Shown here: piece by piece, positions 1 through 64,000 of the stretch | Numbering within the stretch: the stretch's first letter is position 1 | How the letters are laid out: each line of letters opens with the position of its first letter | Assembly: GCA_964345045.1 (NCBI GenBank) | Contig: CAYFPM010000002.1 | Coordinates: forward strand, 140,330-204,329 | Origin: an uncultured Gammaproteobacteria bacterium | GTDB taxonomy: Bacteria > Patescibacteriota > Patescibacteriia > Magasanikbacterales > UBA922 | Direction: 5' to 3' | Length of the DNA: 64,000 nucleotides | The notes under the pieces: generated by a model | Database searches by the model: none | Seen by the model: the letters and a program-made list of their open reading frames with translations, nothing else | Told to the model about the DNA's origin: nothing | Position numbers and translations under genes: made by a program

Positions 1-284
1 CAGAAAAACCAGTTATCCCAAAAAAATTAAAAGGTTATACTGTAGCAATGAAATTCTTTGCCCAAGAAGAAGGCACTTTGGCCAAAGTAACTGGGATCAA
101 AAAAATTCAAGAACTAAAATCTTTTAAAAGAATTTATATTCACAAAAACACCGGCGAGCAATGCCACTTTGCCAAAAACGGAGGCAGTAGCGTGTTTGAT
201 CTGGTAATGTTTAATCCCGATAGATCAAAACTCTTGGCAGACATAAGAAGAGTCGAAAAACTAGTTTCTATAGAAACCAAATAA
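1..284 (+). CDS. C-terminal part of a hypothetical protein whose reading frame is open to the window edge
   Basis: The frame is open from nt 3 with no upstream stop. The ORF ends with a stop at 284 and is followed by an intrinsic terminator. No recognisable family. Confidence 0.3.
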   Translation, partial: EKPVIPKKLKGYTVAMKFFAQEEGTLAKVTGIKKIQELKSFKRIYIHKNTGEQCHFAKNGGSSVFDLVMFNPDRSKLLADIRRVEKLVSIETK

Positions 285-287
285 ACT

Positions 288-320
288 AAAAATCCTCAGT
301 GCAAGACTGAGGATTTTTAG
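288..320. terminator. bidirectional rho-independent terminator
   Basis: Hairpin aatcctcagt/actgaggatt (5-nt loop gcaag) with an A-run before and a T-run after. It lies between convergent ORFs. Confidence 0.7.
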
Positions 321-379
321 TATTTGAGGAAGTCTGTTATGCCCCGTTCGAGACTTCTTCTGGTTGGGACTCGGCAAAG

Positions 380-670
380 CTAGGTGCAAGCTCCGTTGCA
401 GGTACAAGCGCCATCTCTCTTGTGCGGCTTGCACTGACCACAAGTGGGACAGTGGTAGTAGCCACATCCAAACCCATCATTGCCATGGGTACACTTCTTC
501 GCACTACGACTGTCGATGATGTGTCTGTAGTCGCCGCAACCACACTCCACCAACCACCATCTTTTGCCACAGCTAGTACACTTGCTAGCAGGGTAGCCAT
601 CAAGTATTCCATCGGAAACAGCGTCCCCACCACACTTACAAGTGTGAGGATACAAAAAGCTTGTTGTCAT
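380..670 (-). CDS. small cysteine-rich protein (96 aa, about 18 Cys, many CxC and CxxC pairs), unknown family
   Basis: ATG at 668-670 is preceded by AGGAGG at an 8-nt spacing. Translation is MTTSFLYPHTCKCGG...CPTCGQCKPHKRDGACTCNGACT. The local GC content is clearly higher than the flanks. Confidence 0.5.
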   Translation of the reverse strand: MTTSFLYPHTCKCGGDAVSDGILDGYPASKCTSCGKRWWLVECGCGDYRHIIDSRSAKKCTHGNDGFGCGYYHCPTCGQCKPHKRDGACTCNGACT

Positions 671-774
671 CCCCAATTCCTCCTACAAACACCAGTTAAC
701 CATTTAAAGAAATTCGTGTCAAACAAAAAACTGACCAAAAGTCAGTTTTAAAATTTAAAATTACAAATTTGAAA

Positions 775-1479
775 TTAAATTGCTGCTCTTATTTTCTTTT
801 CGTGTTTTCTTCCCACATAATGACCTTTGGCACTACAAACAGCCTCGTAGCTATGCGCTGGTCCTAACAAACATAGACCATATTCAAAAGATAAAATTTG
901 TTCCCTTATCTCTTCGGCCAATTCGGGGTGCTCTTGTTCGTCGTCGGCCATAGTACGCAGAGTGTCTAATCTTTTTTCAATATCATCCAATATTATTTGG
1001 AATTCAACCACTTTCTTTTCGTATCTCTGTCTATCACCGGTTACCACAGCTTGGGCAGCGTGATCCCTTACAGACTTGTTCATCTCTACCAGAGCCATGC
1101 ACAATTCGGTTCTCTCTTCTGGAGTAAAAAAAGAGGCTGGATTACCAGTATGCAAATCTCTAAGAGTTCCTCCATGAGCCAAAAATTCTTGATATCTATT
1201 GGCAATATTTTTGGTTAATTTGCCAAGCAAAAATTTTTCTCCGAGCTGTGCCTCGTATACATCCAAAAATTCTTCAAAAGCTTTTCTATATGGCCATAAC
1301 TTTTTACCAAATACAATTACTGTTTTATCTAATTCTTTAATTTCCAAATCAAAATTAGACCTTATTTGTTCTATAGCTTGGTCAATATCATCTACAATTT
1401 CTGCCGGAACCAAAGGCGGCACGTCTTTGCGTAACCTTTCAAATATCCAAAGGGTGTGTTGTACAATTGGAGTGTGCAT
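775..1479 (-). CDS. hypothetical protein (234 aa)
   Basis: Long ORF with AT-rich native-like composition. No recognised motifs. Confidence 0.5.
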   Translation of the reverse strand: MHTPIVQHTLWIFERLRKDVPPLVPAEIVDDIDQAIEQIRSNFDLEIKELDKTVIVFGKKLWPYRKAFEEFLDVYEAQLGEKFLLGKLTKNIANRYQEFLAHGGTLRDLHTGNPASFFTPEERTELCMALVEMNKSVRDHAAQAVVTGDRQRYEKKVVEFQIILDDIEKRLDTLRTMADDEQEHPELAEEIREQILSFEYGLCLLGPAHSYEAVCSAKGHYVGRKHEKKIRAAI

Positions 1480-1490
1480 ATTTTTAGTGT

Positions 1491-1561
1491 GTAGGCAGGA
1501 GGCAACAGGTAGTAGAAAATAAAAAAATACTATTGCCTAAATTCTACTGCCTCCTGCCTAC
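1491..1561. repeat. intergenic palindromic element gtaggcaggaggca ... tgcctcctgcctac (family member a)
   Basis: Perfect 14-nt inverted repeat flanking an A/T spacer that contains tactattgcc. Related copies occur at 13346, 17741, 20744 and 36487. Confidence 0.6.
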
Positions 1562-1577
1562 AAAGTATACCAAAAAT

Positions 1578-2042
1578 CTACTTATCTAACGAATATCTAA
1601 TGCGTTCCATAGCAATACCAGCCGCTACGCTTACGTTTAGACTCTTTTTTTGTCCAAGCATAGGAATATGTACCACCTTGTCACACATCTGCAAAACTTT
1701 TTTGTCTACTCCTTCTACCTCGTTGCCCACTACCAAAGCAACCGGCTTTTTAAATTCTACTGAATTTATCTCTACGCTGTTTTCACTTTTTTCGAGAGCC
1801 ACTATTTCAAAACCTTGCTTTCGCAGTTTTTCCAAGACCGGTTTTGTATACTTTTTCTTCTCCCAAGGGATCCATTGTTCTGCTCCCAAAGAAACTTTGT
1901 CTATCTGAGGTTTGGGGGGCGAAGCAGTGTAGCCTAGTAAATAAAGTTTATCAACACCAAAAGCATCGGCAGTCCGAAACATGGCACCTACATTGTGAGC
2001 CGATCTAATATTTGGCAAGATTAAACAAAAATCTTCTTTCAT
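1578..2042 (-). CDS. SpoU/TrmH-family RNA 2'-O-methyltransferase (SPOUT)
   Basis: Motifs ILPNIRSAHNVGAMFRTADAFGV, LVVGNEVEGV and VHIPMLGQKKSLNVSVAAGIAM. Start chosen at MKEDF. The longer ORF to 2102 adds a hydrophobic extension that is probably spurious. Confidence 0.7.
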   Translation of the reverse strand: MKEDFCLILPNIRSAHNVGAMFRTADAFGVDKLYLLGYTASPPKPQIDKVSLGAEQWIPWEKKKYTKPVLEKLRKQGFEIVALEKSENSVEINSVEFKKPVALVVGNEVEGVDKKVLQMCDKVVHIPMLGQKKSLNVSVAAGIAMERIRYSLDK

Positions 2043-2148
2043 AATATCTAATATTAACCATACCAAAGCACAAAAAGCAAGTAAGAACCCATAAAAAAAC
2101 AAGAGACTCTAATCTCTTGTTTTTTATTTCTTATAAAAGTTCTTCTAG

Positions 2149-3531
2149 CTAATTGTCTATCTTTTGCATTTGTTTCACTTCTTTTATCTTTTTCACTGCC
2201 GGTTTTTTCTCATTAATTTTTTTGGCCTTTTCTCTAGCATCTTCCAATTTCTTTTTGTCTGCTTCGCGTTTGTTCTCTACTTTCTTTTTTGCTCTTTCCA
2301 AAGCCTTTTTGGCAGCTTCTTTTTTATCCTCATCTTCTATATTTTCTAGTTTGTTTTTAGCTCTTTCTATAGTTTTTTGTTTTACTTCAGCCTTATTTTC
2401 TATAACTTTTTTCTTAAGCTCTGTTTTGTTTTCTATATCTAGACCTCGTTCTTTTATTTCTGATTTTACTTCTTTTTTGATCTTATTTTTTATAACTCTT
2501 TCTTTTACATTTTCCTTACGGTTTTCTTTTCTTTCTTCATTTACCTTTTTCAATTTGTCGGTGGTAGCGTTCAAAATTCTCAAACGCTTTTTGGCCTCTT
2601 CATCTCCTTCGGCAGCTCTTTCTTGCAAATTTTCTTTTTTGGCACGGTATTCTACTCTAATTTCGTGAACTCTTTCTTTTTTCTTATCTCTCAATTCTTG
2701 TAATTCTTCTCTGGCACTTTCGTCTCCTTCTTTGGCTGCTTGCAGTAGAGTATTTCTTTTTTCTCTATACTCTTTTACAGCTTCGGCGTGTTTTTCTACT
2801 CTTGTCTTTACATCTTGCAAATGTTCTCTAACTCTTTCTGGAACATTTTCATTATCAATGGCATTTAGCAACCGACGAGCTCTTTCTTTTTGATTATCAC
2901 GAAGTTGTTCAAATCTTTCTCTTTTTTCTTCTGGCAAACGGTCTTCTACTTTGTCCAAAATTCTCTCACGTCTTACCTGGTGGGTAGCAATATTTTTTAT
3001 CAATCTCTCAACTCTTTCACCACCATTTTCCAAAAAATCATCTTTCCTTTCTTCTACTCTGGCCATAAATTGGTTGGCTCTCTCTATCATGGCTTCGGCT
3101 CGCTCTTGCATAGCCGGGTTATCAATTTTTTCAGAAAGTTTTTCTGCAATTTTAATTCTTTCTTCGGCAAATTTTATTTGTTTTTCTGCTTTTTTGACTG
3201 GATCAAAAGTTACAGCCAAACTAACTCTTTCTCTTACATTTCTCCAAAATAATCCAAACCCAGATGGAGCTGTTTCTACTTCTTCTATTTCCAAACCTTC
3301 TAATTCTTCTTCACCAATTTCTTCTTCCAATTCCTCTTCTATCTCTGCTGCCGCTGCATCATCTTCTGCTATTGCAACAACTTCTACTTCTGCAGTTGTT
3401 TCTACTTCGAGAGAAGTCTCGTCTGTTTCTGTTTGTGCCAAAGCTGGAGCAACAAACAACAATGAGATAATAAATGCTACTACCATAAGTAGCCAAAAAT
3501 TCTTCAAACTCTGCGTCATATTTTTATACAT
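2149..3531 (-). CDS. secreted K/E-rich coiled-coil protein (signal peptide plus long charged low-complexity region)
   Basis: N-terminus MTQSLKNFWLLMVVAFIISLLFVAPALA, followed by E/K/R-rich heptad-like sequence over about 400 aa. Confidence 0.55.
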   Translation of the reverse strand: MYKNMTQSLKNFWLLMVVAFIISLLFVAPALAQTETDETSLEVETTAEVEVVAIAEDDAAAAEIEEELEEEIGEEELEGLEIEEVETAPSGFGLFWRNVRERVSLAVTFDPVKKAEKQIKFAEERIKIAEKLSEKIDNPAMQERAEAMIERANQFMARVEERKDDFLENGGERVERLIKNIATHQVRRERILDKVEDRLPEEKRERFEQLRDNQKERARRLLNAIDNENVPERVREHLQDVKTRVEKHAEAVKEYREKRNTLLQAAKEGDESAREELQELRDKKKERVHEIRVEYRAKKENLQERAAEGDEEAKKRLRILNATTDKLKKVNEERKENRKENVKERVIKNKIKKEVKSEIKERGLDIENKTELKKKVIENKAEVKQKTIERAKNKLENIEDEDKKEAAKKALERAKKKVENKREADKKKLEDAREKAKKINEKKPAVKKIKEVKQMQKIDN

Positions 3532-3578
3532 TAATAATATATATACATTATAATACTTTTACGCAAATCAAGAAAGAA

Positions 3579-3607
3579 TTGACCATAAAAGACTTGTGTC
3601 GTAAAAT
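3579..3607 (+). promoter_or_regulatory. sigma70-like promoter (TTGACC-17-TAAAAT) driving leaderless xerD
   Basis: TTGACC at 3579-3584, a 17-nt spacer and TAAAAT at 3602-3607. ATG at 3614 sits at the expected transcription start. Confidence 0.5.
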
Positions 3608-4588
3608 ATGTACATGAAACTATCAAAATATCTCCGTCAATTCCTAGAGTATCTAGAGATTGAAAAAAATCGTAGCCACAAAACCATTGAAAACTATAAT
3701 TTTTATCTTAGTCGCTTTTTGGATTGGTTTGGAGACAAAGATCCAGGAAAAATCGATATTGAATCAGTCCGCCAATATAGATTATGGTTGAATAGACTAA
3801 TTGATGTACACGGAGAACCTCTAAAGAAAAATACTCAAAATTATCACCTAATTGCGCTTCGATCATTTTTGAAATATCTAACAAAACAAGATGTAAAAAC
3901 CATGGCTCCAGAAAAAATTGAGTTAATGAAAATGCCAGACAGAGAAGTCACCTTTCTCGAAGGAAGTGATTTGAATAGAATCTTGGAAGCCCCCTTGATT
4001 GTTTACAAAGATGCTACAGCCGGTCAAATCCAGGCAAAATATCGCGACAAAGCCATCTTGGAATTACTATTCTCCACAGGCTTGCGTGTATCGGAATTGG
4101 CTAATTTGAAAAAAGAAAATGTTAATCTAAAGAAAGATGAGTTTACAGTAACAGGAAAAGGAAGGAAATCTCGAGTAGTCTTTTTGTCCGAACAATCCAG
4201 GTACTGGTTAAAAAAATATTTAGAATCTAGAAAGGATCTTAACCCTTATTTATTTATTTCTCACGACAAAAGAAGCAAACACGAACGTGGGGTAAAAAAA
4301 TCAGGAGGCAAAATGCAATCGGATGAACAACCCATAACATCAAGATCTATCCAAAGACTAGTAAAAAAATATGCCAAAGCAGCTGGTATCACCAAACCGG
4401 TTACTCCACACACATTGCGTCACTCTTATGCTACCGATCTACTCCAAAACGGAGCCGATATCCGCAGTGTTCAAACTATGCTTGGCCACTCTTCTATCAC
4501 CACTACCCAGATTTATACCCACATTACAGACAAAGAGCTAAGAAATATTCACAAAAAATTTCATGGTAAAAAAAGAGACGAAGATTGA
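3608..4588 (+). CDS. xerD: tyrosine site-specific recombinase XerC/XerD family
   Basis: N-terminal SAM-like domain (ENYNFYLSRFLDWF) and C-terminal catalytic motifs LRHSYATDLL and GHSSITTTQIYTH (R..HxxR..Y). The likely leaderless start is at 3614. Confidence 0.8.
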   Translation: MYMKLSKYLRQFLEYLEIEKNRSHKTIENYNFYLSRFLDWFGDKDPGKIDIESVRQYRLWLNRLIDVHGEPLKKNTQNYHLIALRSFLKYLTKQDVKTMAPEKIELMKMPDREVTFLEGSDLNRILEAPLIVYKDATAGQIQAKYRDKAILELLFSTGLRVSELANLKKENVNLKKDEFTVTGKGRKSRVVFLSEQSRYWLKKYLESRKDLNPYLFISHDKRSKHERGVKKSGGKMQSDEQPITSRSIQRLVKKYAKAAGITKPVTPHTLRHSYATDLLQNGADIRSVQTMLGHSSITTTQIYTHITDKELRNIHKKFHGKKRDED

Positions 4589-4616
4589 CAAAAGTCCTGT
4601 TTTGCATTAAAATGCT

Positions 4617-4688
4617 CTCATCTACGGGCCTGTAGTTAAATGGATATAACAGAAGCCTTCTAAGCTTCGGTTCGAGGTTCGATTCCTC
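4617..4688 (+). tRNA. tRNA-Arg (anticodon TCT)
   Basis: Cloverleaf folded by hand. Acceptor GGGCCTG/CGGGCCC, D-arm GTTA/TAAC, anticodon stem GAAGC/GCTTC with loop CTTCTAA, T-arm CGAGG-TTCGATT-CCTCG, discriminator A. No encoded CCA. Confidence 0.75.
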
Positions 4689-4710
4689 GCGGGCCCACAA
4701 AAGGGATGCC

Positions 4711-4733
4711 CTTCTCAAAAAGAGCCTACTAGG
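4711..4733 (+). terminator. intrinsic terminator after tRNA-Arg
   Basis: Hairpin agcct-act-aggct followed by a T7 run. Confidence 0.6.
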
Positions 4734-4846
4734 CTTTTTTTGTTATCTATCTTTTCTGGTTTCTCTGGCATCTATATCTCCAAATACCGTTTGACCAACC
4801 CAAAACCTAGTGCTAGGATAAACCTATACTCATATAATTTGTACAT

Positions 4847-5587
4847 ATGTTTGAAACTCTCATAACTCTAGTGGTGATTGTACTACTAGTTTCTATCCGC
4901 CAGGTCAACCAGTACCAACGCGGTGTAAAATTTCAACTGGGCAAATTCACAAAGGTCGTTGAGCCGGGCTGGCGTATAATTGTGCCGGTTTTCCAAAGCA
5001 TGACCAAGGTAGACATTCGTACCAAGGCTGTAGATGTCCCTTTTCAAGAAGCCATTACCAAAGACAATGTATCGGCCAAAATTAACGCTGTAATTTATTA
5101 CAAAGTAAATGATTCGGCCAGAGCAATTTTAGAAGTAGAAAACTTCTTGTTTGCTATGAACCAACTAGCTCAAACCACTATGAGAAATGTAGTTGGAGAG
5201 TTGGAATTAGATGAACTATTGGCCAACCGCGAACAAGCAGCAAAAAGAATTAAAGAAATCGTAGATTCTGCTTCTGATCCTTGGGGTATAAAAGTAGAAG
5301 GAGTAGAACTAAAAGACGTAATTCTACCAGACGATATGCAACGGGTAATTGCCAAGCAAGCAGAGGCCGAAAGAGAAAGAAGAGCTGTAGTCATAAAATC
5401 CGAGGGAGAAGTAACTGCTGCTAGTAACCTAGCCAAAGCCGCAGGGATGCTCCACGAACAAACCGGCGCTTTGCACCTAAGAACCTTAAATACTCTAAAC
5501 GATCTTAGTTCTGATCAATCAAATACTGTTATCTTTGCCATGCCTCTTGAAATATTAAGAGCTTTTGAAAGAGTCAGTACCAAATAA
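4847..5587 (+). CDS. SPFH/band-7 (stomatin-like) membrane protein
   Basis: N-terminal TM segment followed by an SPFH-like core (QYQRGVKFQLGKF..., coiled-coil AKQAEAERERRA). Confidence 0.7.
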   Translation: MFETLITLVVIVLLVSIRQVNQYQRGVKFQLGKFTKVVEPGWRIIVPVFQSMTKVDIRTKAVDVPFQEAITKDNVSAKINAVIYYKVNDSARAILEVENFLFAMNQLAQTTMRNVVGELELDELLANREQAAKRIKEIVDSASDPWGIKVEGVELKDVILPDDMQRVIAKQAEAERERRAVVIKSEGEVTAASNLAKAAGMLHEQTGALHLRTLNTLNDLSSDQSNTVIFAMPLEILRAFERVSTK

Positions 5588-5682
5588 CTACCCAAACAAA
5601 CTCAAAGCCCTGGTTGACAATCAGGGCTTTTTGATATATAATCTCATCGCTAACTATAAAAAATTATATAAGTCCCTAGTGG

Positions 5683-5758
5683 GGTGGCCATGGTATAATG
5701 GTTATTACTTCGGGTTGTGGTCCCGACAATACGGGTTCAATTCCCGTTGGCCACCCCA
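5683..5758 (+). tRNA. tRNA-His (anticodon GTG) with encoded G-1 and 3' CCA
   Basis: Acceptor GTGGCCA/TGGCCAC with an extra 5' G opposite discriminator C. Anticodon stem TCGGG/CCCGA with loop TTGTGGT. T-arm ACGGG-TTCAATT-CCCGT. CCA is encoded. Confidence 0.75.
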
Positions 5759-5780
5759 GTGGGGATCTGTAAAATATAAA

Positions 5781-5810
5781 AAAATCACTCTCTTTGGGAG
5801 TGATTTTTTA
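5781..5810 (+). terminator. intrinsic terminator after tRNA-His
   Basis: Hairpin atcactc-tctttgg-gagtgat followed by a T-run. Confidence 0.65.
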
Positions 5811-5852
5811 CTTTACCAAGCCAGCTATTTGGACTAAAATATAGATAATTTC

Positions 5853-7421
5853 ATGAGAACTAATATGAATACTTTATTCAATAATAAAATAATAAAAGGA
5901 TTAGTCTTGCTACTAATAGTCGCTTGGTATGCTCTTCTTTTGATAAGACCAGTTGAAATAGCCAGTGGGGATCTGGGCAGACATTTAAAAAACGGCGAAA
6001 TAATTCTAGATATTATAGAAGGAGCAGACAAAAAAGCTATTTTTTCTAGTAATTTTTACTCCTATACTCATCCTGATCATCCTTTTGTAAATCATCATTG
6101 GGGTAGTGGCCTGATTTTTTATATCATCTATCAATCTTTTGGTTTTTTGGGTCTACAAACTTTTTTTATTTTGCTAAGCATAACCACCTTGGCTATTTTT
6201 TTTAGAATTTCTCAAAAAGAAAGTAATTTTTGGATAGCAGCTTCTTATCTTATATTTTTAATGCCTTTACTAGCAGAACGTCGACAAATAAGACCCGAAA
6301 CTTTTAGTTACCTATTTTTGGCTATTTATATTTTTATTTTACTAAAATACAAAAATTCTAAGCAACGTAGACTTTTGTATGCCTTGCCCCCCATTATGTT
6401 ACTTTGGGTTAATACTCATATTTTCTTTGTTTTTGGTTTTTTCTTAATTGTGGTGTTTTTACTAGAATCAATTTGGCAAAAAGAAACTGTAAACAAAAAA
6501 AACTTTTTAATAACTTTGTTTGCTGCTGGTGTGGCCAGTCTATTTAACCCCTTACGTTTACAAACTATTTTTTACCCTTTTAAAATTTTTAATAATTTGG
6601 GATTAAAAATAAAGGAGACTCTTTCTATAAAAGAAGCTGCTGGGACAGTTGTCCCAATGGATAGGATTTTTGTATTTGTTTTTAGCCTGGTTCTTTTTTA
6701 TATAATTTTGTTTATACTTCTAAAAAAGAAAAACTTTTCCAAAATCAAGCCAAGACTAATGCTTGTCCTAATCACTACGATCTTTGCCCTGCTAGCTTAT
6801 AAAATGATCCGTAATCTAACCTTGTATGCTTTATTTGTTTTGCCAATTCTTTCCTACCTTTCGTATGGATTAATCGAAACCTACAAAAACAAATTTAATA
6901 AAGAAAAAATGGCTCTCTATCTTTTTGCATTCTTTCTGCTTGTCACTATTTTTGTAAACAAAACCAGAATTCCAAATGCAATAGAAGGCCTTGGATACAA
7001 TTTGCCAGAGGGTAGCCAGGCTGCCGGGGAATTTGTTGCTGAAAATAATATAAAAGGACCCCTCTTTAACGACTTTGACAGTGGCAGCTATGTAATATAT
7101 CATCTTTACCCTAGGCTAAAACCATTTGTAGACAATCGCCCAGAGGCCTATCCTAGCCAATTTTTTAGAGATACCTATATACCACTTAGAAACGATATAA
7201 AAATGTGGAAAGAAACAGATGCCGAATACAATTTCAATGTAGTGTTACTATCTCTAAAAGATAAGTCCAGACCAAATGCTAGATTTGTTGGTTATTTTTT
7301 GGATAATAAAGATTGGACTACAATTTTTGCCAATGACAAACATATAGTTTTTGTAAAAAATAATGAAGGGAACAAAAGTATAATAGAAAAATTTTCTCTC
7401 GACAAATATGAATCTGAATAA
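5853..7421 (+). CDS. polytopic membrane protein, possibly a GT-C-type glycosyltransferase or mannosyltransferase-like protein
   Basis: 522 aa with more than 10 predicted TM helices in the N-terminal two thirds and a C-terminal soluble domain. The family is not resolved. Confidence 0.45.
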   Translation: MRTNMNTLFNNKIIKGLVLLLIVAWYALLLIRPVEIASGDLGRHLKNGEIILDIIEGADKKAIFSSNFYSYTHPDHPFVNHHWGSGLIFYIIYQSFGFLGLQTFFILLSITTLAIFFRISQKESNFWIAASYLIFLMPLLAERRQIRPETFSYLFLAIYIFILLKYKNSKQRRLLYALPPIMLLWVNTHIFFVFGFFLIVVFLLESIWQKETVNKKNFLITLFAAGVASLFNPLRLQTIFYPFKIFNNLGLKIKETLSIKEAAGTVVPMDRIFVFVFSLVLFYIILFILLKKKNFSKIKPRLMLVLITTIFALLAYKMIRNLTLYALFVLPILSYLSYGLIETYKNKFNKEKMALYLFAFFLLVTIFVNKTRIPNAIEGLGYNLPEGSQAAGEFVAENNIKGPLFNDFDSGSYVIYHLYPRLKPFVDNRPEAYPSQFFRDTYIPLRNDIKMWKETDAEYNFNVVLLSLKDKSRPNARFVGYFLDNKDWTTIFANDKHIVFVKNNEGNKSIIEKFSLDKYESE

Positions 7422-8514
7422 TAAAAAAGTGCTAATTGTATCTGTAGCTGCTGGGGCAGGGCATGTTCGAGCTGCCGAAGCTATGAAAAAACAATTAGAG
7501 TCAGACCACCCAGATTGGAATGTCTCTCACATAGATATGCTCGATTATATTAGCTTGGCTTCTAAAAAACTTTTTTTTGATTCATACAATCTAATTATTT
7601 CAGAAATCCCCAAAATGTGGGGCGTATTATACAATTCTATAGATGTTCCAAAAAGAAGAAAACAATTTGACAAAATGACCAATGTTTTCAAAAAAATTGA
7701 AAAAAATAAGTTTACAAAAGCTATAGAAAATTTTGATCCGGATTATATAATCTGTACTCATTTTACTCCCCCGGGGATAATCGGCGACAGTTATAAAAAC
7801 AAAATGGGAATAATTGTAACAGATTATTATTTACACGAACTATGGTTTTATAAACCAGATTGTGACTACTTTGTATCTACCGGCAAAATGGCCTGGAAAC
7901 TAAAAAACTACGGCGTAAACGACAAAAATATTCATATTACCACTATCCCTATTAGTTCTTGTTTTGGAGAAGAAAAGAATGTAAACAAACTAAAAGAAAA
8001 ATATAATATAGACAATAATAAAAAAAATATTTTAGTCTTGTCTGGTGGTCATGGCCTAGGCAATACTCCTGAAATAGTTAGCAATCTTTGTCTAAGCCAA
8101 GAGAATTTAAATATTTTTGCTATAGCTGGCAAAAGTGAAAAATTAAAAAGAAAATTAGAAAAAATAAAAACCCCAGAAAATATACAATTAAACCCTATTG
8201 GTTGGACAGATAGTATCGATGAATATATGAGAATATCTGATTTGATAATTACCAAACCCGGAGGGCTAACTGTAAGTGAAGTTATTTATTTGCAAAAACC
8301 AATTATTGCTATCAATCCTATCCCTGGCCAAGAAGAAAGAAATATAGAATATATGCTAGAAAAAGATTATGGCAAACAGGCTCATACAGCAGCCGATCTT
8401 TTGTACTACATCCAAAAAAATCCCACAGAGCTAGCTCCGGGGTATAATTTGATAAAAAAAGAACAGCCTACGGCTGCCCAAAAAATTTCTCAGAAATTAA
8501 TTAAAAAAATATAA
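7408..8514 (+). CDS. GT28 MGDG-synthase/UgtP-like diacylglycerol glycosyltransferase
   Basis: N-terminus VLIVSVAAGAGHVRAAEAM resembles the MGDG_synth N-terminal motif. C-terminal GT-B region with ITKPGGLTVSE. Confidence 0.6.
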   Translation: MNLNNKKVLIVSVAAGAGHVRAAEAMKKQLESDHPDWNVSHIDMLDYISLASKKLFFDSYNLIISEIPKMWGVLYNSIDVPKRRKQFDKMTNVFKKIEKNKFTKAIENFDPDYIICTHFTPPGIIGDSYKNKMGIIVTDYYLHELWFYKPDCDYFVSTGKMAWKLKNYGVNDKNIHITTIPISSCFGEEKNVNKLKEKYNIDNNKKNILVLSGGHGLGNTPEIVSNLCLSQENLNIFAIAGKSEKLKRKLEKIKTPENIQLNPIGWTDSIDEYMRISDLIITKPGGLTVSEVIYLQKPIIAINPIPGQEERNIEYMLEKDYGKQAHTAADLLYYIQKNPTELAPGYNLIKKEQPTAAQKISQKLIKKI

Positions 8515-8516
8515 AG

Positions 8517-9011
8517 TTACCGATTACACACGGCAGGATCACTAAAGTTACCATTGGCACAAGGGTTGTATTCTTCTGTGTCGGAGTAATGGAAAAAACC
8601 TTCTTCCGGCTCTCCTACAGATCTTCTAACCGTTCTATCTACAAATATCAATATAGAATAGGCACTAGCAGCTACCAAAACTCCAATCACAGCCGTACGC
8701 AAAGTCTTTTTGCCTTTTTCTACTTTTTGTTCGTCTCCACCAGAAGTTAAGATAAGATAACCGGCATACACAGTATAACCAATAAATAGAATTCCAATAA
8801 AACCAAGTAAGCGACGAATAATCTGGGCAGCAACCAATCTAGGATCTTCTGCTATGCCAAAATCGGCTCCTCTATTTCCAGCAAAGGCTCCGGTTTGTTG
8901 ATTCAAATCTTCGGCAAAGCTGGCCGCATTTACAAAATCCGAAGTTGCTAAAAAAAACAAACCAGCCAAAGCAAAGCTAAACAATAATATTTTTTTCTTT
9001 TTGCTAAACAT
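8517..9011 (-). CDS. pilin-like secreted protein, TrbC/VirB2-like two-helix core (paralog 1) with a short Cys-containing C-terminal tail
   Basis: Signal peptide. Core LLGFIGILFIGYTVYAGYLILTSGGDEQKVEKGKKTLRTAVIGVLVAASAYSI. Tail ends ...NPCANGNFSDPAVCNR. Confidence 0.6.
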   Translation of the reverse strand: MFSKKKKILLFSFALAGLFFLATSDFVNAASFAEDLNQQTGAFAGNRGADFGIAEDPRLVAAQIIRRLLGFIGILFIGYTVYAGYLILTSGGDEQKVEKGKKTLRTAVIGVLVAASAYSILIFVDRTVRRSVGEPEEGFFHYSDTEEYNPCANGNFSDPAVCNR

Positions 9012-9016
9012 AGTTA

Positions 9017-9460
9017 TTAGGGATTCGATCTATTTTGTTCCAAAGCTTCTCTCACGGCTTCTCTAGGATTTTGCTTTTGCAAAGAACCTTGCACCGCGCT
9101 ACTTATAAACCTAGTAATAGAGTAAGCCAAAAGAACTATAATAAGACCAATTATGGCTCCGCGTACAGTTTTGGTGGCTTTTTCTACCTTACTTTCGTCT
9201 CCACGAGAGGTAATATACCAATAGCCGGCCATAAGTACCAAAACTATAAAAAAAGTTCCTACAAAGCCAAGTAAGACTTGTACAATCTCGGCAATGATTA
9301 TCCTAGGGTCAGCCGCACCTCCAAAACCGGCTCTATTGGCTCCGGCTGTAATCTGACTACCGACTTGGCTACCCAAATCTCCTGCCATAGCTGGAGAAAA
9401 GAAAAACAAAGAAAGTGATAAAGAAAAAAACAAAACCAAAATCACTAATTTATTACGCAT
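9017..9460 (-). CDS. pilin-like secreted protein, TrbC/VirB2-like core (paralog 2)
   Basis: Signal peptide. Core LLGFVGTFFIVLVLMAGYWYITSRGDESKVEKATKTVRGAIIGLIIVLLAYSI. Confidence 0.6.
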   Translation of the reverse strand: MRNKLVILVLFFSLSLSLFFFSPAMAGDLGSQVGSQITAGANRAGFGGAADPRIIIAEIVQVLLGFVGTFFIVLVLMAGYWYITSRGDESKVEKATKTVRGAIIGLIIVLLAYSITRFISSAVQGSLQKQNPREAVREALEQNRSNP

Positions 9461-9462
9461 AC

Positions 9463-10188
9463 TTATAATCTAATCAAAGCTTGGTTATTGAAATTACAGG
9501 TCCAACCAACCCCTGGAGAATTACTCTGGCACCAAGTTCTACAACCAGAAGCGTCTTGAATATTGGTATTTGGTCTTTGGGTTCCTCCCCCAGTATTTCT
9601 CACCCATTCACAAACACCCGAAGTACTTTGCAAGATTTGACCATTAAACTCACAGTTCCAACCGGCTGCACTAACAGGATTCCCTACACACCAAGCCTGA
9701 CACTCGGCAGAGTTGGCAATTGGAGTGCTTGGGGTTTGGCTACCACTGCCTTGGGTGTTTACCCAACGACAACTACCACTACCACCAGCCGGAGAGCTAC
9801 TCCCCGTAGAACCACCACTAGCTCTATCTATTAGTCTAGGAACTACAAAAGAAGTAATGCTATAGGCTCCTACAGTAATTATAAGTCCAATTATCGCTGC
9901 TCTTATAATATTTTGAGCTTTGCTTATTTTGTCTTCTTCGCCTCTCGCAGTCATCCACATAAAACCAGCATATACCATAAGGATCATAAAGATTACCCCC
10001 ACAAAAGACAAGGCCGCTCGAACTATGTCTCCCAAAGTTTCGGCAAAACTAGTTTCTGTGGTGTTGGGGTCAAAACCAGCTTCTTTGGCTGCTTCTCTAG
10101 CCAGTCCAGTGCCCAAATCAATAGCCAAAGTGCTTTGTGGCAAAAATAATACCAAACCAAGCAAAACAAAAAGTAAAAACTTTTTCAT
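9463..10188 (-). CDS. pilin-like protein with a C-terminal tandem Cys-rich module (paralog 3)
   Basis: Core ALSFVGVIFMILMVYAGFMWMTARGEEDKISKAQNIIRAAIIGLIITVGAYSI. A C-terminal module of about 45 aa is repeated twice (CxWVxNTxG...CxxWCxxN...GWxCxFNxQ). Confidence 0.6.
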   Translation of the reverse strand: MKKFLLFVLLGLVLFLPQSTLAIDLGTGLAREAAKEAGFDPNTTETSFAETLGDIVRAALSFVGVIFMILMVYAGFMWMTARGEEDKISKAQNIIRAAIIGLIITVGAYSITSFVVPRLIDRASGGSTGSSSPAGGSGSCRWVNTQGSGSQTPSTPIANSAECQAWCVGNPVSAAGWNCEFNGQILQSTSGVCEWVRNTGGGTQRPNTNIQDASGCRTWCQSNSPGVGWTCNFNNQALIRL

Positions 10189-10321
10189 ACAAATAAATCA
10201 ATTCCCTTGCCCTGTTATTAATATTAAGGGCAAAGTATAAAATAAATATTTTTTAAACACTCATTAAATCTAATTCAATCCCTTTTCTGCGGAATCTTTA
10301 TAAATCAATGAAATCAGTGTT

Positions 10322-10360
10322 TAAAAAACCAAACCTGATTACAAGCATACACCAGGTTTA
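10322..10360 (-). terminator. intrinsic terminator after pilin paralog 4
   Basis: Minus-strand hairpin aaacctg...caggttt followed by a U-run (an A-run on the plus strand at 10323-10328). Confidence 0.55.
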
Positions 10361-10372
10361 GCCTGCCTATTA

Positions 10373-10744
10373 TTACGAACCACCTAATCTTCCAGTAACA
10401 AACACAGTGATTGCATAAGCTGATACTACTATAACCAGACCAATAATAGTACTGACTATAACTTTTTGCGCTTTTTGAACTTGTTCTTCGTTGCCACGAG
10501 CTGTCATCCAAAGATAACCTCCATAAACCATTAAGAGCAAAAATATAATACCCACCAGTGTAAGCGCTGCGTTTATAATTCTACCAGTAGCAGTTTCCAG
10601 ATCCCGAACATCGTCTACCCCGGCTCTACTACCAACATTTTCTAGTGGACTACCACCACCAAAAGCATCTTGTAGACCACCAGCCAAAGTCACACTAGGA
10701 AAAAGTAATAACGCAGTTAAAATTATTATTGAAAATTTTTTCAT
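10373..10744 (-). CDS. pilin-like secreted protein, TrbC/VirB2-like core (paralog 4)
   Basis: Start at MKKFSII. Core LTLVGIIFLLLMVYGGYLWMTARGNEEQVQKAQKVIVSTIIGLVIVVSAYAI. Confidence 0.6.
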   Translation of the reverse strand: MKKFSIIILTALLLFPSVTLAGGLQDAFGGGSPLENVGSRAGVDDVRDLETATGRIINAALTLVGIIFLLLMVYGGYLWMTARGNEEQVQKAQKVIVSTIIGLVIVVSAYAITVFVTGRLGGS

Positions 10745-10758
10745 ATAGCTTAATAATA

Positions 10759-11127
10759 TCAATTTGTAAGTCTACCGACAAATAGTGTAATAGCATAAGC
10801 CATTACTACCACAGCTGCCCCAATTATAGCAGCTATTACAGTTTTTTTACCCTTTTCTATTCTTTCTTCGCTACCTCTAGCTGTCATCCATATAAAACCA
10901 CCATAAATAGTAAGAATAAAGAAAAATAATCCTACAAGCGAAATCCCCGCACGTAGTCCATCGGCGACAATGTTTGTGACACTAGATCTTTCTACTCCAG
11001 CTCTCCCAGCTACGTTTTCGGTAAAACCAGTGGCATTATTTATTTTATAACCAGCCAAAACAATATTTGGCAGAAGCCAAAAAGCCAAGACTAAAGTATA
11101 AAACAAATGATTAACAATCTTGGGCAT
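10759..11127 (-). CDS. pilin-like secreted protein (paralog 5)
   Basis: Core ISLVGLFFFILTIYGGFIWMTARGSEERIEKGKKTVIAAIIGAAVVVMAYAI. Confidence 0.6.
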   Translation of the reverse strand: MPKIVNHLFYTLVLAFWLLPNIVLAGYKINNATGFTENVAGRAGVERSSVTNIVADGLRAGISLVGLFFFILTIYGGFIWMTARGSEERIEKGKKTVIAAIIGAAVVVMAYAITLFVGRLTN

Positions 11128-11129
11128 AA

Positions 11130-11693
11130 TTAATTACAATTGGAAGCCGATATATTTGGGTTCACAGTAGCTGTTAAGCCAGGACCTCCCTGACACAAAC
11201 TGCTAGCATTACTTGGAAAATAAGGACCTCTTACACATTGAACTGCTCCACCTGTAGCTCCAGTGGTACAAACCACACAACAACCAGCGTCTACCGCCGT
11301 AGTCCCAGCTCCAGGTGCTGGGGTTGTTGGTTGCGTAGCTGTACCTACACTTTGGAATACAAATCTGGTAATAGCATAAGAAGCAATCACCAAAATAAGA
11401 CCAATAATGGCAGCTGTCACCGTACTAAGTGCTTTTTTACTTATTTCTTCATTGCCTCTGGCTAGCATCCAACTAATACCCGCGTAGATCATAAGTATAA
11501 AAAACAGAACCCCGATTAGAGTAAGGCCAGCGCCAATTACATTTCCTACAATATCGGCTAGACTCCCCCTAGCTGTGGTATCTAGCCCAGATTCCTCTGC
11601 AGTTTGTTCCAATCCATAACCAGCCAAGGCCAAAGACGGAAAAGCTACAGCCAAACCAGCCAAGAAACCAAACAAATAATTTTTCTTTTTCAT
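11130..11693 (-). CDS. pilin-like protein with a Cys-rich C-terminal domain (paralog 6)
   Basis: Core LTLIGVLFFILMIYAGISWMLARGNEEISKKALSTVTAAIIGLILVIASYAI. Tail ...GCCVVCTTGATGGAVQCVRGPYFPSNASSLCQGG...SNCN. Confidence 0.6.
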   Translation of the reverse strand: MKKKNYLFGFLAGLAVAFPSLALAGYGLEQTAEESGLDTTARGSLADIVGNVIGAGLTLIGVLFFILMIYAGISWMLARGNEEISKKALSTVTAAIIGLILVIASYAITRFVFQSVGTATQPTTPAPGAGTTAVDAGCCVVCTTGATGGAVQCVRGPYFPSNASSLCQGGPGLTATVNPNISASNCN

Positions 11694-11704
11694 ATAATTA
11701 AAAA

Positions 11705-12319
11705 TTAAGAACCAGCGGCAATACAACAAACATTATTACGTCCTCCGGGACAAACACCTGTTTCTATAGTGGCCGGGTCACACGAATTTCTTTCCTGACA
11801 TCTATAATTAGGGTTAGTGTCACCAAAGGTAATTGTACAAAATGTTTGACATCTACCAGCAACACAAGCAGTCTGTGGACCACAGTCCGTATCGGCTGTA
11901 CAACTAGCCCCAGGAGCTCCAGCAGTAGCACCAGGTGCCCCACCAGAAGTAGTCCCTCCCTCGACTGTACCAAATACAAACCGAGTAATAGCATAAGCAG
12001 ACAATACTATAATAAGACCAACAATCGCAGAAACAATAATTTTTAGCCCTTTCATAGCTTGTTCATTGTTGCCATGAGAAGTCATCCAAGTAACTCCACC
12101 GTATATAGTAAGAATAAAAAATAGTACTCCTACAAAAGACAATGCTCCACCCAAAAATCTACCGGTAGCCGTAGGGATATCCCCAAATTTTTGCAAACCA
12201 GATCTACTAGAAACTAGTTCTAATCCATACTCATCGGCAGCCATAGTTGGAGGCAAAAACAAAAACATCCCTAGAAAAAAAGCCGACAAAAATGAAACTA
12301 TAAATATTTTTTTAGGCAT
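11705..12319 (-). CDS. pilin-like protein with a Cys-rich C-terminal domain (paralog 7)
   Basis: Core LSFVGVLFFILTIYGGVTWMTSHGNNEQAMKGLKIIVSAIVGLIIVLSAYAI. Tail has 10 or more Cys (CTADTDCGPQTACVAGRCQTFC...). Confidence 0.6.
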   Translation of the reverse strand: MPKKIFIVSFLSAFFLGMFLFLPPTMAADEYGLELVSSRSGLQKFGDIPTATGRFLGGALSFVGVLFFILTIYGGVTWMTSHGNNEQAMKGLKIIVSAIVGLIIVLSAYAITRFVFGTVEGGTTSGGAPGATAGAPGASCTADTDCGPQTACVAGRCQTFCTITFGDTNPNYRCQERNSCDPATIETGVCPGGRNNVCCIAAGS

Positions 12320-12329
12320 GGATCAAAAA

Positions 12330-12716
12330 TTATAGGGTATAACCAGTAGTTGCTCTATAAATATTGCTAAGAACAAAACTGGTTACTGCATAAGCGCTTA
12401 AAATTATAATAAGACCAATTACTGCTGCCCACAAAGTTTTTTTAGCTTTGGTGATACTTTCTTCGTTTCCTCCAGCAGTCATCCACATAAAACCGGCATA
12501 CAATATAACCCCCAAAGAGATGACTCCCAACAAACTAAGAAAAACTTGAATTATTGTGCCAACCGAATTTCTCAAATCACGATCTCCCAAACCACTAAAT
12601 TTGCCATATTCTGTGCCTAGCAAATCTGCTCCGGCCAAAACGGGATTTATTTGTAAAATAAAAAAACCGAAAGCTACAAAAGTTAAAAAAACTATGATTT
12701 GCTTGGTATTTTTCAT
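12330..12716 (-). CDS. pilin-like secreted protein (paralog 8)
   Basis: Start at MKNTKQIIVFL. Core FLSLLGVISLGVILYAGFMWMTAGGNEESITKAKKTLWAAVIGLIIILSAYAV. Confidence 0.55.
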   Translation of the reverse strand: MKNTKQIIVFLTFVAFGFFILQINPVLAGADLLGTEYGKFSGLGDRDLRNSVGTIIQVFLSLLGVISLGVILYAGFMWMTAGGNEESITKAKKTLWAAVIGLIIILSAYAVTSFVLSNIYRATTGYTL

Positions 12717-12824
12717 AAAGATTGATTTTGGTGCAAAAGAAACAAAAATTATCTCTTTAGCACCACCATCAAAATACAAAGGGCAGAGATCTCCACGTGG
12801 GGTTAGACCCCTGCCCAATGTAAG

Positions 12825-13244
12825 TTAGAATGTTACGGATTGTCCGGCACCTGCTGTAGTACCAGTGGCAATAGCCAACTGATTTAGCACGAAACGTGCA
12901 ATAGCAAAGGCACTCAAGATAATAGCCAAACCAATGATTCCAGCAAAGATTCTCTTGCGAGCTTCGGCAACTTTTTCTTCGTTACCACCAGCTGTCATCC
13001 ATTGAAAACCACCAGCCAAGATAATTACCAATGCAACGATACCCAAAAGGCTAAGTGCTACACGGATAATTTGACCGATAGTGTCACGGATATCTTGGTT
13101 TCCAAGTCCACTAGTTGTACCGTATTCTAGACCGAATACAGTAGCACCAGCGTGAGCAGAAGGAACTAGAAATACACCCATAAGAAGCACGGCAACAGCA
13201 ACCCAAGCGAGACGGTATTTGGCGACTGTGTTTATCCAATACAT
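12825..13244 (-). CDS. short pilin-like protein with a strong Shine-Dalgarno site, candidate major subunit (paralog 9)
   Basis: 139 aa. Core ALSLLGIVALVIILAGGFQWMTAGGNEEKVAEARKRIFAGIIGLAIILSAFAI. Upstream GGAGGTGAGACT-ATG is the strongest RBS in the cluster. Confidence 0.6.
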   Translation of the reverse strand: MYWINTVAKYRLAWVAVAVLLMGVFLVPSAHAGATVFGLEYGTTSGLGNQDIRDTIGQIIRVALSLLGIVALVIILAGGFQWMTAGGNEEKVAEARKRIFAGIIGLAIILSAFAIARFVLNQLAIATGTTAGAGQSVTF

Positions 13245-13345
13245 AGTCTCACCTCCCTTCCGTTATAAATGTTTTTATTCATATAGCAATAGTATACGTG
13301 AATAAGCCTAGTTTTACAAAATAGATGTGGACAGTGATATAGGGT

Positions 13346-13416
13346 TTAGGCAACAGGCATTAGTAACTAGAAAAACACTATTGCCTATTCCCTATTCCCT
13401 ATTGCCTGTTGCCTAA
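13346..13416. repeat. intergenic palindromic element ttaggcaacaggcat ... attgcctgttgcctaa (family member b)
   Basis: 15-nt inverted repeat. The centre contains tactattgcc and three cctattcc direct repeats. Confidence 0.55.
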
Positions 13417-14210
13417 CTACCAGTAAGCCCACGGATAACTGTATTCAAAATAGCATAGGCCGAAAATATAACAGCCAACCCGATTACCGCATAAAGCATG
13501 GTATTGGTTCCTTTTTTTACTCTTTCTGGATTTCCTGCCGAAGTAAGCCACATTACTCCCCCAGCAAAAAAGACTAACAAAGTAATAGATCCAATCACAG
13601 CCATAGCATTTCTAATCACATCGGCTACAATTACTCGCAAATCTGTTTTTTCTGGATCACTCCCCAAAGGATTTTTTAAACAAAAAACTCCCGGATCATC
13701 ACATCTGTCTTTGGTTGTCCCAGCTCCACCGGCACTCTCGGTTCCTTCTGCCAGAGTACAACCTAGTGAAAAATTAACAGATTGCCCGGCAGAACCAACG
13801 GAAACAGTCTGCGATATGCTAGATGTTTCACAGGTGTTAGCATCGAGACTTACAGAAGCAGCTACATTTGGGTTAGCCATAATAGCAGCCGGAGCGCCGG
13901 CTTGTTGGACTTGGCTACACCCAGCATCCTTGGCAGCAGCAAACGCCGAGGCAATAGTCTGATTTAGATCCAAACTAGATCCCAAAGCAGTGTTGTTGGT
14001 AAAGGCAGCATCATTACAAGCTGGAGTAGTGCTTTTTATACTAGTAACACAACGACAGACCTCGGCTGCCTGGGCTGGGTTTGGTGACAGAAGACTGGAA
14101 AAAAATATAGCCCCCAAAACAAATACAAATAAATTTATCTGTTTTATTGCCACCCTTTGGGTGATCAGCCGAAGGCTGGCTTTATTACTTTTTTGCTTTT
14201 TTGTTTTCAT
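13413..14210 (-). CDS. secreted Cys-containing protein with a C-terminal TrbC/VirB2-like pilin core (paralog 10, permuted domain order)
   Basis: Signal peptide, variable ectodomain, then VIRNAMAVIGSITLLVFFAGGVMWLTSAGNPERVKKGTNTMLYAVIGLAVIFSAYAI at the C-terminus. Confidence 0.55.
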   Translation of the reverse strand: MKTKKQKSNKASLRLITQRVAIKQINLFVFVLGAIFFSSLLSPNPAQAAEVCRCVTSIKSTTPACNDAAFTNNTALGSSLDLNQTIASAFAAAKDAGCSQVQQAGAPAAIMANPNVAASVSLDANTCETSSISQTVSVGSAGQSVNFSLGCTLAEGTESAGGAGTTKDRCDDPGVFCLKNPLGSDPEKTDLRVIVADVIRNAMAVIGSITLLVFFAGGVMWLTSAGNPERVKKGTNTMLYAVIGLAVIFSAYAILNTVIRGLTGS

Positions 14211-14219
14211 ACAATTAAC

Positions 14220-15071
14220 CTAAAATCTAAAGACTTCCTCTACACCCAAACTGTCTAATAAGAAATTAACTAATAGATAGGCACTTAGCGAAATCGTTAC
14301 CCCTATTATAGCAGCCACTAGAATTTGTTGCCCTTGTTTAAATTTTTCTGGGTTGCCAAAAGCAGTTACCATTGTAACACCACCATAAACAAACATAACA
14401 AAAGCCACCACTCCAAGTAAACTAAACACTCTGGCTGAATAATTTAAAACCAAAATAAGCAAATCATCTACATCACGACAAGTTCCACTAATAGCACAAG
14501 CCGGCAAAAGACTTCCATCTTCGGCTGTATAACCAGCACTAAGACTTGATTCCAATATGGTTATACAAACATTATCACTCCAACCACAAGCCGAGGATCT
14601 TTCACAAGTAGTAGAATCTCTAATATCTCTACAAATATTGCCATCTGCCAAAGAATAACAAGCATTGTTTACCCAAAAACAACTGCCTTGGTTGCCCCCA
14701 CTCTCACACTGTGATCTGTCTAGCTCCGGGCACTTTACAATAGTTTCTACAAATTTGTCTCTACATCTAATATGCCCTAGACAATCTATTTCTCTTTCTC
14801 TTATCAAATCACAAGTTTCAAAACCTTCTCTTCTGGATCTTATACAATTCTTTTTTACTTCTGTAGTTTTGCAAGGACTGGTTTGCTTTATACTACAACT
14901 GTTAACTCTAAATTCTGTATCATGTCCTCTTTTTATCTCTTCTATACAACACTGTGCCGCACTAGCACTATCTACCTGCAAAAAATAAGAAAAAAATAAA
15001 ACAAAAACAAATATGCCAAATCTGTTAAAACGTTTTAATGATTTCATGCTTTCATGATTTAATGATTTCAT
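14220..15071 (-). CDS. secreted Cys-rich protein with a C-terminal pilin core (paralog 11)
   Basis: About 20 Cys in the ectodomain. C-terminus VFSLLGVVAFVMFVYGGVTMVTAFGNPEKFKQGQQILVAAIIGVTISLSAYLLVNFLLD. Confidence 0.55.
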   Translation of the reverse strand: MKSLNHESMKSLKRFNRFGIFVFVLFFSYFLQVDSASAAQCCIEEIKRGHDTEFRVNSCSIKQTSPCKTTEVKKNCIRSRREGFETCDLIREREIDCLGHIRCRDKFVETIVKCPELDRSQCESGGNQGSCFWVNNACYSLADGNICRDIRDSTTCERSSACGWSDNVCITILESSLSAGYTAEDGSLLPACAISGTCRDVDDLLILVLNYSARVFSLLGVVAFVMFVYGGVTMVTAFGNPEKFKQGQQILVAAIIGVTISLSAYLLVNFLLDSLGVEEVFRF

Positions 15072-15083
15072 GTTTTAATATTT

Positions 15084-16196
15084 TTAAAATGGTCTAAAAA
15101 AATCTATTACACCAAAAGCGTCTAACAAGAAATTGACCAACAAGTAAGCGCTAAAAACTATTACCAAACCAACTACCGAAGCAACCAAGACATTAACCCC
15201 TTTTTTAAATTTTTCTGGATTACCAAAAGATGTAATCATAGTGATACCGCCTACCAAAAAACTAATAAAGGCAAGTAAACCAGCAAAACCAAACGCCCAA
15301 GTAGCATAACCAAGTTGCTGCTGCAAAATATCGTTCAAACTATCGCAAGTACCATCGTGACCACAAGGAGGAAAAGCTCCTGGTCTACTAAAATCTATAT
15401 TGCCCGACAAACCAGATTGGAGCAAGGTGTTGCATTTGCCAGTATCTTCATTCCACTTGCAAACTTTACTGCCAGCTCCACCATCACAAAGATCTTTGCT
15501 TCTCAATTTGAAACAGAGATCATTATTTTGTCTAGATTCACACTTGTTTTCAAAAACAAAACAAGAAGCCAAAGGACAGCTAGCAGCACTATGATCTAGG
15601 CAATTGATGGTTCCGCTTATCAAAACTTCATCTGAAAAACCTATAAAATATAGATATCTACCTCCATTTACCGCCGGGGTAGTGTATCTCACCCTAGAAT
15701 TACAACTTTGATTTGGAACTGAAACTGTTTTTTGTAATTTGTAAGAAACATTATCCAAAGTTTGTTTGTAAGCAAATCCAGCCACGTTATTTCGCCACCA
15801 GCCGGCAGTTTGAAAAACACCAGCCGAGCAGTAAGTAATTTCTTCGTTTACTAACCATTTCCCAGCACTATTAAATTCTATCCCCGTAGCCGTATTTAAT
15901 TCTTGCAATGCTCCAATAGTTTTTAGTTGATCATAACTAACGGTTTGGTCGTTTTGATCTACCAAAACACAAAAACTAAAATTAGGAATTGGTTCAAAAT
16001 TTGGATTACCGTTGTCATTGTTAGCTGCTACAAATACTGCATATCTTTTGCCACTGGGAGGAGTTGGGCAGTTAACATTGTAATCCGATTGAGCCAAGCT
16101 AGGAGAAGGAAATAAAAAGAAAATAAAAATCAAAAAAACCAGCTTGCTAAAATATTTTCTTATTTTTTGTTTTTTTAAATTTTTTGTTTTTAGCAT
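15084..16196 (-). CDS. secreted Cys-rich protein with a C-terminal pilin core (paralog 12)
   Basis: C-terminus FGFAGLLAFISFLVGGITMITSFGNPEKFKKGVNVLVASVVGLVIVFSAYLLVNFLLDAFG closely resembles paralog 11. Confidence 0.55.
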   Translation of the reverse strand: MLKTKNLKKQKIRKYFSKLVFLIFIFFLFPSPSLAQSDYNVNCPTPPSGKRYAVFVAANNDNGNPNFEPIPNFSFCVLVDQNDQTVSYDQLKTIGALQELNTATGIEFNSAGKWLVNEEITYCSAGVFQTAGWWRNNVAGFAYKQTLDNVSYKLQKTVSVPNQSCNSRVRYTTPAVNGGRYLYFIGFSDEVLISGTINCLDHSAASCPLASCFVFENKCESRQNNDLCFKLRSKDLCDGGAGSKVCKWNEDTGKCNTLLQSGLSGNIDFSRPGAFPPCGHDGTCDSLNDILQQQLGYATWAFGFAGLLAFISFLVGGITMITSFGNPEKFKKGVNVLVASVVGLVIVFSAYLLVNFLLDAFGVIDFFRPF

Positions 16197-16246
16197 CTAA
16201 ACTAATAAAAATTTTAAACCAAATTTTACCAAACTGACTTTTTGAA

Positions 16247-16310
16247 ATGACACTTTACTCTTGAAACACGACCCAAAACAAAAAGCGTCAAGTTATAAGC
16301 GTCATGTGTC
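16247..16310. repeat. 64-nt intergenic repeat, copy 1 (atgacact..cttgaaacacgacccaa..cgtcaagttataagcgtcatg)
   Basis: Near-identical second copy at 19232-19290. Both lie upstream of minus-strand gene starts. Confidence 0.5.
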
Positions 16311-16355
16311 ATATTTTTCTAGTTGCTACAGCATATTGTCTATCCTCTTCCTAAT

Positions 16356-17732
16356 CTAATATGTTTGTTGTACTTTTTGTTGCGTTTGGATTAGCAATCT
16401 ACTGTCTCTTTCAAAAGGTCTTTCCCCTTCACCATACGGTTGCAAATAATCACCCAACAAATCTACAAAAGCTTGTTTGGCAGCTTCGTAGTCACGCCCT
16501 TTGTACCAATTTTTGGCAGTCAAAACTTGAGAAGCAAATGGCTCGAGTAACGGGTCTCCCTGCTGTTCGGCAACTTGCGCCCGTAGTGGGCTAGGCTGCA
16601 AGGTAGCATCCAAATATCTTTTTACATTTTCCGGACTAGAGATATAACGTACAAAATCCCAGGCTTCATTTGGATTTTTGGTTCTTTTTACAACAGACTC
16701 TACCCAATAATTGGCTACATTCCCAGAGAACTGAGGATTTAATTGTGGGATTGAAACTACTGAAAAATCTAGCTGTGGAGCTTGGGCTTGTATCCTAGCT
16801 CTGTCGTGAGCAAAACCTACATAAAATACTGCTTTACCTCTGGCAAATTCTTCTAGGGCATTACCAAAATTTTCGTTCCAAGCATATACATCTTTGTTTG
16901 GTTTGGCAAAATCACTATAAAATTGTAATGATTGCAAAGCTGGATGATTTTCATTGGCTCTATTTAAACCTAGAGCAAAAGTTACAAAATTTTCATCGGT
17001 AACTTCTACTCCATTTTGCAGCATTAGCATCATTAGAATATCGGCAGCGTTGTCTATGTTGTTTCCAGTACCAAAGCTAATACCAGACTGCAAGATATTG
17101 CCAGAGTTATCATATCTGGTAGCTTTTTTTACAGCTTCGCTTAATTCTGTCCAACTCTCTGGAGGTAGAGCAATACCAGCTTTGTCGAGGAGTTCTGTAT
17201 TGTAATAGAGTGCCAAAGTATCCATGGCCAGTGGCAAACCATATATTTCATTCTCCAAAATCACATCTTCGGCTACAGTGCTCACATAATTTCTACGAAC
17301 AGTACTTTGGGTTGGTAGCAAATTTTGTTCTGTTTCTACAATTATCTCTGGTTGATACTTGCCTTTTACAAAAACTCTCGAAACAGTTACTCCCCTTGGC
17401 ATAGGCATTAATCTGTTTTGATATTTTTTTAACCAACGAGAATGCATCGATACCAAATCCGGAGCCACATCATCGGCCAAAGCGTTCACAAAAAGATTAT
17501 CAAATTCTTCGTAACGAACCTGACGAATATTTATGTTTACATAAGATCTTATTTCTTTGTATTCTTTGGCAAATGTACGAAGCGTTTCTACATCATCAAA
17601 AACTGTCCAATAGTTGATAGTTACCGGCTGTATAGCAGCTCTTTCTTCTTGGGTCAATCCCTTGCAACCAAAACCAATCAACAAAAAAATCAAGAAAAAA
17701 ACACTTAGTTTCCCAAAAATTTTAAAATTCAT
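16356..17732 (-). CDS. extracellular solute-binding lipoprotein (ABC transporter SBP family 1-like)
   Basis: Lipobox LLIGFGC after the MNFKIFGKL signal. About 450-aa periplasmic-binding-fold-like sequence. No permease gene is adjacent. Confidence 0.55.
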   Translation of the reverse strand: MNFKIFGKLSVFFLIFLLIGFGCKGLTQEERAAIQPVTINYWTVFDDVETLRTFAKEYKEIRSYVNINIRQVRYEEFDNLFVNALADDVAPDLVSMHSRWLKKYQNRLMPMPRGVTVSRVFVKGKYQPEIIVETEQNLLPTQSTVRRNYVSTVAEDVILENEIYGLPLAMDTLALYYNTELLDKAGIALPPESWTELSEAVKKATRYDNSGNILQSGISFGTGNNIDNAADILMMLMLQNGVEVTDENFVTFALGLNRANENHPALQSLQFYSDFAKPNKDVYAWNENFGNALEEFARGKAVFYVGFAHDRARIQAQAPQLDFSVVSIPQLNPQFSGNVANYWVESVVKRTKNPNEAWDFVRYISSPENVKRYLDATLQPSPLRAQVAEQQGDPLLEPFASQVLTAKNWYKGRDYEAAKQAFVDLLGDYLQPYGEGERPFERDSRLLIQTQQKVQQTY

Positions 17733-17740
17733 AGCAAGGT

Positions 17741-17800
17741 ATTTAGAAAATAGGCAACAGGCAGGAGGCAATAGTATTTTTTTCAGTTTTACTATTGCCT
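17741..17800. repeat. intergenic palindromic element ggcaggaggcaatagta ... tactattgcctcctgcc (family member c)
   Basis: 17-nt perfect inverted repeat around a T-run. Bidirectional terminator-like. Confidence 0.6.
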
Positions 17801-17822
17801 CCTGCCTAACCCCTACATCCTA

Positions 17823-18272
17823 TTATCCCACCGCCTGAAATAAGAAAGAAACTATGGCGTAACTAGCCAAAATTACAACCAAACCAAGACTAGACCAGAC
17901 TAGCGTTTTGGTAGCCAGAGCTGTTCGCTCGCTATTGCCCCGAGAAGTCATCCACATTATGCCGCCGGCTACAAACATTACCAGAGATACAGAACCTATA
18001 ATCCCCATGGCAATTCTAATAAGTCTACCAATCAACACTTGTGGAGAAGTCGTGCCAAGCCTATTTAAATCTTTTACAAGATCTTTTGTACTAGTACTTA
18101 ACAATTCGGATCCGGTTTGATCTGGAGGCACAACCGGTTCTACTTCTCCTGGAACTCCGGCATTTGTTACACTAGGCAAACCAAAGAAAACAAAAAAAGA
18201 CAAAAAAATTGCCAATAGGATTACAAAAGCTTTGTTTATTTTTTTGTGTGGCGAGTGACAAGCTACCGCCAT
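17823..18272 (-). CDS. pilin-like secreted protein, TrbC/VirB2-like core (paralog 13)
   Basis: Core IRIAMGIIGSVSLVMFVAGGIMWMTSRGNSERTALATKTLVWSSLGLVVILASYAI. Confidence 0.55.
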   Translation of the reverse strand: MAVACHSPHKKINKAFVILLAIFLSFFVFFGLPSVTNAGVPGEVEPVVPPDQTGSELLSTSTKDLVKDLNRLGTTSPQVLIGRLIRIAMGIIGSVSLVMFVAGGIMWMTSRGNSERTALATKTLVWSSLGLVVILASYAIVSFLFQAVG

Positions 18273-18287
18273 AAAATTTAGTTAAAA

Positions 18288-19139
18288 CTAAAGAAGATTT
18301 TCTTTTTCGGCAAAATGAATAGCTGTTTTTAACAAAGCTATTTTGTTGCCAGTATCAAAATATTCTCCATCGTATTCATAAGCAAGAAAAGGTTTTTTCT
18401 TGGCCAAATCATTGGCAGCGTCGGCTACCCAGATTTCTCCATCTCTTCCTTTACCTTGTTTTTCCAGGCTCTTCCAAATATCTTTGGTAAACACATAACG
18501 CATGCCCCCAACAATAAGTCCATGAGGAGAAACTTTTTTTAGACTTGGCTTTTCTATAAATTTATCAACCTTAAAAACTCTTTTTTCTTTGGTCTCGCTT
18601 GCATAAACATTACCATATTTGGTCATGGCTTGTCGATCGGAAATTCTTTGTACTCCAATTATAGAAGCTTGTTTTTTGTTGAATATTTTTAAAAGTTGTT
18701 TTATTGCCGGAACCTTGGCATCGATTATGCTGTCTCCATCGGAAAAAGCAAATGGTTCATCTCCTACAAATTCTTTGGCACAGAGCAAAGCATGACCATT
18801 GCCTTTTGGAGCTGGTTGTCTGGTATAAAAAAATCTTACTTTTTTACGCAAGTCTATAAGAGGTTGAATTCTATCTAGTTTGCCTTTTTTTTCCAGCATG
18901 TGCTCCAAGGCATTGTCACGATCAAAGTGATCTTCGATTGCTCTTTTGTTGGCACTGGTTACAAACATAATATCTGTAATACCACTTTCGGCCATTTCTT
19001 CTACTATGTACTGTACTACTGGTTTGTCTAGTACTGGTAACATTTCTTTGGGCATGGCTTTGGTAGCTGGCAAAAATCTAGTACCCAATCCTCCCACGGT
19101 AATTACACCTTTTGTCACTTTTTGATTTTTTTGTGGCAT
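18288..19139 (-). CDS. galU: UTP--glucose-1-phosphate uridylyltransferase
   Basis: N-terminus KGVITVGGLGTRFLPATKAMPKEMLPVLDKPVVQYIVEE matches the GalU nucleotidyltransferase signature. Confidence 0.8.
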   Translation of the reverse strand: MPQKNQKVTKGVITVGGLGTRFLPATKAMPKEMLPVLDKPVVQYIVEEMAESGITDIMFVTSANKRAIEDHFDRDNALEHMLEKKGKLDRIQPLIDLRKKVRFFYTRQPAPKGNGHALLCAKEFVGDEPFAFSDGDSIIDAKVPAIKQLLKIFNKKQASIIGVQRISDRQAMTKYGNVYASETKEKRVFKVDKFIEKPSLKKVSPHGLIVGGMRYVFTKDIWKSLEKQGKGRDGEIWVADAANDLAKKKPFLAYEYDGEYFDTGNKIALLKTAIHFAEKENLL

Positions 19140-19231
19140 ACATCTATAAATTTATATGTGGAGACTATATCATGGTCTAACAAATTTTTCTAGAAGAAAA
19201 ATTATGGCATATGACTCCTAACGCTTGGCAG

Positions 19232-19290
19232 ATGACACTTGAAACATGACCCAAGTTATACAAAAACGTCAAGTTACAAGAGTCATGGGT
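19232..19290. repeat. 64-nt intergenic repeat, copy 2
   Basis: Sequence atgacacttgaaacatgacccaagttatacaaaaacgtcaagttacaagagtcatgggt. See copy 1 at 16247. Confidence 0.5.
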
Positions 19291-19294
19291 AATG

Positions 19295-20707
19295 CTATTC
19301 AAGCTCTTCCCAACTAATTAGTTCATAAGTATTGCCAACCGGGAAACCTGGTGGTGGCAAATAACGCAAATTACCATCGTAAATATACAAAGTATCTATA
19401 AAACCAGAGATAACATGCCCCCAACCATTTACCCATTTCATACCACCGGGCAAATAATCTATTTGTGAGCCATAAACAGTTAGGCTGGTTCGGGTTTGAC
19501 CACTATAAAAAGGTCGATGAATGGCTCCAAACTGAGAAAGCATGGCCGCTTCAATAGTCATTTGATCTGGAACTTCGTAAGGAATAATAATATCTCCCTG
19601 GGTAAAAAGCCCGGTCACATCGTCGTCGTTCCTTTGTGCGTAGGTTAGATTACCGGTTACAAAAATATTTTTATAAGGTTGTTGTACTGGAATTTCTCCA
19701 GCAGCCAGACTCAATCGTCCATCTACATTTCCTTCTACCCAGACATCATCTTCTACAAAAATAGCTCCATTGGCTGGTATAGGGTTGCCACTACTTACCA
19801 GCGTTTCATTGCCAATGTCATAACAATAGATATCACCATCCCAATACCAACCTACCCAAAATCTATACCTCCATCTACCACTACCATAATAACAATCTCT
19901 ACTGGTAACTCTGTATAAATCATAGGTACTACCATTGAATACAAAATGCCAACCTTCTTGACCAGAAGAAGTAAGCAAAACACCGGCATCAACCGCCATG
20001 GTACGCAGAGCCGATAGATCTGCTGTTACCCCAAAAAAATCTACACTTGGTACTGGAAATTCCCAAAAGGCTCGGGTCTCGGCATTGGCTCCTCCCCAAA
20101 CACCGTTCCTCCATTGACCAGGTTGGTACTCATAACTATCTTTGGCGCTTCTTACCCAAGAAGTAGCCGTACCATCGAACTTAATTCCTCCGTTGGAATG
20201 GGTTTGTCCGTTTACAGTAGAGGTAAAACTAAAAGACATATTGGAATTGGATACAAAAGCATAATCAGTCAGAGCCGGGAATCCCATCCTAACTTGAATG
20301 GTACGCTTCTCGTCTGGTTTGCCCACTGTCCAACCGGTAGAGCTAACCATTACCACGGTAGTGCCGGACAAAGGTGGTTGAATTTGCAAAGAAAAATAAC
20401 CAACCGTATCACCATCTTTGTCTAGATATGGGTGAACGTATGGCCCAGGTTGGCCAGTACCGTCCTGGTAATCTGTAGGGGCATGAGCTAGATGCCAACG
20501 ATAATAATTTATACCAGACTCAGCAATATGAAAGGCTTGGTCTCTTTTGTAAATTCTGTTGGAAGCTCTGTTTTCTAATATGGCATAAGAAGCCAAACCA
20601 GCCACAATCATAGTAAAAGCAGCCGATCCAAAAATAAGCACAAATATCATTACAGAACCTTTTTTATCATTTTTTAACTTTGTGAATTGTTTAAAAAAAT
20701 TTTTCAT
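19295..20707 (-). CDS. type IV pilus minor-pilin/PilX-like protein
   Basis: N-terminal hydrophobic segment after the basic stretch KKGSVMIFVLIFGSAAFTMIVAGLASYAILENR, followed by a large periplasmic domain. First gene downstream of two prepilin-type genes. Confidence 0.45.
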   Translation of the reverse strand: MKNFFKQFTKLKNDKKGSVMIFVLIFGSAAFTMIVAGLASYAILENRASNRIYKRDQAFHIAESGINYYRWHLAHAPTDYQDGTGQPGPYVHPYLDKDGDTVGYFSLQIQPPLSGTTVVMVSSTGWTVGKPDEKRTIQVRMGFPALTDYAFVSNSNMSFSFTSTVNGQTHSNGGIKFDGTATSWVRSAKDSYEYQPGQWRNGVWGGANAETRAFWEFPVPSVDFFGVTADLSALRTMAVDAGVLLTSSGQEGWHFVFNGSTYDLYRVTSRDCYYGSGRWRYRFWVGWYWDGDIYCYDIGNETLVSSGNPIPANGAIFVEDDVWVEGNVDGRLSLAAGEIPVQQPYKNIFVTGNLTYAQRNDDDVTGLFTQGDIIIPYEVPDQMTIEAAMLSQFGAIHRPFYSGQTRTSLTVYGSQIDYLPGGMKWVNGWGHVISGFIDTLYIYDGNLRYLPPPGFPVGNTYELISWEELE

Positions 20708-20743
20708 ACAATAAATTAATAAACCGTGAACAACCCCAAACAC

Positions 20744-20775
20744 TACTCCCTGTTGCCTCCTGCCTACCCCCTCCC
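20744..20775. repeat. half-copy of the ggcaggaggca palindromic element (family member d)
   Basis: Contains tgttgcctcctgcctaccccctcc. The tgcctaccccct tail also occurs at 36487. Confidence 0.4.
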
Positions 20776-20781
20776 AACTAT

Positions 20782-21405
20782 CTAATTCGTTTTTAAATTT
20801 CTAATATGAGCCACAGACTCCAAAGAAAGAGTTGTGGAATTACTAGCTGTGACTTTTTCAAAATCCAAATTAACTCTAACTACATGCACCATAGTGCTAG
20901 AAGCTGTGTCGGCTACAAAAGGTAGTGGCGTCCCGACTCCATTGTAACTTTCGTCATAATAAGTAAAAACATCGGTTCCATTATCATCGTTAATTACATT
21001 TGTAGCTAGTAGTCTACTGGTTTCGTTTCCCAAATCATAGGTCAAGGGATCTCCACTTGGCTTTACCACTCCTTTGTAAAAAATATTGTTGTTTTGATCC
21101 AAATAAAATCTGATTCTTTCTCTTAGAGAATCTTGATCATCGTTGGCATAAAAAATAAACTCGTATCTTTTGGCAGAAAAAACAGGGTAAGCCCCAGTGC
21201 TGGACTCTTCGGCACGACGAGCTACGTTTACAAATTCACTTAGAGCTCTTCGGCCATCACTTTGCAAACTTAGTTTGTCCCATAGCCTAGCATTATTTCT
21301 TTGACCATAAATAATAAGAGAAGCTGCTCCAATTGTAATTACCATAATGATAGCCATAGCCACCATTATCTCTAGCAAAGAAAATCCTTTGTTATCTTTG
21401 AACAT
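20782..21405 (-). CDS. type IV pilin/pseudopilin (prepilin-type N-terminus)
   Basis: N-terminus MFKDNKGFSLLEIMVAMAIIMVI has the class III signal (G|FSLLE with E at +5). Confidence 0.65.
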   Translation of the reverse strand: MFKDNKGFSLLEIMVAMAIIMVITIGAASLIIYGQRNNARLWDKLSLQSDGRRALSEFVNVARRAEESSTGAYPVFSAKRYEFIFYANDDQDSLRERIRFYLDQNNNIFYKGVVKPSGDPLTYDLGNETSRLLATNVINDDNGTDVFTYYDESYNGVGTPLPFVADTASSTMVHVVRVNLDFEKVTASNSTTLSLESVAHIRNLKTN

Positions 21406-21409
21406 AAAA

Positions 21410-23197
21410 TTATTGAGATACCAAATCTACAGTCATTGATAAATTACCATTAACATCTACTTGACTGGTTTTTGTTTGATAACCGGTTTTGGAAACTTCT
21501 ACAGCATAGCTAGTAGCGGACAAACTTCCAAAATAAGCTTGCCCTGGTGGGGTACAACTGGTGGTATAAGTAAGGGTAAAATCGGACAAAGTGGGGGTAG
21601 TAGAAACTGTATCTGTGGTTAGATAAGTTTTGTATCTTAGGTATCTGTCGCCATCGTGTACACTGCTCACAACCGGAGTAGTTTGATCATAGTATGTCAA
21701 AGCCGTCCCATCTGGACCAAAATAATCCCAACTAGTTGGGGTAGTAGTAACACTGGTGGCCACCTGAAAACGAAGAGAAGTGCTGCCTGTTTCTGGAGGT
21801 TGAGCCAAAGGTTGCCAATCAATATTGACCAAATTGGCAGAAACTCCCAAATCAAATATAGAAGATTCTAACTCTGCACTTGGTACATAATTTTGACCAA
21901 CCAATCTTAATTTCAAATCTCCTGCCGGACTAGAATTTTCTACTCCACCATCGTCACTCCAATATTTGGTGTTGTCTACCATGTTCAATTGATTGCCTCC
22001 ACCAGACCAATCGGTTTGTCTTATATATCCAACTCCTGTTTGCAAAGATTGATTGTAGCTAGTCGAAGTTACAGTAACATTGGCATTGGCCACTGGTTGA
22101 CCGGTCACACTATCGAGCACATTTACCAAAAGTGAATTGGCTGTTTGGGGACCTAGTATCAAATCTACATCTTGCACAGTGTTGGCCGCAATAGCAATAG
22201 GTAGTGGAGGAATTGTCCCGAGCAAATCATAGCCAGTTGGTCGAATTCCATAAGTATCCCAAATCAAATTGGAAAAAGTATAAAGCCCGGAACTATCGGT
22301 AGAAACAGTGGTGCTCACCATTCTAATATCCGGACTAGTACCAAGTAATTTGGAACCGGCAAAAGAGACTGGCACACTACCAACTGGTTGGCAACTACTA
22401 TCTTGGGTAGACAAATTTATTTGTGAAACCAAATCTATCCAAAAACTAATAGAGCTAACTGACTGAGCGATTACAGAAGTTGGCGGTTTGGTAGGGTTGG
22501 GATTTTGTAGGCTAGAGGTAACGGTTTTGTCGGCTGTATAACCGGCTTTGTGTACGGTTAAATGGTATTCTCCTACACCTTCTGGCAAATCTACTATATT
22601 TAACTCTCCGGCATTGTTGGTAACATCGGTAATGTCTACAGTAGAGCTGGTAGAAGTAGCCCATACTCTTACTGTGGCCCCCTGAACTGGTTGGGCTAGT
22701 GAATCGTAAACCGATATAAACAAAGCTCCATTCCATTGATTGCCTTCTAGATATTTTGGTCCAATATAAGAACTAATTATAATTGGATCAGTCTGGCCGC
22801 AACGCACACAGATTACTGATAATTCTACTAATTTGTAATCTGCGGGAGCGGTATCATTTGGCGAACCGCCAATAGTTCCATCAAAAGCGTCGTCAATATT
22901 TCTAATGGTTCTGGTTATTTCAAAATCAATTCCATTTCTGGTGGTGGTTACAGTTCTTTCGAGGACACCGCTAGGACTACCGTTTACTATACCCACATCA
23001 TTAAAAGGAATATTTCTAATTATTTCTATTTGTTCGTTCAAAATTCCGGTTTCTATAATTCTTAACCTAGAGTTATAAACTACTTTGAAAATAAATTGAA
23101 GAGAAGAATATATGCCAATGGCAAAAACCAAAAACACTCCCAAAGTTACGATTATTTCTACGAGAGAATATCCTTTTTTGTTGACAGGCCAATGCAT
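21410..23197 (-). CDS. large type IV minor pilin-like protein with Ig/carboxypeptidase-regulatory-like repeats
   Basis: N-terminus KKGYSLVEIIVTLGVFLVFAIGI (prepilin-like, E at +5). About 560 aa of Thr/Ser/Val-rich beta-repeat sequence. Confidence 0.55.
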   Translation of the reverse strand: MHWPVNKKGYSLVEIIVTLGVFLVFAIGIYSSLQFIFKVVYNSRLRIIETGILNEQIEIIRNIPFNDVGIVNGSPSGVLERTVTTTRNGIDFEITRTIRNIDDAFDGTIGGSPNDTAPADYKLVELSVICVRCGQTDPIIISSYIGPKYLEGNQWNGALFISVYDSLAQPVQGATVRVWATSTSSTVDITDVTNNAGELNIVDLPEGVGEYHLTVHKAGYTADKTVTSSLQNPNPTKPPTSVIAQSVSSISFWIDLVSQINLSTQDSSCQPVGSVPVSFAGSKLLGTSPDIRMVSTTVSTDSSGLYTFSNLIWDTYGIRPTGYDLLGTIPPLPIAIAANTVQDVDLILGPQTANSLLVNVLDSVTGQPVANANVTVTSTSYNQSLQTGVGYIRQTDWSGGGNQLNMVDNTKYWSDDGGVENSSPAGDLKLRLVGQNYVPSAELESSIFDLGVSANLVNIDWQPLAQPPETGSTSLRFQVATSVTTTPTSWDYFGPDGTALTYYDQTTPVVSSVHDGDRYLRYKTYLTTDTVSTTPTLSDFTLTYTTSCTPPGQAYFGSLSATSYAVEVSKTGYQTKTSQVDVNGNLSMTVDLVSQ

Positions 23198-23278
23198 AAG
23201 TATTTAAGCAAAAAAATTTAGCAATTTTTGCTTTGTTTTGTTTACATTATATCACAAGCGGATTAAGCTTGCTTATGG

Positions 23279-23307
23279 TTGACAAAAAGTTAATTATAGA
23301 GTAAGAT
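23279..23307 (+). promoter_or_regulatory. sigma70-like promoter TTGACA-17-TAAGAT for Zn-ribbon gene A
   Basis: TTGACA at 23279-23284, a 17-nt spacer and TAAGAT at 23302-23307. Confidence 0.45.
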
Positions 23308-23326
23308 CTTACATCGATCTTTTTTT

Positions 23327-23394
23327 CACTATTGGGCACTATCTTTATCAAACTTTGGTAACGATTGTGCCCAATAGCGGATTAGGCAACCGCA
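23327..23394 (+). promoter_or_regulatory. conserved leader element A (dyad TTATCAAACTTTGGTAA plus gtgcccaa hairpin)
   Basis: About 62 of 66 nt are identical to the leader at 24836-24893. It lies between the promoter and the ATG. The dyad is at 23345-23361. An inverted repeat attgggcac/gtgcccaat flanks it. Confidence 0.45.
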
Positions 23395-23411
23395 ATTTTT
23401 AAGGAGACAGG

Positions 23412-23801
23412 ATGCAAGCTTGTTTGATTTGTGGGGCGAATACCCCCACCAGCGACGACTTCGAGAGAAACAACGACGACGACTTCGCACGTTTGCAAGT
23501 GTTCAACGGGAATGAACATCGATTCGTCGTGATCTGTGGTGGTTGCTGCGGGGCTCCGGAACCTGTCCTGCTGGGGGTGAACTTGACTGGCCCCGTGTCT
23601 ACAACCGGTTTCAAGATCAAAATCCCCGGGCAAATCCCCAGTCACACCAACATTGCATGGACGCTCGAAGACATCTTGCGCCGCATGATCCAAGGAGCCA
23701 GGGTCCCCGAGCTGACCGATGCGCACATCGCGAAGTTGCTCGAGGCCTTCGGGATCGCCCCCTCCCCCACCCAGCCCCATACTCTCCGTTGGCTGGCGTA
23801 A
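23412..23801 (+). CDS. small Zn-ribbon protein A (129 aa), GC-rich foreign-like gene
   Basis: Motifs CLIC...CGGCC. RBS AAGGAG 6 nt upstream of the ATG. GC-rich codon third positions. Paralog of the ORF at 24910. Confidence 0.5.
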   Translation: MQACLICGANTPTSDDFERNNDDDFARLQVFNGNEHRFVVICGGCCGAPEPVLLGVNLTGPVSTTGFKIKIPGQIPSHTNIAWTLEDILRRMIQGARVPELTDAHIAKLLEAFGIAPSPTQPHTLRWLA

Positions 23802-23919
23802 AGTAGCGGCCTGCTACAGCGGTAGCCCATATACGCACCAGAGTGCGGGCGTACCAAAGGTACCCTGCGCTCGCCCCTATCTCAATTCTTTTTAAAATTA
23901 AAAGTAATTGAAATAAACA

Positions 23920-23948
23920 AAATCCAACACTACGTTGGATTTTGTTTT
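23920..23948 (+). terminator. intrinsic terminator
   Basis: Hairpin atccaac-actac-gttggat followed by TTTGTTTT. Confidence 0.7.
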
Positions 23949-23979
23949 GCAAAAATTTTTGAACCAAAACTAAATACAC

Positions 23980-24008
23980 TTGACAACCCTGCCAGAAAAT
24001 GATAAACC
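23980..24008 (+). promoter_or_regulatory. putative promoter (TTGACA, weak -10)
   Basis: TTGACA at 23980-23985. Candidate -10 elements are GATAAA or TAAACC. Confidence 0.3.
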
Positions 24009-24039
24009 AAAACCAAGTTCACTCTGTAGGAGGAGTACT

Positions 24040-24600
24040 ATGAATAACTTGGAACTGGCCGACTTCGGCATCTCCGGGACCCCCGGCTTTGCCCAGATCG
24101 CCTTCCTCACAACACCCACCCCTACCCAGAACCTTCATGGCATGCTTCGAGCCTTTTTGGCACCAGAGGACGGACTCTGCGACAATCCCCGAGACCTTCA
24201 AGCCAAGATGCTTCGGCTCTCTCGAGACCTCGGCAGACACACCCTGATGGATGAGTGTACTCAAAATTGCTGGGGCAAGCTCTATTACGATAGACGTGTG
24301 AAAGAGCGCAACTTCAGACTATTGATGATTGTCTTCCCGGATCCACTGGTTGCCCTAGGGGTGGCCTTGGACGCCGCCAGCGAGGATCGCGGAGGACTAG
24401 GCAGAATGATAGTGCCCGACGAGGATGTCCGGGCGCAAACCACTGGACTCGATCGTAACAACTACAATTGGTCCAGACCCGAACGCACTGTCCGCCATCG
24501 AAAAGACGGTGCCACCTTCGTTTACCCAGGTGGCAAAAGGCTTCGAATCGACTGGCCCGAACGGCCACCGATGCGTACCCGCTGGCTCAGATCTTTGTAG
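24040..24600 (+). CDS. hypothetical protein (186 aa), GC-rich island gene
   Basis: AGGAGG is 7 nt upstream of the ATG. Translation MNNLELADFGISGTPGF... . No family recognised. Confidence 0.45.
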   Translation: MNNLELADFGISGTPGFAQIAFLTTPTPTQNLHGMLRAFLAPEDGLCDNPRDLQAKMLRLSRDLGRHTLMDECTQNCWGKLYYDRRVKERNFRLLMIVFPDPLVALGVALDAASEDRGGLGRMIVPDEDVRAQTTGLDRNNYNWSRPERTVRHRKDGATFVYPGGKRLRIDWPERPPMRTRWLRSL

Positions 24601-24689
24601 GTAGCCACCGCGCTACCAACCCTAGCGACGAGTTACCCCCTCGTCCTCCCATTCCAATTCTTTTTAGCTTTAGAAATAATTGGACTGTA

Positions 24690-24723
24690 CAAAAACCGAC
24701 TGTGTAAGTCGGTTTTTGTTTTG
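24690..24723 (+). terminator. intrinsic terminator
   Basis: Hairpin aaaccgact-gtgta-agtcggttt followed by TTGTTTTG. Confidence 0.7.
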
Positions 24724-24755
24724 TAAAAATAGTTCTACTAACTTTGGCAAAACAC

Positions 24756-24784
24756 TTGACAAAAACCAAACAATTCTATAACCT
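24756..24784 (+). promoter_or_regulatory. sigma70-like promoter (TTGACA ... TATAAC)
   Basis: TTGACA at 24756-24761. TATAAC at 24777-24782 (15-nt spacer) or TAACCT (17-nt spacer). Confidence 0.45.
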
Positions 24785-24835
24785 AAGTCGTTGTTCTTTG
24801 TAGGAGAAATGCTCAGCATTTATTTCGCCGTTTGA

Positions 24836-24893
24836 CACTGTCTTTATCAAGCTTTGGTAAAGATTGTGCCCAACAGCGGACTTGGCACCCGCA
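24836..24893 (+). promoter_or_regulatory. conserved leader element B (dyad TTATCAAGCTTTGGTAA plus gtgcc/ggcac hairpin)
   Basis: Paralogous to leader A. The dyad is at 24844-24860. A hairpin GTGCC-N13-GGCAC follows. Confidence 0.45.
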
Positions 24894-24909
24894 TCGACCC
24901 GAGGTAATC

Positions 24910-25242
24910 GTGAAAACTTGCATCGTCTGTAATACCCAAACCGTGAAAACCAGTGGCAGTGGATGTGCAGATCCAAGGCTGGAAATCTACAACGGAGGAA
25001 CCGAAGTGTCTCGGTGCATCTGCCCCAAGTGCTGCCAGGCTCGCGAGCCCATCGTGCTCACGGTCTCAAGCTCTGGAGAAGTCGCCCAGCAGCGCATCGG
25101 CAGTGAGACCAACACCGTAAACCGCCTGCCGCTCGCTCAGGTTCTCGCCGCTCTCCAACAAGCAGAGCACATCCACCTCACCGGCAATGAGGTCGCCCAG
25201 ATCACCCGTCACTTCAACGCCCCTCTAGCAGCTGCCAGCTAG
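24910..25242 (+). CDS. small Zn-ribbon protein B (110 aa), paralog of A
   Basis: GTG start after GAGGT. Motifs CIVC...CICPKCC. A shared C-terminal pattern (LT..E.A.I...F) with protein A. Confidence 0.45.
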   Translation: MKTCIVCNTQTVKTSGSGCADPRLEIYNGGTEVSRCICPKCCQAREPIVLTVSSSGEVAQQRIGSETNTVNRLPLAQVLAALQQAEHIHLTGNEVAQITRHFNAPLAAAS

Positions 25243-25352
25243 ATGAGCAACGAACAGAGCGGTGGATACAGCCATACAACTTGGCTCACTCCACCGCTCG
25301 ATCCCAAAAAAGTTATAAATTAAAAAACCGGCTTAGACCGATTTTTTTGTTT

Positions 25353-25685
25353 TTATTTGGCTGTAAAAATTGCCAAGAAAAAAGCAAACAGAAACGAAAG
25401 AATATATGCTGCTACAAAGTTAAGCCAATGAGTTTTTAAAAATTGCGAATTGAAAATAATAAGCACCACGCTAAACAAAATAGCTGCCAAAGCTCCGTAG
25501 ATTCCCCCGATAAGGAATTCTTTGGCCATGGCTTTGTTTTGCATAGTTACCAAAACATAAGAGACTGCAAACACAATTGGAATCCCTCCAATAGCACCGG
25601 CCAAACGTGGTCCAGAGTATTTGGCAATTAGCAAAATAATAGCTGTAACTGCCGCCGAAGCCAAACTTTTTAAAACAATATCCAT
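25353..25685 (-). CDS. small integral membrane protein (about 4 TM helices)
   Basis: 110 aa and hydrophobic throughout. AT-rich native composition inside the GC-rich neighbourhood. Confidence 0.5.
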   Translation of the reverse strand: MDIVLKSLASAAVTAIILLIAKYSGPRLAGAIGGIPIVFAVSYVLVTMQNKAMAKEFLIGGIYGALAAILFSVVLIIFNSQFLKTHWLNFVAAYILSFLFAFFLAIFTAK

Positions 25686-25686
25686 A

Positions 25687-26160
25687 TTAACTCAAAACAT
25701 CATTAATTAAATTATCTACCATTTGTTCTGCTTTTTGCTGCAATTCTTCGTGGCTTAGCACCACCCCTTGATTTTTTAGTTCTGCTATTTGTTCGCGCAC
25801 CAGATCTTCTCGCATTTTTATTATTTCTTCTCTGTATTCGGCAATCTGTTTTTTTAATTCTGCTACCTTGGTTTTGTCCCTAGCTACAGAGGCATCTTCG
25901 CCATCTTCAACCAGTTGCAACTGTTGCCTAATTTTTTTTATAGCTGCCGTTACTTGCTGAATATGTAACAAAATATTCTGCATTTGTTTTTGGCTAGATT
26001 TTATTTCTTTGGTTAGGTAGTCTGCTCTTTCCATGGCAGCAGCTTTTTTCAATTCTGGATCTACTTCGGCTTCTTTGCTTTCTTTTTGTTCTACCCCAAC
26101 TTCGCGCGCTTCTAGCGAACGACGTCTCAGTTCTCGTTCTCTTTCTTTTTCAAAAGACAT
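25687..26160 (-). CDS. coiled-coil protein (157 aa), E/K/Q-rich
   Basis: Heptad-like sequence. No family recognised. Confidence 0.45.
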   Translation of the reverse strand: MSFEKERERELRRRSLEAREVGVEQKESKEAEVDPELKKAAAMERADYLTKEIKSSQKQMQNILLHIQQVTAAIKKIRQQLQLVEDGEDASVARDKTKVAELKKQIAEYREEIIKMREDLVREQIAELKNQGVVLSHEELQQKAEQMVDNLINDVLS

Positions 26161-26273
26161 AGTGGAAGAAGTAAGTTTTAAATTATAAGAAATAAGATTT
26201 GACTATTATATAACATTAAGAAAAGCAAGCCAAAGCCATAACCTTGACTTTTACTTACTTTTGATATAGGTTT

Positions 26274-26714
26274 ATGAACGTGAACGGAGATACCGCCCGC
26301 CGGTTTGTGTGGGCAATCAACCATTCTTGCATGATTCACATGCATTTTTTCGGAGGGGAAGAATATCTTTCGCTGACGAAGTCGCCAGGAGGTATGACTT
26401 ACACAGCCAAACTCGACGACGGCAAGCCCCTCCTGACCATCGAAGGTCACTGGGATGACACCAAAAATGGAGAACACGACTTGAGTGGAGTGTACAAAGC
26501 CAACCTCACTAGCGAAAGGAGCGGCACCCGATTTGTAACATTGTGGGGGTGTACTAACTACACTTTCGTGAATAGTTACCCAGCAAGACTGGAAGGACAC
26601 CCCTTAAAGCGAGGGAAAACTATGACCGCATGGGATTACCTGGCTAGATTTGGCTACCCCCTCGACGTATGCCCCAAAAAAGCCCGTCGAGACAATTCAA
26701 AAACAGCTTTGTAG
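26274..26714 (+). CDS. hypothetical protein (146 aa), GC-rich gene with a leaderless start
   Basis: TTGACT ... TATAGG lies immediately upstream of the ATG. GC-rich codon usage. A terminator follows. Confidence 0.45.
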   Translation: MNVNGDTARRFVWAINHSCMIHMHFFGGEEYLSLTKSPGGMTYTAKLDDGKPLLTIEGHWDDTKNGEHDLSGVYKANLTSERSGTRFVTLWGCTNYTFVNSYPARLEGHPLKRGKTMTAWDYLARFGYPLDVCPKKARRDNSKTAL

Positions 26715-26732
26715 AAAAGCTGTTTTTGTTTT
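26700..26732 (+). terminator. intrinsic terminator
   Basis: Hairpin aacagcttt-gtaga-aaagctgtt followed by TTTGTTTT. The stop codon lies within the loop. Confidence 0.7.
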
Positions 26733-26829
26733 ATACAATTCTACAAAATATTAATATCATCACTACTTTCAAATAAGATCCAAAATTTGTTTAAATGTTT
26801 GTATGTTTAAATGCTTAAATATTTATACC

Positions 26830-26857
26830 AAAAAAGAGCCAATAGGCTCTTTTTTTC
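26830..26857. terminator. bidirectional intrinsic terminator (serves rpsR on the minus strand)
   Basis: Hairpin agagcc-aata-ggctct flanked by an A5 run and a T7 run. Confidence 0.7.
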
Positions 26858-26934
26858 ATAACAGAATTCTTATCTGTGTAATCTACACAAATCAGCCTGC
26901 CCCGATCAAAGTATCGGGGTGAAATCTGTACTTC

Positions 26935-27153
26935 TTATTTTGGTACAAAACCTAGCAAACCAGCAATTCTAGCTTGCTTGATAGCTTTGGCTACCTTGCG
27001 TTGATGAAAAGCGCACAAACCACTACGACGTCTTGGAGCAATCTTCATATAAGAAGAAACAAAACGACGAAGAGATTGAACATCTTTGTAATCAACCGCT
27101 TTTTTATTGTTTACACAATAAAAACATTGTTTTGGTTGTTTTCTTTTTTGCAT
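26935..27153 (-). CDS. rpsR: 30S ribosomal protein S18
   Basis: Motifs CFYC...DYKDV..LRRF...RR.SGLCA.HQR..AIK.AR. Confidence 0.85.
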   Translation of the reverse strand: MQKRKQPKQCFYCVNNKKAVDYKDVQSLRRFVSSYMKIAPRRRSGLCAFHQRKVAKAIKQARIAGLLGFVPK

Positions 27154-27160
27154 AATAATA

Positions 27161-27227
27161 GTTCACGGTTCATGGCCAATCGCCAATATAAAATTACTGG
27201 CTATGAACTATTGGCTACGAACTAAAA
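27161..27227. repeat. intergenic repeat catggccaatcg...ggctatgaac...gaactaaaac (copy 1)
   Basis: Related copy at 30270-30336 after pilB. Confidence 0.45.
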
Positions 27228-27668
27228 CGGAATGTCTTCTACTTTAATTTCGTCCGATGCAGCACCACCATCTTCTACCGGCGGAGCACTATCGTCAGAA
27301 TTATTTTGTTGAGGAACATTGTTGCTAGCACCACTACCCTTTGGGCCGTCTAGCATAATCATATTGTCTACGACAATTTCTGTTCTATATCTTTTTACAC
27401 CGTCATTGCCAGTCCAATCTCTGGTTTGCAATCTACCTTCCATATATACTCTTCTACCTTTGGATAGGTATTGTCCGGCAATTTCTGCCAATTTACCCCA
27501 CAAAACACAGTTGTGAAATTCGGTAAATTCTTGTTTGGCACCGCTTTGGTCAGTCCAACTGCGGCCGGTAGCTACACCAATAGAAGCTACAGATTTTCCA
27601 TTTGGAGTAGTACGTACTTCTGGGTCACGAGTTAAACGTCCCAAAATAGTCGCTCGGTTTAGATCCAT
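27222..27668 (-). CDS. ssb: single-stranded DNA-binding protein
   Basis: OB-fold N-terminus (LNRATILGRLTRDPE...). Gly/Asn-rich linker. Acidic C-terminus ...DIPF. Confidence 0.85.
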   Translation of the reverse strand: MDLNRATILGRLTRDPEVRTTPNGKSVASIGVATGRSWTDQSGAKQEFTEFHNCVLWGKLAEIAGQYLSKGRRVYMEGRLQTRDWTGNDGVKRYRTEIVVDNMIMLDGPKGSGASNNVPQQNNSDDSAPPVEDGGAASDEIKVEDIPF

Positions 27669-27736
27669 ACTATATAGGTTACTTAATTAATAAATACAAA
27701 TACTGGCCTACATTGCCCTCCATAATCTTACCTTGA

Positions 27737-28324
27737 TTAGACGTCTGCTATGTCTGTTTCTAGCAATTCGTCTAATTTTTTATCAATGTCTTCCATTTTT
27801 ACGCCTTCGGCTTTGGAAGATTTTTCTTCTTTTGTTTCTTTCTTTTCTTCTTTGGCTTCGTCCTTTTTAGGAGCATCCATTTTTCTGGCAGCAGCTTCGG
27901 CAGTTTCTGTTTCTTTTACTGCACCAGAGCTTTCGGCAGAGGCAGATTCTTTTCCTTCTGTATCTCTGCTTCTACCACCACGATCTCTAACAGTTACGTC
28001 GCTAATAGCTGTAATGTTGTCTATCTTGGCAGCTTCTGGAGAATCTACTTTGCGAATTACAGTTCGCAATAGTCCAGACAAAAGTTTCAATTCGGCATTT
28101 ATTTTTGGCAAAACACTAGGTTCTGCTTGAAAACTTCCCAATTGAAAATAACCATAACGAATATGTTTCATTGGGTAGGCCAAACGGCTTTTACCTTTGT
28201 CTTCTATAGAGATATCGCTAGCACCAGAGGTTTCCAAGGCTTTTTTTACCTTGTCTACTTCTGGAGTCACTTCATCTTCAGACAAAGTTCCTGGAAGAAC
28301 GAATAATATTTCGTAATATTTCAT
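27737..28324 (-). CDS. rpsF: 30S ribosomal protein S6 with a charged C-terminal extension
   Basis: N-terminus MKYYEILFVL. The conserved gene order rpsF-ssb-rpsR is present. Confidence 0.8.
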   Translation of the reverse strand: MKYYEILFVLPGTLSEDEVTPEVDKVKKALETSGASDISIEDKGKSRLAYPMKHIRYGYFQLGSFQAEPSVLPKINAELKLLSGLLRTVIRKVDSPEAAKIDNITAISDVTVRDRGGRSRDTEGKESASAESSGAVKETETAEAAARKMDAPKKDEAKEEKKETKEEKSSKAEGVKMEDIDKKLDELLETDIADV

Positions 28325-28542
28325 AATTTAGTTTATTTTGGCTAGCCCTAGTATGCCTAGTGATCGACCAATAGGCAGGCCAGCTGTTTGCGCTGATTTT
28401 TTGGAGTGGAGTCACTATAGCAGCCATAAGGGAATTTGTCAACCATACTATATATTACAATTCATCTTTCACCAAAACCATGATATAATTGTAATAGCGA
28501 TACCCTCCAAGTTATCGCTTTGTATGTATCACAAATTCCCAT

Positions 28543-30270
28543 ATGTTGTCGCAGGACTTACTACTAGATCTACTAAAATCCAAATACAATCTAAAAGCTC
28601 CCGAGATAAAAAACTACCAAACCAAGGCTCAAAAAATAAATAAAAGTTTGGAAGATTACCTTGTAGCAGAAGGAGTAATAGACGAAGTAGCCCTATATAC
28701 AGAAGCTGCCAAACTAATGGAAGTCCCTTTTACTATCTTAAAAGGCAAAGAAATAAAAAAAGAGGTTCTAAACATGGTACCGCCAAGTTTGGCTCAAACT
28801 CACAAAATAGTCGCTTTTGAAGCTAGCAAAACCGAAATTAGCTTGGCCATGCTCGACCCGCTAGACATACAAACCATAGAATTTATCCAAAGAAAAACTG
28901 GTTTAACCCCTGTAGCCTACTTGACTACACCAAGTGACATAAAAGATTCTCTGCGTCGCTACCATGCTGACTTAAACGAAGATATGATGGTAGTCCAACT
29001 AAGTAGCGAATCTGCCAAAGACGAAGGAGATCTAAAAAAAGTAGCCGAAGAATTACCTATAATTAATATAGTAAATAGTATACTAGAACATGCTGTTTTT
29101 GAAGGTGCCAGTGATATCCATATAGAACCACAAGAAAAAGAAGTATCTGTACGTTATCGAGTAGATGGAGTGTTAAAACAAGTCATGACTCTACCCAAAA
29201 AAGTACAAGCCGGTATTGTGGCTCGTATCAAAATTTTGTCTAAATTAAAAATAGACGAACATATGGTACCCCAAGACGGTAGGTTCAAAATACAAATCCA
29301 AGAAGACAAATTATCTTTTCGTGTTTCTATTATCCCAGTTTACGATGGCGAAAAAATAGTAATGCGTCTTTTGCGAGAAGATCAAAAACCCCTATCTCTA
29401 GACCAACTAGGATTTTTGCCAGGACCAAAAAAGCTGGTAGAATCTGCTATTCGTAGACCACATGGCATGGTGCTGGTTACCGGACCAACCGGATCTGGTA
29501 AGACCACTACCCTATACTCCATTTTGTTTATGTTAAACAAACCTGGAGTAAATATTTCTACCATCGAAGATCCTATCGAATACCATGTAAAAGGCATCAA
29601 CCAAAGCCAAATTAATCCTCGTGCCAAATTTACCTTTGCTTCTGGCCTGCGCGCCTTTTTGCGTCAAGATCCAGACATTATCATGGTTGGAGAAATCCGC
29701 GACGAAGAGACTGCAGAAGTTTCTATTCACGCCGCTATGACCGGTCACTTGGTACTCTCTACCCTCCATACCAACGATGCCCCTACCACCTTGCCTCGTC
29801 TTATGGATATGGGAGTTCCTCCATTTTTAGTTGCTTTTACCACCAATGTAATTGTAGCGCAAAGATTGGTAAGAAAAATCTGCAAAGACTGTAAAAAAGA
29901 ATTTACCTTGGATTCAAAAACCATAGAACAATTAGAAAAAATCCTTGACCAAAAATCTTTGCCTACCCTTTTCAAAAATCAAAATATAAAATTAAACCCC
30001 AAAGAAAAAAACTTGCAAAGCATGACATTTTATAGAGGTGAGGGTTGTAGAAAATGCAATCAATCTGGCTACAAAGGCCGAATTGGTATTTACGAAGTTC
30101 TCGATATAGACAAAGATCTGATCAACAAAATAAACCAAAGAGCCACTGCCGAAGAAATCCGCAAACACGCTATTAGCAAAAACATGATTACTATTTTGCA
30201 AGACGGCATTATAAAAGCCAAACAAGGAATCACCTCTATAGAAGAAGTCCTTCGTGTAACCAGAGATTAG
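28543..30270 (+). CDS. pilB: type IV pilus assembly ATPase (GspE/PilB family)
   Basis: N-terminal GSPII_E_N-like domains. Walker A LVTGPTGSGKTTTLYS. Asp and His boxes. C-terminal tetracysteine CRKC. Confidence 0.85.
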   Translation: MLSQDLLLDLLKSKYNLKAPEIKNYQTKAQKINKSLEDYLVAEGVIDEVALYTEAAKLMEVPFTILKGKEIKKEVLNMVPPSLAQTHKIVAFEASKTEISLAMLDPLDIQTIEFIQRKTGLTPVAYLTTPSDIKDSLRRYHADLNEDMMVVQLSSESAKDEGDLKKVAEELPIINIVNSILEHAVFEGASDIHIEPQEKEVSVRYRVDGVLKQVMTLPKKVQAGIVARIKILSKLKIDEHMVPQDGRFKIQIQEDKLSFRVSIIPVYDGEKIVMRLLREDQKPLSLDQLGFLPGPKKLVESAIRRPHGMVLVTGPTGSGKTTTLYSILFMLNKPGVNISTIEDPIEYHVKGINQSQINPRAKFTFASGLRAFLRQDPDIIMVGEIRDEETAEVSIHAAMTGHLVLSTLHTNDAPTTLPRLMDMGVPPFLVAFTTNVIVAQRLVRKICKDCKKEFTLDSKTIEQLEKILDQKSLPTLFKNQNIKLNPKEKNLQSMTFYRGEGCRKCNQSGYKGRIGIYEVLDIDKDLINKINQRATAEEIRKHAISKNMITILQDGIIKAKQGITSIEEVLRVTRD

Positions 30271-30336
30271 TTCATAGCCAATAGTGCATGGCCAATCGTC
30301 AGTAATACCGATTGGCTATGAACCATGAACTAAAAA
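30270..30336. repeat. intergenic repeat (copy 2) with perfect inverted repeat gttcatagccaat/attggctatgaac
   Basis: Shares catggccaatcg and ggctatgaac..gaactaaaa with the copy at 27161. Confidence 0.45.
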
Positions 30337-30434
30337 CTAGCTAAAAGTCCTGTCATTATGAATCAGTTCGAGAAAAAACAAACTGTCAATCAAAAAATTA
30401 TAAATAATTTCAGATTATACCTGTTTATTTTTTA

Positions 30435-30512
30435 ATTTTCGTAAATTCGTAAATTTATCCGATGCCTTGATCGGAGTCCGTATCGCTTGCGCATCGGACG
30501 TATTTCGTACAT
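30435..30512. repeat. array of TTCGTAAA/TTCGTACA octamers plus a ccgatgc/gcatcgg hairpin upstream of pilC
   Basis: ttttcgtaaattcgtaaattt and gtatttcgtacata. The same octamer array occurs at 51225-51305. Confidence 0.4.
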
Positions 30513-30521
30513 AATTTCATT

Positions 30522-31631
30522 ATGAAAAAAAAGCGAGAACTATCTCCGCTAGAAGAAAAGCTAAACGATTTTTTTAGTCGTTTTTCGCGTATCCCGTTTG
30601 TCCAAAAAATATTTTTTGTCGACCACTTGCGTACCATGGTGCATGCCAGTCTTTCTTTGGTAGAAGCCTTGGGTATCTTGGCCAAAGAAATAGAAAACCG
30701 CAAATTCAAAAAAATTATTGAAAAAATAAAAGACGAAGTAGAAGCCGGGAAACCACTTAGCGAAGCACTGGCAAAGTATCCCAAAGCTTTTCCACCTATT
30801 TATGTAAAAATGGTTTCTTCTGGAGAAATTTCCGGAAAATTGGACGAAGCCTTGGAGCAAGTAACTGTCCAAATGAAAAAATCACACGAACTAGCTTCTA
30901 GCATCCGCGGGGCTATGATCTATCCGGCAGTAATTCTTTTTGCTATGGGCGGGGTAGGTATACTTATGACCACAGTGGTATTGCCAAAACTAATTGGAAT
31001 ATTCGAAGAATTTGATACCGAATTACCTTTGGCCACCCAATTACTTATAAAATTAACTAACTTCTTGAGTAACCCTCTTTATTTAATTCTTTCCATTTCT
31101 TTATTAGTATCTTTTGTAGTTCTATTTGTGATATTATTAAGAAAAAGTCGTCCTTTTAGAAAAACTATTCACAATATAAATCTACACTTGCCAATTTTTG
31201 GTGGAGTTATAAAACAAATAAACTTAGCTCGTTTCTCGCTTACTCTGTCCTCTCTTTTGAAAAGTACTATTCCTATAATTGACGCCATGGAAATTACAGC
31301 CGAAACTTGCTCCAATGTAGTTTACCAAGATGCCATCCACAAAGTGGCCAAAGATATAAAATCCGGAACCCCTATTTCCGAACTGCTTCGCCAATACGAT
31401 ACCCTATTTCCACCAATGATAACCGAAATGGTCATGGTTGGCGAAAGATCGGGTGAAGTAGATAAACTTCTAGAAGAATTATCCAATTTTTTTGGCAACG
31501 AAGTAGACAAAACCATGAAAAACTTTACCTCTGTAATTGAACCGGTTATTATCTTGGCTCTAGGTATCGCCGTGGCCGGAGTAGCCGTAGCAGTAATCAT
31601 GCCAATGTATTCTTTGGTGCAAAATTTCTAA
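30522..31631 (+). CDS. pilC: type IV pilus inner-membrane platform protein (GspF/PilC family)
   Basis: T2SS-F repeat architecture. Motifs PLSEALAKYPKAFPPIYVKMVSSGEISG and PISELLRQYDTLFPPMITEMVMVGERSG. Confidence 0.8.
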   Translation: MKKKRELSPLEEKLNDFFSRFSRIPFVQKIFFVDHLRTMVHASLSLVEALGILAKEIENRKFKKIIEKIKDEVEAGKPLSEALAKYPKAFPPIYVKMVSSGEISGKLDEALEQVTVQMKKSHELASSIRGAMIYPAVILFAMGGVGILMTTVVLPKLIGIFEEFDTELPLATQLLIKLTNFLSNPLYLILSISLLVSFVVLFVILLRKSRPFRKTIHNINLHLPIFGGVIKQINLARFSLTLSSLLKSTIPIIDAMEITAETCSNVVYQDAIHKVAKDIKSGTPISELLRQYDTLFPPMITEMVMVGERSGEVDKLLEELSNFFGNEVDKTMKNFTSVIEPVIILALGIAVAGVAVAVIMPMYSLVQNF

Positions 31632-31632
31632 C

Positions 31633-32733
31633 ATGTTACTTTCTCCTTTTCCAAATGCTATCGGACTAGACATAAATGATTTGTCTATAAAACTAGTCCA
31701 ACTAAAAAATATCTCTAGAAGAAGTAAGGGAAGTTCTTTTGTTCTTTCTTCTGCCAGAAAAACATCTTTGCCACATGGTCTAATTGCCGATGGAATAATC
31801 CAAGAACCGGAAAAAGTTAGAAAATATTTGCAACATATTTTGAATAAAAAAGGGAGCAATGGCACAAAAATAAAATCTCCTTGGGCAGTCTGTTCTTTGC
31901 CAGACAGTCAAGGATTTTTAAAATTAATCCACTTGGAAAAAACAGCCGAAGACGTAATAGAAGAAGATATAAAAGAAGCAGCCAAAAGACATGTCCCCCT
32001 CGACGAAGGAGAATATTATCTAGATTGGCAGATAATGCCTCCTCATACCAGTGAATCTGAACATACAGATATCTTGCTTACAGCCATACCAGTCCATTTA
32101 TCAGATATGTATACTTATCTTTTGGAAAGTGTTGGGCTAACTCCGATTGCTCTAGAACTTCGAGCTCTCTCGACAGCTCGATCAGTTATACCTTTTCAAA
32201 CTCAAAATTCCGAAGGAGCCAGAGCCATCTTAGACATTGGAGCCACCCAATCTGTTATGACTATATATGATCACGGTTATATACAGTTTAGTAGAGCCTT
32301 ATCTTACTCTGGGGAAATATTGACTACAGCTATATCACAAAAATTACATTTGGATTACGAAAAAGCCGAAGAATTAAAAAAAGAAAATGGATTAGAATAC
32401 CAAAAAAGTAAAGTATGGCCAATCGTCTCGGGATTTACAGACAAATTGGTAGATGATGTCCAAAAAACCATAAGCTTTTATTACACTCATTTTCCAGATA
32501 GCAACAAGGTGACTCATATAGATATGTGCGGTGGAGTATCTGCTATGAGCAAATTGTCCGATATATTAAGTATGAAATTAAATATAGAATGTTCCATTAG
32601 CAACATCTGGCAAAACTTGCATAGCAAACGCCCGATTACCCTATCAAAAGAAAAATCGCTTCCATTTGCTACAGCGGCAGGGTTAGCTCTTAGAGCAGCC
32701 GATAATCCTTTTTTTAGATCTGATACTATCTAA
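31633..32733 (+). CDS. pilM: type IV pilus assembly protein PilM (actin-like ATPase)
   Basis: N-terminus GLDINDLSIKLVQL. Hsp70/actin-like fold signature. ATAAGLALRA near the C-terminus. Confidence 0.75.
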   Translation: MLLSPFPNAIGLDINDLSIKLVQLKNISRRSKGSSFVLSSARKTSLPHGLIADGIIQEPEKVRKYLQHILNKKGSNGTKIKSPWAVCSLPDSQGFLKLIHLEKTAEDVIEEDIKEAAKRHVPLDEGEYYLDWQIMPPHTSESEHTDILLTAIPVHLSDMYTYLLESVGLTPIALELRALSTARSVIPFQTQNSEGARAILDIGATQSVMTIYDHGYIQFSRALSYSGEILTTAISQKLHLDYEKAEELKKENGLEYQKSKVWPIVSGFTDKLVDDVQKTISFYYTHFPDSNKVTHIDMCGGVSAMSKLSDILSMKLNIECSISNIWQNLHSKRPITLSKEKSLPFATAAGLALRAADNPFFRSDTI

Positions 32734-32735
32734 GT

Positions 32736-33269
32736 ATGTTTCCTACTAGATTAAACTTATTATCTCCAAACAAACGCAAATACTTGCGTAAGATGCTGTA
32801 TGCCCAATTTGTCAAAGCTAGTTTGGAGAGTTTTGTTTTTGTTATTAGTTTGGTAAGTATTCTTTTTTTGGGGACAGAATGGGTGTTGCAAACCAACTTT
32901 AACAATCTTAGTACATCGCTTGTAACAAACAATGGCCAAGAAGCCGAAAGAAACAATAAGATAAAAAAGATAAATAATGTATTGGAAAAAATGACAGAAC
33001 TTCAAAAAACTCACACCTTATGGACATCTATAATGGAAGATTTTACCCGCGTGATTCCAAAAGAAATCACCCTAACTAGTCTAAATATAAATGAACTATC
33101 TGGTAATTACCAATTAAGTGGTACTGCCCCAACAAGAGATGATCTTCTGAAATTAAAAGCTAGCTTGGAATCTTTGGAATATATAGAACCTGTTGAGATT
33201 CCGCTATCTTTGCTTACTCAAAAAGAAGATATATCATTTTCTTTAACTGCCAAGCTAAAAACTCCTTAA
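32736..33269 (+). CDS. pilN: PilN-like bitopic membrane protein
   Basis: N-terminus RLNLLSPNKRK followed by a single TM segment, typical of PilN. Confidence 0.55.
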   Translation: MFPTRLNLLSPNKRKYLRKMLYAQFVKASLESFVFVISLVSILFLGTEWVLQTNFNNLSTSLVTNNGQEAERNNKIKKINNVLEKMTELQKTHTLWTSIMEDFTRVIPKEITLTSLNINELSGNYQLSGTAPTRDDLLKLKASLESLEYIEPVEIPLSLLTQKEDISFSLTAKLKTP

Positions 33270-33270
33270 T

Positions 33271-33852
33271 ATGAGATTGACTGCCAAAAAACAAATTTTT
33301 ATTTTGTTAAGCACTATTACTATTTTGGCAATGGCTATTATTATACTTATTGTAATCCCCACTACCAAAAGTATAGTTGAGTTAAGCAAACACACATCCG
33401 AAACCCAAGAAATAATAGAACAAAAATACCAAAGAGCAAAACTTTTAAAAAAATCTAGTCATTCTTTGGCTGATGCAGAATCAATTATAAGCAAATACGA
33501 AACAGCTGCACTAAAAAAAGGACAAGAGCTGGAAATGATTACCCTTTTGGAAAACATGGCCGAAGATTACAAAATAGAACAAACTTTGTCTGTAAATTAT
33601 GTAGAAGATGGATTACTTCAAGGCACACCCCGAAATAATTCGGCCAAAACCAACATAAAAACACCATTGTATATTTTTTCTTTTTTAAATCATGGAGAAT
33701 ACCAAGACCAATTAAAATATTTACGAGCTCTAGAAAGACTTCCACAGTATCTAATTATAGAAAACATCCAATGGAACCATCGATCGCAAGGCTCCGAAGG
33801 ACAAAACTATGTTACCCTTCGATTTGATGCCAAAATTCGTATAAATGAATAA
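33271..33852 (+). CDS. PilO-like bitopic membrane protein
   Basis: Single N-terminal TM segment followed by a coiled-coil, in the PilO position of the operon. Confidence 0.4.
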   Translation: MRLTAKKQIFILLSTITILAMAIIILIVIPTTKSIVELSKHTSETQEIIEQKYQRAKLLKKSSHSLADAESIISKYETAALKKGQELEMITLLENMAEDYKIEQTLSVNYVEDGLLQGTPRNNSAKTNIKTPLYIFSFLNHGEYQDQLKYLRALERLPQYLIIENIQWNHRSQGSEGQNYVTLRFDAKIRINE

Positions 33853-34255
33853 AGGTATGCCATTACCAAAATTACAACTAAGAAAAGAAAGTGGAGCAAA
33901 AAAAAATCCCAAGGTGGGACCAAAAGAATATAGACACACTACTCTACTAAAACTACTAACTGGTTTTTTGATTTTGTCTCTATCGGTTATTTTTCTTGGT
34001 TCTATTTGGTTTGTTTTTGATAAAGTCAAAACTACTATACATGGTGTGAATACTATTATGCAGCTCCAATCAGAATTAACTTTTGAGCCACTTAATTTTG
34101 ATAATCTCGACAATGTCGAAAAAAACTGGCAAGAAAAACATGCTACCAGCACCTTAACTATACACCGAGATCCTTTTCACGAAGCTCCTGTGATAGTAGA
34201 AATAGTTGAAGAGACAAATGATACTACTATTGACGAAAACAAAATAGAAGAGTAG
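33845..34255 (+). CDS. small bitopic membrane protein (possible PilP-like lipoprotein substitute)
   Basis: Basic N-terminus, one TM segment and an acidic C-terminus. Its start overlaps the previous stop. Confidence 0.35.
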   Translation: MNKGMPLPKLQLRKESGAKKNPKVGPKEYRHTTLLKLLTGFLILSLSVIFLGSIWFVFDKVKTTIHGVNTIMQLQSELTFEPLNFDNLDNVEKNWQEKHATSTLTIHRDPFHEAPVIVEIVEETNDTTIDENKIEE

Positions 34256-34267
34256 TTTGCTTGGCAT

Positions 34268-35392
34268 ATGGCAACGTATTTATTTCAATTAGGACGAGAA
34301 CCAAAAATTTCAACCGCGGAGATAAACGCGGTTTTTGCGCTACAAAAAATTTCTTATCTCAAAATACAAGAAACTAGCAAATTTTTAATTTTGGAAACTA
34401 GTAAAAAAATAAATACAGAAGATTTGATGCAAACTTTGGGAGGCACTATAAAAATAGGAAAGCTCTTAAACAAAAATAATGAAAAGCCAGAAGAAATAAT
34501 TGTAGAAAACATTTTGGAAAATCAACCAGAAGGTAAAATAGTTTTTTCACTAAACGAAAAAAAATTGGCTTTGAAAATAAAAAAGATGATTAAAGAAACC
34601 GGCCGCAATGTCCGTTATGTTGAGTTAAAAAATAGTGCCAGTATTTTGCACAATAATTTGTTAGAAAGAAAAAGTGATTTTACGAAAATAGATAATCAGG
34701 TATTTGTTACCGCCGTTTTGCAACCACTAGAAGAATTTGGCAAACGTGACTATGGTAAACCAGGAAGAGACAAATACAGTGGCATGCTTCCACCAAAACT
34801 ATCTAAAATAATGATAAATTTGGGGCAAGTGAATCCGGACAACAAAACTTTTTTAGATCCTTTCTGTGGCTCTGGCACAGTTTTGTTAGAAGCAGCTTTA
34901 TCTAATTTTAAAAATATTTTTGGGAGCGATATCTCGGACAAGGCTACAAAAGATAGCCAAACAAATTTGGAATGGCTTCAAAATGAATATGGAATATCTA
35001 ATCTAAGATATTCAATATCCAAAACAGATGCCACCAAAATTGATTCTGTTATCAAAACAAATTCTATAGATTTGGTAGTTTCCGAACCTTTTATGGGTAT
35101 GCCTCTACGTGGCAGCGAATCCAGAGAATTTTTATTAAAACAAGCCAAAGATCTAAAAGAACTTTATATCAAAACCTTCAAAGCTTTGCTCAAAGTATTA
35201 AAAAAAGAAGGAGTAATTGTTTTTATTATTCCTTCTTTCAGTTTTGGAAAAGAAATTATCAGGATTGATTGTACAAAAGAAATAGAAAGACTTGGTTTCA
35301 AAACTTTGCCATTTGGAGAAGACCAATCTCTACTCTACCGCCGTCCTAATCAATACGTAGGTAGAAATATTTGGCGGTTTGTAAAAAAATAA
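34268..35392 (+). CDS. SAM-dependent N-methyltransferase, Trm11/RlmL (UPF0020)-like
   Basis: Motif I DPFCGSGT. Motif IV-like VSEPFMG. The N-terminal domain is reminiscent of THUMP. Confidence 0.5.
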   Translation: MATYLFQLGREPKISTAEINAVFALQKISYLKIQETSKFLILETSKKINTEDLMQTLGGTIKIGKLLNKNNEKPEEIIVENILENQPEGKIVFSLNEKKLALKIKKMIKETGRNVRYVELKNSASILHNNLLERKSDFTKIDNQVFVTAVLQPLEEFGKRDYGKPGRDKYSGMLPPKLSKIMINLGQVNPDNKTFLDPFCGSGTVLLEAALSNFKNIFGSDISDKATKDSQTNLEWLQNEYGISNLRYSISKTDATKIDSVIKTNSIDLVVSEPFMGMPLRGSESREFLLKQAKDLKELYIKTFKALLKVLKKEGVIVFIIPSFSFGKEIIRIDCTKEIERLGFKTLPFGEDQSLLYRRPNQYVGRNIWRFVKK

Positions 35393-35459
35393 AAAAACAC
35401 TAAACCAATAGTGTTTTTATGATTTTATGATTTAATGTTTTCTTGTTTTAATGATTAAA

Positions 35460-36179
35460 TCATTTCAGCCAAAGATTATCTACTACCTGACCAACAGCAT
35501 AACCAACCACAGCAGCCAACCCTGCCAAAGTTACCATCTCCATACCAGCTTTGATCCAATTCCTCTTGGAGAATTTGGCGGTGTATACTCCTAGCAAAAA
35601 CAAACCAACCAAAGTAATAGCAATAGACAAAGCAATCGCTGTATAAATAGGAAAGATAAAATAAGCTACAAGTGGAATCGCCCCGCCAAAAATATAAGAA
35701 ATCCCCATAACAGATCCGTTTTTTAACGGCTCTTCCAATTCACTTGGGAAAATTTTCAATTCATGATAAGCCATTTCTTGCAAAAACAAATCCGGTTTTT
35801 GCGAAGCTTCTTCGGCCATTTTCTTGGACAAATCTTTTGACCAACCATCTTCTTCGTACATCTCTATTAATTCTTGTTTTTCCTCTTCTGGATATTTTTC
35901 TAATTCTTGTTTTTCTTCAAACAATTTCCTCTCGTCTACTGCTCGCACCGACTTGCTAGACAAGTACGACCCCACTCCCATAGAAATTGATTCTACCGAA
36001 ACTACAACCAATCCTACCAAGATAGTGGTAAAAGGATCCTGTGTTGCAGCGGCTACACCAGTAATGGCCCCAAGGGTAGACACCATACCATCTTCCATCC
36101 CAAAGACCAATTCCCGTATAGTAGAAGCCTTGGTACTGTTGGTGTGGTGGATGTACTCTGGGTTATGCTCTACAGGCAT
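35460..36179 (-). CDS. VIT1/CCC1-family iron/manganese transporter
   Basis: Motif ELVFGMEDGMVSTLGAITGVA. Central acidic loop and C-terminal TM helices. Confidence 0.65.
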   Translation of the reverse strand: MPVEHNPEYIHHTNSTKASTIRELVFGMEDGMVSTLGAITGVAAATQDPFTTILVGLVVVSVESISMGVGSYLSSKSVRAVDERKLFEEKQELEKYPEEEKQELIEMYEEDGWSKDLSKKMAEEASQKPDLFLQEMAYHELKIFPSELEEPLKNGSVMGISYIFGGAIPLVAYFIFPIYTAIALSIAITLVGLFLLGVYTAKFSKRNWIKAGMEMVTLAGLAAVVGYAVGQVVDNLWLK

Positions 36180-36486
36180 ATTTTTAAACTTATATAGAAA
36201 AAATTACTTCACAAGTTAACAAACCAAAGATCTAGTTTATCAAATCTGCGTAATCCAAAAAAATCAGTGCAATCAATGTTATATATAGTACACCTTACAC
36301 ACAAAAATTTAAACCCACCTATTCGGTGGGGTTGTCTAGGGTGCTCTAAACCCTGGGTTAGAAAACTTTGTTTTTAATTTTTATTTTTTAATACATCATT
36401 TTGGATAAAGATAGTTAAACATACAAACACGCGTGTTAAGAATTATTTGTAAGAAATAAAGCAAAAAACAATCTACTCACTACAAC

Positions 36487-36502
36487 CTACTGCCTACCCC
36501 CT
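36487..36502. repeat. fragment ctactgcctaccccct of the ggcaggaggca palindromic element (family member e)
   Basis: Matches the tgcctaccccct tail seen at 20757. Confidence 0.35.
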
Positions 36503-36507
36503 AATAT

Positions 36508-36939
36508 TTATTCAGTCTCTACTAGTTTTTTGATACTTTCCAAAACTCCTTGCCAACCAGCTTCGGAATGTTTTTGGGCTTCTTCGTTGGCAAAACCTTG
36601 TTGACAGAGGGAGAGGGTCGTTTCGCCTTCTTCTTCTTTTAGTTTATAAGAAACCAAGGAGTAGTTATCCTCTTTGTCTTCCAAACCAGAAAAGCTACTA
36701 AGATAAGTATATTCCAGTTCTTTTTCCGGCTCGAACTTGGTTACTTTTCCTTTGTCCAAATAATCTTGTCCATTGTAATTACCGGAAAAAGTAATACTTT
36801 CGCCCACTTGCCAGCTGGTTGCTAGCTCGGTGTCGAACATATATTGTTTAACAATTTCTGGTTTGGTCAAGGCTGCCCAGATTTTTTCTATCGGAGCTTT
36901 GATTTTGATACTTTTTTCTATTTTTAATTCTTTATTCAT
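36508..36939 (-). CDS. SRPBCC/AHSA1-domain protein
   Basis: IKAPIEKIWAALTKPEIVKQYMF... is typical of an activator-of-Hsp90-ATPase-like or polyketide-cyclase fold. Confidence 0.6.
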   Translation of the reverse strand: MNKELKIEKSIKIKAPIEKIWAALTKPEIVKQYMFDTELATSWQVGESITFSGNYNGQDYLDKGKVTKFEPEKELEYTYLSSFSGLEDKEDNYSLVSYKLKEEEGETTLSLCQQGFANEEAQKHSEAGWQGVLESIKKLVETE

Positions 36940-36950
36940 AAATATATTAT

Positions 36951-37307
36951 TTAAAGTGTTTGTCTAATATGCGAGTAAGGATCACTGTCTGCAACTATTT
37001 CATCATGTTCAACAAAATAAGTCCCAGGTTCTGTATCACTTTCATTTATAAGACCCTCATCTAACAAAATTTTTAAGTGTTCTTTTGAATATTGTATCTT
37101 TCTAACTTCATTATAGTCCGGTTCCTCACTTGGTTTGTTTCTTGGAGGAAAAGACAAGGCGTTAAAACTATCCTTAATTTCTTCCAAAGTAAAACTTTTC
37201 GGATTTAGATTTTCTTTTATTTTTTCAAAGAGTTCCATAGCCGCAGCTCTAGCATTTTTGTATCTTGTTTCTTGACTAGGATTTCTAAAAAATCTACCTT
37301 CAATATT
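36951..37307 (-). CDS. hypothetical protein
   Basis: ORF starting at MNIEGRFF. No recognised motifs. Confidence 0.4.
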   Translation of the reverse strand, partial: NIEGRFFRNPSQETRYKNARAAAMELFEKIKENLNPKSFTLEEIKDSFNALSFPPRNKPSEEPDYNEVRKIQYSKEHLKILLDEGLINESDTEPGTYFVEHDEIVADSDPYSHIRQTL

Positions 37308-37347
37308 CATAATAAAACTAAATAACCCAAACTTTATTAATACAATT

Positions 37348-40300
37348 CTACCAACCAACAGATGCCAAGGCATCGTCAAGTCCAAAAAATGAAGTTAACA
37401 AATACATTATTTTGGATTGAGGTGCTTCTAATTTTGTACTTTGAATCTTTACACCATCAAAAGGAATTGGTTCGAATGAATCTCTTGGTGGAGGAGGCTG
37501 TGTTCCAAAATTTTGATCTTGTGGAGCTGGCATAGGTTGCCCATCAAACTGAGGAGGCGCAAAATTATTATTGTCTTCTATAGGAGGAGGAAAACCTTCG
37601 TCATAGTTACCGGGCGGCCCAACTTGTCCCGGTTCAAAATACCCCCCATCCGGTTCACCCGTACGCATACCACCGTCTTGCGGTGGACGTATAGGTTCGG
37701 TAGGGTATGGCATTTGTCCATCTGGACCGCCGTCTATAAACTTAAACTGTTCATCTCTATAATCTGGTTCAAAGTAAGGTTTTTCTCCTTCAAAAGGTTG
37801 AAAGTGGTCACCAGATTCACCTGGAATAAAAGGCTTATCAAACTCAGGAAAATCTTCTCTTGGAGCAAAGTCTGGCTTGTAATCAAAATCTGGTTTTTGA
37901 TCTAACTCTGGACGATACCTATGATCGATTGGTTCACCAGGACGAAAATCTTCTTTGAACTCTTCACCAAAAGGTTCTTTGTCAAAGTATCTGTCGTCTG
38001 GGCGGAAATCAGGTCTATCAAATTCCGGAATTTGTGGTTTGTCGAACTGTTCGATAACTTGTCTTTCTTGTAATAATTCTTGATCTTTTTTCTCGGCTTC
38101 TTCTTTTATTCTAAGTTTTTCTTCTTCTGTTTCCGCGCCATGTAATTTTTGTTCTAATAAAAATTGTTCTCTTCTACGTTTGGCTTCGATATCTTTGATA
38201 TTTTTTTCAATTTCTTCTGGAGTTAGTTGTGGTCTCTTTTCTCTTTCCACACGGTCAAAAGGTTGACCATCTGGCCCAAATTGCTCTTCACGGAATTCGC
38301 CTGGAAAACCTTGCCCCCTAGGACCTTCTGGTCCAAACTCCGGCATCCCTTCTGGGACAAAGAAATCCCTTCTAAATAACTCTTCCTGCATTCTTTGTTT
38401 TTCTACAATTAAGTTTTCAAAGAATCTTGACTCTTCTTCACGACATTTTTCGTCACAAAATGGATTAAACTTAATTCTTTCTTCGAAACTTCTCTTTTCC
38501 AAATTTAGTGAACGTTCGTTTAACAATCTTTGTTTTTCATCTTTTTCTTGAGCAATTCTTTCTACTTCGGCAAAGTCCCCTCTGGCTTTGGCCTCGTTCA
38601 TAAGTCTATCGCTCTCAATTCTTAGACTTTCTCTTTCTTCATCAAGAGCTTTCCATTCTCCTTCTAGAGCCGGGTCAGGACCTTGTTGCAAAGCTCTTTC
38701 GTTTATAAAACGAGTTTTGTCTTGAAAGATTTGACCAAAATTTGTTTCGCGGCGTTCAAATTCTTTGGCCAAATCCGGCGGACCTTGTTGAAATTTTCTT
38801 TGAAAATTTTCAAATTGACTAGGGTCTTCAATGTTTTTCAAATGTTCGGTAATACCTTCGGTATGTTTGTCGATTACTTTGTCAAAGATAAATTCAAATC
38901 CTGGTGGAGGGCCAAACTCTGGACCAAATCCCGGATCAAACTCTCCCGGAGGACCAAATCCTTCTGGTCCAAATTCTGGAGGAAATGGAGGGAAACCTTC
39001 TTCGCCAAATGGAGGAGGACCAAACTCTGAGCCAAATCCTTCTGGTGGGGCAAAAAATTGTTCTGGATTATCTTTGAAATCTTCTTGTAATTGTTTAAAA
39101 ATTTCAATGTCTTGTGGGTTGCTAGAAATTACTTTTTCAAAAAATTTGTCACCTTCGGTACGAGCGCGTTCTGCAAATTTACTTTTGGCTTCGCGTTCCA
39201 TTTGTTCGATAAATTTGGCTTTTTCCGGATCAGCGCGAACTTCTGCTTCTAGCTCTTGCAAAAGTCTAAAGGTGGTAGGATCTGGATTCTCAGCCATTTT
39301 TTGAGATAATTTTCTAAAACGTTCTGCTTGATCTTGGGATTCGGTGTCTACAAAAACATTTTTAAATTTCTCAATAGAGGCTTCGTGTTCTTTTTCAAAT
39401 TCTTCTTTTATTTCTTCATCATCAAACTCTACTCTTTGTCTGATTTCTTCCAAAACACGAAGTTTTACCACTTTTTCGGTTCCTTCGGCTTCTTGAAAAC
39501 GCTTAAACATTCTTTCACGCATTCTTTTGCTTACAGCTTCGTCACTAAAATTTTCATTAAATTCTTCTACCTTTTGTTTAAATTTTTGTGCAGAAATATC
39601 TTTGGCAGCCTCTATTCTTTCGGCAATTTCTGCTGGCAAATTTTCTTGATAATTTTTCATGCGATCAAATATTTCGATGTGCAAAGCATCGTCTCCACGC
39701 ATGTCTCTGGTATAATTTTCAAAACGAGTAGAAATTTCTTCTTTTGGCAACTCGTTTACTTTGTTTACAAAACGTTCAATAGCTTTGTCTTCTACTTTTT
39801 CCAAAGCTTCGCGAGCTTCCTCTGGCACATGTTCTTGGACACGTTTGATAACTTCCAAATTTCTTAATTCTTTAAAATGACTTCCTGCTTGACGATCCAA
39901 AACTCTGTCAAAATGAGTAGCTAATCTTTCTGGGTTAGTTTCGATTTGGCTTACAGCTTCACCTACACTGCTGGCAGAAACTTCTTTGGTTTGTTGAATT
40001 TTTTCTACTACTTTGGCAGCAATTTGTTCCGAAGCGGTTTCGGTTACTTTTTTTTCTATTTGTTCCAACACTTTTTGTTGTTTGATTTGCTTGTCCAAAA
40101 TTTCTTCAACCAACAAAGCTCCTTTTTCTTCTTCTATATCTTTTGAGCTTTCTTTTACTTTTTCCAAAGCGTTTTCAAAATTAGTAATAGCTCTCAAGGC
40201 TCTGTTGGCAGCAGCATCATTATTTGGTTCTTCTTCAATTACTTCTTTGGCACGCAACAAATCTTCGCTGGCAAATTTTACTTCTAGCTCCACCTTTTTG

Positions 40301-40659
40301 GCTTTGTCAAAAGTAATTACCTTTTGGATAGGACGAAAAAAACGCTTTAATCCATAAAAGCGTGTATTTGCCTCCAAATCTTGATCTGTTACAGTTTCGT
40401 CCAAGTTTACTTCTTGTGATGATAGAGACGGCTGATCACTCACTCCTTCGTTTGTGCCCTCGATTGACTGATCAATAGTCTCTACTACTGCTGTTTCTGC
40501 AGTTGGAGGCGGTGCCTCTTGGGCAGAAGCCGGTCTAGCGAACAAAAAAACAGCTACCAAAATTGTGATACCTGCCAATAGATAATAGTATACCCAAGAA
40601 AAGTGATGGGCTTCGTTTGTATTCAAAGAATTTGCAAACGCATTTTGTTTGTTTTTCAT
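37348..40659 (-). CDS. giant (about 1100 aa) secreted or anchored repetitive protein: coiled-coil E/K-rich N-terminal part and Pro/Gly/Phe-rich FGPEGF-type repeats
   Basis: Signal-anchor sequence. Repeats PEFGPEG, FGPPP and DFRPD. Extreme acidic and proline-rich composition. Confidence 0.55.
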   Translation of the reverse strand: MKNKQNAFANSLNTNEAHHFSWVYYYLLAGITILVAVFLFARPASAQEAPPPTAETAVVETIDQSIEGTNEGVSDQPSLSSQEVNLDETVTDQDLEANTRFYGLKRFFRPIQKVITFDKAKKVELEVKFASEDLLRAKEVIEEEPNNDAAANRALRAITNFENALEKVKESSKDIEEEKGALLVEEILDKQIKQQKVLEQIEKKVTETASEQIAAKVVEKIQQTKEVSASSVGEAVSQIETNPERLATHFDRVLDRQAGSHFKELRNLEVIKRVQEHVPEEAREALEKVEDKAIERFVNKVNELPKEEISTRFENYTRDMRGDDALHIEIFDRMKNYQENLPAEIAERIEAAKDISAQKFKQKVEEFNENFSDEAVSKRMRERMFKRFQEAEGTEKVVKLRVLEEIRQRVEFDDEEIKEEFEKEHEASIEKFKNVFVDTESQDQAERFRKLSQKMAENPDPTTFRLLQELEAEVRADPEKAKFIEQMEREAKSKFAERARTEGDKFFEKVISSNPQDIEIFKQLQEDFKDNPEQFFAPPEGFGSEFGPPPFGEEGFPPFPPEFGPEGFGPPGEFDPGFGPEFGPPPGFEFIFDKVIDKHTEGITEHLKNIEDPSQFENFQRKFQQGPPDLAKEFERRETNFGQIFQDKTRFINERALQQGPDPALEGEWKALDEERESLRIESDRLMNEAKARGDFAEVERIAQEKDEKQRLLNERSLNLEKRSFEERIKFNPFCDEKCREEESRFFENLIVEKQRMQEELFRRDFFVPEGMPEFGPEGPRGQGFPGEFREEQFGPDGQPFDRVEREKRPQLTPEEIEKNIKDIEAKRRREQFLLEQKLHGAETEEEKLRIKEEAEKKDQELLQERQVIEQFDKPQIPEFDRPDFRPDDRYFDKEPFGEEFKEDFRPGEPIDHRYRPELDQKPDFDYKPDFAPREDFPEFDKPFIPGESGDHFQPFEGEKPYFEPDYRDEQFKFIDGGPDGQMPYPTEPIRPPQDGGMRTGEPDGGYFEPGQVGPPGNYDEGFPPPIEDNNNFAPPQFDGQPMPAPQDQNFGTQPPPPRDSFEPIPFDGVKIQSTKLEAPQSKIMYLLTSFFGLDDALASVGW

Positions 40660-41068
40660 ATTTTTGTTTTTATTTTTGTTTTTGATTAATTATTTTTTGT
40701 TTTTACTCCTCTCTTACAACGAGATTTTGTAATTTTTTTATTTTTTGTTTTAATCTGCTGAGCTTATCTGTATTTTTCTTTTGTAATAAAGATAAATCCG
40801 AGAAAATTAATTGTTTATAGATCCATTATAGCACAAAAAAACGGTTTTGTCAACCCCTTTTTGTATAGACTATTGTATACTTTTTACTTTTTTCCATTCT
40901 TTTTTTCAAAAACAATAAATTTCTTATCTTTAGAAAAAAATTTACTTAAATCTATCAACTACACCAAAAAAACAGCTCAACGCTGTTTTGTTTTATATGA
41001 ATTTTGTCGACCGAACTCCCCACAAGTTCGGTCTAGGTCCCCTTTGGCAAAGTCAGCCGACGATCAAC

Positions 41069-41371
41069 TCAAGTTGGTTGATCGTAGCGACACGAGAAGG
41101 TGGAAACCCCAACACTCTCGAATGAGATGTCCTGCCCTTTCTCGAAAATCAAGGACTCGAACACGCAAGCTCTTGTCCAGACCTTCTTATCTTTCTCTTC
41201 TCCCGTAGTGAGCTTGCCATTTTCGACGGTGATCTGCACCCGCCTCTCGGCCGGTCCCAGGTTATGTACACCAGGCCTTACAGTTACCGAAGCAAACCTT
41301 CTTCCGGCTTGATCGAGATAAGAGGTGATGAAAACACCCTCATCTTCGTTTGTAAAATGTTCGATAGTCAT
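41069..41371 (-). CDS. small hypothetical protein (101 aa), tandem paralog 1, GC-rich
   Basis: Starts 5 nt after the stop of paralog 2. Shared motif ITVENGKLTTGE...FEKGQDISF. GC-rich codons. Confidence 0.45.
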   Translation of the reverse strand: MTIEHFTNEDEGVFITSYLDQAGRRFASVTVRPGVHNLGPAERRVQITVENGKLTTGEEKDKKVWTRACVFESLIFEKGQDISFESVGVSTFSCRYDQPT

Positions 41372-41375
41372 TCTT

Positions 41376-41681
41376 CTACCCCCCAATCTCACCGTAGCGA
41401 ATCACAAAGCTAGCGTCTACCGGAGCGGTGAATTTGATCTTGTCTCCTTCTTGAAACACGAGGGTATCGCTGAGCTGGTGATAGCTCTTCTCTCCAACAA
41501 CCAGTTGTCCATTGGTGACCGTGAACCGCATCGTACACCGAGCCAACCCCAGGTCGTAGGGAGCCTCTCTCGTATCGGCCATGCCGATTGAGAGAACTTT
41601 TTTCGATCCCGTGTTATCGTAGCGGTTCATGATCATCACCTGACCACTATCGAACCGGGTAACGTCTTTGAATCGAGCCAT
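41376..41681 (-). CDS. small hypothetical protein (101 aa), tandem paralog 2, GC-rich
   Basis: Purine-rich SD GGAAAGAGGGAAAAGG. Upstream TTGACA lies inside the palindrome aaccattgacaaaatggtt. Motif FTVTNGQLVVGE...FQEGDKIKF. Confidence 0.45.
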   Translation of the reverse strand: MARFKDVTRFDSGQVMIMNRYDNTGSKKVLSIGMADTREAPYDLGLARCTMRFTVTNGQLVVGEKSYHQLSDTLVFQEGDKIKFTAPVDASFVIRYGEIGG

Positions 41682-41851
41682 CCTTTTCCCTCTTTCCTCT
41701 CACCAAAAGGTGGTGAATACTCAAATTTATCCCATAATTTAACCATTTTGTCAATGGTTTTTTGAATTTGAAGAAAATTAACAAATTTATAAAATTCCTT
41801 ATATGGTTTATAATTCAACTGTATAATCTCCTTTTAAATTAGTTACTTACT

Positions 41852-42667
41852 ATGCTCAATTACCGTTATATACTTGTTATATTAATATTTACTTTTTCTT
41901 CCATTGCCGCTTACCCTAGCTCCGCAACCGCCTTTTCTTGCACAGGAGTATCCACCCAAGTTGGAATTGTTAAAAGAATTTTAAAAGATAATAATGATCT
42001 AAAAAAAATAGAATTGTCCAAAGTTCATTTTTTTTCACTACCCGAAGAGATATACGAAAAAAACATCCCACTAGACTTTTTTGAAAAAATTGCTCAAACT
42101 TATCCAAATAGTGAAGACCTTACAGCTTCCAAAAACAAATTCCATTATATAGATAATATCCCTGAAGAATATTTAAAACGTCTTGATATTGATATAGGTG
42201 AAATGATTATGGTTAGCCCTATGGCGGGCCATGGTTGCTTGTATAATTTTTGGGCAGTGTTTACTCCCTCTGGAAAATTAAAAATTGCTGAGATTTCTAC
42301 TACTTTTGATAAGTCTATTCAATTTAGAAACACCCTAATTGAAATGTCGGCTGGAGAAGATATATCTTGTGACGATAACCTATGTTCGGTTAAAACGAAT
42401 TTTTTGATAGACAGCAAGGAAAAGTTTTCTCTTGTCGAAGGAGAATCAAAAAAATTAAAATCTCTAAAAAATGATATTAATAAATTAAGTTTAATAACTG
42501 CCAATTTGCGTCCGGAAGATAAAAAGGATGTAAGAGGTCTTGCTTCATTTTTATATTCAGAAGGTCTAACCTTTTCCATAACTCCAGCAACTGAGTTAGA
42601 CAATCCTTTTAAAAAACCTTGGTATTCAAAAATTTGGCAATGGTTGGTGGGATTAATTAATTTTTGA
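41852..42667 (+). CDS. hypothetical secreted protein (271 aa)
   Basis: Signal peptide MLNYRYILVILIFTFSSIAAYPSSATA. AT-rich. Confidence 0.5.
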   Translation: MLNYRYILVILIFTFSSIAAYPSSATAFSCTGVSTQVGIVKRILKDNNDLKKIELSKVHFFSLPEEIYEKNIPLDFFEKIAQTYPNSEDLTASKNKFHYIDNIPEEYLKRLDIDIGEMIMVSPMAGHGCLYNFWAVFTPSGKLKIAEISTTFDKSIQFRNTLIEMSAGEDISCDDNLCSVKTNFLIDSKEKFSLVEGESKKLKSLKNDINKLSLITANLRPEDKKDVRGLASFLYSEGLTFSITPATELDNPFKKPWYSKIWQWLVGLINF

Positions 42668-42722
42668 TAAAAATCCTCCCAAAATGAAGAAGAGCAAGTA
42701 TGTACCATGACAAACTTGCTCA

Positions 42723-42935
42723 CTAGAGGGCACCTCTTGTATCTGGATTGCAAATCCTGTGGCAATGGCGACACTGCAATTGGCCACGAGGATTCCTCCC
42801 CACCTGCCCCTTGCATACAGGGCAAACCATCCATCTATTCTCTCTTCTCAATTTCTCTATTACCCGAAAAAGGCACCCCAATCTGTGCCCCTGTTTTTTC
42901 CCGCATAGTTTACACGAAACCTCCAAAGGCACCAC
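42723..42935 (-). CDS. small Zn-ribbon protein (70 aa, four CxxC pairs)
   Basis: GTG start after AGGAG. Motifs CKLCG, CPVCKG and CRHCHRIC. Local GC content is elevated. Antisense ORFs overlap, so strand assignment is tentative. Confidence 0.35.
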   Translation of the reverse strand: MVPLEVSCKLCGKKQGHRLGCLFRVIEKLRRENRWMVCPVCKGQVGRNPRGQLQCRHCHRICNPDTRGAL

Positions 42936-43017
42936 AGACTCCTAACTCCTATATTTAAAAAAATCTCCTTATTATAAGAAAACATTTATAGGGAGGTAGG
43001 TCAAGGAAAAATTAAAA

Positions 43018-43053
43018 AACATATACTTGAAAGTATATGTTTTATTTTTATCT
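43018..43053. terminator. bidirectional intrinsic terminator
   Basis: Hairpin acatatac-ttgaaa-gtatatgt flanked by A and T runs. Confidence 0.6.
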
Positions 43054-43070
43054 TTAAATAATTTTAAATT

Positions 43071-46047
43071 TTATTCCTCCCCCCTCACCTCATAGCTTAG
43101 CTCCAGCCCCTTACTAGTCATAAGGAAACCCTTCACGACAATCCTCTGCGCATGAATATCATTGTGACATTCTTTGCAAATAGGCAGTAAATTAAATTTG
43201 TGATTTTTGTGAATGTGACCAATGTTGCCATCTTCGTCTGCCATCTCCTGCGGCGAAATATGGTGAGTGTCGTCCACATTTTTTTGGCAGATAGCACAAG
43301 TCGACAAGTATAGCTCTTTGCTATACTTGCTTTTATTTTTCTGAGTCAATAATTCTAGATCGGTGTAGTCGGCAGCTAGAGATTTCCGTACATCTTTGGC
43401 ATAGCGTAAGAATTGCTCGTCCATGTGTAGCGACTGGGCGAACTCTAGGCCATAGATAGTACTACCATTCCCAGGCTGGAGGGTGCGATCAAAGATTAAC
43501 TTGTCTTCGTCTTTGTCATAATGCACACTCATGTGAACACTAGCCACTTCGTGCAATTCTTGAAGTTCGCGAATACTACAAATCTGATGCAAGTGCGTGG
43601 TAAAAAGAAACATAGCTTTTTGCTCTACCAATCTTTTTATGGTGGCAGTAACAATAGCAATGGCAGACAAAGTTTCGGTGCCATGGCTAATCTCGTCGCC
43701 AAGAACAAGACTTTTTGGAGTAGAACGATTAAAAATATTTTTTAGCTCCATCATTTCTACAGCAAAAGAAGATAATCCTTTGGCAAAATTATCTCGCGAA
43801 ACTATGCGGGTAAAGAGTTCGTGGCAAAGACTAAAACGCATGGCTGTTGCAGGAACATACATACCTGCCTGAGCCAGGATTACTGCAATGCCCAAACTTT
43901 TCATTAGAGAAGATTTTCCACTAGAGTTAATTCCATAAAGCAGCATCCCTCGCACATCACCTACAGTTTCTGTAGCGATTACTGATTCTTTATTCTGTTT
44001 GGAAAACAAATTCTCCGAACCCAGTACAATATCGTTTGGAATATAAATACCACCTTCTTCGCGAGCTTCTACTAGCGGATGACGTAGGTCTTTTATAGAA
44101 ATATATTGTTCTTCTTCTGTTGTTTCTACTATTTCTGGGCGAACCAGCCGATAAGCAGTAGCATTTTTGCCGGTCGATACAGCCACGTCTATTCTAGCCA
44201 ATACTTTGCTACATTCGGATACAAAGTCCGAAAAATTCTTGTCCATGTGTTCCAGAGCTTCGGCAAAGAGAGACTTTACCAACTGCACAATTCGGGCTTC
44301 AACATCTGTTAGCTCTTTCGAAAATTCTTGTATTACTTCGGCCGAAATTTTGACATTGTTAGTTTGCTGTTTGTATTGAAATTCGGACAAAGCATAGACA
44401 GTGCCATCGATAGGCAAAAAAGTTTCTTTCAAAGATTGCTCGATCAAACTAAAACGAGCTTTGGTCATAATCAAATGATGTCGTTCTTTGTCTAGCTTGC
44501 GGAGAGTTACATATTCTGGTTCGTGTTTGCCTGTAGCGTTTTCTAATAACTCTACAAATTTCATGCGAATAAGCGAAAGTTTTTCTTCCAAAATATTTTT
44601 TTCTTTCATTAATTCTGTCAATTCTTTTTGATATTCCGGAGCAAATATATTGGTGCTAATAGTTTGGGTAGTAACTTTGGCAGTTTCATCCAAATCAAAA
44701 GTTTCTTCGATATATCTCTTGGTGTCGGCCAAACTATTTTGTTGCGAAATAAATTCTGGCAAAAGTTCGGCGGCACTTTCTTTTACAAGTTCTAAGATAG
44801 TTTGTGCTCCTAGCATTGAATCGTACAAAAAATTAATCTCAAACGGATGCAAACGGCCAAGCCGGATACGACGAACAATTCTTTCTAGATCATAAATTTT
44901 TCGCAAAGCTTGTTCAATATTACTTTGCTTGGGCAAGAGAGCCTCTACCAGATCATAACGAGTTTCTATTTCTTTTTTATCGGTAATTGGATTGGTAAGA
45001 CGGTCTCTAAAAAGACGTTTACCAATAGCCGTAGAAGTATGATCTAGATAAGATAGCAAAGTCCGCTCACGTGGATCCGGGCTAACAATGCTAAGCTGCT
45101 CGAGTGGATTATTACCCAAATACAAATATTTTTCCGGTTCAATAATTGTAGGCTTTTTGAGATTTTCAATCACGCGCGCGTCATGCTCTACGATAAATTC
45201 GATAAGGTGTGCCAAAGCTTCGGAAGTAAGGGGTTGGCGTTCTAGATCGAGAAATTCTATGGGTGAAAGAAATGATTTTACTACATAAGCTCGTTTAAAA
45301 AGTTCATTTTGATAATTTACAGACAACCTTTTTTCTCTTTCGTGAATATTTTGAAAATCTGCCAGTTCCAAATATTTCAAAATTTCTTCTTTGTTTATTT
45401 CTTTGCTACCGGGAGTAAGGATTAACTCGGCCAAATTGTGCGAGCGGACTAGTCCAAAAAGCTGATCAAGAGCAGCAGATTTATCTTCTTTTGTACTATG
45501 CCCCTCAAAAAGATAAGTCTTGCCAGTAGTCACGTCTAGTGCAGCATAACCCACCGAGTAAAGTCCTTGGTGTTCTTCTACCATTATAGAAGCAATAAAA
45601 TTGTCGGCATGGTCTAGGCAATACTCCATGTTTACACCCGGAGAAATAATTTGGTCTAGATAGCGAGTAATATTTGGAGGAGTTCCTTTTTGACGAATCA
45701 CTACAATAGTATATTTTTTTTCAGAAATAAGTCTGGCAATGTAACGATCAAAAGTAGCCGTAGGAAAACCGGCCATGAGTGGATTGGTAATCGAATTTTC
45801 TTTGATACTTTTGTTACGGCGAGTTAACTGCAAATTTAGCAGATCGGCAATTTCTTTTACTTTACCAAGGGTCACCTCTTCGTTATCTACTCCATAAACT
45901 TCAAAAAAAGAGCCTAACTCTATTAGTACAATTGTGTTTTCTCCATAGCGTTCGGAGTAAATCTTGTGTAAATCAAAGTATCCCTCAAGGATATTTTTAT
46001 CCGGGTTACCTAGGTAGTAATTGATATCGATAGGTTCTCTTTGCATA
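43071..46047 (-). CDS. mutS: MutS-family DNA mismatch recognition ATPase with a C-terminal HNH endonuclease domain (MutS7-like architecture)
   Basis: MutS domains (Walker A GINSSGKSSLMKSLG, DE..HGT). The C-terminus CAICQKNVDDTHHISPQEMADEDGNIGHIHKNHKFNLLPICKECHNDIH carries an HNH motif. Start chosen at MQREPIDINYY. Confidence 0.7.
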
Positions 46048-46156
46048 TTTTTGTGCCATATATGGTAGCATATTGAGAGCTTTGAACATATAGCTGGCGA
46101 CATTAACTTAATCTCTGCTACAATAAGCATCTAAATAAATTAATCTAAAAATTAAT

Positions 46157-46813
46157 ATGCCCTCCAAAAAAAGTATTTGCCCGTTTTTGGTAATAATAAT
46201 CGCTGTGGCTGCCGCTGTCTTCTTTTTGGCTCAACCAGAACCTATAGCAGAAACTCCTCAACCACAAACCGCAGAACCTAGCCAAAAATCTCCTTATGTA
46301 GGAGAAGAAACCAGAACTATAAAAACTTTGTCAAAACAAGATACAGAAGGTCTTTTGGCCGGAGTTGGGACGCCTTTTGGTGGTATGGCCAAGGCTGCCG
46401 AGCTAAATGGTTATCCAGGGCCTAGGCACGTTCTAGACGCTCACCTAGCCGGAAATTTGGAGCTAACCACCCAGCAAAAAGATCAAATCGAAAAATTATA
46501 CGAAGAAATGAAAACCCAAGCTATTAATCTAGGCAAACAAATAATCGACATAGAGACTCAATTGGACAAATTCTTTAAGGAAAAAACTATTAATCAAGAT
46601 CTTTTGGAAAGAGCTGTAGCCGAGAGTACCGATGCCTATAGCAAATTGAGAGTAGTACACCTTAGTTATCATTTAAAAATGGTTGAAATCTTAACCGCCG
46701 AACAAATAGCTAGCTATAATGAAGCCCGTGGTTATAATCAAGAAGATCCTTGTGACAATATTCCAGAAGGACATGACGCAGATATGTGGAGACTACATAA
46801 TAATTGTGAGTAG
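46157..46813 (+). CDS. periplasmic LTXXQ-motif (CpxP/Spy-like) protein
   Basis: Signal anchor. Two LTxxQ-like motifs ([26 protein letters not shown]). Confidence 0.45.
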
Positions 46814-46839
46814 AAAAAAATAATCAATATTATAAAAAT

Positions 46840-47178
46840 ATGCAAACTATAGAATGGAATGATTTTGAAAAAGTAGAACTAAGAGTTGGTACGATTACCC
46901 AAGTAGAAGATTTTCCCGAAGCAAAAATACCAGCTTACAAAATAGTGGCGGATTTTGGCGAAGGCATTGGTGAGAAAAAAACCAGTGCTAGAATTACCGA
47001 CTTGTATAGCAAAGAAGATTTGCATGGCAAAAAGATAATTGGCGTAGTAAACTTTCCACCAAAACAAATAGGGCCTTTTGTATCGGAATTTTTGTGTACA
47101 GGTTTTTATCGTACAGATGGTTCGGTAGTTCTTGCTGTGCCAGATCAAGATGTAGATAATGGCGCTAAACTTGCTTAA
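46840..47178 (+). CDS. csaA: tRNA-binding domain protein (CsaA/Trbp111-like)
   Basis: [32 protein letters not shown] is typical of the tRNA_bind OB-fold. Confidence 0.7.
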
Positions 47179-47364
47179 GGTGTGAATCACTCCGAGTATT
47201 CGTCATCTCGAGCGAAGTCGAGAGATCTGTCACTGTGCTATTTTTCTTGATTTGATAGTATTTACTAAAGCGGAGTACATCACCATGTCAGATCCCTCTC
47301 CATCTTTCTTCGCTCAAGCTTCGGAAGACTGCGATCGGGATGACAAAATTAATTTTCAAATCTA

Positions 47365-49515
47365 ATGATTAAAGAAGCCCAAAATTCTCTCAAGCATTCA
47401 TTTGGTTTCAACAGCTTTTTGCCCACCCAAGAAGAAGTGGTAAAAGCTGTGCTTGCCAAAAAAGATTGCATGGTGCTTATGCCAACCGGGGGTGGTAAAT
47501 CTTTGTGTTACCAATTGCCGGCAACTGTTTTACCCGGACTTACCATTGTAGTTTCTCCATTGATTGCTCTTATGAAAGATCAAGTAGAAAACTTGGTAGA
47601 AAATGGAATCAAAGCAGCTTATATAAATAGCTCGCTTAATCTAGAAGAGGCCAACGAAGTTATGACGGCTGCCAGAGAAGGCGATATAAAATTACTTTAT
47701 ATCTCTCCAGAAAAAATTGTTTCTAGTTTTTTTCAAAACTTTTTAAACAGCATAGACATTAGTTTGTTTGCTGTAGACGAAGCCCATTGTATCTCGGCTT
47801 GGGGACATGATTTTCGTCCGGAGTATACCAAGCTAAGATCTATCAAAGAAAAATTTCCAAACACACCAATTATTGCTCTCACTGCTACAGCCGACAAGTT
47901 AACTCGCAAAGATATTTTGAGTCAGTTAAGACTAAAAGACCCAGAAATTTTTATTTCTTCTTTCGACAGACCAAATTTGCAACTCACTGTTTTGCCAGGA
48001 AAAAACAGGGCTGAAAAAATAATAGATTTTATAAGAAAAAGAAAAAACGAATCTGGGATTGTGTATTGCCTAAGTAGAAAACAAACCGAAAAAATGGCCG
48101 ACGCTTTGGCAAAAGCCGGAATCAAAGCCGAATACTACCATGCTGGTTTAGACAGTAACGAAAGATCGAGAGTTCAAGAGAACTTTGTCCATGGCCGCAC
48201 TCCGGTGATTACAGCCACCATTGCTTTTGGTATGGGAATTGATAAATCAAATGTAAGATATGTTATTCACCACAACTTGCCAAAAAATCTAGAAGGTTAT
48301 TACCAAGAGATTGGCCGGGCTGGTCGTGATGGACTCCCAAGTGAAACTGTCTTATTTTATTCGCTCGCCGATTTGGTTCTGTTAAAAAAATTTGCTCGTG
48401 AATCTGGCCAGCCAGATTTGCAAACCTCCAAATTGGAAAGAATGCAACAATATGCCAATGCTCTTATTTGTAGACGTAGAATTTTACTTTCGTATTTTGG
48501 TGAGCATGTAGAAAACAATTGTGGCAACTGCGACGTGTGCCACAACCCTCCGGAATTTTTTGATGGCAGCAAAACTGCTCAAAAAGTTTTGTCGGCGATT
48601 TATAGATTAAATGAAAAAGCTGGGGTAAACACAGTTATAGATGTGTTGCGTGGTTCTGCTCGCCAAGAAATCATTGCGAATAATTTTCACAAAATCAAAA
48701 CCTATGGCATTGGCAAAGACACTCCGGTAGAACACTGGCAACACTATGTACTGCAAATGATTAATCTAGGTCTACTCGACATTGCTTACGACGATCACAA
48801 TAGTTTGAAAATCACCGAGGCTGGTAGAGACGTGATTTTGGAAGATAAAAAAGTCCAGCTAGTAACAATTAAATCTATTGAAGAGAGAATGGTTGAAGAA
48901 ATTAGTGCTAGCAAAACCAAATCAAAACGCAAAGAAGCCGAAGAAGAACTCTTTGATAAACTTCGTGAGTTGCGCAAGTCTATTGCTCAAGCGGCTGGGG
49001 TACCGCCGTATATTGTATTTAACGATGCTACGCTAGACGAAATGACCGCCCAAATGCCGGCGAGTGAAAAAACTATGAAAAAAATTACTGGTGTGGGTGA
49101 CAAAAAATTTGCTAGCTACGGCAAACAATTTATAAATGTTATTGCCAAGTTTATAAAAGAAAAAGATAAGTCTGGCCAAAAGGTGCAAGGCAGTACCCAA
49201 GATGTAACTTTTGCCTACTACAAGCAGGGCCTACCAGTAGCACAAATTGCCAGAGAAAGAAGCTTGGCCGAACAAACTATTTACAGTCACTTGGCCGAGC
49301 TATATGAAAGAGGTCATGAGATTAATATATCTGAATTTTTGCCAAAGTCAGATTTGAAAAAAATTGTAGCGTCTATAAAGGAAAAAGGCATCCCCAAACA
49401 ACTAAAAACTCTCCACGAGAGATTTGGCGGAGAGTTTGATTATCACAAATTGAAATTGGCTATTGCCCACTACAAAGTAAATTTTGGTGAGCAAGGGGTT
49501 ATACGGTATGATTGA
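47365..49515 (+). CDS. recQ: ATP-dependent DNA helicase RecQ
   Basis: Helicase motifs [19 protein letters not shown] and TATA. Zn-binding CGNCDVC. RQC and HRDC regions. Confidence 0.85.
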
Positions 49516-49517
49516 TT

Positions 49518-49793
49518 TTATTTTCTTTTCTCTATTTCTTTGTAAACAACCGATCTGTGTTCAATGGCAAATATTTTGACTAGTTTTTTCTCAATCCTAA
49601 ATATAACTCTATAACTACCTACTCTTAATTTTCTATATCCCTTTAGCGATCTACGCAAAGGCAAACCGAACAAATCTGGTTCTTTTATTAATTTGTTTTC
49701 AATAGCTAGACGAATTCTTTTTTTTGCTGTTCCTGATAATTTTTTTATATCTTCTTTTACCACTGCTTCGTGATAAACAATCTCGTAACTCAT
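49518..49793 (-). CDS. type II toxin, RelE/ParE family
   Basis: Start MSYEIVYHE. KGYRKLRVGSYRVIFRIE...IFAIEHRS is a typical ParE/RelE sequence. It overlaps the upstream antitoxin gene by 4 nt (49790-49793). Confidence 0.65.
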   Translation of the reverse strand: MSYEIVYHEAVVKEDIKKLSGTAKKRIRLAIENKLIKEPDLFGLPLRRSLKGYRKLRVGSYRVIFRIEKKLVKIFAIEHRSVVYKEIEKRK

Positions 49794-50011
49794 ACCCAAG
49801 CTTCTTCATGAGAGACAAACTTGGATTTTCTTTTGTCTCTAGAGGTTGCTAATTTATCCCACACCACATCTTCTTCTATTTCTAGAGCCAGACTAAGCAA
49901 CTCGGCTGCTTTGGTAGCAGTAGGCACCCCATCTCGACGAGCTACCTTGGTAAGCACAGTGTCTACTGGTTTGGACAAAGTTACATTAATTCTTTTTTTA
50001 TCTGTTGGCAT
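49790..50011 (-). CDS. ribbon-helix-helix antitoxin
   Basis: KRINVTLSKPVDTVLTKVARRDGVPTATKAAELL is an RHH beta-alpha-alpha element. Encoded upstream of the toxin. Confidence 0.55.
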   Translation of the reverse strand: MPTDKKRINVTLSKPVDTVLTKVARRDGVPTATKAAELLSLALEIEEDVVWDKLATSRDKRKSKFVSHEEAWV

Positions 50012-50071
50012 ATATTTAATTTAGATATCACAACCCAAGTGTATCAAAAGTGTATCACCTTGTCAAGTAAA

Positions 50072-50100
50072 ACAAAAACTCTCATTGCTGAGAGTTTTTT
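50072..50100. terminator. bidirectional terminator (ychF 3' end)
   Basis: Hairpin aaactctc-attgc-tgagagttt followed by a T-run. Confidence 0.6.
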
Positions 50101-50104
50101 ATTT

Positions 50105-50122
50105 CCTCCCCTATCAGGGGGG
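50105..50122. repeat. palindrome CCTCCCCTATCAGGGGGG (copy 1 of 3)
   Basis: The same element occurs at 61222 and, in inverted orientation, at 61647. Confidence 0.55.
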
Positions 50123-50129
50123 TAGTTAT

Positions 50130-51200
50130 CTAGGCTATGTGAAAATAGCAAACATCCCCATCTTTCACAAAATAATCCTTCCCTACCAATTGCATCTTCC
50201 CTTTCTCCTTTACACCATTCCAACCACCACAATCTACAAAGTCTTCCCACTCTGCCACATCGGCCTTTACAAACCCTTTTATAAAATCGGTATGAATCAC
50301 TCCGGCTGCTTCTGGCGCTGGAGTTTCTTTTTTTACTGTCCAAGCTCTGGTCTCTTCTACTCCACTGGTAAAATAAGTTACCAGATCTAGCAACTTGTAA
50401 CCAGCCAAAATAATTTTGTCGAGTCCAGATTGATCCATACCCAAGTCAGCCATATACTCTTTGGCCTCTTCTTTACTTAGGTCTGCCAACTCGGCTTCGA
50501 GTCTGGCACAAACAAAAACAACATCTTCACCAAAATCATTTAAAATTTTTGATTTATCATTTATGATTTCGTCAGTATTGACGATATACATCATTGGTTT
50601 CATGCTAAGCAGATGCAGCTCCTTCATAATTTCCATTTCGTCTTCGGTGTATTCCAATTCTCTGGCTGCTTTGCCGTTTTGCAAATGTTCACTTAGCTTT
50701 TCCAAAAGTTCAATTTCTAATTTCACTTCCTTGGCTTGGATTCCTTTGGCTTTTTTCTTGGTATTTTCCAAACGTTTGCTTACTGTTTGCCAATCTGCCA
50801 AAACAAGTTCCAAGTTAATTACATCGGCATCGTCTTTGGGATCAACTTTGTTGTGTACATGGGTAATGTTGCCATCTTCAAAAGCGCGCACTACCTGAGC
50901 AATGGCATCTACCTCACGAATATGGGTTAAAAATTTGTTTCCTAGTCCTTCTCCTTCGGAAGCTCCTTTTACCAGCCCGGCAATATCTACAAACTCTATG
51001 GTAGTAGGAATTGTTTTTTGTGAATTGGAAACTTCGGTCAAAGCTTGTAAGCGATGGTCTGGTACCTCAACAATTCCAACGTTTGGTTCGATAGTGCAGA
51101 ATGGATAATTTTGGGCATCGGCTTGCTTGCTACTAGTTAAAGCATTGAAAAGTGTAGACTTGCCTACATTTGGAAGACCGACAATACCTAAAGACAACAT
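50130..51200 (-). CDS. ychF: ribosome-binding ATPase YchF
   Basis: G1 motif GIVGLPNVGKSTLFNALT. TGS domain at the C-terminus. Confidence 0.85.
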   Translation of the reverse strand: MLSLGIVGLPNVGKSTLFNALTSSKQADAQNYPFCTIEPNVGIVEVPDHRLQALTEVSNSQKTIPTTIEFVDIAGLVKGASEGEGLGNKFLTHIREVDAIAQVVRAFEDGNITHVHNKVDPKDDADVINLELVLADWQTVSKRLENTKKKAKGIQAKEVKLEIELLEKLSEHLQNGKAARELEYTEDEMEIMKELHLLSMKPMMYIVNTDEIINDKSKILNDFGEDVVFVCARLEAELADLSKEEAKEYMADLGMDQSGLDKIILAGYKLLDLVTYFTSGVEETRAWTVKKETPAPEAAGVIHTDFIKGFVKADVAEWEDFVDCGGWNGVKEKGKMQLVGKDYFVKDGDVCYFHIA

Positions 51201-51224
51201 GGTATAAAAATTAGGTTAAAATAA

Positions 51225-51305
51225 AAATGTACGAAATGCGAAAGTTACGAAAATACGAATTAAGTTATTAAATTTTCGTAATTTCGTACAATTCGTAATT
51301 CGTAC
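51225..51305. repeat. palindromic array of TTCGTAMW octamers upstream of ychF
   Basis: ttttcgtaatttcgtacaattcgtaattcgtaca and, on the other side, gtacgaaatgcgaaagttacgaaaatacgaatt. Confidence 0.45.
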
Positions 51306-51312
51306 ATAGCTG

Positions 51313-51386
51313 TGGACCTGAGGGGATTTGAACCCCTGACTTCTACCATGCCATGGTAGCACTCTAGCCAGCTGAGTTACAGGCCC
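51313..51386 (-). tRNA. tRNA-Ala (anticodon GGC)
   Basis: Minus-strand GGGCCTG-TA-ACTC..GAGT-CTACC-ATGGCAT-GGTAG-AAGTC-AGGGG-TTCAAAT-CCCCT-CAGGTCC-A with the G3:U70 alanine identity pair. Confidence 0.75.
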
Positions 51387-51443
51387 TTAGAATGTTAAAC
51401 ATTAAACCACAAACCTTTTTAAAAATCAAGTCTCAGCAAAAAC

Positions 51444-51470
51444 TCTTGACATTTTGTAAGTTGAGTTATA
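51444..51470 (+). promoter_or_regulatory. sigma70-like promoter TTGACA-15-TATAAA
   Basis: TTGACA at 51444-51449 and TATAAA at 51465-51470. Confidence 0.45.
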
Positions 51471-51485
51471 AAGTTAAGCCACAAT

Positions 51486-51640
51486 CAAAAAATATCAAGA
51501 GTGAGGATAGCGACTTGGCGCCACAACCCTCTACCAACCGAGCTTAACTACGGTGGTTCCAACCCCAATGGGAAAGATAGGCCTTTTAAACAAAAGGAAA
51601 ATAAGGAGTTTCTTATCTTATCCGGGTAAGAAATTTTTGT
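51486..51640 (+). ncRNA. candidate SAM-I (S-box) riboswitch with an intrinsic terminator expression platform
   Basis: P1 UAUC/GAUA. J1/2 AAGAG. Segments resembling the S-box consensus (AUCAAGAG, ACCAACC, GGUGnUUCC, GAAAGAUA). A terminator hairpin tttctta-N11-taagaaa plus a U-run lies at 51607-51640, about 75 nt before the ATG. Confidence 0.45.
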
Positions 51641-51716
51641 TTTATATGAGCAATATAAAATAGAAACTTCTTACTCACAAGAGATAAGAAGAAAATAAAG
51701 AACAACGGAGTTCACC

Positions 51717-52649
51717 ATGAAAGACGGAAAAGACACTTATTTCTTCAGCGATTGCTTTCAACACGGAAGCTCCCAATTTGATCCGAATGCCGCCTCCCGA
51801 ACGATGGCTCGCTTTCGCAAGATTAGTAGACAAATCAGGCCAGAAGTATCCCCACCTTTCCTCGACAGACAAGGAGCTTGGCGAGGGACTGACCTAGGTT
51901 TTCTGATGGCCGAGTTGGCTCATCAACACACAGGGCTGGTCATTGGTGGAAATGCTGCCAAGCGAATCCCTGGGAAAAAAAACGGAACTTCTTTTTCTTT
52001 GGCAACGGTAGGTGGCAACCTAATCCTTTCTACTGTGGGCAAAAACACCTACCCAGTAATGGCTCGTCTTCTTGGGCTAGACTCAATCGAAGTTGCCCTC
52101 CTCGATATCGGAAACGCTGCCCAGAAGATGAATGTCCAAAACAAAGAAAGGATGACAACCACTCAATACCGTTCGCTCTGGTTTCAAACAGCGGCTTTGG
52201 CTCAGCTGGCTCACCTCGAAACACTCCCCACTCACCCAAATTCGATCTTCGGCGGGGAAGTAAAAACAATCAAGCCTGACAGCGGAATGCGAATTGTCTA
52301 TATCGATAGCTTCGGAAACTTGAAGCTCTCTGGTAGAAGAAAAGACTTGCCCAAGGGAGAAAGAATCAAGGTCTCTTTCCCAGAAAAAGCACATCGAAAC
52401 CTCTCGCCACTTGGAGCGAACAACACAGCACATATCACAGGTGGAAGGGAAAACGAATTTCAAGTTTCAGTCGGATCAAGTATCCCTACCGAAGCAGGCG
52501 GTCTACTAGAACTCCAAATCCTCGGTGGAACTAGGATAGGAGTCGATACGGCTGCAGACAAAGTTCTAGGGCACTTCCTGGGCGTCCCGGACGTTCGCTG
52601 CCATCACGACCTCATAGGTATCAAAGTGAGGCTCAGCAAAGCCTCCTAA
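51717..52649 (+). CDS. DUF62-like protein (SAM hydroxide adenosyltransferase / SalL-FlA family), GC-rich gene
   Basis: N-terminus FFSDCFQHGSS. Central YRSLWFQTAALAQLA. C-terminal domain IVYIDSFGNLKLS resembles the D.FGN motif of DUF62 enzymes. Foreign-like codon usage. Confidence 0.4.
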   Translation: MKDGKDTYFFSDCFQHGSSQFDPNAASRTMARFRKISRQIRPEVSPPFLDRQGAWRGTDLGFLMAELAHQHTGLVIGGNAAKRIPGKKNGTSFSLATVGGNLILSTVGKNTYPVMARLLGLDSIEVALLDIGNAAQKMNVQNKERMTTTQYRSLWFQTAALAQLAHLETLPTHPNSIFGGEVKTIKPDSGMRIVYIDSFGNLKLSGRRKDLPKGERIKVSFPEKAHRNLSPLGANNTAHITGGRENEFQVSVGSSIPTEAGGLLELQILGGTRIGVDTAADKVLGHFLGVPDVRCHHDLIGIKVRLSKAS

Positions 52650-52673
52650 AACCTTCTATTAGTTTTGGCACAA

Positions 52674-52737
52674 ACGCAGGAAGCAGATTGAGTCTAGTCG
52701 ACAAACCTACGTCGATTGAGATTCTCGCTTCCTGCGT
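52674..52737. repeat. long imperfect hairpin acgcaggaagc...gcttcctgcgt after the DUF62-like gene
   Basis: Arms of about 28 nt with a few mismatches. No T-run follows. Confidence 0.4.
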
Positions 52738-52930
52738 TCGATCCATCTCTAAAAAACAATTATAACAACCTTACAAAAAAAGGTTTTTTATTTGTTTTTT
52801 ATAATTATATTGTACGACATTATTTATTATTTAATTTTAGTCATTTTTTACAAAAAATTAACAAGGGTAACTCTTCCTCCAAAACAATTTTACAAACCAC
52901 TCCTCTCAAACCACACCCTCAGACAAAAAA

Positions 52931-52946
52931 TGTTCCACGTGGAACA
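52931..52946. promoter_or_regulatory. perfect 16-bp palindrome TGTTCCACGTGGAACA (site 1)
   Basis: Exact self-complementary 16-mer with a CACGTG core. It shares flanking sequence ...tttgatt..gattt with site 3. Confidence 0.5.
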
Positions 52947-53089
52947 TTTTGATTCTAGATTTTTGGATTATGATTTCAAAAATCAAACATATCGCACCTC
53001 ACTTCAATTAAACCAAAATTTTACCTTATCTCGGTTTTGTTGGAACAAAATCAAATCAATAATTCCAAGCTCTTACATCTGCAATCATT

Positions 53090-53105
53090 TGTTCCACGTG
53101 GAACA
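53090..53105. promoter_or_regulatory. perfect 16-bp palindrome TGTTCCACGTGGAACA (site 2)
   Basis: Exact copy lying 60 nt downstream of the Ham1-like gene. Confidence 0.5.
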
Positions 53106-53164
53106 AAACAACAGCCTAAAAGCTGTTATTATTTTGTATACAATAGTGTGTACAATTATACTTT

Positions 53165-53773
53165 TTATTTTAAATATTCTTCTATAGATTTATCAAACAC
53201 TTCTTGTAAGTCGCTATATGCCAATAGATTTTCCTCTCTTTTCATTTCTGCATGAAACTTACCCAGTTTCTGGTTGTAGCAAAGTGCTGACAAAGGTAAC
53301 CCTGAAATATAATGGGGTTGATTGTCTACAAGTTTGAAAGCAAATTCTCTATTGTAGGCAAATTCTATTATTTTTCCTTCTGCAGTACAGATAGCAAAGG
53401 CAAAATGCCATTTGCCTCCTGTTAAGTTTTTTTCAACAATTTGTTTGTGCCAATAATCATATATTTCTTTATCTGTGGCTCTGGTCTTACCATCAAAAAT
53501 TCTTCTAGCATGCACCCCTGGTTGCTCAGCTTCTGAGATTTCATCTACAAACAGAGCAATGTCTACAGCCAAAACATCTGTTTTAAATTCACGAGAGTAT
53601 ACACTAGCCTTATATTTGGCGTTTTTTTCGGCAGTTTCAAAAGGCTCCTCAACTTCAAAATCAACAGAAAAATCATTCAAAGACTTAATCTCCAAATTCT
53701 CATATTTGACAAGGTAATGAGAAAAAAATTCCAATTTTCCAGAATTAGTTGTAGCCAAAGTTAATTCTTTCAT
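53165..53773 (-). CDS. Ham1/RdgB-family non-canonical purine NTP pyrophosphatase-like protein
   Basis: N-terminus LATTNSGKLEFF resembles the ITPase motif LATGNxGKxxEF. About 200 aa. Confidence 0.5.
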   Translation of the reverse strand: MKELTLATTNSGKLEFFSHYLVKYENLEIKSLNDFSVDFEVEEPFETAEKNAKYKASVYSREFKTDVLAVDIALFVDEISEAEQPGVHARRIFDGKTRATDKEIYDYWHKQIVEKNLTGGKWHFAFAICTAEGKIIEFAYNREFAFKLVDNQPHYISGLPLSALCYNQKLGKFHAEMKREENLLAYSDLQEVFDKSIEEYLK

Positions 53774-53816
53774 TCAATAAATACTACTGATTACCCAAAG
53801 TAAGAAGACGATCAAT

Positions 53817-53832
53817 TGTTCCACGTGGAACA
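53817..53832. promoter_or_regulatory. perfect 16-bp palindrome TGTTCCACGTGGAACA (site 3, 44 nt upstream of the Ham1-like start)
   Basis: Exact copy in an operator position for the gene at 53165-53773. Confidence 0.5.
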
Positions 53833-53920
53833 ATTTGATTACGGATTTATGAATCTTGATTGCTAAATTTTGGTTGATTAAAGAATATTCCAAAATCAAA
53901 AATCATAATTCAGAAATTCA

Positions 53921-54053
53921 TTGTGCCCCCACCAGCCCGCCAGAGGCGGATCACCCGAAGGGTGAGAATCCCAGCCTCCGGCTGATGACCCGTAGGGTCA
54001 GAACCTAGATTTAGGCGTTAGGAGTGCCTCGTTCCCAGCCTGCCACTGCCTGT
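53921..54053. other. GC-rich structured element of unknown nature next to tRNA-Arg(CCT)
   Basis: A series of short GC hairpins (ccgcc-aga-ggcgg, caccc-gaa-gggtg, gaccc-gta-gggtc, ccta-gatt-tagg). Its end, ggtgggggcaca, repeats the tRNA 3' acceptor sequence gacgggggcaca. Confidence 0.25.
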
Positions 54054-54125
54054 GCCCCCGTCACGAATCGAACGTGAACCCAAAACTTAGGAGGTTTTTG
54101 TTCTATCCATTAAACTACAGGGGCA
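54054..54125 (-). tRNA. tRNA-Arg (anticodon CCT)
   Basis: Minus-strand GCCCCTG-TA-GTTT-AATGGATA-GAAC-A-AAAAC-CTCCTAA-GTTTT-GGGT-TCACG-TTCGATT-CGTGA-CGGGGGC-A. Confidence 0.7.
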
Positions 54126-54170
54126 TTGGCACTGGCGGGCAGGTATCCATTGAACTACAGGGCTTAACTT
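54126..54170 (-). other. partial duplicate of the tRNA-Arg 5' region (GCCCTGTAGTTCAATGGATA)
   Basis: Lies immediately 5' of the tRNA and matches its first 21 nt except for 2 nt. It does not continue into a cloverleaf. Confidence 0.3.
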
Positions 54171-54322
54171 AGGTAAAAATAAGTGTCGTACAATTATTCT
54201 AATGATCTATTCTTACAAACCAGAGTAGGCTATTCAAAAAAATAATTTCTGTTATACTACTTTTACTATATAAACGAACAAACCTAGTCTAGCTAGGTTT
54301 GTGGAAAAAATCAACCTTATAT

Positions 54323-55447
54323 ATGGAAAATATTCTACTTACAATTGTTTCACTCGGTCTTGCTGCCGCTGTAGGCGTAATCTTTTTTATGTTCAAGAAG
54401 TTATCCGATTTGCAGCAAGGCAAAAATTCTGGAGACGAAGAAAAAAACATGTTTGTCATGCTGCAAAACCAAATGCAAGATCTAGCCAAAACTTTTGACA
54501 ACAAAATGGGGGAGACGCACAAAACCATGCACGCCACTCAGCAAGATATTAACAAAACTTTGCAAGAACAATTTGGTCACAATACCCGATTGATCCAAGG
54601 TGTTACGAGCCAAAGCACCAAAATGATTGCAGACATCACCGAGAAACTTACTAGTCTTGATAAAACTAATCAACAAGTGATTGGTTTTTCTGAACAGCTA
54701 AATAACTTGGAAAAAGTTTTGAAAAGCCAAAAACAAAGAGGGAATCTGGGCGAAGCTGGTTTGCAACTAGTGCTAGAAAACATTTTGCCTCCAACTGCTT
54801 TTTCTATTCAGCATAATTTTAAAGATGGTGACACGGTGGACGCAGCTATCTTTACCAAAGATGGGATTATCCCAGTTGATGCCAAATTCTCTTTGGAAAA
54901 TTATCAAAAACTAATTGACGAAACCGATGAAAACCGCAAAGCCACGCTAGAGCGAGAATTTAAAAATGATTTGAAAAAACGCATTGACGAAACTAGTAAA
55001 TACATAAAACCAAAAGAGGGGACACTCGATTTTGCCTTTATGTTTATTCCGAGCGAAGCTATTTATTATGATCTCTTGGTAAACGAAGTTGGCGCTGTCA
55101 AAGTTAACACCAGAGATTTGATTGATTATGCTTTTAATGAAAAGAAAGTGATTATAGTTTCACCAACTACTTTTGCTGCTTACCTCCAAACAGTTTTGCA
55201 AGGTTTGCGCGCACTCAAAATTGAAGAAGGAGCCAAGAGTATACGAAAAAATGTGGAGATGCTGGGTAAACATGTCAAAGCTTACGAAGAATATATGAAA
55301 AAGCTTGGCAGCAGCATGACCACTACTGTAAATCATTACAACACAGCTTACAAAGAACTAGGCAAGATTGATAAAGACGTGATGAAAATAACTGATGGTG
55401 AAAAAATGATTGAGGTGGAGCAGATTGAGCGGCCAAAAGGGGAGTAG
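54323..55447 (+). CDS. rmuC: DNA recombination protein RmuC
   Basis: N-terminal TM helix plus coiled-coil. C-terminal RmuC nuclease-like domain ([34 protein letters not shown]). Confidence 0.75.
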
Positions 55448-55448
55448 T

Positions 55449-55616
55449 ATGCCCAATACAAAAAACACCAAACCCCGTATATACACCATGAGCTTTGCCA
55501 GTGTCTACCCTCACTATATTACCAAAGCAGAGAAAAAGGGACGCACGAAAAAAGAAGTAGATGAAATTATTCGTTGGTTAACAGGTTTGAGACTTTCTTT
55601 GCCGAAGCCAAGCTAA
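55449..55616 (+). CDS. DUF2200-like N-terminal fragment (55 aa), possibly truncated
   Basis: [46 protein letters not shown] then diverges and stops. Full-length family members are about twice as long. Confidence 0.35.
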
Positions 55617-55657
55617 ATCCTCTGCGGACTGCTATAAACACCTAGTATCTCACCCAG

Positions 55658-55686
55658 CTTGACAAAAAACCCTATTTTCGGTATAA
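55658..55686 (+). promoter_or_regulatory. consensus sigma70 promoter TTGACA-17-TATAAT for rpsT
   Basis: TTGACA at 55658-55663 and TATAAT at 55681-55686. Confidence 0.6.
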
Positions 55687-55760
55687 TGGTCACGCTCTCA
55701 AAAATCGTAAATTTCACTAAGTTTACGACTTACAACTAATCTTTTAGAATAATTCTAATT

Positions 55761-56021
55761 ATGCCAATCAAAAACAGCGCCAAAAAGGCTTTTCGCCAAA
55801 GTCAAAAGCGTACGGCAGAAAACAAAATCGTCAAAGACGCCTACAAACAAGCTGTAAAAGCAGTACTAAAAGCAGTTGAATCTGGTAAAGAGGTAAACGA
55901 AGTAGTTCGTTTGGCTCAAAAGAAACTAGACAAAGCTGCCAAAAAAGGTGTCCTAAAGCCAAACACAGCTTCTCGTAAGTTGTCTAGACTAATGAAAAAA
56001 GTGCACGCTAGTGCCAAATAA
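55761..56021 (+). CDS. rpsT: 30S ribosomal protein S20
   Basis: MPIKNSAKKAFRQSQKRTAENK... with a Lys/Ala-rich helical sequence. Confidence 0.85.
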   Translation: MPIKNSAKKAFRQSQKRTAENKIVKDAYKQAVKAVLKAVESGKEVNEVVRLAQKKLDKAAKKGVLKPNTASRKLSRLMKKVHASAK

Positions 56022-56053
56022 AAAAAACTCCGGCAAATGTCGGAGTTTTTTTA
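56022..56053 (+). terminator. intrinsic terminator after rpsT
   Basis: Hairpin aactccg-gcaaatgt-cggagtt followed by a T7 run. Confidence 0.75.
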
Positions 56054-56300
56054 TTTATCAAATACTACTAACCACTACAAACTAATATTTATCTGTAAAA
56101 TCTAAAAATGAAACTGGGGTCTGGGGTAGCAGCTAAGCGCCCATCTAGAAAAGATAGACTTTACCGATGCCAATGTGAGCGATTCTGCACCCCAGCAGTT
56201 TCCTGCCTACCGGCAGGCAGGTTGGTTACTTTTTGCTGTCAAAAAGTAACACTTAGAAAGCTAACCTTTTATTTATTAAACAAAGCTATTAATCAAAATC

Positions 56301-57716
56301 TTACCTTATATAACTAAGTGGATTTTGCCTACGACCATTTAGTCGTACCTCGTAGTGAATATGAGGACCGGTAGATCTACCGGTAGACCCCATAGAAGCA
56401 ATATTTTGACCTTGGGTCACAACATCTCCGACAGATACATACAATCTAGAAGCATGAGCATACAGGGTCTGCACACCATTGCCATGATCAATAATAATAT
56501 AACAACCATAACCACCGTTCCAACCACATTGTGATTTGATTACCGTACCACCTCTAGAAGCATAAAGCGGCGAACCAAGCGGCCCGGCAATATCCAAACC
56601 AGTATGACGCCAACCATAATACTGAGTAATTCTACGTACATTGGTTGGCCACAAATAACCAGACCCAGCCGGAGCAGTTACCGATGGAGCCGGAGCAGAG
56701 ATCTTGGAAAGAGAAGTACTTCGGCTAGGAGTAGGCGCTACATAAACCGGTCTAGGTTTTTCTCCACCAGGCACCAAAAGCTCTTCACCAACCACAATGT
56801 CCGATCCACCTTCTTGAAGTTTGTTATATTTTACAATATCTTCAGACTCCGCATCGTAGAGTCTGGCAATTTTTGAAACCGTTTCTCCTCTTTTTACAGT
56901 ATGCAAAAGTCCGTTGACCGGTAAAATTTTCAACTCGTCTCCCGGACGAATATAAGAGCGAGTAGACAAATTATTAGCCCACAAAATTGTGGTTACATTT
57001 ATGCCATACTCTTCGGCGATTCTACCTATCACATCACCTGGTTTTACCGTGTGAGTTATTACACTACTGCGATCCGAACTACTTGGTTTGGGCAATTCTG
57101 TTCCCGGCAAAATAGTCGGTTTCGAAACAGCACTACCACCAGCACTTACACTACCCAATTCTTGATCATTATTTACTATAAAAATAGCATCGGTGCCATT
57201 GTAATTTTCGGCCACAACCGAACCTTCGCGCCAACCACGACTATCTCTTTGAGCCAGTTGAGTCAAATCAACTTCTACTTCTTCTATTTCAAAATCCAAA
57301 TCTCCCGGCCCAACCAAATTGTAAAGCAAGGTCCCTCTACCAGCTATGGTTTGAGTTTCTTTGGTGTACAGCTTACTATGAGGAATCATTATTACTACAG
57401 CCACTACAAACAAAGCTGCTTGCAGAGTAGCTCTTTGTCCCAAAAAACCGGTTATCCCATCGTCTACCGATATGTTGGCCTTTCGCAATTGGTTTTTTAG
57501 CCAAAAAGAAAACTTATAAACTCGAAAACCAAGATGTTTGCGGTAAAAAGACATAAAGATACGCCCCAGACTAACTGATTCATAAAAAAACCAAACTACA
57601 GCTCTTTTGGCATAGATAAGCGAGCGCAAAAAGGTAAGAAAAATTTTGTACCAAATATTTTTCATTTTGTAGGTTAAATACTGTGCTAGAGTAGCATCAA
57701 AGCTACCTTTTTTCAA
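56301..57716 (-). CDS. LysM-domain M23 family metallopeptidase
   Basis: TM anchor. Two LysM repeats (HTVKPGDVIGRIAEEYGI, HTVKRGETVSKIARLYD). M23 motifs HTGLDIAGPLGSPLYA and GSTGRSTGPHIHYEV. Start codon ambiguous. Confidence 0.75.
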   Translation of the reverse strand: MKKGSFDATLAQYLTYKMKNIWYKIFLTFLRSLIYAKRAVVWFFYESVSLGRIFMSFYRKHLGFRVYKFSFWLKNQLRKANISVDDGITGFLGQRATLQAALFVVAVVIMIPHSKLYTKETQTIAGRGTLLYNLVGPGDLDFEIEEVEVDLTQLAQRDSRGWREGSVVAENYNGTDAIFIVNNDQELGSVSAGGSAVSKPTILPGTELPKPSSSDRSSVITHTVKPGDVIGRIAEEYGINVTTILWANNLSTRSYIRPGDELKILPVNGLLHTVKRGETVSKIARLYDAESEDIVKYNKLQEGGSDIVVGEELLVPGGEKPRPVYVAPTPSRSTSLSKISAPAPSVTAPAGSGYLWPTNVRRITQYYGWRHTGLDIAGPLGSPLYASRGGTVIKSQCGWNGGYGCYIIIDHGNGVQTLYAHASRLYVSVGDVVTQGQNIASMGSTGRSTGPHIHYEVRLNGRRQNPLSYIR

Positions 57717-57870
57717 GGGTTAATAATGTTTTTTTTGCTTATTTTAGGTCTTTTTTGAATTAATTAATAAACCACACCTTATATAACAAAGATTGACAAA
57801 TAGACAGCTTTCCGCTATGCTAGCCAAATCTTTTATAACTTCTAGCTCTAATAGGCTATTAAAATCCAAA

Positions 57871-59163
57871 TATATGGACTACAAAACCAAAAAACTAGAT
57901 AATTCCGAATTGGAACTAACTATCACAGTTACTCCCGAAGATTACCAAAACAAACTAGAGGCCGCTGCCAAAAAACTATCCGAAAGAGTAGCCATAAAAG
58001 GCTTTCGCAAAGGCAATGTTCCTTTTGAAATTATGAAAAAAGAAGTTGGTGAAATGCCAATTTTGCAAGAAGCCTTGGAAGTAGTTGTTCAAGAAAGCTT
58101 TTTTGATGTAGTAAAAAAAGAAGAATTGGAAACTATTGGTATGCCAAAAATAGAAGTAGAAAAATTGGCTCCGGGCAACGATATTGTTTACAAAGCAATA
58201 GTTGGTTTGATCCCAAATGTAAAACTAGCTGATCCAAGCAAGATCAAAGTAGAAAAAAAAGTAAAAGAAGTAGACGAAAAAAGATTAACCGAAACTTTGG
58301 ACGCTTTGCGTGGGATGCACGCCAAGGAAGTAGTAAAAGAAGGTACTGCCGAAGGCACAGACAAACTAGTAATCGACATGGATATGCTACTAGACAAAGT
58401 TCCTGTTGACGGCGGTCAAGCCAAAGATTATCAAGTTTACCTTAGCGAAGATCATTATGTACCTGGATTTAACGAACATGTAAAAGGTTTGAAAAAAGGC
58501 GATGAAAAAGAATTTTCACTAGACTTTCCACCAGAACATTACCAAAAAATGTTGGCTGGCAAAAAAGTAGATTTTAAAGTAAAAGTAAAAGAAGTTTACG
58601 AAAGACAGCTTCCAGAATTGTCCGATGACATGGCCAAAAAACTTGGTCAAGATAGTGTAGAAAAATTGAAAGAGTTGATAAGAAACAACATGAAAGAAGA
58701 AGCCGAACAAAAGGCTGAACAATCTATGGAAGTAGAAATCCTAGACAAGATGATTGAAAAAACTACTTTTGATCCAATTCCAAACGTAATTGTAGACGCC
58801 GAAAAACAAAAAATGTTTTACGAATTGAAAAGAGATTTGGAAAGAAACGGAGTAAGTATAGAAGACTATCTAAGAGATATTAAGAAAAAAGAAGACGAAC
58901 TGTTTAACGACTTTCAAGTCCAAGCCGAAAAACGCGCCAAAGCTGCATTACTATCTCGCCAAATTGCCAAAGAGCAAAAGATTGAAATAAGCAAAGAAGA
59001 AATTGACGAAGAAATTAAGATGATGGAAGGTGTTTACAAAGATAATCCAGAAGTACTAGAAAACCTAAAACGTGCCGAAGTAAGAGAATCTATTGCCACC
59101 ACCCTGCAAAACAAAAAAGTAATGACTTGGTTAAAAGAGCAAATGATGGGTGAAAAGAAATAA
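57871..59163 (+). CDS. tig: trigger factor
   Basis: N-terminal ribosome-binding motif GFRKGNVP. PPIase-like middle domain. C-terminal helical arm. Start at MDYKTKK. Confidence 0.8.
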   Translation, partial: YMDYKTKKLDNSELELTITVTPEDYQNKLEAAAKKLSERVAIKGFRKGNVPFEIMKKEVGEMPILQEALEVVVQESFFDVVKKEELETIGMPKIEVEKLAPGNDIVYKAIVGLIPNVKLADPSKIKVEKKVKEVDEKRLTETLDALRGMHAKEVVKEGTAEGTDKLVIDMDMLLDKVPVDGGQAKDYQVYLSEDHYVPGFNEHVKGLKKGDEKEFSLDFPPEHYQKMLAGKKVDFKVKVKEVYERQLPELSDDMAKKLGQDSVEKLKELIRNNMKEEAEQKAEQSMEVEILDKMIEKTTFDPIPNVIVDAEKQKMFYELKRDLERNGVSIEDYLRDIKKKEDELFNDFQVQAEKRAKAALLSRQIAKEQKIEISKEEIDEEIKMMEGVYKDNPEVLENLKRAEVRESIATTLQNKKVMTWLKEQMMGEKK

Positions 59164-59182
59164 GAATTAAAGAAAAAAATAA

Positions 59183-59212
59183 AACCGTTCAAATTTATGA
59201 ACGGTTTTATTT
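59183..59212 (+). terminator. intrinsic terminator after tig
   Basis: Hairpin aaaccgttc-aaatttatg-aacggttt followed by TATTTT. Confidence 0.65.
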
Positions 59213-59299
59213 TACCGGCGATTCCCCTAAAATATTTTTTAGGAAAATTGTGAGTGGGTTGGGTTTGGAAAAGACAAGGCCAACAAAAAAATGATTTCA

Positions 59300-59773
59300 T
59301 CATTCTTGCTTCATTGACCCAGAAAAAAACAAGGCGGCACAAGCAAAAATAGTAAGCACGGTCGAGAAAATACAAACCTTTGCCAACGAAGGATGGCTCA
59401 GTGTTCCCTCCCACAAATATTCCAGATTTCCATCTTCGCACATAGGAGGATACCATCGAAGGAAAACTGGCATAGAAAAAGAAAGTAGATGAGAAAAGCA
59501 GCACAAATTCAATACAGATAAAATCTGCACGAACTTCCAGTGCTTTTGGTTATTTAGCAGCCGAATCTTTCGAGAAAAGCAAAACCACAAAGAAAACAAT
59601 ATCACAGCTCCAGTACCAACAAGAGAAGTCAGAGCCACAATAAAGTATCCATGCTGTTTAATTAGGGTATCTACGAAGAGTAGATCAGCCCAAAAAACAG
59701 CACAGAGTGGAAAGATCATTAGAAACAGGTAAAGAGAGAGGGGCAGTTCTTTTTGTTTACCGATATTTTCCAT
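59300..59773 (-). CDS. hypothetical integral membrane protein
   Basis: 4-5 hydrophobic helices. Start chosen at MENIGKQKEL. Confidence 0.35.
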   Translation of the reverse strand: MENIGKQKELPLSLYLFLMIFPLCAVFWADLLFVDTLIKQHGYFIVALTSLVGTGAVILFSLWFCFSRKIRLLNNQKHWKFVQILSVLNLCCFSHLLSFSMPVFLRWYPPMCEDGNLEYLWEGTLSHPSLAKVCIFSTVLTIFACAALFFSGSMKQE

Positions 59774-59904
59774 CAGAAAATCCTTTTTGTTGACGGTTTG
59801 CATAGACACAAACCCACTGAAAAGATCTGTAGATTTTTTACCACAGAGAGCTCCAATCGTCAATAATCCTCCCAAATAACAAAAAGGTGCTATAATAAAA
59901 ACCT

Positions 59905-60687
59905 ATGAAAAAATCAAAAGAATTGGAGGTAGCTATCAAACTGGCGAGACAAGCTAACAACATCTTAAAGAAAAAATTTAGTAGATTGGGTGTAGAAAAT
60001 ATAAAATTCAAAGAGCACAAAAGCATCGTTACTAGTGTAGATATTGAAATAAACAAACTACTGATATCCAAACTACACGAGGCCTTTCCAAATGATCTAA
60101 TTGTTAGCGAAGAAGATCACGATATCCCGGGCAAAAATGGCAAAGCCTGGTACATAGACCCTATAGACGGTACGGCCAACTTTGCTCGCGGCTCCAAACT
60201 TTTTGGGGTTAGTATTGGTATGACCAAGAATGAAGAAGTTGAACTGGGCGTAATCGGTCTGCCTATGCAAAAAGAAATTTACTTTTCTCAAAAAGGTTTG
60301 GGAGTTTTTGAAAAAAACAAAAAAATTATTCCCCAACCACAAAACGGCGCTCGACCGCTATACTTGGTAGGCGCAGCTTCGCCCAGAGCTAGGCAAAAAT
60401 TAAAAGATTTTATAAACAAAAGTGACATGACCACCTACAACGCCCAAATGTATGGCTGCGCCGTAGAGCATTTGACGGCAGTAGCTACCGGCAGAGCCTC
60501 TGCCAGTATAATGATGGATATCCACCCTTGGGATGTAGTGGCTGGTGTGGCTATGGTAAGAGAAGCTGGTGGGATAGTGACAAACTTATGGGGTGAAACT
60601 TGGACCACACAAGACAAAACTATCGTAGCCGCAAACAAAGAAAATTGGGACAAAATAATAGCCGTCACCAAAACAATTACTGATTAG
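59905..60687 (+). CDS. suhB: inositol monophosphatase family protein
   Basis: Motifs WYIDPIDGTANFARG, SEED and WDVVAG. Confidence 0.75.
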   Translation: MKKSKELEVAIKLARQANNILKKKFSRLGVENIKFKEHKSIVTSVDIEINKLLISKLHEAFPNDLIVSEEDHDIPGKNGKAWYIDPIDGTANFARGSKLFGVSIGMTKNEEVELGVIGLPMQKEIYFSQKGLGVFEKNKKIIPQPQNGARPLYLVGAASPRARQKLKDFINKSDMTTYNAQMYGCAVEHLTAVATGRASASIMMDIHPWDVVAGVAMVREAGGIVTNLWGETWTTQDKTIVAANKENWDKIIAVTKTITD

Positions 60688-60688
60688 T

Positions 60689-60910
60689 ATGGTTAAAAAA
60701 ATTTCTGTAAAAGTTGTTCCTAAAGCTTCTAAAAATGAAATAATAAAAATAACTGAAAATAATTATAAAGTAAGGTTGACGGCTGCCCCGATAGATGGTG
60801 AAGCTAATAAAAAATTGATTGAGCTTCTTAGTAAATTTTTTAAAGTTTCCAAAACTTCAATCCAAATAAAAAAAGGCTTAAAAAGCAAGAATAAAATTTT
60901 AGAAATTTAA
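60689..60910 (+). CDS. DUF167 (YggU) family protein
   Basis: ISVKVVPKASKNEI...RLTAAPIDGEANKKLIELLSK. Confidence 0.7.
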   Translation: MVKKISVKVVPKASKNEIIKITENNYKVRLTAAPIDGEANKKLIELLSKFFKVSKTSIQIKKGLKSKNKILEI

Positions 60911-60911
60911 T

Positions 60912-61178
60912 TTATTCCGGATAATCCTCCCCACCTTTACTCCAAGGATTACAACGCAAAATCCTCCAAACAGTTTTTGGCACTCCCAATAATAAACCTT
61001 TTTTCTTTATCACTTCGTAACCATACTGACTACACGTAGGATAAAATTTGCAGTACCCATGCGGGTTATTTTTTTTCGCCCAAAAAGAATGATCTGGTGA
61101 CAATATCTTTTGATACAAAAAAATTAACCAGAGAATTGGATAACGAGGAAGGTGGATTATTTTTTTAAATACAGACAT
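60912..61178 (-). CDS. yidD: membrane protein insertion efficiency factor YidD
   Basis: Motif CKFYPTCSQYGYEVIKKKG. Confidence 0.7.
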   Translation of the reverse strand: MSVFKKIIHLPRYPILWLIFLYQKILSPDHSFWAKKNNPHGYCKFYPTCSQYGYEVIKKKGLLLGVPKTVWRILRCNPWSKGGEDYPE

Positions 61179-61221
61179 AACGTACATAGCACTCTCCCTC
61201 TCCTTTTAGAACTTTTTAGTT

Positions 61222-61240
61222 CCTCCCCTATCAGGGGAGG
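61222..61240. repeat. palindrome CCTCCCCTATCAGGGGAGG (copy 2), flanking the DUF559 gene
   Basis: Hairpin of 7 bp with a 5-nt loop. An inverted-orientation copy lies on the other side of the gene at 61647. Confidence 0.55.
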
Positions 61241-61255
61241 TTAGGAGGGGTCGAG

Positions 61256-61630
61256 TTATAATTTTAACTCCTGGATATTATTGTATATATCTTGCAAAAC
61301 AGCCTTCAGCTCATACATAACTTGTTCATTCCTATAACGTAACACCTTGTATCCTTTTCTCTCAAGATACTTATCACGAATAATATCTTTCTTTCTATAT
61401 TCTTCCTCACCATGAATCCACCCATCAAGCTCTATTACTAAACGAACTTCATGAGAATAAAAATCTACAATATAGTAGTCAATGTTATACTGACGACGAA
61501 ATTTAACTCCGAATTGCTTTGATCGTAAATACTTCCACAATTGCATTTCTGCTTCTGTTGGTTCATATCTAAGCTTCTTTCTTTTTTGTTTTAATGAAGA
61601 TTTGTTTTGGTACCTCCCAATTTTTTCCAT
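61256..61630 (-). CDS. DUF559/Vsr-like endonuclease domain protein
   Basis: YIVDFYSHEVRLVIELDGWIHGEEEYRKKDIIRDKYLERKGYKVLRY is a PD-(D/E)xK Vsr-like signature. Confidence 0.6.
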   Translation of the reverse strand: MEKIGRYQNKSSLKQKRKKLRYEPTEAEMQLWKYLRSKQFGVKFRRQYNIDYYIVDFYSHEVRLVIELDGWIHGEEEYRKKDIIRDKYLERKGYKVLRYRNEQVMYELKAVLQDIYNNIQELKL

Positions 61631-61646
61631 ATTAGACCCCCTCTAA

Positions 61647-61665
61647 CTCCCCCTGATAGGGGGAG
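61647..61665. repeat. palindrome CTCCCCCTGATAGGGGGAG (copy 3, inverted orientation)
   Basis: Reverse-complement variant of the copy at 61222. Together they bracket the DUF559 gene. Confidence 0.55.
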
Positions 61666-61714
61666 AATTAATTCCTTCCATCTCTCTTTAGGAGAGAGAA
61701 CTTTCTAAGAAAAT

Positions 61715-62092
61715 TTATAATAAAACTCTCGCCCTTTTCAAAACATTCACCACACTCTTTTCGATATCTTTATACTCTGCTTCCAAAATCTGTGGCTTGG
61801 CCATAACAGAAACCATAAAACCATTTTTTATCTTGCCGTCTTTTATAAGCAATCTTACCACTTCTCTCATTTGTCTTTTGATCCGATTTCTCTTTACAGC
61901 ACTTTTATGAATTTTTTTGCTAACCACAAATCCAATCAACGTTTTGTCTTTGGAATAATTCCGACGAGGATGTTTGTCTGGATCAACTTGCCATACTTTG
62001 GCTGTTACCACTTTTTCACCCACAAAAAAACCTTCTTTGAAGAGGATATCAAAATCTTTCATGTGTTTTAGGCGGTATTCTTTGGGAAGCAT
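61715..62092 (-). CDS. rnpA: ribonuclease P protein component
   Basis: Motif FVVSKKIHKSAVKRNRIKRQMRE. Immediately downstream of rpmH. Confidence 0.75.
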   Translation of the reverse strand: MLPKEYRLKHMKDFDILFKEGFFVGEKVVTAKVWQVDPDKHPRRNYSKDKTLIGFVVSKKIHKSAVKRNRIKRQMREVVRLLIKDGKIKNGFMVSVMAKPQILEAEYKDIEKSVVNVLKRARVLL

Positions 62093-62194
62093 ACTCAAAA
62101 ATAGACAAGATACAGGAATCAATATACATCAGTATAAAATAAATTTGTATCTTATTCCATATATTTTGTATTTTAAAAACCCCTTAAGGGGTTT

Positions 62195-62371
62195 TTAACG
62201 TGTTTTACGCATTCTTTTGCCACTGCGCTCATCGCTTACAGTTAGCTTTTTGCGGCCTTTTTGGCGACGGCGTTTTAGCACATCGCGACCATCTTTGGAT
62301 TTCATACGGCTACGAAAACCATGAGTCTTGGCGCGTTTGCGTTTTTTTGGTTGATAAGTTCTTTTTGGCAT
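62195..62371 (-). CDS. rpmH: 50S ribosomal protein L34 (58 aa, C-terminally extended)
   Basis: [45 protein letters not shown]... . It is not in the ORF track because it is under 60 aa. A hairpin aaaacccctt/aaggggtttt lies between rpmH and rnpA. Confidence 0.8.
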
Positions 62372-62429
62372 ATTTTTTTATGAAGTCTTGGATTAGGCGT
62401 TCCACTTCCCAACCACTTGCAACGTCACA

Positions 62430-62458
62430 AATATACATTATTTAGCAAAAAAAGTCAA
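62430..62458 (-). promoter_or_regulatory. sigma70-like promoter TTGACT-17-TATATT for rpmH
   Basis: On the minus strand, ccTTGACTttttttgctaaataatgTATATT. Confidence 0.45.
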
Positions 62459-62549
62459 GGCTAAACAGAAAAACCACCTCTCGGTGGATATTTCTGCTCT
62501 ATTTTTGCAAAAAATGGAATTGGCATGTTTGGTAGGTACATGCCGAACC

Positions 62550-63242
62550 TTATGAGACCTGGCACTCGTCGTAGAGGCCATGCCACCAGCTGCCCATGGC
62601 AGATAGGACGGCTTGGGCTCCGCAGACAAAGTCGGCTTGGCACACTCCGTGGCTTTGCAAAAGAGCTTGCTTCAACCCTTCCTGATGCCCGGGCTCCCAG
62701 ACGTTGATGTGCTTATCCAAGAATTTTCGCAGGCCATTAGCCAGTGGTTTGTTATGGAAATCCTCAGAAAGCCTCTCCAAGAGGACCTTTACGACCAACA
62801 GCTCGGGACGAGCCGTAGCCTCCAGAGCATAGGCTGCCCCCAAGGAAAGTGACGAATTAGAACCGTTAATCGCATCTTCGACACTACCAAGAAAGCTACT
62901 TGTAGCCTTCGAGGAAATGGTATGGCGAACGGACAACCCCAAGCCTACCTGGAGTGTCCCTTCCAGCATCTCGTAGTGGGTAATACCCACACTGTCCGAG
63001 CCGAGTTCTTCGCCGATATTGCGGCTGAGCTCTAGCTCTACAGTCTTCAAACCACACCGACGCGCTGCATCCCTAGATCTCGTCAGAAACCGGACAATCT
63101 CCTTGGGAAAAAGAGTGTATTGAGCAACAACATACTCCAGGATCGCACGGTTGGTGTGGCGCGTGGTGAAGGGGTTCCCATCGACCTTTAGCTCAGCAGT
63201 GCTTGCCACGAGTGCGTCGATGGTCTGGATTGAATTTTTCAT
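62550..63242 (-). CDS. hypothetical protein (230 aa), GC-rich, possibly a heme-oxygenase-like or iron-containing redox enzyme fold
   Basis: Higher GC than its neighbours. Helical sequence with a NIGEELG....H.EM segment reminiscent of ExxH metal sites. Weak assignment. Confidence 0.3.
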   Translation of the reverse strand: MKNSIQTIDALVASTAELKVDGNPFTTRHTNRAILEYVVAQYTLFPKEIVRFLTRSRDAARRCGLKTVELELSRNIGEELGSDSVGITHYEMLEGTLQVGLGLSVRHTISSKATSSFLGSVEDAINGSNSSLSLGAAYALEATARPELLVVKVLLERLSEDFHNKPLANGLRKFLDKHINVWEPGHQEGLKQALLQSHGVCQADFVCGAQAVLSAMGSWWHGLYDECQVS

Positions 63243-63380
63243 TAGAAGGATCTCTCTTGTCTACACCAACCAGATGGTTAGCGGCTCAAGCATTCTTTAT
63301 CTTGAACAAGTCATTGTAACTTAATTTTACGTTTTTGTAAATATTAAACTGTATATTTATTGTTATTTATTTAAAATATG

Positions 63381-63409
63381 TTGACATTTAGCTAAAAAAA
63401 TGATATAAT
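63381..63409 (+). promoter_or_regulatory. consensus sigma70 promoter TTGACA-17-TATAAT
   Basis: TTGACA at 63381-63386 and TATAAT at 63404-63409. A second TTGACA at 63415. Confidence 0.6.
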
Positions 63410-63432
63410 TAATATTGACAAAAACATACAAA

Positions 63433-64000
63433 TATGGATATTCACAAACAATTATCACAAATTGGTCTACACAAATCAGAAATTGAGGTTTACCTATACT
63501 TACTCGAAAATGGCATTTCTACCCCACCACAAATAGCCAAAGGCACCAAAATTGCTCGTACCAATTGCTACAATCTACTCCAAAGCCTAAAAGACAAAGG
63601 CCTAATCTTGGAACAAGAGAAAGGCAAAAGAAAAGCTTATATAGCTTCTGACCCAGAGGCAATTCTTCGCTCTATAGAGCAAAAAAAAGAAGCAGTAGAG
63701 AGAATTTTGCCAGATCTTCGCGCTCTCTATACCACCCAAAAAAACAAACCAACTATCAAATTTTACGAAGGTTTTGAGCAAATTAAAGAGATATACTGGC
63801 AAGCCACCCAAACAGAAAAGCTTTTGGCAATTGGGTCTACCAAACTACTAAGCGAAAAAGACCCTATTTTCTTTAAAAAATTTCAAGAAGAATTAAAAAG
63901 AAAAGAAGTTTTCTTGCAAGACATTATTACCAGCCAATCAGAAACTGTTGGTACAGAAGAAACCAAGCAAATTCTAAAAGGTTTTTATGATTTTCAAACT
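63433..64000 (+). CDS. TrmB-family HTH transcriptional regulator (3' end beyond the window)
   Basis: MDIHKQLSQIGLHKSEIEVYLYLLENGISTPPQIAKGTKIARTNCYNLLQSLKDKGLI matches the TrmB winged-helix N-terminus. No stop codon within the window. Confidence 0.6.

What the first reader, a model, noticed from the sequence alone, without database searches (positions are those of the whole stretch)
51444..52649. SAM-I-riboswitch-like leader in front of a DUF62-like (SAM hydroxide adenosyltransferase / halogenase family) gene inside a GC-rich islet
About 240 nt separate a TTGACA-TATAAA promoter from the ATG. They contain UAUC-AAGAG...ACCAACC...GGUGGUUCC...GAAAGAUA, which tracks the S-box consensus (P1, J1/2 AAGAG, GGCAACC, GGUGCnAAUUCC, GAAAGAUGAG). 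A classic terminator (51607-51640) follows as expression platform. The downstream ORF has the DUF62 hallmarks, an N-terminal F-SD motif and a C-terminal IDxFGN motif. A SAM-sensing switch on a SAM-cleaving enzyme is unusual. A standard OFF switch would repress SAM hydrolysis when SAM is high. That implies either an ON-type variant or a different in-vivo role such as nucleophile transfer or halogenation. The gene has foreign-like GC-rich codons.
Basis: partly seen in the sequence, partly recalled or inferred. Interest (0 to 1): 0.7.

Follow-up and report, generated by a model that had tools for sequence, protein, structure and literature searches.

The report
SAM riboswitch controlling divergent DUF62-like enzyme
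A genuine SAM-sensing RNA off-switch sits in front of a very divergent relative of the SAM-cleaving DUF62 enzymes. The pairing recurs across candidate-phyla-radiation bacteria and suggests the enzyme serves methionine/SAM supply rather than SAM disposal.

Summary
Window 51489-51584 is a SAM-I-clan aptamer. Rfam scores it as SAM-I/IV at 45.6 bits (gathering score 41.1). A covariance model built only from other loci scores it at 63.5 bits, E about 3e-17, and this is the only hit in the 64 kb. A promoter precedes it, and mutually exclusive antiterminator and terminator helices follow. The polarity is an ordinary OFF switch, not an ON variant.

The protein belongs to a family found largely in candidate phyla radiation (CPR) bacteria. 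Ten distinct loci place a family member behind this aptamer variant. The same variant also precedes MetE-like and MetF genes, so the gene sits in a SAM-repressed supply regulon.

The GC excess recurs in nine of the ten loci, and a conserved post-terminator hairpin is unexplained. I class this as a new variant of known kinds, of moderate to high interest. The enzyme's chemistry is untested.

The parts
51446..51474 (+). Sigma-70-like promoter: TTGACA, 17-nt spacer, TAAAGT
   Evidence: The consensus scan scores it 10 of 12. It aligns with TTGACT-17-TAATAT in L001.
51489..51584 (+). SAM-I-clan aptamer. P1 is UAUC 51493-96 with GAUA 51576-79. P2 has a degenerate K-turn. P3 is present. P4 is 3 bp (CCC 51563-65 with GGG 51570-72). 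A pseudoknot pairs UUGG in the P2 loop with CCAA in J3/4.
   Evidence: Rfam RF01725 scores 45.6 bits against a gathering score of 41.1. The independent model R1 scores 63.5 bits, E 2.8e-17, and this is the only hit in the window. The minimum-free-energy fold is a four-way junction. Orthologous leaders pass the RF00162 gathering score.
51574..51619 (+). Antiterminator. The P1 3' strand AAGAUA (51574-79) pairs with UAUCUU (51614-19). The helix is capped by a variable hairpin (51582-51597).
   Evidence: It folds at -8.5 kcal/mol in the window, and the equivalent helix is predicted in 7 of the 8 leaders (not L001). In the window the antiterminator state lies only about 3 kcal/mol above the aptamer-plus-terminator state. 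The cap hairpin changes sequence between loci but stays a hairpin.
51604..51643 (+). Intrinsic terminator: stem 51604-51618 with 51624-51638, loop UAUCC, and the U-run UUUUUGUUUU at 51634-51643
   Evidence: It folds at -12.9 kcal/mol. The same stem and U-run occur in 8 leaders. The 3' arm GGGTAAGA and the U-run are invariant in alignment A6.
51624..51676 (+). Post-terminator hairpin. The terminator 3' arm plus the U-tract pairs with a downstream copy of the 5' arm (CUUCUUACUC, 51667-76). Its function is unknown.
   Evidence: It folds at -20.9 kcal/mol in the window and at -18.8 to -26.3 in 7 other leaders. Read off alignment A6 (not scored with a tool), three bases covary: U-A-U in the window and L001 against A-U-A in L018 and L027. 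The spurious miRNA-like Rfam hits come from this hairpin.
51707..52649 (+). Shine-Dalgarno GGAG (51707-10) and a 310-aa ORF (ATG at 51717). It is a divergent SAM_HAT/DUF62-superfamily protein of a family found largely in CPR bacteria.
52673..52737 (+). GC-rich structured 3' hairpin just after the stop codon
   Evidence: The surrounding segment 52660-52760 folds at -41.8 kcal/mol, dominated by this hairpin, and the hairpin is nearly identical in L001. Other loci have hairpins with an inner CGUCGA..UCGACG stem at the same place. It matches no Rfam family.

Best explanation
This is a transcription-terminating SAM-I-type OFF riboswitch. It controls a distant member of the SAM adenosyl-transfer (DUF62/SAM_HAT) superfamily from a family found largely in CPR bacteria.

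Regulation:
- Shown: a promoter is followed by a four-way-junction aptamer. The P1 3' strand can pair either within the aptamer or with the terminator's 5' arm. The terminator carries a U-run.
- Inferred: when SAM is bound, P1 forms, the terminator forms and transcription stops before the gene. When SAM is scarce, the antiterminator forms and the gene is transcribed.

Enzyme:
- Shown: the protein has the two-domain DUF62 fold. It keeps the superfamily's adenosyl/methionine-binding residues (D12, D197, F199, G200, N201, S254). At the positions aligned to the His-Arg-Asp triad that activates water in DUF62 hydrolases it has invariant Arg152, Phe93 and Ala81.
- Inferred: the gene is switched on by SAM shortage, together with MetE-like and MetF genes that sit behind the same aptamer variant in related genomes. 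It therefore most likely works on the supply side of SAM metabolism. The likeliest role is recovering methionine (and adenosine) from an unusable SAM-derived compound such as (R,S)-SAM. The nucleophile site differs from that of the known hydrolases.
For: Aptamer:
- Rfam scores 45.6 bits against a gathering score of 41.1.
- The independent model scores 63.5 bits and gives a unique hit.

Switch polarity:
- The competing helices and their energies are given.

Conservation of the pairing:
- L001, whose protein is 61% identical, has the same leader.
- P0005/L009 and P0011/L010, whose proteins are 27-28% identical to the query, sit behind RF00162 hits of 66.6 and 45.3 bits.
- An aptamer-specific DNA pattern found 18 further loci. 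Seven carry a family member immediately downstream, 15 pass the RF00162 gathering score, and others carry Meth_synt_2 fusions or MTHFR.
- Family members without a riboswitch also exist.

Protein:
- hhalign gives 98% probability over 237 columns, with a residue table.
- Relatives carry PF20257 above threshold, and some are named SAM-dependent chlorinase/fluorinase by NCBI.

Plausibility of a salvage role:
- DUF62 enzymes are (R,S)-SAM-specific hydrolases (bioRxiv 10.1101/2025.08.29.672840; PMC10491745).
- One riboswitch-less family member lies next to a homocysteine S-methyltransferase gene.
Against: - No biochemical data exist for any member of this family.
- The triad substitutions argue against simple hydroxide transfer, so '(R,S)-SAM hydrolase' may be wrong in detail.
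- The residue alignment around 79-94 crosses an insertion and is uncertain. Only the QFRS/TFHG match and the C-domain are secure.
- The window's own aptamer has lost both sheared G.A pairs of the K-turn and scores lower than its relatives, so this copy may respond poorly to SAM.
- The leader also drives unrelated short GC-rich ORFs in syntenic loci. The regulon logic may therefore be looser than 'methionine supply'.
Confidence: 0.6

Rival explanations
1. The family has new chemistry. It uses a different, probably anionic, nucleophile at C5' of SAM, or it runs physiologically in the SAM-forming direction (5'-X-5'-deoxyadenosine or a nucleotide plus methionine gives SAM). In that case SAM feedback repression would be the same logic as for metK.
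For: - The triad is replaced by invariant Ala81, Phe93 and Arg152.
- Four residues align with the ion-binding tetrad T-F/W-Y/F-S of the halogenases (PMC12080486). In this family they read Q150-F151-R152-S153, and Ser153 sits on fluorinase Ser158.
- Further invariant basic or polar residues (N79, R83, K203) have no counterpart in solved enzymes.
- The OFF switch groups the gene with synthesis genes.
- From general knowledge, SalL-type enzymes readily run in reverse in vitro.
Against: - The family keeps the Glu of the hydrolases' 'LE' motif (E265), which the halogenases lack.
- It lacks the Thr-rich beta3-beta4 loop of fluorinases.
- No candidate adenosyl donor or nucleophile is indicated by gene context.
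- The alignment in the loop region is uncertain.
Confidence: 0.2
2. The switch is an ON-type variant, or the enzyme removes excess (S,S)-SAM, as the first reader proposed in order to resolve the paradox.
For: Only the a priori argument supports this: a SAM-consuming enzyme would sensibly be induced by SAM.
Against: - The P1 3' strand competes with the terminator's 5' arm, which is the OFF architecture. This is predicted in 7 of the 8 leaders folded, including the window's.
- The same leader type precedes the MetF and MetE-like genes.
Confidence: 0.04
3. In this particular genome the riboswitch is decaying. The K-turn has been lost, so the gene is expressed or terminated independently of SAM. 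The locus would then be a relic of a cassette acquired by horizontal transfer at a tRNA-flanked hot spot.
For: - The K-turn GA/GA pairs are replaced by UA/AA in the window only.
- Against the Rfam SAM-I model, the closest relative L001 (42.8 bits) scores below most relatives.
- The gene is a GC-rich islet between tRNA-Ala(GGC) and tRNA-Arg(CCT).
- Syntenic loci carry different cargo.
Against: - The rest of the aptamer core, the pseudoknot, the antiterminator, the terminator and the ORF are intact.
- Identical copies occur on six contigs read, in at least three sequencing runs of one project.
- L001 keeps a canonical K-turn with the same gene.
- There are no phage or plasmid relatives.
Confidence: 0.15

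Closest known systems
SAM-I (S-box) riboswitch, Rfam RF00162, clan CL00012
   Same: - It has a four-way junction P1-P4, the J1/2 AAGA motif, the CCAACC...GGUGG P3 core, and a pseudoknot between the P2 loop and J3/4.
- It has a terminator/antiterminator expression platform with OFF logic.
- It controls methionine-pathway genes (MetE-like, MetF) in sister loci.
   Different: - This is a lineage-specific variant found in CPR and unclassified metagenome genomes (CUACCAACC / GGUGGU..UCCAACCC) with a 3-bp P4.
- The window copy lacks the K-turn G.A pairs and scores best as SAM-I/IV.
- The platform carries an extra conserved post-terminator hairpin.
- The controlled gene, a DUF62-like gene, is not among the gene classes I know (from memory) to be controlled by S-box leaders.
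SAM-I/IV riboswitch, Rfam RF01725
   Same: It is the best-scoring Rfam model for the window (45.6 bits). A hairpin follows P1, as in that model.
   Different: - The window retains an internal P4 that is homologous to the P4 of its SAM-I relatives.
- The hairpin after P1 is the cap of the antiterminator.
DUF62 SAM hydroxide adenosyltransferases / (R,S)-SAM hydrolases (PH0463, MJ1651, TTHA0338, StDUF62; Pfam PF01887 + PF20257)
   Same: - It conserves the ribose-binding Asp, the DxFGN motif, the Ser of GS(S)G and the Glu of the 'LE' motif.
   Different: - Identity is about 13%, and Pfam does not recognise the N-domain.
- The His-Arg-Asp triad is replaced by Arg152, Phe93 and Ala81.
- The family has its own invariant residues (C13, R28, N79, R83, N89-G90, Q150, K203).
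- The window clade has two extra insertions (residues 15-21 and about 273-299).
SAM-dependent halogenases FlA (fluorinase) and SalL/ClA (chlorinases)
   Same: - The hydrolase triad is absent.
- Ser153 aligns with fluorinase Ser158 in the ion-binding tetrad.
   Different: - The tetrad reads Q-F-R-S rather than T-F/W-Y/F-S.
- There is no Thr-rich beta3-beta4 loop, and the family keeps the hydrolase-type Glu.
- There is no halometabolite gene context.
- The hosts are CPR bacteria, which are known for reduced genomes.

Membership tests
SAM-I riboswitch (RF00162) | Covariance-model score at or above the family's gathering score | tested here: inconclusive
   For the window, the clan's best hit is RF01725 (45.6 bits). 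The RF00162 score was suppressed as the lower-scoring overlap. L001 scores 42.8 against 44.4. L009, L010 and 15 of the 18 pattern loci pass. The model built from those passing aptamers hits the window at 63.5 bits.
SAM-I riboswitch (RF00162) | Four-way junction P1-P4 with a pseudoknot between the P2 loop and J3/4 | tested here: met
   The minimum-free-energy fold of 51487-51645 gives P1, P2a/b, P3 and P4. UUGG in the P2 loop and CCAA in J3/4 are present in the window and invariant in the relatives (helix 4). P2b shows a compensatory G-C to C-G change.
SAM-I riboswitch (RF00162) | Kink-turn in P2 (tandem sheared G.A pairs) | tested here: not met
   The relatives have C-GA-GGG / CCC-NNU-GA-C. 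The window has A-UA-GCG / CGC-CAC-AA-C (alignment). L001 keeps GA/GA.
SAM-I riboswitch (RF00162) | Binds SAM and terminates transcription in response | not testable with these tools
   Only the competing antiterminator and terminator helices were shown.
SAM-I/IV riboswitch (RF01725) | Score at or above the gathering score | tested here: met
   The score is 45.6 bits against 41.1.
SAM-I/IV riboswitch (RF01725) | No P4 inside the junction; P4-like hairpin 3' of P1 | tested here: not met
   An internal CCC/GGG P4 aligns with the P4 of the SAM-I relatives. The hairpin 3' of P1 caps the antiterminator.
DUF62 / SAM_HAT superfamily (PF01887 + PF20257) | Pfam domain hits above the curated cut-offs | tested here: not met
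   There is no PF01887 hit. PF20257 scores 18.1 bits against 25.5. Many family relatives pass PF20257 only.
DUF62 / SAM_HAT superfamily (PF01887 + PF20257) | Two-domain DUF62 fold | tested here: met
   [not shown]
DUF62 / SAM_HAT superfamily (PF01887 + PF20257) | Superfamily-wide ligand-binding residues: the Asp of TDFG, the D-x-F-G-N motif and the Ser of GS | tested here: met
   D12, D197, F199, G200, N201 and S254 align with FlA D16, D210, F213, G214, N215 and S269. They are conserved in 72-75 of 75 family sequences.
DUF62 hydrolases (SAM hydroxide adenosyltransferase / (R,S)-SAM hydrolase) | [quoted passage not shown] | tested here: not met
   The aligned residues are R152, F93 and A81, each invariant in 75 of 75 sequences. 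The H127 position is securely aligned. The D68 and R75 positions lie near an insertion and are less certain.
SAM-dependent halogenases (FlA, SalL) | Ion-binding tetrad T-(F/W)-(Y/F)-S/G and a Thr-rich beta3-beta4 loop (PMC12080486) | tested here: inconclusive
   The tetrad aligns to Q150-F151-R152-S153, so two of four positions match, including the Ser. The beta3-beta4 loop is N-x-A-P-R...N-G-T-P-F-G, which is not Thr-rich.

The most novel reading that the evidence does not exclude
This family, found largely in CPR bacteria, is a fourth catalytic class of the SAM adenosyl-transfer superfamily. An Arg/Ser/Asn-lined site would replace the water-activating triad. The enzyme would either transfer the adenosyl group to an anionic nucleophile or make SAM from methionine and an activated adenosine. 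It would be held under direct SAM feedback as part of a minimal methionine/SAM economy in ultra-small bacteria. Its leader would be a portable, SAM-responsive expression cassette that carries varied GC-rich cargo.
Probability: 0.2. Interest if true: 0.85.

Novelty: new variant of a known kind. Interest (0 to 1): 0.62.

Why it matters
- The physiological role of DUF62 enzymes is still debated. One view is (R,S)-SAM repair. PMC12120602 doubts that this is the native function.
- A riboswitch is an unbiased physiological readout. Here it says that a whole branch of the superfamily is wanted when SAM is scarce, alongside methionine-synthesis genes.
- That gives a directly testable hypothesis for the enzyme's substrate and direction. 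It also points to a clade whose active site differs from all solved members, which is of interest because fluorinase and chlorinase relatives are sought-after biocatalysts.
- It adds a riboswitch-defined regulon to CPR bacteria, whose regulation is almost unknown.
- It exposes two unexplained features, a post-terminator hairpin and the systematic GC excess of the cargo, that could reflect new RNA-level or gene-transfer biology.

Tried and rejected
- AlphaFold on the two-sequence alignment gave pLDDT 31 and was discarded.
- A sequence search of the ORF against the PDB found nothing. Profile searches linked only the C-domain.
- The word-index search with the 15-sequence alignment returned only three known proteins.
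With the two-sequence alignment it found no relative among GTDB species genomes.
- Cluster look-up gave no organism names, so the CPR origin of the window itself is inferred from its relatives.
- I guessed that the upstream tRNA was a Met tRNA. ARAGORN shows it is tRNA-Ala(GGC).
- The SAM-I/IV class label was rejected in favour of SAM-I with a short P4.
- The ON-switch idea was rejected.
- Phage, plasmid and viral-contig searches for the family found nothing.
- The 3' hairpin matches no Rfam family.
- The short GC-rich ORFs have no Pfam match and are not remnants of the family gene.
- No MetK signature motifs occur in the 64-kb window. This says nothing about the rest of the genome.
- Deng et al. 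2009 (PMC3063057) is not held. The triad numbering was therefore checked against the PH0463 sequence returned and against the review PMC10491745.
Full report
**1. What is there**

The interval begins with a sigma-70-like promoter: TTGACA at 51446-51451, a 17-nt spacer, then TAAAGT at 51469-51474. A tRNA-Ala(GGC) lies just upstream on the opposite strand.

A whole-window Rfam scan at gathering thresholds returns four tRNAs and one riboswitch. The riboswitch is RF01725 SAM-I/IV at 51487-51613, scoring 45.6 bits against a cut-off of 41.1. The E-value is 1.9e-6 when only the region is searched.

The ORF at 51717-52649 encodes 310 aa and is preceded by GGAG at 51707-51710. The gene is 49% G+C in a 38% window, and its neighbours have GC3 of 0.26-0.38.

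**2. Is the aptamer real?**

The protein has only one non-identical close homologue among 5.8 billion clusters: P0002, 61% identical, on a 2-kb contig (L001). That contig carries the same leader, scoring 42.8 bits against RF00162. The promoter, aptamer and terminator all align with the window.

Two more distant family members also sit behind RF00162 hits above the gathering score. P0005 (L009) has a hit of 66.6 bits and P0011 (L010) one of 45.3 bits. Their proteins are 27-28% identical to the query.

All four leaders share the pattern CTCTACCAACC...GGTGGT...TCCAACCC. I searched this pattern in GTDB species genomes and in JGI metagenomes and found 18 more loci. The titled genome records are three Candidatus Magasanikbacteria, one Falkowbacteria, three labelled 'uncultured Gammaproteobacteria' and one unclassified bacterium. 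Fifteen of the 18 pass the RF00162 threshold at 45-67 bits.

I built a covariance model from 12 of these aptamers, leaving out the window and L001. It finds exactly one hit in the 64-kb window, at 51489-51584 (63.5 bits, E about 3e-17).

On the 12 aptamers, 97.7% of cells are paired in the SAM-I structure including the pseudoknot, against 33-50% when the partners are slid. The variable P3 pairs covary. The window and L001 carry a compensatory G-C to C-G change in P2b.

I therefore read the element as a SAM-I-type aptamer with a 3-bp P4. The SAM-I/IV label arises for two reasons. The window copy has lost both sheared G.A pairs of the K-turn (GA/GA has become UA/AA; alignment). A hairpin also follows P1, which the SAM-I/IV model accepts as its external P4.

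**3. Expression platform**

Seven of the eight leaders analysed, including the window's, can form three mutually exclusive helices; in L001 only the antiterminator is not predicted:
- an antiterminator, in which the P1 3' strand AAGAUA pairs with UAUCUU and the helix is capped by a variable hairpin (-6.5 to -18 kcal/mol);
- a terminator (-6.7 to -12.9 kcal/mol) followed by UUUUUUGUUUU;
- a 48-53-nt near-perfect hairpin (-18.8 to -26.3 kcal/mol), in which the terminator's 3' arm and the U-tract pair with a downstream copy of the 5' arm.

In the window these lie at 51574-51619, 51604-51643 and 51624-51676. For the window, the aptamer-plus-terminator state is the minimum-free-energy fold (-36.8 kcal/mol). 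The antiterminator state is 2.9 kcal/mol higher.

Because the antiterminator consumes the P1 3' strand, ligand-stabilised P1 favours termination. This is the classical OFF arrangement. Nothing supports an ON variant.

The third helix cannot influence termination, because it is transcribed after the U-run. Its conservation, and a three-way covariation that I read off alignment A6, suggest a role in the read-through mRNA. I did not establish what that role is.

**4. The protein**

Pfam gives only a sub-threshold PF20257 (SAM_HAT_C) hit over residues 192-223 and no PF01887 hit. NCBIfam gives nothing relevant.

An exhaustive HMMER scan of 1.84 billion representatives found 16 proteins at E<1e-3. 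Most are 270-310 aa and many carry PF20257 only. A search seeded with one of them gave 65 proteins. The few that carry a source name come from Peregrinibacteria, Kerfeldbacteria, Absconditabacterales, Kaiserbacteria, Moraniibacteriota and 'Patescibacteria group', and three are labelled 'SAM-dependent chlorinase/fluorinase' or 'SAM hydroxide adenosyltransferase'.

With a 75-sequence alignment, AlphaFold2 gave pLDDT 91.5 and pTM 0.90.
- In Foldseek against the PDB, the top 31 hits are all DUF62-superfamily structures: MJ1651, the Thermotoga protein, PH0463, TTHA0338, SalL, ClA1/2 and FlA. All have probability 1.00, and the next hit has E 0.05.

To obtain residue correspondences I recovered the true sequences of PH0463, the Thermotoga protein, TTHA0338, MJ1651, FlA and SalL from the PDB sequence search. 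I then ran hhalign against the family alignment. It gave 98% probability, E 4e-13, over 237 columns.

Superfamily-wide ligand-binding residues are retained. D12, D197, F199, G200, N201 and S254 correspond to FlA D16, D210, F213, G214, N215 and S269. E265 aligns with the hydrolases' Glu.

The His-Arg-Asp triad is described as strictly conserved in DUF62 hydrolases and absent from the halogenases (PMC10491745). In PH0463 it is H127, R75 and D68, which I checked against the sequence. These positions align to R152, F93 and A81, each invariant in 75 of 75 family sequences.

The four residues aligned to the halogenases' ion-binding tetrad (PMC12080486) read Q150-F151-R152-S153. Ser153 falls on fluorinase Ser158 and SalL Gly131.

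The alignment around residues 79-94 crosses an insertion. The D68 and R75 correspondences are therefore less certain than the H127 one.

**5. Regulon and context**

Of the 18 pattern-derived loci, seven have a family member directly downstream of the aptamer. Six score 297-313 bits against the family HMM, two of them from identical sequence (L021, L024), and the seventh (L016) scores only 29.5 bits.

Three loci have a nucleotidyltransferase + Meth_synt_2 (MetE-like) fusion or its N-terminal part, and one has MTHFR. Six carry short GC-rich ORFs of 58-128 aa with no Pfam match, which are not family remnants, and in one (L023) the contig ends shortly after the leader.

Family members in Peregrinibacteria, Kerfeldbacteria and Absconditabacterales genomes lack a riboswitch. 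One riboswitch-less member lies next to a homocysteine S-methyltransferase gene.

The window shares a syntenic frame with L010, L014, L022 and L028: tRNA-Ala(GGC), then leader and cargo, then tRNA-Arg(CCT), RmuC and S20. The cargo in that frame differs between loci.

**6. How it most likely works**

SAM shortage opens the antiterminator and the enzyme is made, together with methionine-synthesis enzymes elsewhere in these genomes. Characterised DUF62 hydrolases selectively cleave the inactive (R,S)-epimer of SAM to adenosine and methionine (bioRxiv 10.1101/2025.08.29.672840; PMC10491745).

From general knowledge, the Bacillus S-box regulon likewise includes methionine-salvage genes.

The altered nucleophile site means the exact reaction may differ. 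It could use an anionic nucleophile or run in the SAM-forming direction. I give that reading about 0.2.

**7. Other observations**

- The GC excess is not a peculiarity of this window. In nine of the ten loci where a family gene follows the riboswitch, it is more G+C-rich than the rest of the locus, and in eight it stands out from AT-rich flanks (GC3 0.48-0.79 against 0.2-0.4; L016 lies in a 51% G+C locus). The exception is L025 (gene 0.43, rest 0.41). Riboswitch-less members match their surroundings.
- The leader is 60-71% identical between clades whose proteins are only 23-34% identical.
- A strong hairpin follows the stop codon in most of the loci examined.
- No relatives were found in phage, plasmid or viral-contig collections.

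**8. Novelty**

Both parts belong to known kinds. The literature searches for DUF62, chlorinase, fluorinase or SAM hydrolase together with 'riboswitch' returned no paper reporting a SAM riboswitch in front of such an enzyme. A search on SAM riboswitches in CPR listed none either.

The protein family is a distinct, uncharacterised branch with a different active site. I rate the finding as a new variant of a known kind, with interest about 0.6.

Noticed in passing
window 51624-51676; also L001, L009, L010, L018, L021, L026, L027 leaders: A conserved 48-53-nt near-perfect hairpin (-19 to -26 kcal/mol) forms from the terminator's 3' arm plus the U-tract and a downstream copy of the 5' arm. It is transcribed after the termination point, so it cannot act as an antiterminator. 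It may lock or stabilise the read-through mRNA, or serve as an RNase III site.
   Followed up: partly
window 51717-52649; L001, L009, L010, L016, L018, L021, L026, L027 genes; L019 MetF: Genes behind this aptamer variant are strong GC/GC3 outliers in AT-rich genomes (GC3 up to 0.79 against about 0.3). L025 is an exception. Family members without a riboswitch, and the MetE-like fusions, are not outliers. The excess persists between copies whose proteins are only 61% identical, so a single recent transfer does not explain it.
   Followed up: partly
L014, L017, L020, L022, L028, L030 (downstream of the aptamer): The same SAM-I leader, in three cases in the same tRNA-flanked syntenic frame as the window, drives short GC-rich ORFs of 58-128 aa. 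These have no Pfam match and no similarity to the DUF62-like family. They may be unknown SAM-regulated small proteins, or swapped cargo at a hot spot.
   Followed up: partly
window 52673-52737 (and L001 1811-1875): A GC-rich hairpin lies immediately after the stop codon and is almost identical in L001; the window segment containing it folds at about -42 kcal/mol. Other loci have two hairpins with an inner CGUCGA..UCGACG stem at the same place. It matches no Rfam family.
   Followed up: partly
window about 52808-52818; L001 about 1938-1948; L009 and L010 downstream regions: A short motif TATTGTRCGAC is conserved downstream of the gene in four loci. Its function is unknown; it may be a promoter or a binding site.
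   Followed up: no
window 51505-51526: The aptamer's P2 kink-turn has lost both sheared G.A pairs (UA/AA instead of GA/GA). The closest relative L001 and all other aptamers keep them. This copy may bind SAM less well.
   Followed up: partly
L013 535-2319(-), L015 4445-6262(+), L029: SAM-riboswitch-controlled fusion proteins join a MobA-like nucleotidyltransferase domain to a cobalamin-independent methionine-synthase catalytic domain. This is an unusual architecture for a MetE-like enzyme.
   Followed up: no
L011 1877-2803(-) next to 3001-3846(+): A riboswitch-less family member is divergently paired with a homocysteine S-methyltransferase (PF02574) gene. From memory, enzymes of that class recycle (R,S)-SAM in yeast.
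   Followed up: no
window 49518-50011 (-): A ParE-family toxin ORF (93 aa in the window ORF list; called as 91 aa in L002) overlaps a 73-aa upstream ORF. This is probably a toxin-antitoxin pair lying between RecQ and YchF.
   Followed up: no
window 52792-53187 (+): A 131-aa ORF in a 28-32% G+C stretch is called as a gene in public assemblies. It has a low-complexity, hydrophobic sequence and may not be a real gene.
   Followed up: no

What the first reader, a model, noticed from the sequence alone, without database searches (positions are those of the whole stretch)
52931..53832. Three exact copies of the 16-bp palindrome TGTTCCACGTGGAACA bracketing a Ham1-like gene
A perfect 16-mer palindrome with a CACGTG core occurs at 52931, 53090 and 53817. 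Site 3 is 44 nt upstream of the start of the Ham1/RdgB-like gene (53165-53773). Sites 1 and 2 lie in the AT-rich spacer downstream of it. Sites 1 and 3 also share about 25 nt of flanking sequence. Three exact 16-mers within 900 bp are far beyond chance. They could be operators for a dimeric regulator with looping, or the ends of a small inverted-repeat element.
Basis: seen in the sequence. Interest (0 to 1): 0.6.

Follow-up and report, generated by a model that had tools for sequence, protein, structure and literature searches.

The report
Chromosomal parS centromere sites near oriC
The three identical 16-bp palindromes are ordinary parS sites, the centromere-like sequences where the ParB protein loads to organise and segregate the bacterial chromosome. 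They lie about 10 kb from the replication-initiator gene dnaA in an uncultured Patescibacteria genome, and they are not a dedicated switch for the neighbouring Ham1-like gene.

Summary
TGTTCCACGTGGAACA occurs exactly three times (52931, 53090, 53817), and nothing else in the window comes within 3 mismatches of it.

The sequence is a known element. It is base-for-base the perfect-palindrome parS of Pseudomonas aeruginosa (parS2/parS3) and P. putida, and it fits the pan-bacterial consensus TGTTNCACGTGNAACA.

- **Origin-proximal position.** rpmH and rnpA are in the window. dnaA, flanked by DnaA-box-like 9-mers, starts about 10.5 kb to the right of site 3.
- **Association across phyla.** I fetched 120 other genome loci carrying the exact 16-mer. 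Of these, 34 hold 2-5 copies within 8 kb, and 95 carry parA/parB, mnmG, rsmG, dnaA, dnaN, recF, gyrB or yidC.
- **Conserved position in relatives.** Ten of 11 related Patescibacteria contigs that hold both rmuC and ychF have parS-like sites in the same interval, rmuC - tRNA-Arg(CCT) - parS - tRNA-Ala(GGC) - ychF. None of them has a Ham1-like gene there.

The bracketing of the Ham1-like gene is therefore incidental. ParB bound at site 3 could still dampen that gene's promoter.

The weak point is that no parB gene appears in the roughly 78 kb of this genome I could read. This is a known kind of element and of low interest.

The parts
52931..52946 (.). parS site 1 (TGTTCCACGTGGAACA)
   Evidence: Exact match, identical to P. 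aeruginosa parS2/parS3. A sigma-70-like promoter match on the minus strand (52979 to 52952, TTGAAA-16-TAGAAT) ends 5 nt before it.
53090..53105 (.). parS site 2
   Evidence: Exact match. It lies directly beside the hairpin plus T-run at 53110-53127 downstream of the Ham1-like gene. The same arrangement, hairpin plus T-run then parS, is seen in relatives L141, L144 and L148.
53817..53832 (.). parS site 3
   Evidence: Exact match. It lies 43 nt upstream of the Ham1-like ATG and about 220 nt from tRNA-Arg(CCT).
52928..52981 (+). 54-nt direct repeat, copy A (site 1 plus its right flank)
   Evidence: 80% identical to 53814-53867 (D1). It indicates that one site arose by local duplication.
53814..53867 (+). 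54-nt direct repeat, copy B (site 3 plus its right flank)
   Evidence: D1. A further short match (D6: 52975-52990 against 53888-53903) extends the homology across an indel.
53165..53773 (-). Ham1/RdgB-like orphan gene lying between sites 2 and 3. It is context, not part of the centromere.
   Evidence: Family assignment. In the word-indexed protein search it hit only itself. It is absent from the syntenic interval in all relatives.
54052..54124 (-). tRNA-Arg(CCT), conserved boundary of the parS interval
   Evidence: Found in the window. The same tRNA flanks the parS sites in 8 relatives.
51312..51386 (-). tRNA-Ala(GGC), conserved boundary of the parS interval on the ychF side
   Evidence: Found in the window and between the parS sites and ychF in 6 of the 8 relatives scanned.
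54299..55447 (+). rmuC, syntenic anchor
   Evidence: Pfam RmuC E=8e-52. It is conserved next to the interval in 11 related contigs.
50130..51200 (-). ychF, syntenic anchor
   Evidence: Pfam YchF-GTPase_C and MMR_HSR1. It was the query that retrieved the related loci.
61715..62371 (-). rnpA and rpmH, origin-region marker genes; dnaA follows at about 64316-65704(+), just outside the window
   Evidence: Gene calls in L001 and L125. DnaA-box-like 9-mers lie at 64179, 64199 and 65705-65883 in extended window coordinates.

Best explanation
The three palindromes are chromosomal parS sites, the centromere-like loading sites of the ParABS partition system, in the origin-proximal region of a Patescibacteria (Magasanikbacteria-like) chromosome.

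Mechanism, taken from established work on ParB and not shown here: a ParB dimer recognises the 16-bp palindrome through its helix-turn-helix domains. It binds CTP and closes into a clamp that slides off parS, so many ParB dimers accumulate over several kb and bridge DNA. This complex is moved by ParA and/or loads SMC condensin, which organises and segregates the newly replicated origins.

Three closely spaced sites simply give a stronger loading zone. One of them arose by duplication of a segment of about 54 nt.

The Ham1-like gene is a lineage-specific passenger in a variable intergenic interval. ParB sitting on site 3, just downstream of the likely promoter, may lower its expression as a side effect, as reported for parS3/parS4 in P. 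aeruginosa.
For: (1) Identity. The 16-mer equals P. aeruginosa parS2/parS3 (PMC4368675, Table 1) and the P. putida parS. It fits the consensus TGTTNCACGTGAAACA and its TGTTCCACGTGGAAC- variants listed for many phyla (PMC7022226, Table 1).

(2) Origin proximity.
- rpmH and rnpA lie at 61.7-62.4 kb.
- dnaA starts about 10.5 kb from site 3 and is followed by dnaN.
- Six of the 20 DnaA-box-like 9-mers in 66.6 kb flank dnaA.
- GC skew is negative in 28 of the 32 2-kb bins of the window, which fits an origin to its right.

(3) Association across phyla.
- In 120 genome loci carrying the exact 16-mer, 34 have 2-5 copies within 8 kb.
- 95 of the 120 carry at least one origin-region gene cluster: MnmE/MnmG, ParA/ParB, RecF, GyrB, RsmG, DnaA, DnaN or YidC. 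Pfam confirmed the family labels on representatives.
- 23 of the 120 loci encode a protein with the GERRxRA motif of ParB.

(4) Conservation in the lineage.
- Eleven distinct related contigs hold both rmuC and ychF (YchF 65-74% identical).
- Ten of them have 1-3 parS-like sites (0-2 mismatches) inside the rmuC-ychF interval and none elsewhere in the fetched DNA. Eight of the ten have a site with at most 1 mismatch.
- 19 sites with at most 1 mismatch were found in all 80 loci, against 0.15 expected.
- The tRNA-Arg(CCT) and tRNA-Ala(GGC) framing is the same as in the window.

(5) Two other Patescibacteria contigs carry clusters of the exact 16-mer: L030 has 3 copies and L124 has 4.

No Ham1-like gene accompanies the motif anywhere else.
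Against: - No parB or parA gene was found in the window or in the roughly 14 kb of adjoining contig I could read, using a ParB HMM at maximum sensitivity and Pfam scans of 47 ORFs.
- None was found within 10 kb of dnaA in three relatives, or within 10 kb of ychF in the 63 loci that look Patescibacteria-like (YchF about 64-75% identical).
- Three relatives have no parS-like site within 10 kb of dnaA. That is expected if their sites also sit beyond that range.
- No binding data exist for this organism.
Confidence: 0.93

Rival explanations
1. The sites are operators of a dedicated dimeric transcription factor, such as the TrmB-family protein at 63434 or a bHLH-like protein, that controls the Ham1-like gene and an unannotated transcript by DNA looping.
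For: Site 3 lies 43 nt upstream of the Ham1-like ATG. Site 1 directly follows a sigma-70-like promoter match on the minus strand. A TrmB-family gene sits beside dnaA, and a full-length homologue (22% identity, E=4e-14) lies about 0.5 kb from the parS cluster of a Kerfeldbacteria contig.
Against: The 16-mer is the literature-defined parS. Across 120 loci it co-occurs with origin genes, not with Ham1 or TrmB genes; TrmB appears in only 1 of the 120. In 10 related contigs the sites are kept while the genes between them are replaced. The promoter scan is at chance level: 5 matches found against 4.7 expected.
Confidence: 0.03
2. The sites are a leftover partition site of an integrated plasmid, phage or other element that inserted at tRNA-Arg. 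The Ham1-like gene would be its cargo, and the sites would not be the chromosome's own centromere.
For: The sites sit next to tRNA-Arg(CCT), which has partial tRNA duplications (D3). The segment is AT-rich, about 30% GC against about 38% for the window. The Ham1-like gene is an orphan. A tyrosine recombinase and many T4SS-pilin genes lie elsewhere in the window.
Against: parS-like sites occupy the same rmuC - tRNA-Arg - tRNA-Ala - ychF interval in 10 related contigs whose intervening genes differ, so the sites are ancestral and the cargo is the variable part. No integrase, ParB or replication gene lies in the 1.4-kb segment. The location is origin-proximal.
Confidence: 0.03
3. The sites are the terminal inverted repeats of a small non-autonomous transposable element (MITE).
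For: Identical palindromes bracket a gene, and sites 1 and 3 share flanking sequence.
Against: The shared flank is a direct repeat, not an inverted one (D1). There are no target-site duplications and no further copies in the window or the adjoining DNA. The identical 16-mer is found in many phyla, always with origin genes.
Confidence: 0.01

Closest known systems
parS2/parS3 of Pseudomonas aeruginosa PAO1, and the parS of P. putida
   Same: The 16-bp sequence TGTTCCACGTGGAACA is identical. In both cases the sites are intergenic, lie in a cluster of several sites within about 15 kb of oriC, and sit upstream of neighbouring genes (PMC4368675 and PMC7022226).
   Different: The host is an uncultured Patescibacteria (Magasanikbacteria-like) genome with about 38% GC. 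All three copies are perfect palindromes. The cognate parB has not been seen in the available sequence, whereas in Pseudomonas parAB is close to oriC.
Bacillus subtilis Spo0J/ParB parS sites (consensus TGTTNCACGTGAAACA)
   Same: Same palindrome family and origin-domain clustering. The presumed role, ParB loading followed by SMC recruitment, is the same (PMC7022226). ychF is also an origin-region neighbour of parB in a Bacillaceae locus carrying the exact 16-mer (L098).
   Different: Positions 5 and 12 are C/G here rather than T/A. Relatives of this organism use both variants, as well as CATGTG or CACATG cores.
Myxococcus xanthus parS cluster (TGTTCCACGTGGAACG, 22 sites)
   Same: Same C/G variant of the half-site, with many tightly spaced sites.
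   Different: There are three sites here rather than 22.

Membership tests
Chromosomal parS (ParABS centromere) | 16-bp palindrome matching TGTTNCACGTGNAACA | tested here: met
   Three exact matches, identical to the experimentally defined P. aeruginosa parS2/parS3.
Chromosomal parS (ParABS centromere) | Location in the origin-proximal domain of the chromosome | tested here: met
   dnaA starts about 10.5 kb from site 3. rpmH and rnpA are 8 kb away. DnaA-box-like 9-mers cluster beside dnaA.
Chromosomal parS (ParABS centromere) | Few copies, clustered, and rare elsewhere in the genome | tested here: inconclusive
   Only these three sites (at most 2 mismatches) occur in about 78 kb of this genome. 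The rest of the genome could not be read.
Chromosomal parS (ParABS centromere) | Cognate ParB (ParB_N plus HTH_ParB) encoded in the same genome | tested here: inconclusive
   Not found in the window or in adjoining contig pieces by ParB HMM or Pfam.
Chromosomal parS (ParABS centromere) | The same motif is associated with parAB and oriC genes in other bacteria | tested here: met
   95 of 120 loci with the exact 16-mer carry origin-region genes and 34 of 120 have 2-5 copies. ParB-like proteins occur in 23 of the loci.
Chromosomal parS (ParABS centromere) | Sites conserved at a syntenic position in related genomes | tested here: met
   10 of 11 related contigs have parS-like sites only inside the rmuC - tRNA-Arg - tRNA-Ala - ychF interval. 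The chance expectation is 0.15 sites.
Chromosomal parS (ParABS centromere) | ParB binding, CTP-dependent spreading and a segregation phenotype | not testable with these tools
   This needs biochemistry or ChIP, and the organism is uncultured.
Operator of a gene-specific transcription factor for the Ham1-like gene | The motif co-occurs with the regulated gene family or with a linked regulator across genomes | tested here: not met
   No Ham1-like gene occurs in the 120 loci with the exact 16-mer or in the 80 loci fetched around ychF homologues. A TrmB-like gene occurs in only 1 of the 120.
MITE or other small inverted-repeat element | Terminal inverted repeats with target-site duplications and dispersed copies | tested here: not met
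   The shared flank is a direct repeat, there is no target-site duplication, and there are no other copies.

The most novel reading that the evidence does not exclude
This Patescibacteria lineage might keep a positionally conserved parS cluster (between tRNA-Arg and ychF) without a canonical ParB. I found no ParB in about 78 kb of this genome or in about 700 kb of related contigs. In that case the sites would be read by another protein, for example the TrmB-family helix-turn-helix protein encoded beside dnaA here, whose homologue sits beside the parS cluster of a Kerfeldbacteria contig.

A weaker variant is that ParB occupancy at these sites is used to control passenger nucleotide-sanitising genes. 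The passenger is Ham1-like here and a NUDIX hydrolase in L124.
Probability: 0.03. Interest if true: 0.6.

Novelty: already known. Interest (0 to 1): 0.1.

Why it matters
For the scan, the result removes an apparent mystery motif: it is the standard bacterial centromere.

It has some practical value. It marks the origin-proximal domain of an uncultured Magasanikbacteria-like genome. It also shows that parS clusters sit in a conserved rmuC - tRNA-Arg - tRNA-Ala - ychF interval in this part of the Patescibacteria. In the paper library searched here, no paper holds the words Patescibacteria, ParB and parS together.

It does not open a new biological question unless the genome turns out to lack ParB.

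Tried and rejected
- **LexA/SOS box, CRP/FNR-type or GntR-type operator.** I considered these from memory because of the TGTTC-N6-GAACA shape. I dropped them once the exact 16-mer was found in the parS literature and with origin genes across phyla.
- **Inverted overlapping DnaA boxes.** The half-site TGTTCCAC only loosely resembles TTATCCACA. The real cluster of DnaA-box-like 9-mers is next to dnaA, not here.
- **Looking for parB.** A ParB HMM built from 14 ParBs of the fetched loci was run against six-frame translations of the window and all pieces of this genome. Pfam was run on 47 window ORFs. Both were negative.
- **Walking along the contig.** Attempts from DUF3865, rnpA, the DUF559 protein and DnaA returned only short contigs of about 5 kb or less.
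- **Regions around dnaA in relatives.** The 10 kb on each side of dnaA in three relatives held no ParB and no parS.
- **Literature on ParB or parS in Patescibacteria/CPR.** Nothing relevant was found. The project accession PRJEB17505 is not in the paper library.
- **Rfam scan of 52600-54300 at E up to 1.** Only the tRNA was found.
- **Homologues of the Ham1-like protein.** The word-indexed search found none beyond the protein itself.

Full report
**Observation**

The palindrome TGTTCCACGTGGAACA occurs exactly at 52931, 53090 and 53817. No other position in the 64-kb window comes within three mismatches of it. Relaxing positions 5 and 12 to N adds only one chance-level hit with three mismatches.

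The ORF between sites 2 and 3 (53165-53773, minus strand) is a divergent RdgB/HAM1-family protein. Site 3 ends 43 nt upstream of its ATG. Sites 1 and 2 lie in the spacer of about 30% GC between this gene and the convergent 310-aa ORF.

In the 25 nt to the right of the palindrome 17 bases are identical, a value that 2% of random flank sets from the same AT-rich DNA reach.

**What the sequence is**

A full-text search for the 16-mer returned nine papers; seven of the eight listed concern ParB-parS chromosome or plasmid partition, or tools for studying it.

- Table 1 of PMC4368675 lists TGTTCCACGTGGAACA as the wild-type sequence of P. aeruginosa parS2 and parS3, the perfect palindromes of the four-site cluster next to oriC.
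- The review PMC7022226 gives the same sequence for P. putida and TGTTCCACGTGGAACG for Myxococcus xanthus.
- It gives the general consensus TGTTNCACGTGAAACA for Firmicutes, Actinobacteria and Proteobacteria.

The motif is therefore a textbook chromosomal parS.

**Context in this genome**

The window is bacterial and looks like Patescibacteria (CPR).

- It holds many T4SS_pilin (PF18895) paralogues, DUF5667 proteins and type IV pilus genes.
- The DnaA encoded just beyond the right end of the window is 75-84% identical to its nearest relatives. Those that carry a source name are Candidatus Magasanikbacteria or other Patescibacteria.

The sites are origin-proximal.

- rnpA and rpmH lie at 61715-62371(-).
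- They are followed by a DUF3865 gene, a TrmB-family gene (63434-64174) and dnaA at about 64316-65704, then dnaN. Site 3 is thus about 10.5 kb from the start of dnaA.
- Six of the 20 DnaA-box-like 9-mers (at most 1 mismatch) in the 66.6 kb examined lie immediately on either side of dnaA.
- The plus strand has negative GC skew in 28 of the 32 2-kb bins of the window, as expected if the origin lies to its right.

**Evidence from other genomes, exact 16-mer**

- 34 of the loci have two to five copies within 8 kb. That cannot happen by chance for a 16-mer.
- I clustered all ORFs of these loci. The commonest neighbour families were MnmE/MnmG, ParA/ParB, RecF, GyrB, RsmG, DnaA, DnaN and YidC. Pfam confirmed these labels on representatives.
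- 95 of the 120 loci carry at least one of these families, and 23 encode a protein with the GERRxRA motif of ParB. These are the classic oriC-region genes.
- No locus carries a Ham1-like gene, and only one carries a TrmB-like gene.
- Two loci are Patescibacteria. L030 has three copies bracketing a TPR-like gene. L124, from Kerfeldbacteria, has four copies bracketing a NUDIX hydrolase gene. Sites in successive intergenic gaps that bracket small genes are therefore a common layout, not something special to Ham1.

**Evidence from close relatives**

I used YchF as a probe against metagenome contigs and obtained 63 loci that look Patescibacteria-like (YchF about 64-75% identical).

- 19 parS-like sites with at most one mismatch were found in the 80 fetched loci, against 0.15 expected.
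- Twelve loci hold both rmuC and ychF. They represent eleven distinct contigs, because L143 and L144 show identical features.
- Ten of the eleven contigs have one to three parS-like sites (0-2 mismatches) inside the rmuC-ychF interval and none outside it in the fetched DNA. Eight of the ten have a site with at most one mismatch.
- The interval is framed by tRNA-Arg(CCT) in all eight relatives scanned and by tRNA-Ala(GGC) in six of them, exactly as in the window. There the order is rmuC 54299-55447, tRNA-Arg 54052-54124, the three sites, tRNA-Ala 51312-51386 and ychF 50130-51200.
- The sites drift only among known parS variants: T or C at position 5, A or G at position 12, and an occasional CATGTG or CACATG core.
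- The genes between the sites are different in every contig. Neither the Ham1-like gene nor the 310-aa ORF has a homologue there.
- In several relatives a site abuts the 5' end of tRNA-Arg or follows a hairpin plus T-run, as site 2 does here.

The sites are the conserved feature and the Ham1-like gene is a passenger.

**Mechanism**

This part is inferred from established knowledge and is not shown here.

- ParB dimers recognise parS, bind CTP, close into sliding clamps, spread over neighbouring DNA and bridge it.
- The resulting complex is segregated by ParA and recruits SMC. PMC7022226 summarises this, citing Soh 2019, Osorio-Valeriano 2019 and Jalal 2020.
- The same review reports that ParB bound to the intergenic parS3 and parS4 sites represses the adjacent PA0011 and PA0013 genes.
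- A modest silencing effect of site 3 on the Ham1-like gene is therefore plausible. The same holds for site 1 on the promoter-like sequence just upstream of it on the minus strand, although that promoter scan is at chance level.

**The weak point**

I could not find parB or parA.

- A ParB HMM at maximum sensitivity found nothing in the window or in any retrieved piece of this genome. Pfam scans of 47 window ORFs found nothing either.
- Attempts to walk further along the contig returned only short contigs.
- The 10 kb on each side of dnaA in three relatives held neither ParB nor parS.
- The loci around ychF in relatives have no ParB.

About 78 kb of this genome was visible. Its full size is not known, and Patescibacteria genomes are typically about 1 Mb (background knowledge), so this absence is uninformative. 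It does mean that the cognate reader is inferred.

**Rivals**

- A Ham1-specific operator is contradicted by the cross-genome associations.
- A remnant of an integrated element at tRNA-Arg is contradicted by the conserved position of the sites in relatives whose cargo differs.
- A MITE is contradicted by the direct orientation of the shared flank and by the lack of other copies.

**Verdict**

This is a real, non-random feature, but it is an already known kind of element: parS. Interest is low. Its main use is as an origin and centromere landmark in an uncultured Patescibacteria genome.

Noticed in passing
window 53920-54165 (minus strand); also L155 7706-7900 and L156 7440-7650: The intact tRNA-Arg(CCT) is nested inside fragments of a second tRNA-Arg-like sequence.
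- The 20 nt GCCCTGTAGTTCAATGGATA upstream match the 5' part of the tRNA-Arg of relatives.
- Downstream come GAAC, an anticodon arm with CCT, TAGGTTC and, at the far end, TGGGGGCA.
- These fragments are interrupted by GC-rich hairpin inserts that end in GGCTGG.
- A 13-nt GC-rich leader/trailer pairing (54132-54144 with 53931-53943) encloses the tRNA.
- The whole 256 nt folds with z = -4.3.
- L156 has the same CCTGCCCGCCA leader and a roughly 53-nt unit repeated three times, made of the 3' part of the tRNA plus a GC-rich trailer. L155 has a partial tRNA repeat.

This could be a processing stem, integration scars or an unknown insertion. I did not resolve it.
   Followed up: partly
window 51487-51613 (+) and 51717-52649 (+): A SAM-I/IV riboswitch (Rfam RF01725, 45.6 bits against a gathering score of 41.1) precedes a 310-aa ORF. 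The ORF has about 50% GC in a genome of about 38% GC. It has no Pfam, NCBIfam or PDB match apart from a sub-threshold hit to the C-terminal domain of SAM hydroxide adenosyltransferase (E=0.003). It has no homologue in the same interval of relatives. A SAM-sensing switch in front of a possible SAM-cleaving enzyme would be unusual.
   Followed up: partly
window 52659-52752 (+): A long, nearly perfect hairpin lies directly after the 310-aa ORF (arms 52659-52684 and 52727-52752). Its free energy is -42.7 kcal/mol and z = -6.8. It is much larger than an ordinary terminator and is not followed by a T-run.
   Followed up: partly
window 53165-53773 (-): The Ham1/RdgB-like protein is an orphan. The word-indexed search of 5.8 billion proteins returned only itself. 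Its scores are far below the curated cut-offs of the NCBIfam models for the family (58.8 bits against a cut-off of 234 for the best-matching model). It may be a fast-evolving or recently acquired nucleotide-sanitising enzyme.
   Followed up: partly
window 62550-64000, continuing in L125; also L137 8114-9734 and L124 1989-2765: A DUF3865 gene (haem-oxygenase-like) and a TrmB-family helix-turn-helix gene are inserted between rpmH and dnaA, both here and in the closest relative (L137, whose DnaA is 84% identical). They are absent from two other relatives (L135, L138). A full-length TrmB-family homologue (22% identity, E=4e-14) lies about 0.5 kb from the four-copy parS cluster of a Kerfeldbacteria contig.
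   Followed up: partly
extended window coordinates 64179-64207 and 65705-65891 (in L125): DnaA-box-like 9-mers (at most 1 mismatch to TTATCCACA) cluster in the short gaps on both sides of dnaA. This suggests that oriC lies there, possibly in two parts.
   Followed up: partly
L124 140-1524 and L030 4091-5424: In two other Patescibacteria contigs, exact copies of the same parS bracket small genes: a NUDIX hydrolase in L124 and a TPR-like protein in L030. One L124 site sits a few nt before a tRNA gene.
   Followed up: partly
L148 7012-7030 and L155 7688-7706: In two relatives a parS-like site ends 2 nt before the first base of tRNA-Arg(CCT). The ParB loading site therefore overlaps the place where the tRNA promoter or leader must be.
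   Followed up: no
window 9463-16196 (-) and 28543-33852 (+): A run of T4SS_pilin (PF18895) paralogues (seven ORFs matched; neighbours of intervening ORFs also match in the L127 gene table) and, separately, a type IV pilus assembly operon (PilB-like ATPase, PilC, PilM, PilN).
   Followed up: no
window 49518-50011 (-): A ParE-toxin gene and a small upstream partner ORF (a likely toxin-antitoxin pair) sit between recQ and ychF.
   Followed up: no

What the first reader, a model, noticed from the sequence alone, without database searches (positions are those of the whole stretch)
53921..54170. tRNA-Arg(CCT) flanked by a 5' partial self-duplicate and a GC-rich hairpin-rich segment ending in a repeat of its 3' acceptor
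Upstream of the tRNA lies GCCCTGTAGTTCAATGGATA, a near copy of its first 21 nt. Downstream lie about 130 nt of consecutive short GC hairpins that end in GGTGGGGGCACA, echoing the tRNA 3' end GACGGGGGCACA. Duplicated tRNA ends are the usual scars (attL/attR) of integrase-mediated insertion or excision. The segment could alternatively be an unrecognised small structured RNA. I could not fold it into a second cloverleaf, an SRP RNA, a tmRNA or an RNase P RNA by eye.
Basis: seen in the sequence. Interest (0 to 1): 0.5.

Follow-up and report, generated by a model that had tools for sequence, protein, structure and literature searches.

The report
Working tRNA nested inside dead tRNA
The "duplicated tRNA ends" are the two halves of an old arginine-tRNA gene, split by a 109-base cassette that carries a complete replacement tRNA and later peppered with tiny GC-rich hairpin insertions; the same gene-in-gene design recurs in related bacteria and in unassigned metagenome contigs, and I found no description of it.

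Summary
On the minus strand, 54163-53922 is one older tRNA-Arg(CCT) gene broken by three insertions. The first is a 109-nt cassette at tRNA position 21/22: a 19-nt arm, a complete and different tRNA-Arg(CCT), and an 18-nt arm. The arms are imperfect inverted repeats. The second and third are two 30-nt double hairpins in the T-arm. Removing all three restores a cloverleaf with anticodon CCT, a canonical T-loop and a damaged acceptor stem.

The outer copy matches the native tRNA of the closest relatives (88-92%). The inner copy is foreign (82% or less). The same cassette, with arms CCTGCCCGCC...GGCAGGCGGG and usually exactly 109 nt, occurs in at least 25 independent contigs. It always carries the same isoacceptor as the gene it splits: five Arg anticodons and Pro read on both copies, Ile and Arg(TCG) judged from 5' pieces only. 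It is sometimes nested three deep.

One clade shows an empty site, a filled site and progressively decayed outer copies. The double hairpins are a separate family of palindromic mini-insertions; one lies in frame in a protein gene of this window.

Most likely this is a protein-less tRNA-replacement cassette plus hairpin elements. The insertion mechanism is unknown.

The parts
54184..54193 (-). Conserved upstream motif TTGTACGACA (promoter-like; function inferred). It lies about 20 nt upstream of the outer 5' piece.
   Evidence: Exact match. TGTACGAC occurs within 200 nt upstream of tRNA-Arg(CCT) in 10 of 43 related loci, where about 0.1 would be expected from the background density. It sits 29-51 nt from the 5' end of un-nested genes, and 29 nt from the OUTER 5' end here.
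54144..54163 (-). Outer (old, resident) tRNA-Arg(CCT), positions 1-21: acceptor 5' strand (one C lost), D-stem 5' strand and D-loop.
   Evidence: nhmmer matches profile positions 3-21 at 54162-54144.
54125..54143 (-). Left arm of the cassette: CCTGCCCGCCAGTGCCAAT.
   Evidence: The first 10 nt are almost invariant across 20 independent cassettes.
54053..54124 (-). Inner, intact tRNA-Arg(CCT): the working gene, of foreign origin.
   Evidence: ARAGORN. Rfam RF00005, 62.2 bits. At most 82% identical to any syntenic tRNA of relatives, and 72% to its own outer copy.
54035..54052 (-). Right arm of the cassette: CAGGCAGTGGCAGGCTGG. It pairs with the left arm.
   Evidence: Inverted repeat I1. The cassette spans 54143-54035, which is 109 nt.
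54001..54034 (-). Outer tRNA positions 22-56: D-stem 3' strand, anticodon arm (loop CTCCTAA, anticodon CCT), variable region, T-stem 5' strand, TTC.
   Evidence: nhmmer matches profile positions 22-55, E = 1.8e-4. ARAGORN after excision.
53971..54000 (-). 30-nt double-hairpin insertion in the outer T-loop, between C56 and G57: TGACCCTACGGGTCATCAGCCGGAGGCTGG.
   Evidence: An element differing at three positions (one in each loop, plus the last base) sits in a D-loop in L178. Family alignment.
53966..53970 (-). Rest of the outer T-loop and first base of the T-stem 3' strand (GATTC).
53936..53965 (-). Second 30-nt double-hairpin insertion: TCACCCTTCGGGTGATCCGCCTCTGGCGGG.
53922..53935 (-). Outer T-stem 3' strand (CTGG), acceptor 3' strand TGGGGGC, discriminator A, then CA.
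   Evidence: (D3).
14150..14179 (+). A third copy of the double-hairpin family, outside the locus. It lies in frame (10 codons) in the N-terminus of a T4SS-pilin-like gene (ORF 13413-14210, minus strand).
   Evidence: The closest homologue lacks these residues.
56202..56221 (.). 20-nt palindrome CCTGCCTACCGGCAGGCAGG, built from the same CCNGCC/GGCNGG motif as the cassette arms.
   Evidence: The same palindrome occurs at unrelated sites in L001, L006 and L013, and inside a tRNA pseudogene in L020.

Best explanation
The locus is a gene-in-gene ("Russian doll") tRNA.

What happened, in order:
1. The lineage's own tRNA-Arg(CCT) gene was interrupted between positions 21 and 22, at the junction of the D-loop and D-stem.
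2. The interrupting DNA is a 109-nt cassette: a 19-nt left arm, a complete tRNA-Arg(CCT) from another lineage, and an 18-nt right arm.
3. The two arms are imperfect inverted repeats (consensus CCTGCCCGCC...GGCAGGCGGG). They can form a helix of about 16-18 bp directly below the acceptor stem of the inner tRNA.
4. The inner gene has taken over the function.
5. The interrupted outer gene became redundant and is decaying. It has lost a base in its acceptor stem and has picked up two 30-nt GC-rich double-hairpin mini-insertions in its T-arm.

Inferred, not shown:
- The inner gene has no room for a promoter of its own, so it is probably transcribed from the resident promoter upstream of the outer 5' piece.
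- It is probably released by the ordinary RNase P and RNase Z cuts.
- The GC-rich arm helix probably keeps it folding independently of the near-identical outer halves.

At the evolutionary level I read the cassette as a small, protein-less, selfish or replacement element. It can sit in an essential single-copy tRNA gene only because it brings a substitute of the same isoacceptor. The double hairpins and the 20-nt palindrome are related palindromic mini-elements. They hit tRNA loops and survive there only in dead copies, though they also occur in a protein gene and between genes.

The enzymatic mechanism of insertion is not shown. My best guess is a trans-acting enzyme that works on hairpin or cloverleaf DNA loops.
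For: Shown for the window:
- Excising 54143-54035, 54000-53971 and 53965-53936 yields a 73-nt cloverleaf. ARAGORN calls it tRNA-Arg(CCT), with T-loop TTCGATT and pairs 1-72 and 2-71 broken.
- nhmmer independently finds the outer pieces.
- The outer copy is 88-92% identical to the syntenic functional tRNA of the nearest relatives. The inner copy is at most 82% identical to any of them.
- The conserved upstream motif keeps its usual distance to the OUTER 5' end.

Recurrence:
- Among 43 RmuC-syntenic loci that hold tRNA-Arg(CCT) (42 genome MAGs and the window itself), nhmmer finds adjacent partial tRNA-Arg homology in 7. Reading by eye adds about six more with smaller remnants, roughly 13 in all.
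- Six of them (five MAGs and the window) have the same arms.
- A metagenome scan for the D-loop/arm junction gave about 30 real cases among 120 hits.
- In 11 of 11 readable cases, inner and outer share the anticodon: Arg CCT, TCT, CCG, GCG and Pro CGG. For Arg(TCG) in L209 and Ile(GAT) in L107 only a 5' outer piece is present, so the isoacceptor match there is judged from that piece alone.
- The outer 10 bp of the arms are almost invariant, including a C.A mismatch in 20 of 20 and a T.G pair in 18 of 20.
- The distance between the arms is exactly 89 nt in 17 of 24 single-level cases, giving a 109-nt unit as in the window.
- Nesting is three deep in L021.

Gain and decay:
- In one clade with RmuC 90-96% identical, L040 has the empty site. 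L048 has the cassette in a nearly intact outer gene. L044 has a decayed outer gene, and L041 keeps only a 3' remnant.
- Inner and outer copies differ by compensatory stem changes, for example in L119 and L048. Both were therefore working tRNAs before they were joined.

Hairpin family:
- 15 copies share a 6+3+6 / 6+3+6 design.
- They sit at tRNA positions 12/13 and 56/57 of dead copies, in frame in a protein gene and, in L006, at a site that is not a tRNA fragment and that I did not characterise.
Against: - No enzyme was identified. No target-site duplication is seen, and no free or circular form.
- The cargo tRNAs are very diverse: the central part of the inner copy is 44-94% identical to its own outer copy. 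A single cassette lineage hopping between genomes does not explain this simply. Cargo must be exchanged or captured repeatedly, and I cannot say how.
- Many outer copies are still perfect cloverleaves (11 of 22). Some residual function of the outer gene is therefore not excluded.
- The metagenome search pattern forced the D-loop junction, so the predominance of site 21/22 is partly built in.
- The hairpin family was collected by requiring hairpins, so its 99% pairing is circular.
- Transcription and processing are inferred. No RNA data were available.
Confidence: 0.8

Rival explanations
1. The structure is the same, but the origin is not transposition. On this view the arms are RNA processing or insulating helices, or palindromes prone to breakage. 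The nested allele arises or spreads by homologous recombination or transformation between related genomes, or by capture of a tRNA fragment at a break in the palindrome. No dedicated mobile-element enzyme is involved.
For: - Cargo tRNAs are often close relatives of the outer copy. Central parts are 79-94% identical in L100, L170, L185, L048 and L188.
- No enzyme gene is associated with the cassette.
- Cargo-less arm hairpins exist in dead tRNAs: L003, L215 and L148.
- The invaded state is not monophyletic by RmuC identity. L040 (empty) and L041 (filled) are the closest pair at 96%, as recombination among relatives would give.
Against: - The arm sequence is almost invariant, including a mismatch (20 of 20), and the unit length is constant. 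This holds across unrelated contigs and across different tRNA species, which is more than a clamp would need.
- The arms occur in both orientations relative to the cargo, in L167 and L179.
- The arms occur at several loop positions and in tRNA-Pro.
Confidence: 0.25
2. The insertion is intron-like and the outer tRNA is still functional. RNase P and RNase Z release the inner tRNA. The two outer halves stay joined through the arm helix, like a split tRNA, or are ligated.
For: - Insertions sit in or at the edge of tRNA loops: 21/22, 36/37, 56/57.
- Junctions are exact.
- About half of the outer copies are intact cloverleaves with the right anticodon.
- The arms can form a GC-rich helix of about 16-18 bp.
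Against: - Outer copies decay while inner copies never do. The window's outer copy has a broken acceptor stem and 60 nt of extra insertions.
- L048 has a mutated anticodon loop. L044, L001 and L016 are degenerate. L041 is nearly deleted.
- The helix starts flush at both junctions, so there is no bulge-helix-bulge motif (read from the sequence).
- Rfam finds no group I or group II intron.
Confidence: 0.07
3. These are classical attL/attR scars: an integrase-borne island integrated into the tRNA gene and was later mostly deleted.
For: Partial tRNA copies flank the working gene. Archaeal integrative elements are known to leave 5' tRNA fragments (PMC3293823).
Against: - The two flanking pieces are different, complementary parts of one tRNA. 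They are not duplicates of one core.
- The same 109-nt unit with the same arms recurs in at least 25 contigs with no integrase between the arms.
- The one long case, L109, holds only an ABC-type permease.
- Three scans of viral contigs gave only chance hits.
Confidence: 0.03
4. The GC-rich segment 53921-54051 is an independent small structured RNA gene.
For: It has many stable hairpins. The whole 256-nt region folds better than shuffled sequence (z = -4.3).
Against: - There is no Rfam match, even at E <= 10.
- The 131-nt segment alone has z = -1.99.
- It decomposes completely into tRNA positions 22-73 plus two 30-nt insertions.
- It is absent at the orthologous position of close relatives.
Confidence: 0.03

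Closest known systems
Integrative elements and genomic islands that insert into tRNA genes and restore them; also the archaeal model of tRNA gene disruption by a mobile element (Sugahara et al. 2012, PMC3293823)
   Same: The element inserts into a tRNA gene and supplies replacement tRNA sequence. The displaced old tRNA fragment is left beside the working gene. Repeated events at one locus occur.
   Different: - Here the insert is 109 nt, has no recombinase and carries a whole tRNA rather than a 3' part.
- The old gene is split into two complementary pieces around the new one, instead of a duplicated att core.
- The ends are conserved imperfect inverted arms, unrelated to the tRNA.
Mobile GC-rich palindromic mini-elements of AT-rich reduced genomes: double-hairpin elements of Allomyces mitochondria (Paquin et al. 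2000), yeast mitochondrial GC clusters (Wu & Hao 2015, PMC4478555), and Rickettsia palindromic elements (the last from my own knowledge)
   Same: - They are short GC-rich units forming one or two hairpins in an AT-rich genome.
- Copies lie at unrelated sites, including RNA genes and, in frame, protein genes.
- Stems are kept while loops vary.
- They are protein-less and their mechanism is unknown.
   Different: - These are in a free-living-type bacterial lineage (Patescibacteria).
- They are only 30 nt long.
- In the loci examined they show a strong preference for tRNA D- and T-loops.
- The related arm element can carry a whole gene as cargo.
Conserved GC-rich palindromes flanking tRNA genes in Neurospora mitochondria (Yin, Heckman & RajBhandary 1981; cited in PMC4478555; details from my own knowledge)
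   Same: Highly conserved GC-rich palindromic sequences lie directly next to tRNA genes in an AT-rich genome. They have been proposed as processing signals or mobile DNA.
   Different: Here the two halves of the palindrome bracket a single tRNA, and the whole unit sits inside another copy of the same tRNA.
Archaeal non-canonical tRNA introns and split tRNAs (bulge-helix-bulge); group I introns in Patescibacteria tRNAs (Nakagawa et al. 2026, PMC13011429)
   Same: tRNA genes are interrupted in loops. GC-rich helices bring the halves together. Patescibacteria are already known to have unusually many interrupted tRNA genes.
   Different: - There is no bulge-helix-bulge motif at the junctions.
- There is no ribozyme (Rfam negative).
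- The intervening sequence is itself a tRNA.
- The interrupted gene decays rather than being maintained.
REP/BIME elements mobilised by RAYT transposases, and IS200/IS605-derived hairpin elements
   Same: These are small imperfect hairpins without a target-site duplication, acted on as single-stranded DNA. The imperfect hairpin gives strand identity.
   Different: No GTAG head or RAYT/TnpA gene was shown. The arm hairpin is split around its cargo. The resemblance is a lead only.

Membership tests
tRNA gene (Rfam RF00005) | Cloverleaf with four stems, a 7-nt anticodon loop and a T-loop TTCRANN | tested here: met
   Inner copy: 62.2 bits and an ARAGORN call. Outer copy after excision of the three inserts: ARAGORN calls tRNA-Arg(CCT), but pairs 1-72 and 2-71 are broken, so it is a pseudogene.
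Integrase-mediated island in a tRNA gene (attL/attR) | Direct repeat of one att core (the same part of the tRNA) at both ends of the insert | tested here: not met
   The flanking pieces are positions 1-21 and 22-73 of one tRNA. They are complementary parts, not duplicates.
Integrase-mediated island in a tRNA gene (attL/attR) | Integrase or recombinase gene, or island DNA, between the repeats | tested here: not met
   The insert is 109 nt here and in 17 of 24 other cases. The 2.65-kb case, L109, holds only a permease.
Group I / group II intron in a tRNA | Ribozyme core recognisable by a covariance model | tested here: not met
   Rfam at E <= 10 over 53700-54400 gives no intron family.
Archaeal-type (bulge-helix-bulge) tRNA intron or split tRNA | Two 3-nt bulges separated by a 4-bp helix at the exon-intron junctions | tested here: not met
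   The arm helix starts flush at both junctions: C1 of the left arm pairs with the last G of the right arm. Read from the sequence.
Archaeal-type (bulge-helix-bulge) tRNA intron or split tRNA | Splicing endonuclease and ligase in the genome; the interrupted gene is maintained | tested here: inconclusive
   Enzymes were not searched genome-wide, since only 64 kb is held. Maintenance is contradicted by the decayed outer copies.
Mobile GC-rich palindromic mini-elements (double-hairpin elements, GC clusters, RPE-like) | Short GC-rich unit folding into consecutive hairpins, in an AT-rich genome | tested here: met
   30-nt units with 6+3+6 / 6+3+6 design in a 38% GC window. Caveat: the copies were collected by requiring hairpins.
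Mobile GC-rich palindromic mini-elements (double-hairpin elements, GC clusters, RPE-like) | Several copies at unrelated sites, with empty sites in homologues, including in-frame copies in genes | tested here: met
   - Three copies in the window, and copies in many other loci.
- Canonical tRNA loops serve as the empty sites.
- An in-frame copy is absent from the closest homologue.
- A copy differing at only three positions occurs at a different tRNA position in L178.
MITE / DDE-transposon derivative | Terminal inverted repeats plus a target-site duplication | tested here: not met
   Imperfect inverted arms are present. However, the junctions GGATA|...|GAAC rebuild the D-arm exactly, with no duplicated bases.
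REP/RAYT or IS200/IS605-type hairpin element | Cognate HUH (Y1) transposase gene in the genome; a conserved cleavage tetranucleotide next to the hairpin | not tested
   No genome-wide protein survey was possible. D-loop copies follow the tRNA's own GTAG, but T-loop copies do not.
tmRNA / SRP RNA / RNase P RNA | Match to the family model | tested here: not met
   ARAGORN finds no tmRNA. Rfam finds nothing at gathering score or at E <= 10.

The most novel reading that the evidence does not exclude
A previously undescribed class of minimal selfish element: a roughly 109-nt, protein-less "tRNA-replacement cassette". It has near-invariant imperfect inverted arms. It inserts into loops of the tRNA gene of its own isoacceptor, takes over that gene's promoter and function, and condemns the resident copy to decay. 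It can be re-invaded, producing Russian-doll loci. It would be active across Patescibacteria (and possibly beyond) alongside related 20-47-nt palindromic elements that target tRNA loops. This implies an unknown trans-acting activity that recognises hairpin or cloverleaf DNA.
Probability: 0.45. Interest if true: 0.85.

Novelty: new variant of a known kind. Interest (0 to 1): 0.75.

Why it matters
- It shows essential single-copy tRNA genes in tiny genomes being replaced by horizontally acquired alleles, through a compact and recognisable vehicle.
- It leaves dated "fossils" of the previous allele, which gives a direct record of tRNA turnover.
- It offers a bacterial, DNA-level route to interrupted and fragmented tRNA genes. 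That is relevant to the old question of how tRNA introns and split tRNAs arise.
- It extends mitochondrial-style GC-rich palindromic mini-elements to Patescibacteria.
- It explains why tRNA finders see odd partial hits next to tRNAs in these genomes.
- The near-invariant arms, including a conserved mismatch, point to a specific and still unknown recognition activity worth looking for.

Tried and rejected
- **Known RNA families.** Rfam (gathering score and E <= 10) and ARAGORN for tmRNA, permuted or second tRNAs: nothing in the flanks.
- **Hammerhead ribozyme.** The plus strand reads CTGATGA...GAAC at 53981-54004, which looks like a hammerhead. It lacks the GAAA core and has no Rfam hit. It is the T-loop/hairpin junction read backwards.
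- **In-situ duplication.** I considered a long target duplication or tandem copies as the origin of the inner copy. This is rejected because inner and outer copies differ by compensatory stem pairs, and the outer, not the inner, matches the relatives.
- **Phage or plasmid origin.** Three scans of viral contigs with arm patterns returned only chance matches in GC-rich coding DNA.
- **Autonomous copy.** I looked for arms enclosing an enzyme gene. The only long case (L109, 2.65 kb) holds a tRNA and an ABC-type permease.
- **Enzyme candidates in the window.** A Pfam scan of ten unassigned ORFs, including the GC-rich island at 23.3-25.3 kb, found no nuclease, transposase or integrase.
- **Other tRNAs in the window.** Arg-TCT, His and Ala-GGC have no flanking partial copies.
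- **Assembly artefact.** Rejected. A contig attributed to another run is identical over the whole structure, and unrelated assemblies show the same architecture.
- **Literature.** Seven full-text searches found group I introns in Patescibacteria tRNAs and archaeal disruption models, but no nested-tRNA cassette.
- **Exact-protein look-ups.** Two look-ups for RmuC failed, probably because of the start-codon choice.
Full report
**1. What is at the coordinates**

The window comes from a Candidatus Magasanikbacteria genome (Patescibacteria/CPR). The neighbouring RmuC gene has 57-79% identical relatives in 80 species-level MAGs of that group.

ARAGORN and Rfam place one tRNA-Arg(CCT) on the minus strand at 54052/54053-54124.
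- A 19-20-nt near copy of the tRNA's 5' end lies at 54144-54163 (95% over 19 nt; 0 such matches expected by chance).
- An exact 9-nt copy of its 3' end lies at 53922-53930. The 12-mer alone is not beyond chance.
- The stretch between holds four perfect GC hairpins.
- Nothing in Rfam matches the flanks, even at E <= 10.

**2. Anatomy**

Read on the minus strand, the sequence after the upstream copy continues, 109 nt further on, with GAAC-G-AGGCA-CTCCTAA-CGCCT-AAAT-CTAGG-TTC. That is the D-stem 3' strand, an anticodon arm with anticodon CCT, a variable region and the start of a T-arm.

I removed three segments: 54143-54035 (109 nt), 54000-53971 (30 nt) and 53965-53936 (30 nt). This gives GCCCTGTAGTTCAATGGATAGAACGAGGCACTCCTAACGCCTAAATCTAGGTTCGATTCCTGGTGGGGGCA. 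ARAGORN calls it tRNA-Arg(CCT), with a canonical T-loop TTCGATT but with pairs 1-72 and 2-71 broken.

A profile built from the relatives' tRNA-Arg(CCT) finds the same pieces without any excision: positions 3-21 at 54162-54144 and positions 22-55 at 54034-54001, E = 1.8e-4.

So the "duplicated ends" are the two ends of one older tRNA gene that encloses the working one. The first insert consists of a 19-nt left arm, the intact tRNA and an 18-nt right arm. The arms are imperfect inverted repeats. The other two inserts are each a pair of 6-bp hairpins with 3-nt loops.

**3. Which copy is native**

The reconstructed outer copy is 88-92% identical to the functional tRNA-Arg(CCT) at the syntenic position in the nearest relatives. 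The inner copy is at most 82% identical to any of them, and 72% to its own outer copy.

A motif, TGTACGAC, lies 29-51 nt upstream of un-nested tRNA-Arg genes in relatives. It is found in 10 of 43 loci where about 0.1 is expected. In the window it lies 29 nt upstream of the outer 5' end.

The outer gene is therefore the resident gene in its original place, and the inner gene is an incomer. That the inner gene uses the resident promoter is an inference.

**4. Recurrence**

Among 43 syntenic loci with tRNA-Arg(CCT) (42 genome MAGs and the window), nhmmer finds adjacent partial tRNA-Arg homology in 7. Reading by eye adds about six more with smaller remnants, roughly 13 in all. Six of them (five MAGs and the window) have the same arms.

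A metagenome scan for the junction ATGGWTA+CCTGCCCGCC returned 120 loci. About 30 are real nested tRNAs; the rest are chance 17-mers in GC-rich DNA.

Across 22 distinct events:
- Excising the cassette lets ARAGORN re-find the outer tRNA in 13.
- In all 11 readable cases, inner and outer have the same anticodon.
- The cargoes read on both copies are Arg(CCT), Arg(TCT), Arg(CCG), Arg(GCG) and Pro(CGG).
- Arg(TCG) in L209 and Ile(GAT) in L107 have only a 5' outer piece.
- The Pro case sits in the anticodon loop of a tRNA-Pro.

The outer 10 bp of the arms are almost invariant (CCTGCCCGCC / GGCAGGCGGG). This includes a C.A mismatch in 20 of 20 and a T.G pair in 18 of 20. The inner part of the arms varies, with some compensation.

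The distance between the arms is exactly 89 nt in 17 of 24 single-level cases. That gives a 109-nt unit, as in the window.

Other variants:
- The arms also occur flipped relative to the cargo (L167, L179).
- They occur without cargo, as 38-47-nt hairpins in dead tRNAs (L003, L215, L148).
- Once they enclose 2.65 kb (L109).
- L021 is nested three deep.

Caveat: the scan pattern forced the D-loop site, so its predominance among the metagenome hits is built in.

**5. Gain and decay**

L040, L041, L044 and L048 have RmuC proteins 90-96% identical.
- L040 carries the uninterrupted resident allele.
- L048 carries the same allele split by the cassette, with a mutated anticodon loop.
- L044 keeps the cassette with a degenerate outer gene.
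- L041 keeps the inner allele and only a 3' remnant of the outer gene, which holds a double hairpin.

The inner copies are always intact. The outer copies range from perfect to nearly gone. Inner and outer copies differ by compensatory stem changes (for example L119 and L048), so both were working tRNAs before they were joined. This rules out an in-situ duplication.

These data support insertion, takeover and decay. They argue against a maintained intron.

**6. The hairpins**

The 30-nt double hairpins form a family. In dead tRNA copies they sit at positions 12/13 (D-arm) and 56/57 (T-loop), in tRNA-Arg and tRNA-Ala remnants.

The window's first copy recurs with only three differences (one in each loop, plus the last base) in a D-loop in an unrelated contig, L178.

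A third copy in the window, at 14150-14179, lies in frame in the N-terminus of a T4SS-pilin-like protein. The closest homologue lacks those residues.

A 20-nt palindrome built of the same CCNGCC/GGCNGG units lies at 56202-56221. It also occurs at unrelated sites in four relatives.

I read these as small mobile palindromic elements. In working single-copy tRNA genes their insertion would be lethal, so they accumulate in the dead outer copies. The 99% pairing is circular, because the copies were collected as hairpins.

**7. How it works**

Shown: the architecture, the foreign origin of the inner gene, recurrence with conserved arms and a constant length, isoacceptor matching, empty and filled sites, and decay of the outer gene.

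Inferred:
- Transcription starts from the resident promoter.
- RNase P and RNase Z release the inner tRNA.
- The arm helix insulates the inner fold from the near-identical outer halves.
- Isoacceptor matching is enforced by selection, because only a cassette that replaces what it destroys is viable.

Not known: how the cassette is inserted and how cargo is acquired. The preference for loops, the absence of a target duplication and the imperfect hairpin with fixed mismatches suggest an enzyme acting on folded single-stranded DNA. That is a guess.

**8. Comparison with known systems and novelty**

- The hairpin elements behave like the double-hairpin elements and GC clusters of AT-rich mitochondrial genomes (PMC4478555 and references in it) and like Rickettsia palindromic elements.
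- The arms recall the GC-rich palindromes that flank tRNAs in Neurospora mitochondria.
- The takeover recalls integrative elements that restore their tRNA target, and the archaeal disruption model (PMC3293823).
- The only paper I found on interrupted tRNA genes of Patescibacteria concerns group I introns in the anticodon loop (PMC13011429).
- Seven full-text searches found no description of nested tRNA cassettes.

I therefore rate this as a new variant of known kinds. There is a fair chance that it is a distinct class of minimal selfish element.

**9. Robustness**

A contig attributed to another run (ENA, L234) is identical over the whole structure. A Logan contig from a third run (L235) is identical as far as it reaches, about 53997, and ends inside the hairpin segment. 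The other three tRNAs of the window show no such scars. Scans of viral contigs were negative.

Noticed in passing
window 14150-14179: A 30-nt double hairpin of the same family lies in frame (10 codons, ASLRLITQRV) in the N-terminal tail of a T4SS-pilin-like protein (PF18895, ORF 13413-14210, minus strand). The closest homologue lacks these residues.
   Followed up: yes
window 56108-56260: Between rpsT and the LysM/M23 peptidase gene lies a GC-richer stretch with long-range pairing (CTGGGGT.GCAG ... CTGC.ACCCCAG). It is followed by the 20-nt palindrome CCTGCCTACCGGCAGGCAGG (56202-56221) and a terminator-like hairpin. It may be an unannotated small RNA. There is no convincing Rfam hit.
   Followed up: partly
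window 52932-52945, 53091-53104, 53818-53831: There are three exact copies of the 14-nt palindrome GTTCCACGTGGAAC, where 0 are expected by chance. All lie within 1 kb of the tRNA locus. Variants (GTTTCAYRTGAAAC) also surround the tRNA-Arg locus in many relatives. The function is unknown.
   Followed up: partly
window 54184-54193 and 52810-52819: The motif TTGTACGACA occurs at both sites. TGTACGAC is strongly enriched 29-51 nt upstream of tRNA-Arg(CCT) in relatives, so it is promoter-like. The second copy lies in an apparently non-coding stretch at 52650-53165.
   Followed up: partly
window 23300-25300: This is a GC-rich island (about 0.51, against 0.38 for the window) with only short ORFs. None of the three tested ORFs has a Pfam match, and there is no Rfam family at gathering score. 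The origin is unknown; it could be foreign DNA or a non-coding element.
   Followed up: partly
window 51487-51613: A SAM-I/IV riboswitch (45.6 bits, above the gathering score) lies upstream of ORF 51717-52649. That ORF has only a weak hit to the C-terminal domain of SAM hydroxide adenosyltransferase.
   Followed up: no
L148 (metagenome contig Ga0180007_10102601), about 270-400: A tRNA-Pro(CGG) with the same arms is nested in the anticodon loop of another tRNA-Pro(CGG). The same contig also has a nested tRNA-Arg(CCT) whose outer copy carries a cargo-less arm hairpin at position 37/38.
   Followed up: partly
L021 3500-3700 (Magasanikbacteria RIFCSPHIGHO2_02_FULL_48_18): The tRNA-Arg(CCT) is nested three deep. 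The outermost 5' piece itself holds a double hairpin, and that hairpin holds the 20-nt palindrome. The next tRNA downstream (Ala-CGC) is preceded by ACCTGCCCGCTAT, a left-arm-like sequence.
   Followed up: partly
L109 279-2935 (metagenome contig Ga0214472_10089954): The arms enclose 2.65 kb: a tRNA-Arg(CCG) plus a 792-aa FtsX/MacB-like ABC permease on the other strand. This is either a large cargo or a later insertion. The contig may not come from Patescibacteria.
   Followed up: partly
L179 and L167 (metagenome contigs): The arms occur in flipped orientation (CCCGCCTGCC...GGCGGGCAGG) relative to both inner and outer tRNA. They sit at other positions (anticodon loop, D-arm 11/12), nested inside ordinary D-loop cassettes.
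   Followed up: partly
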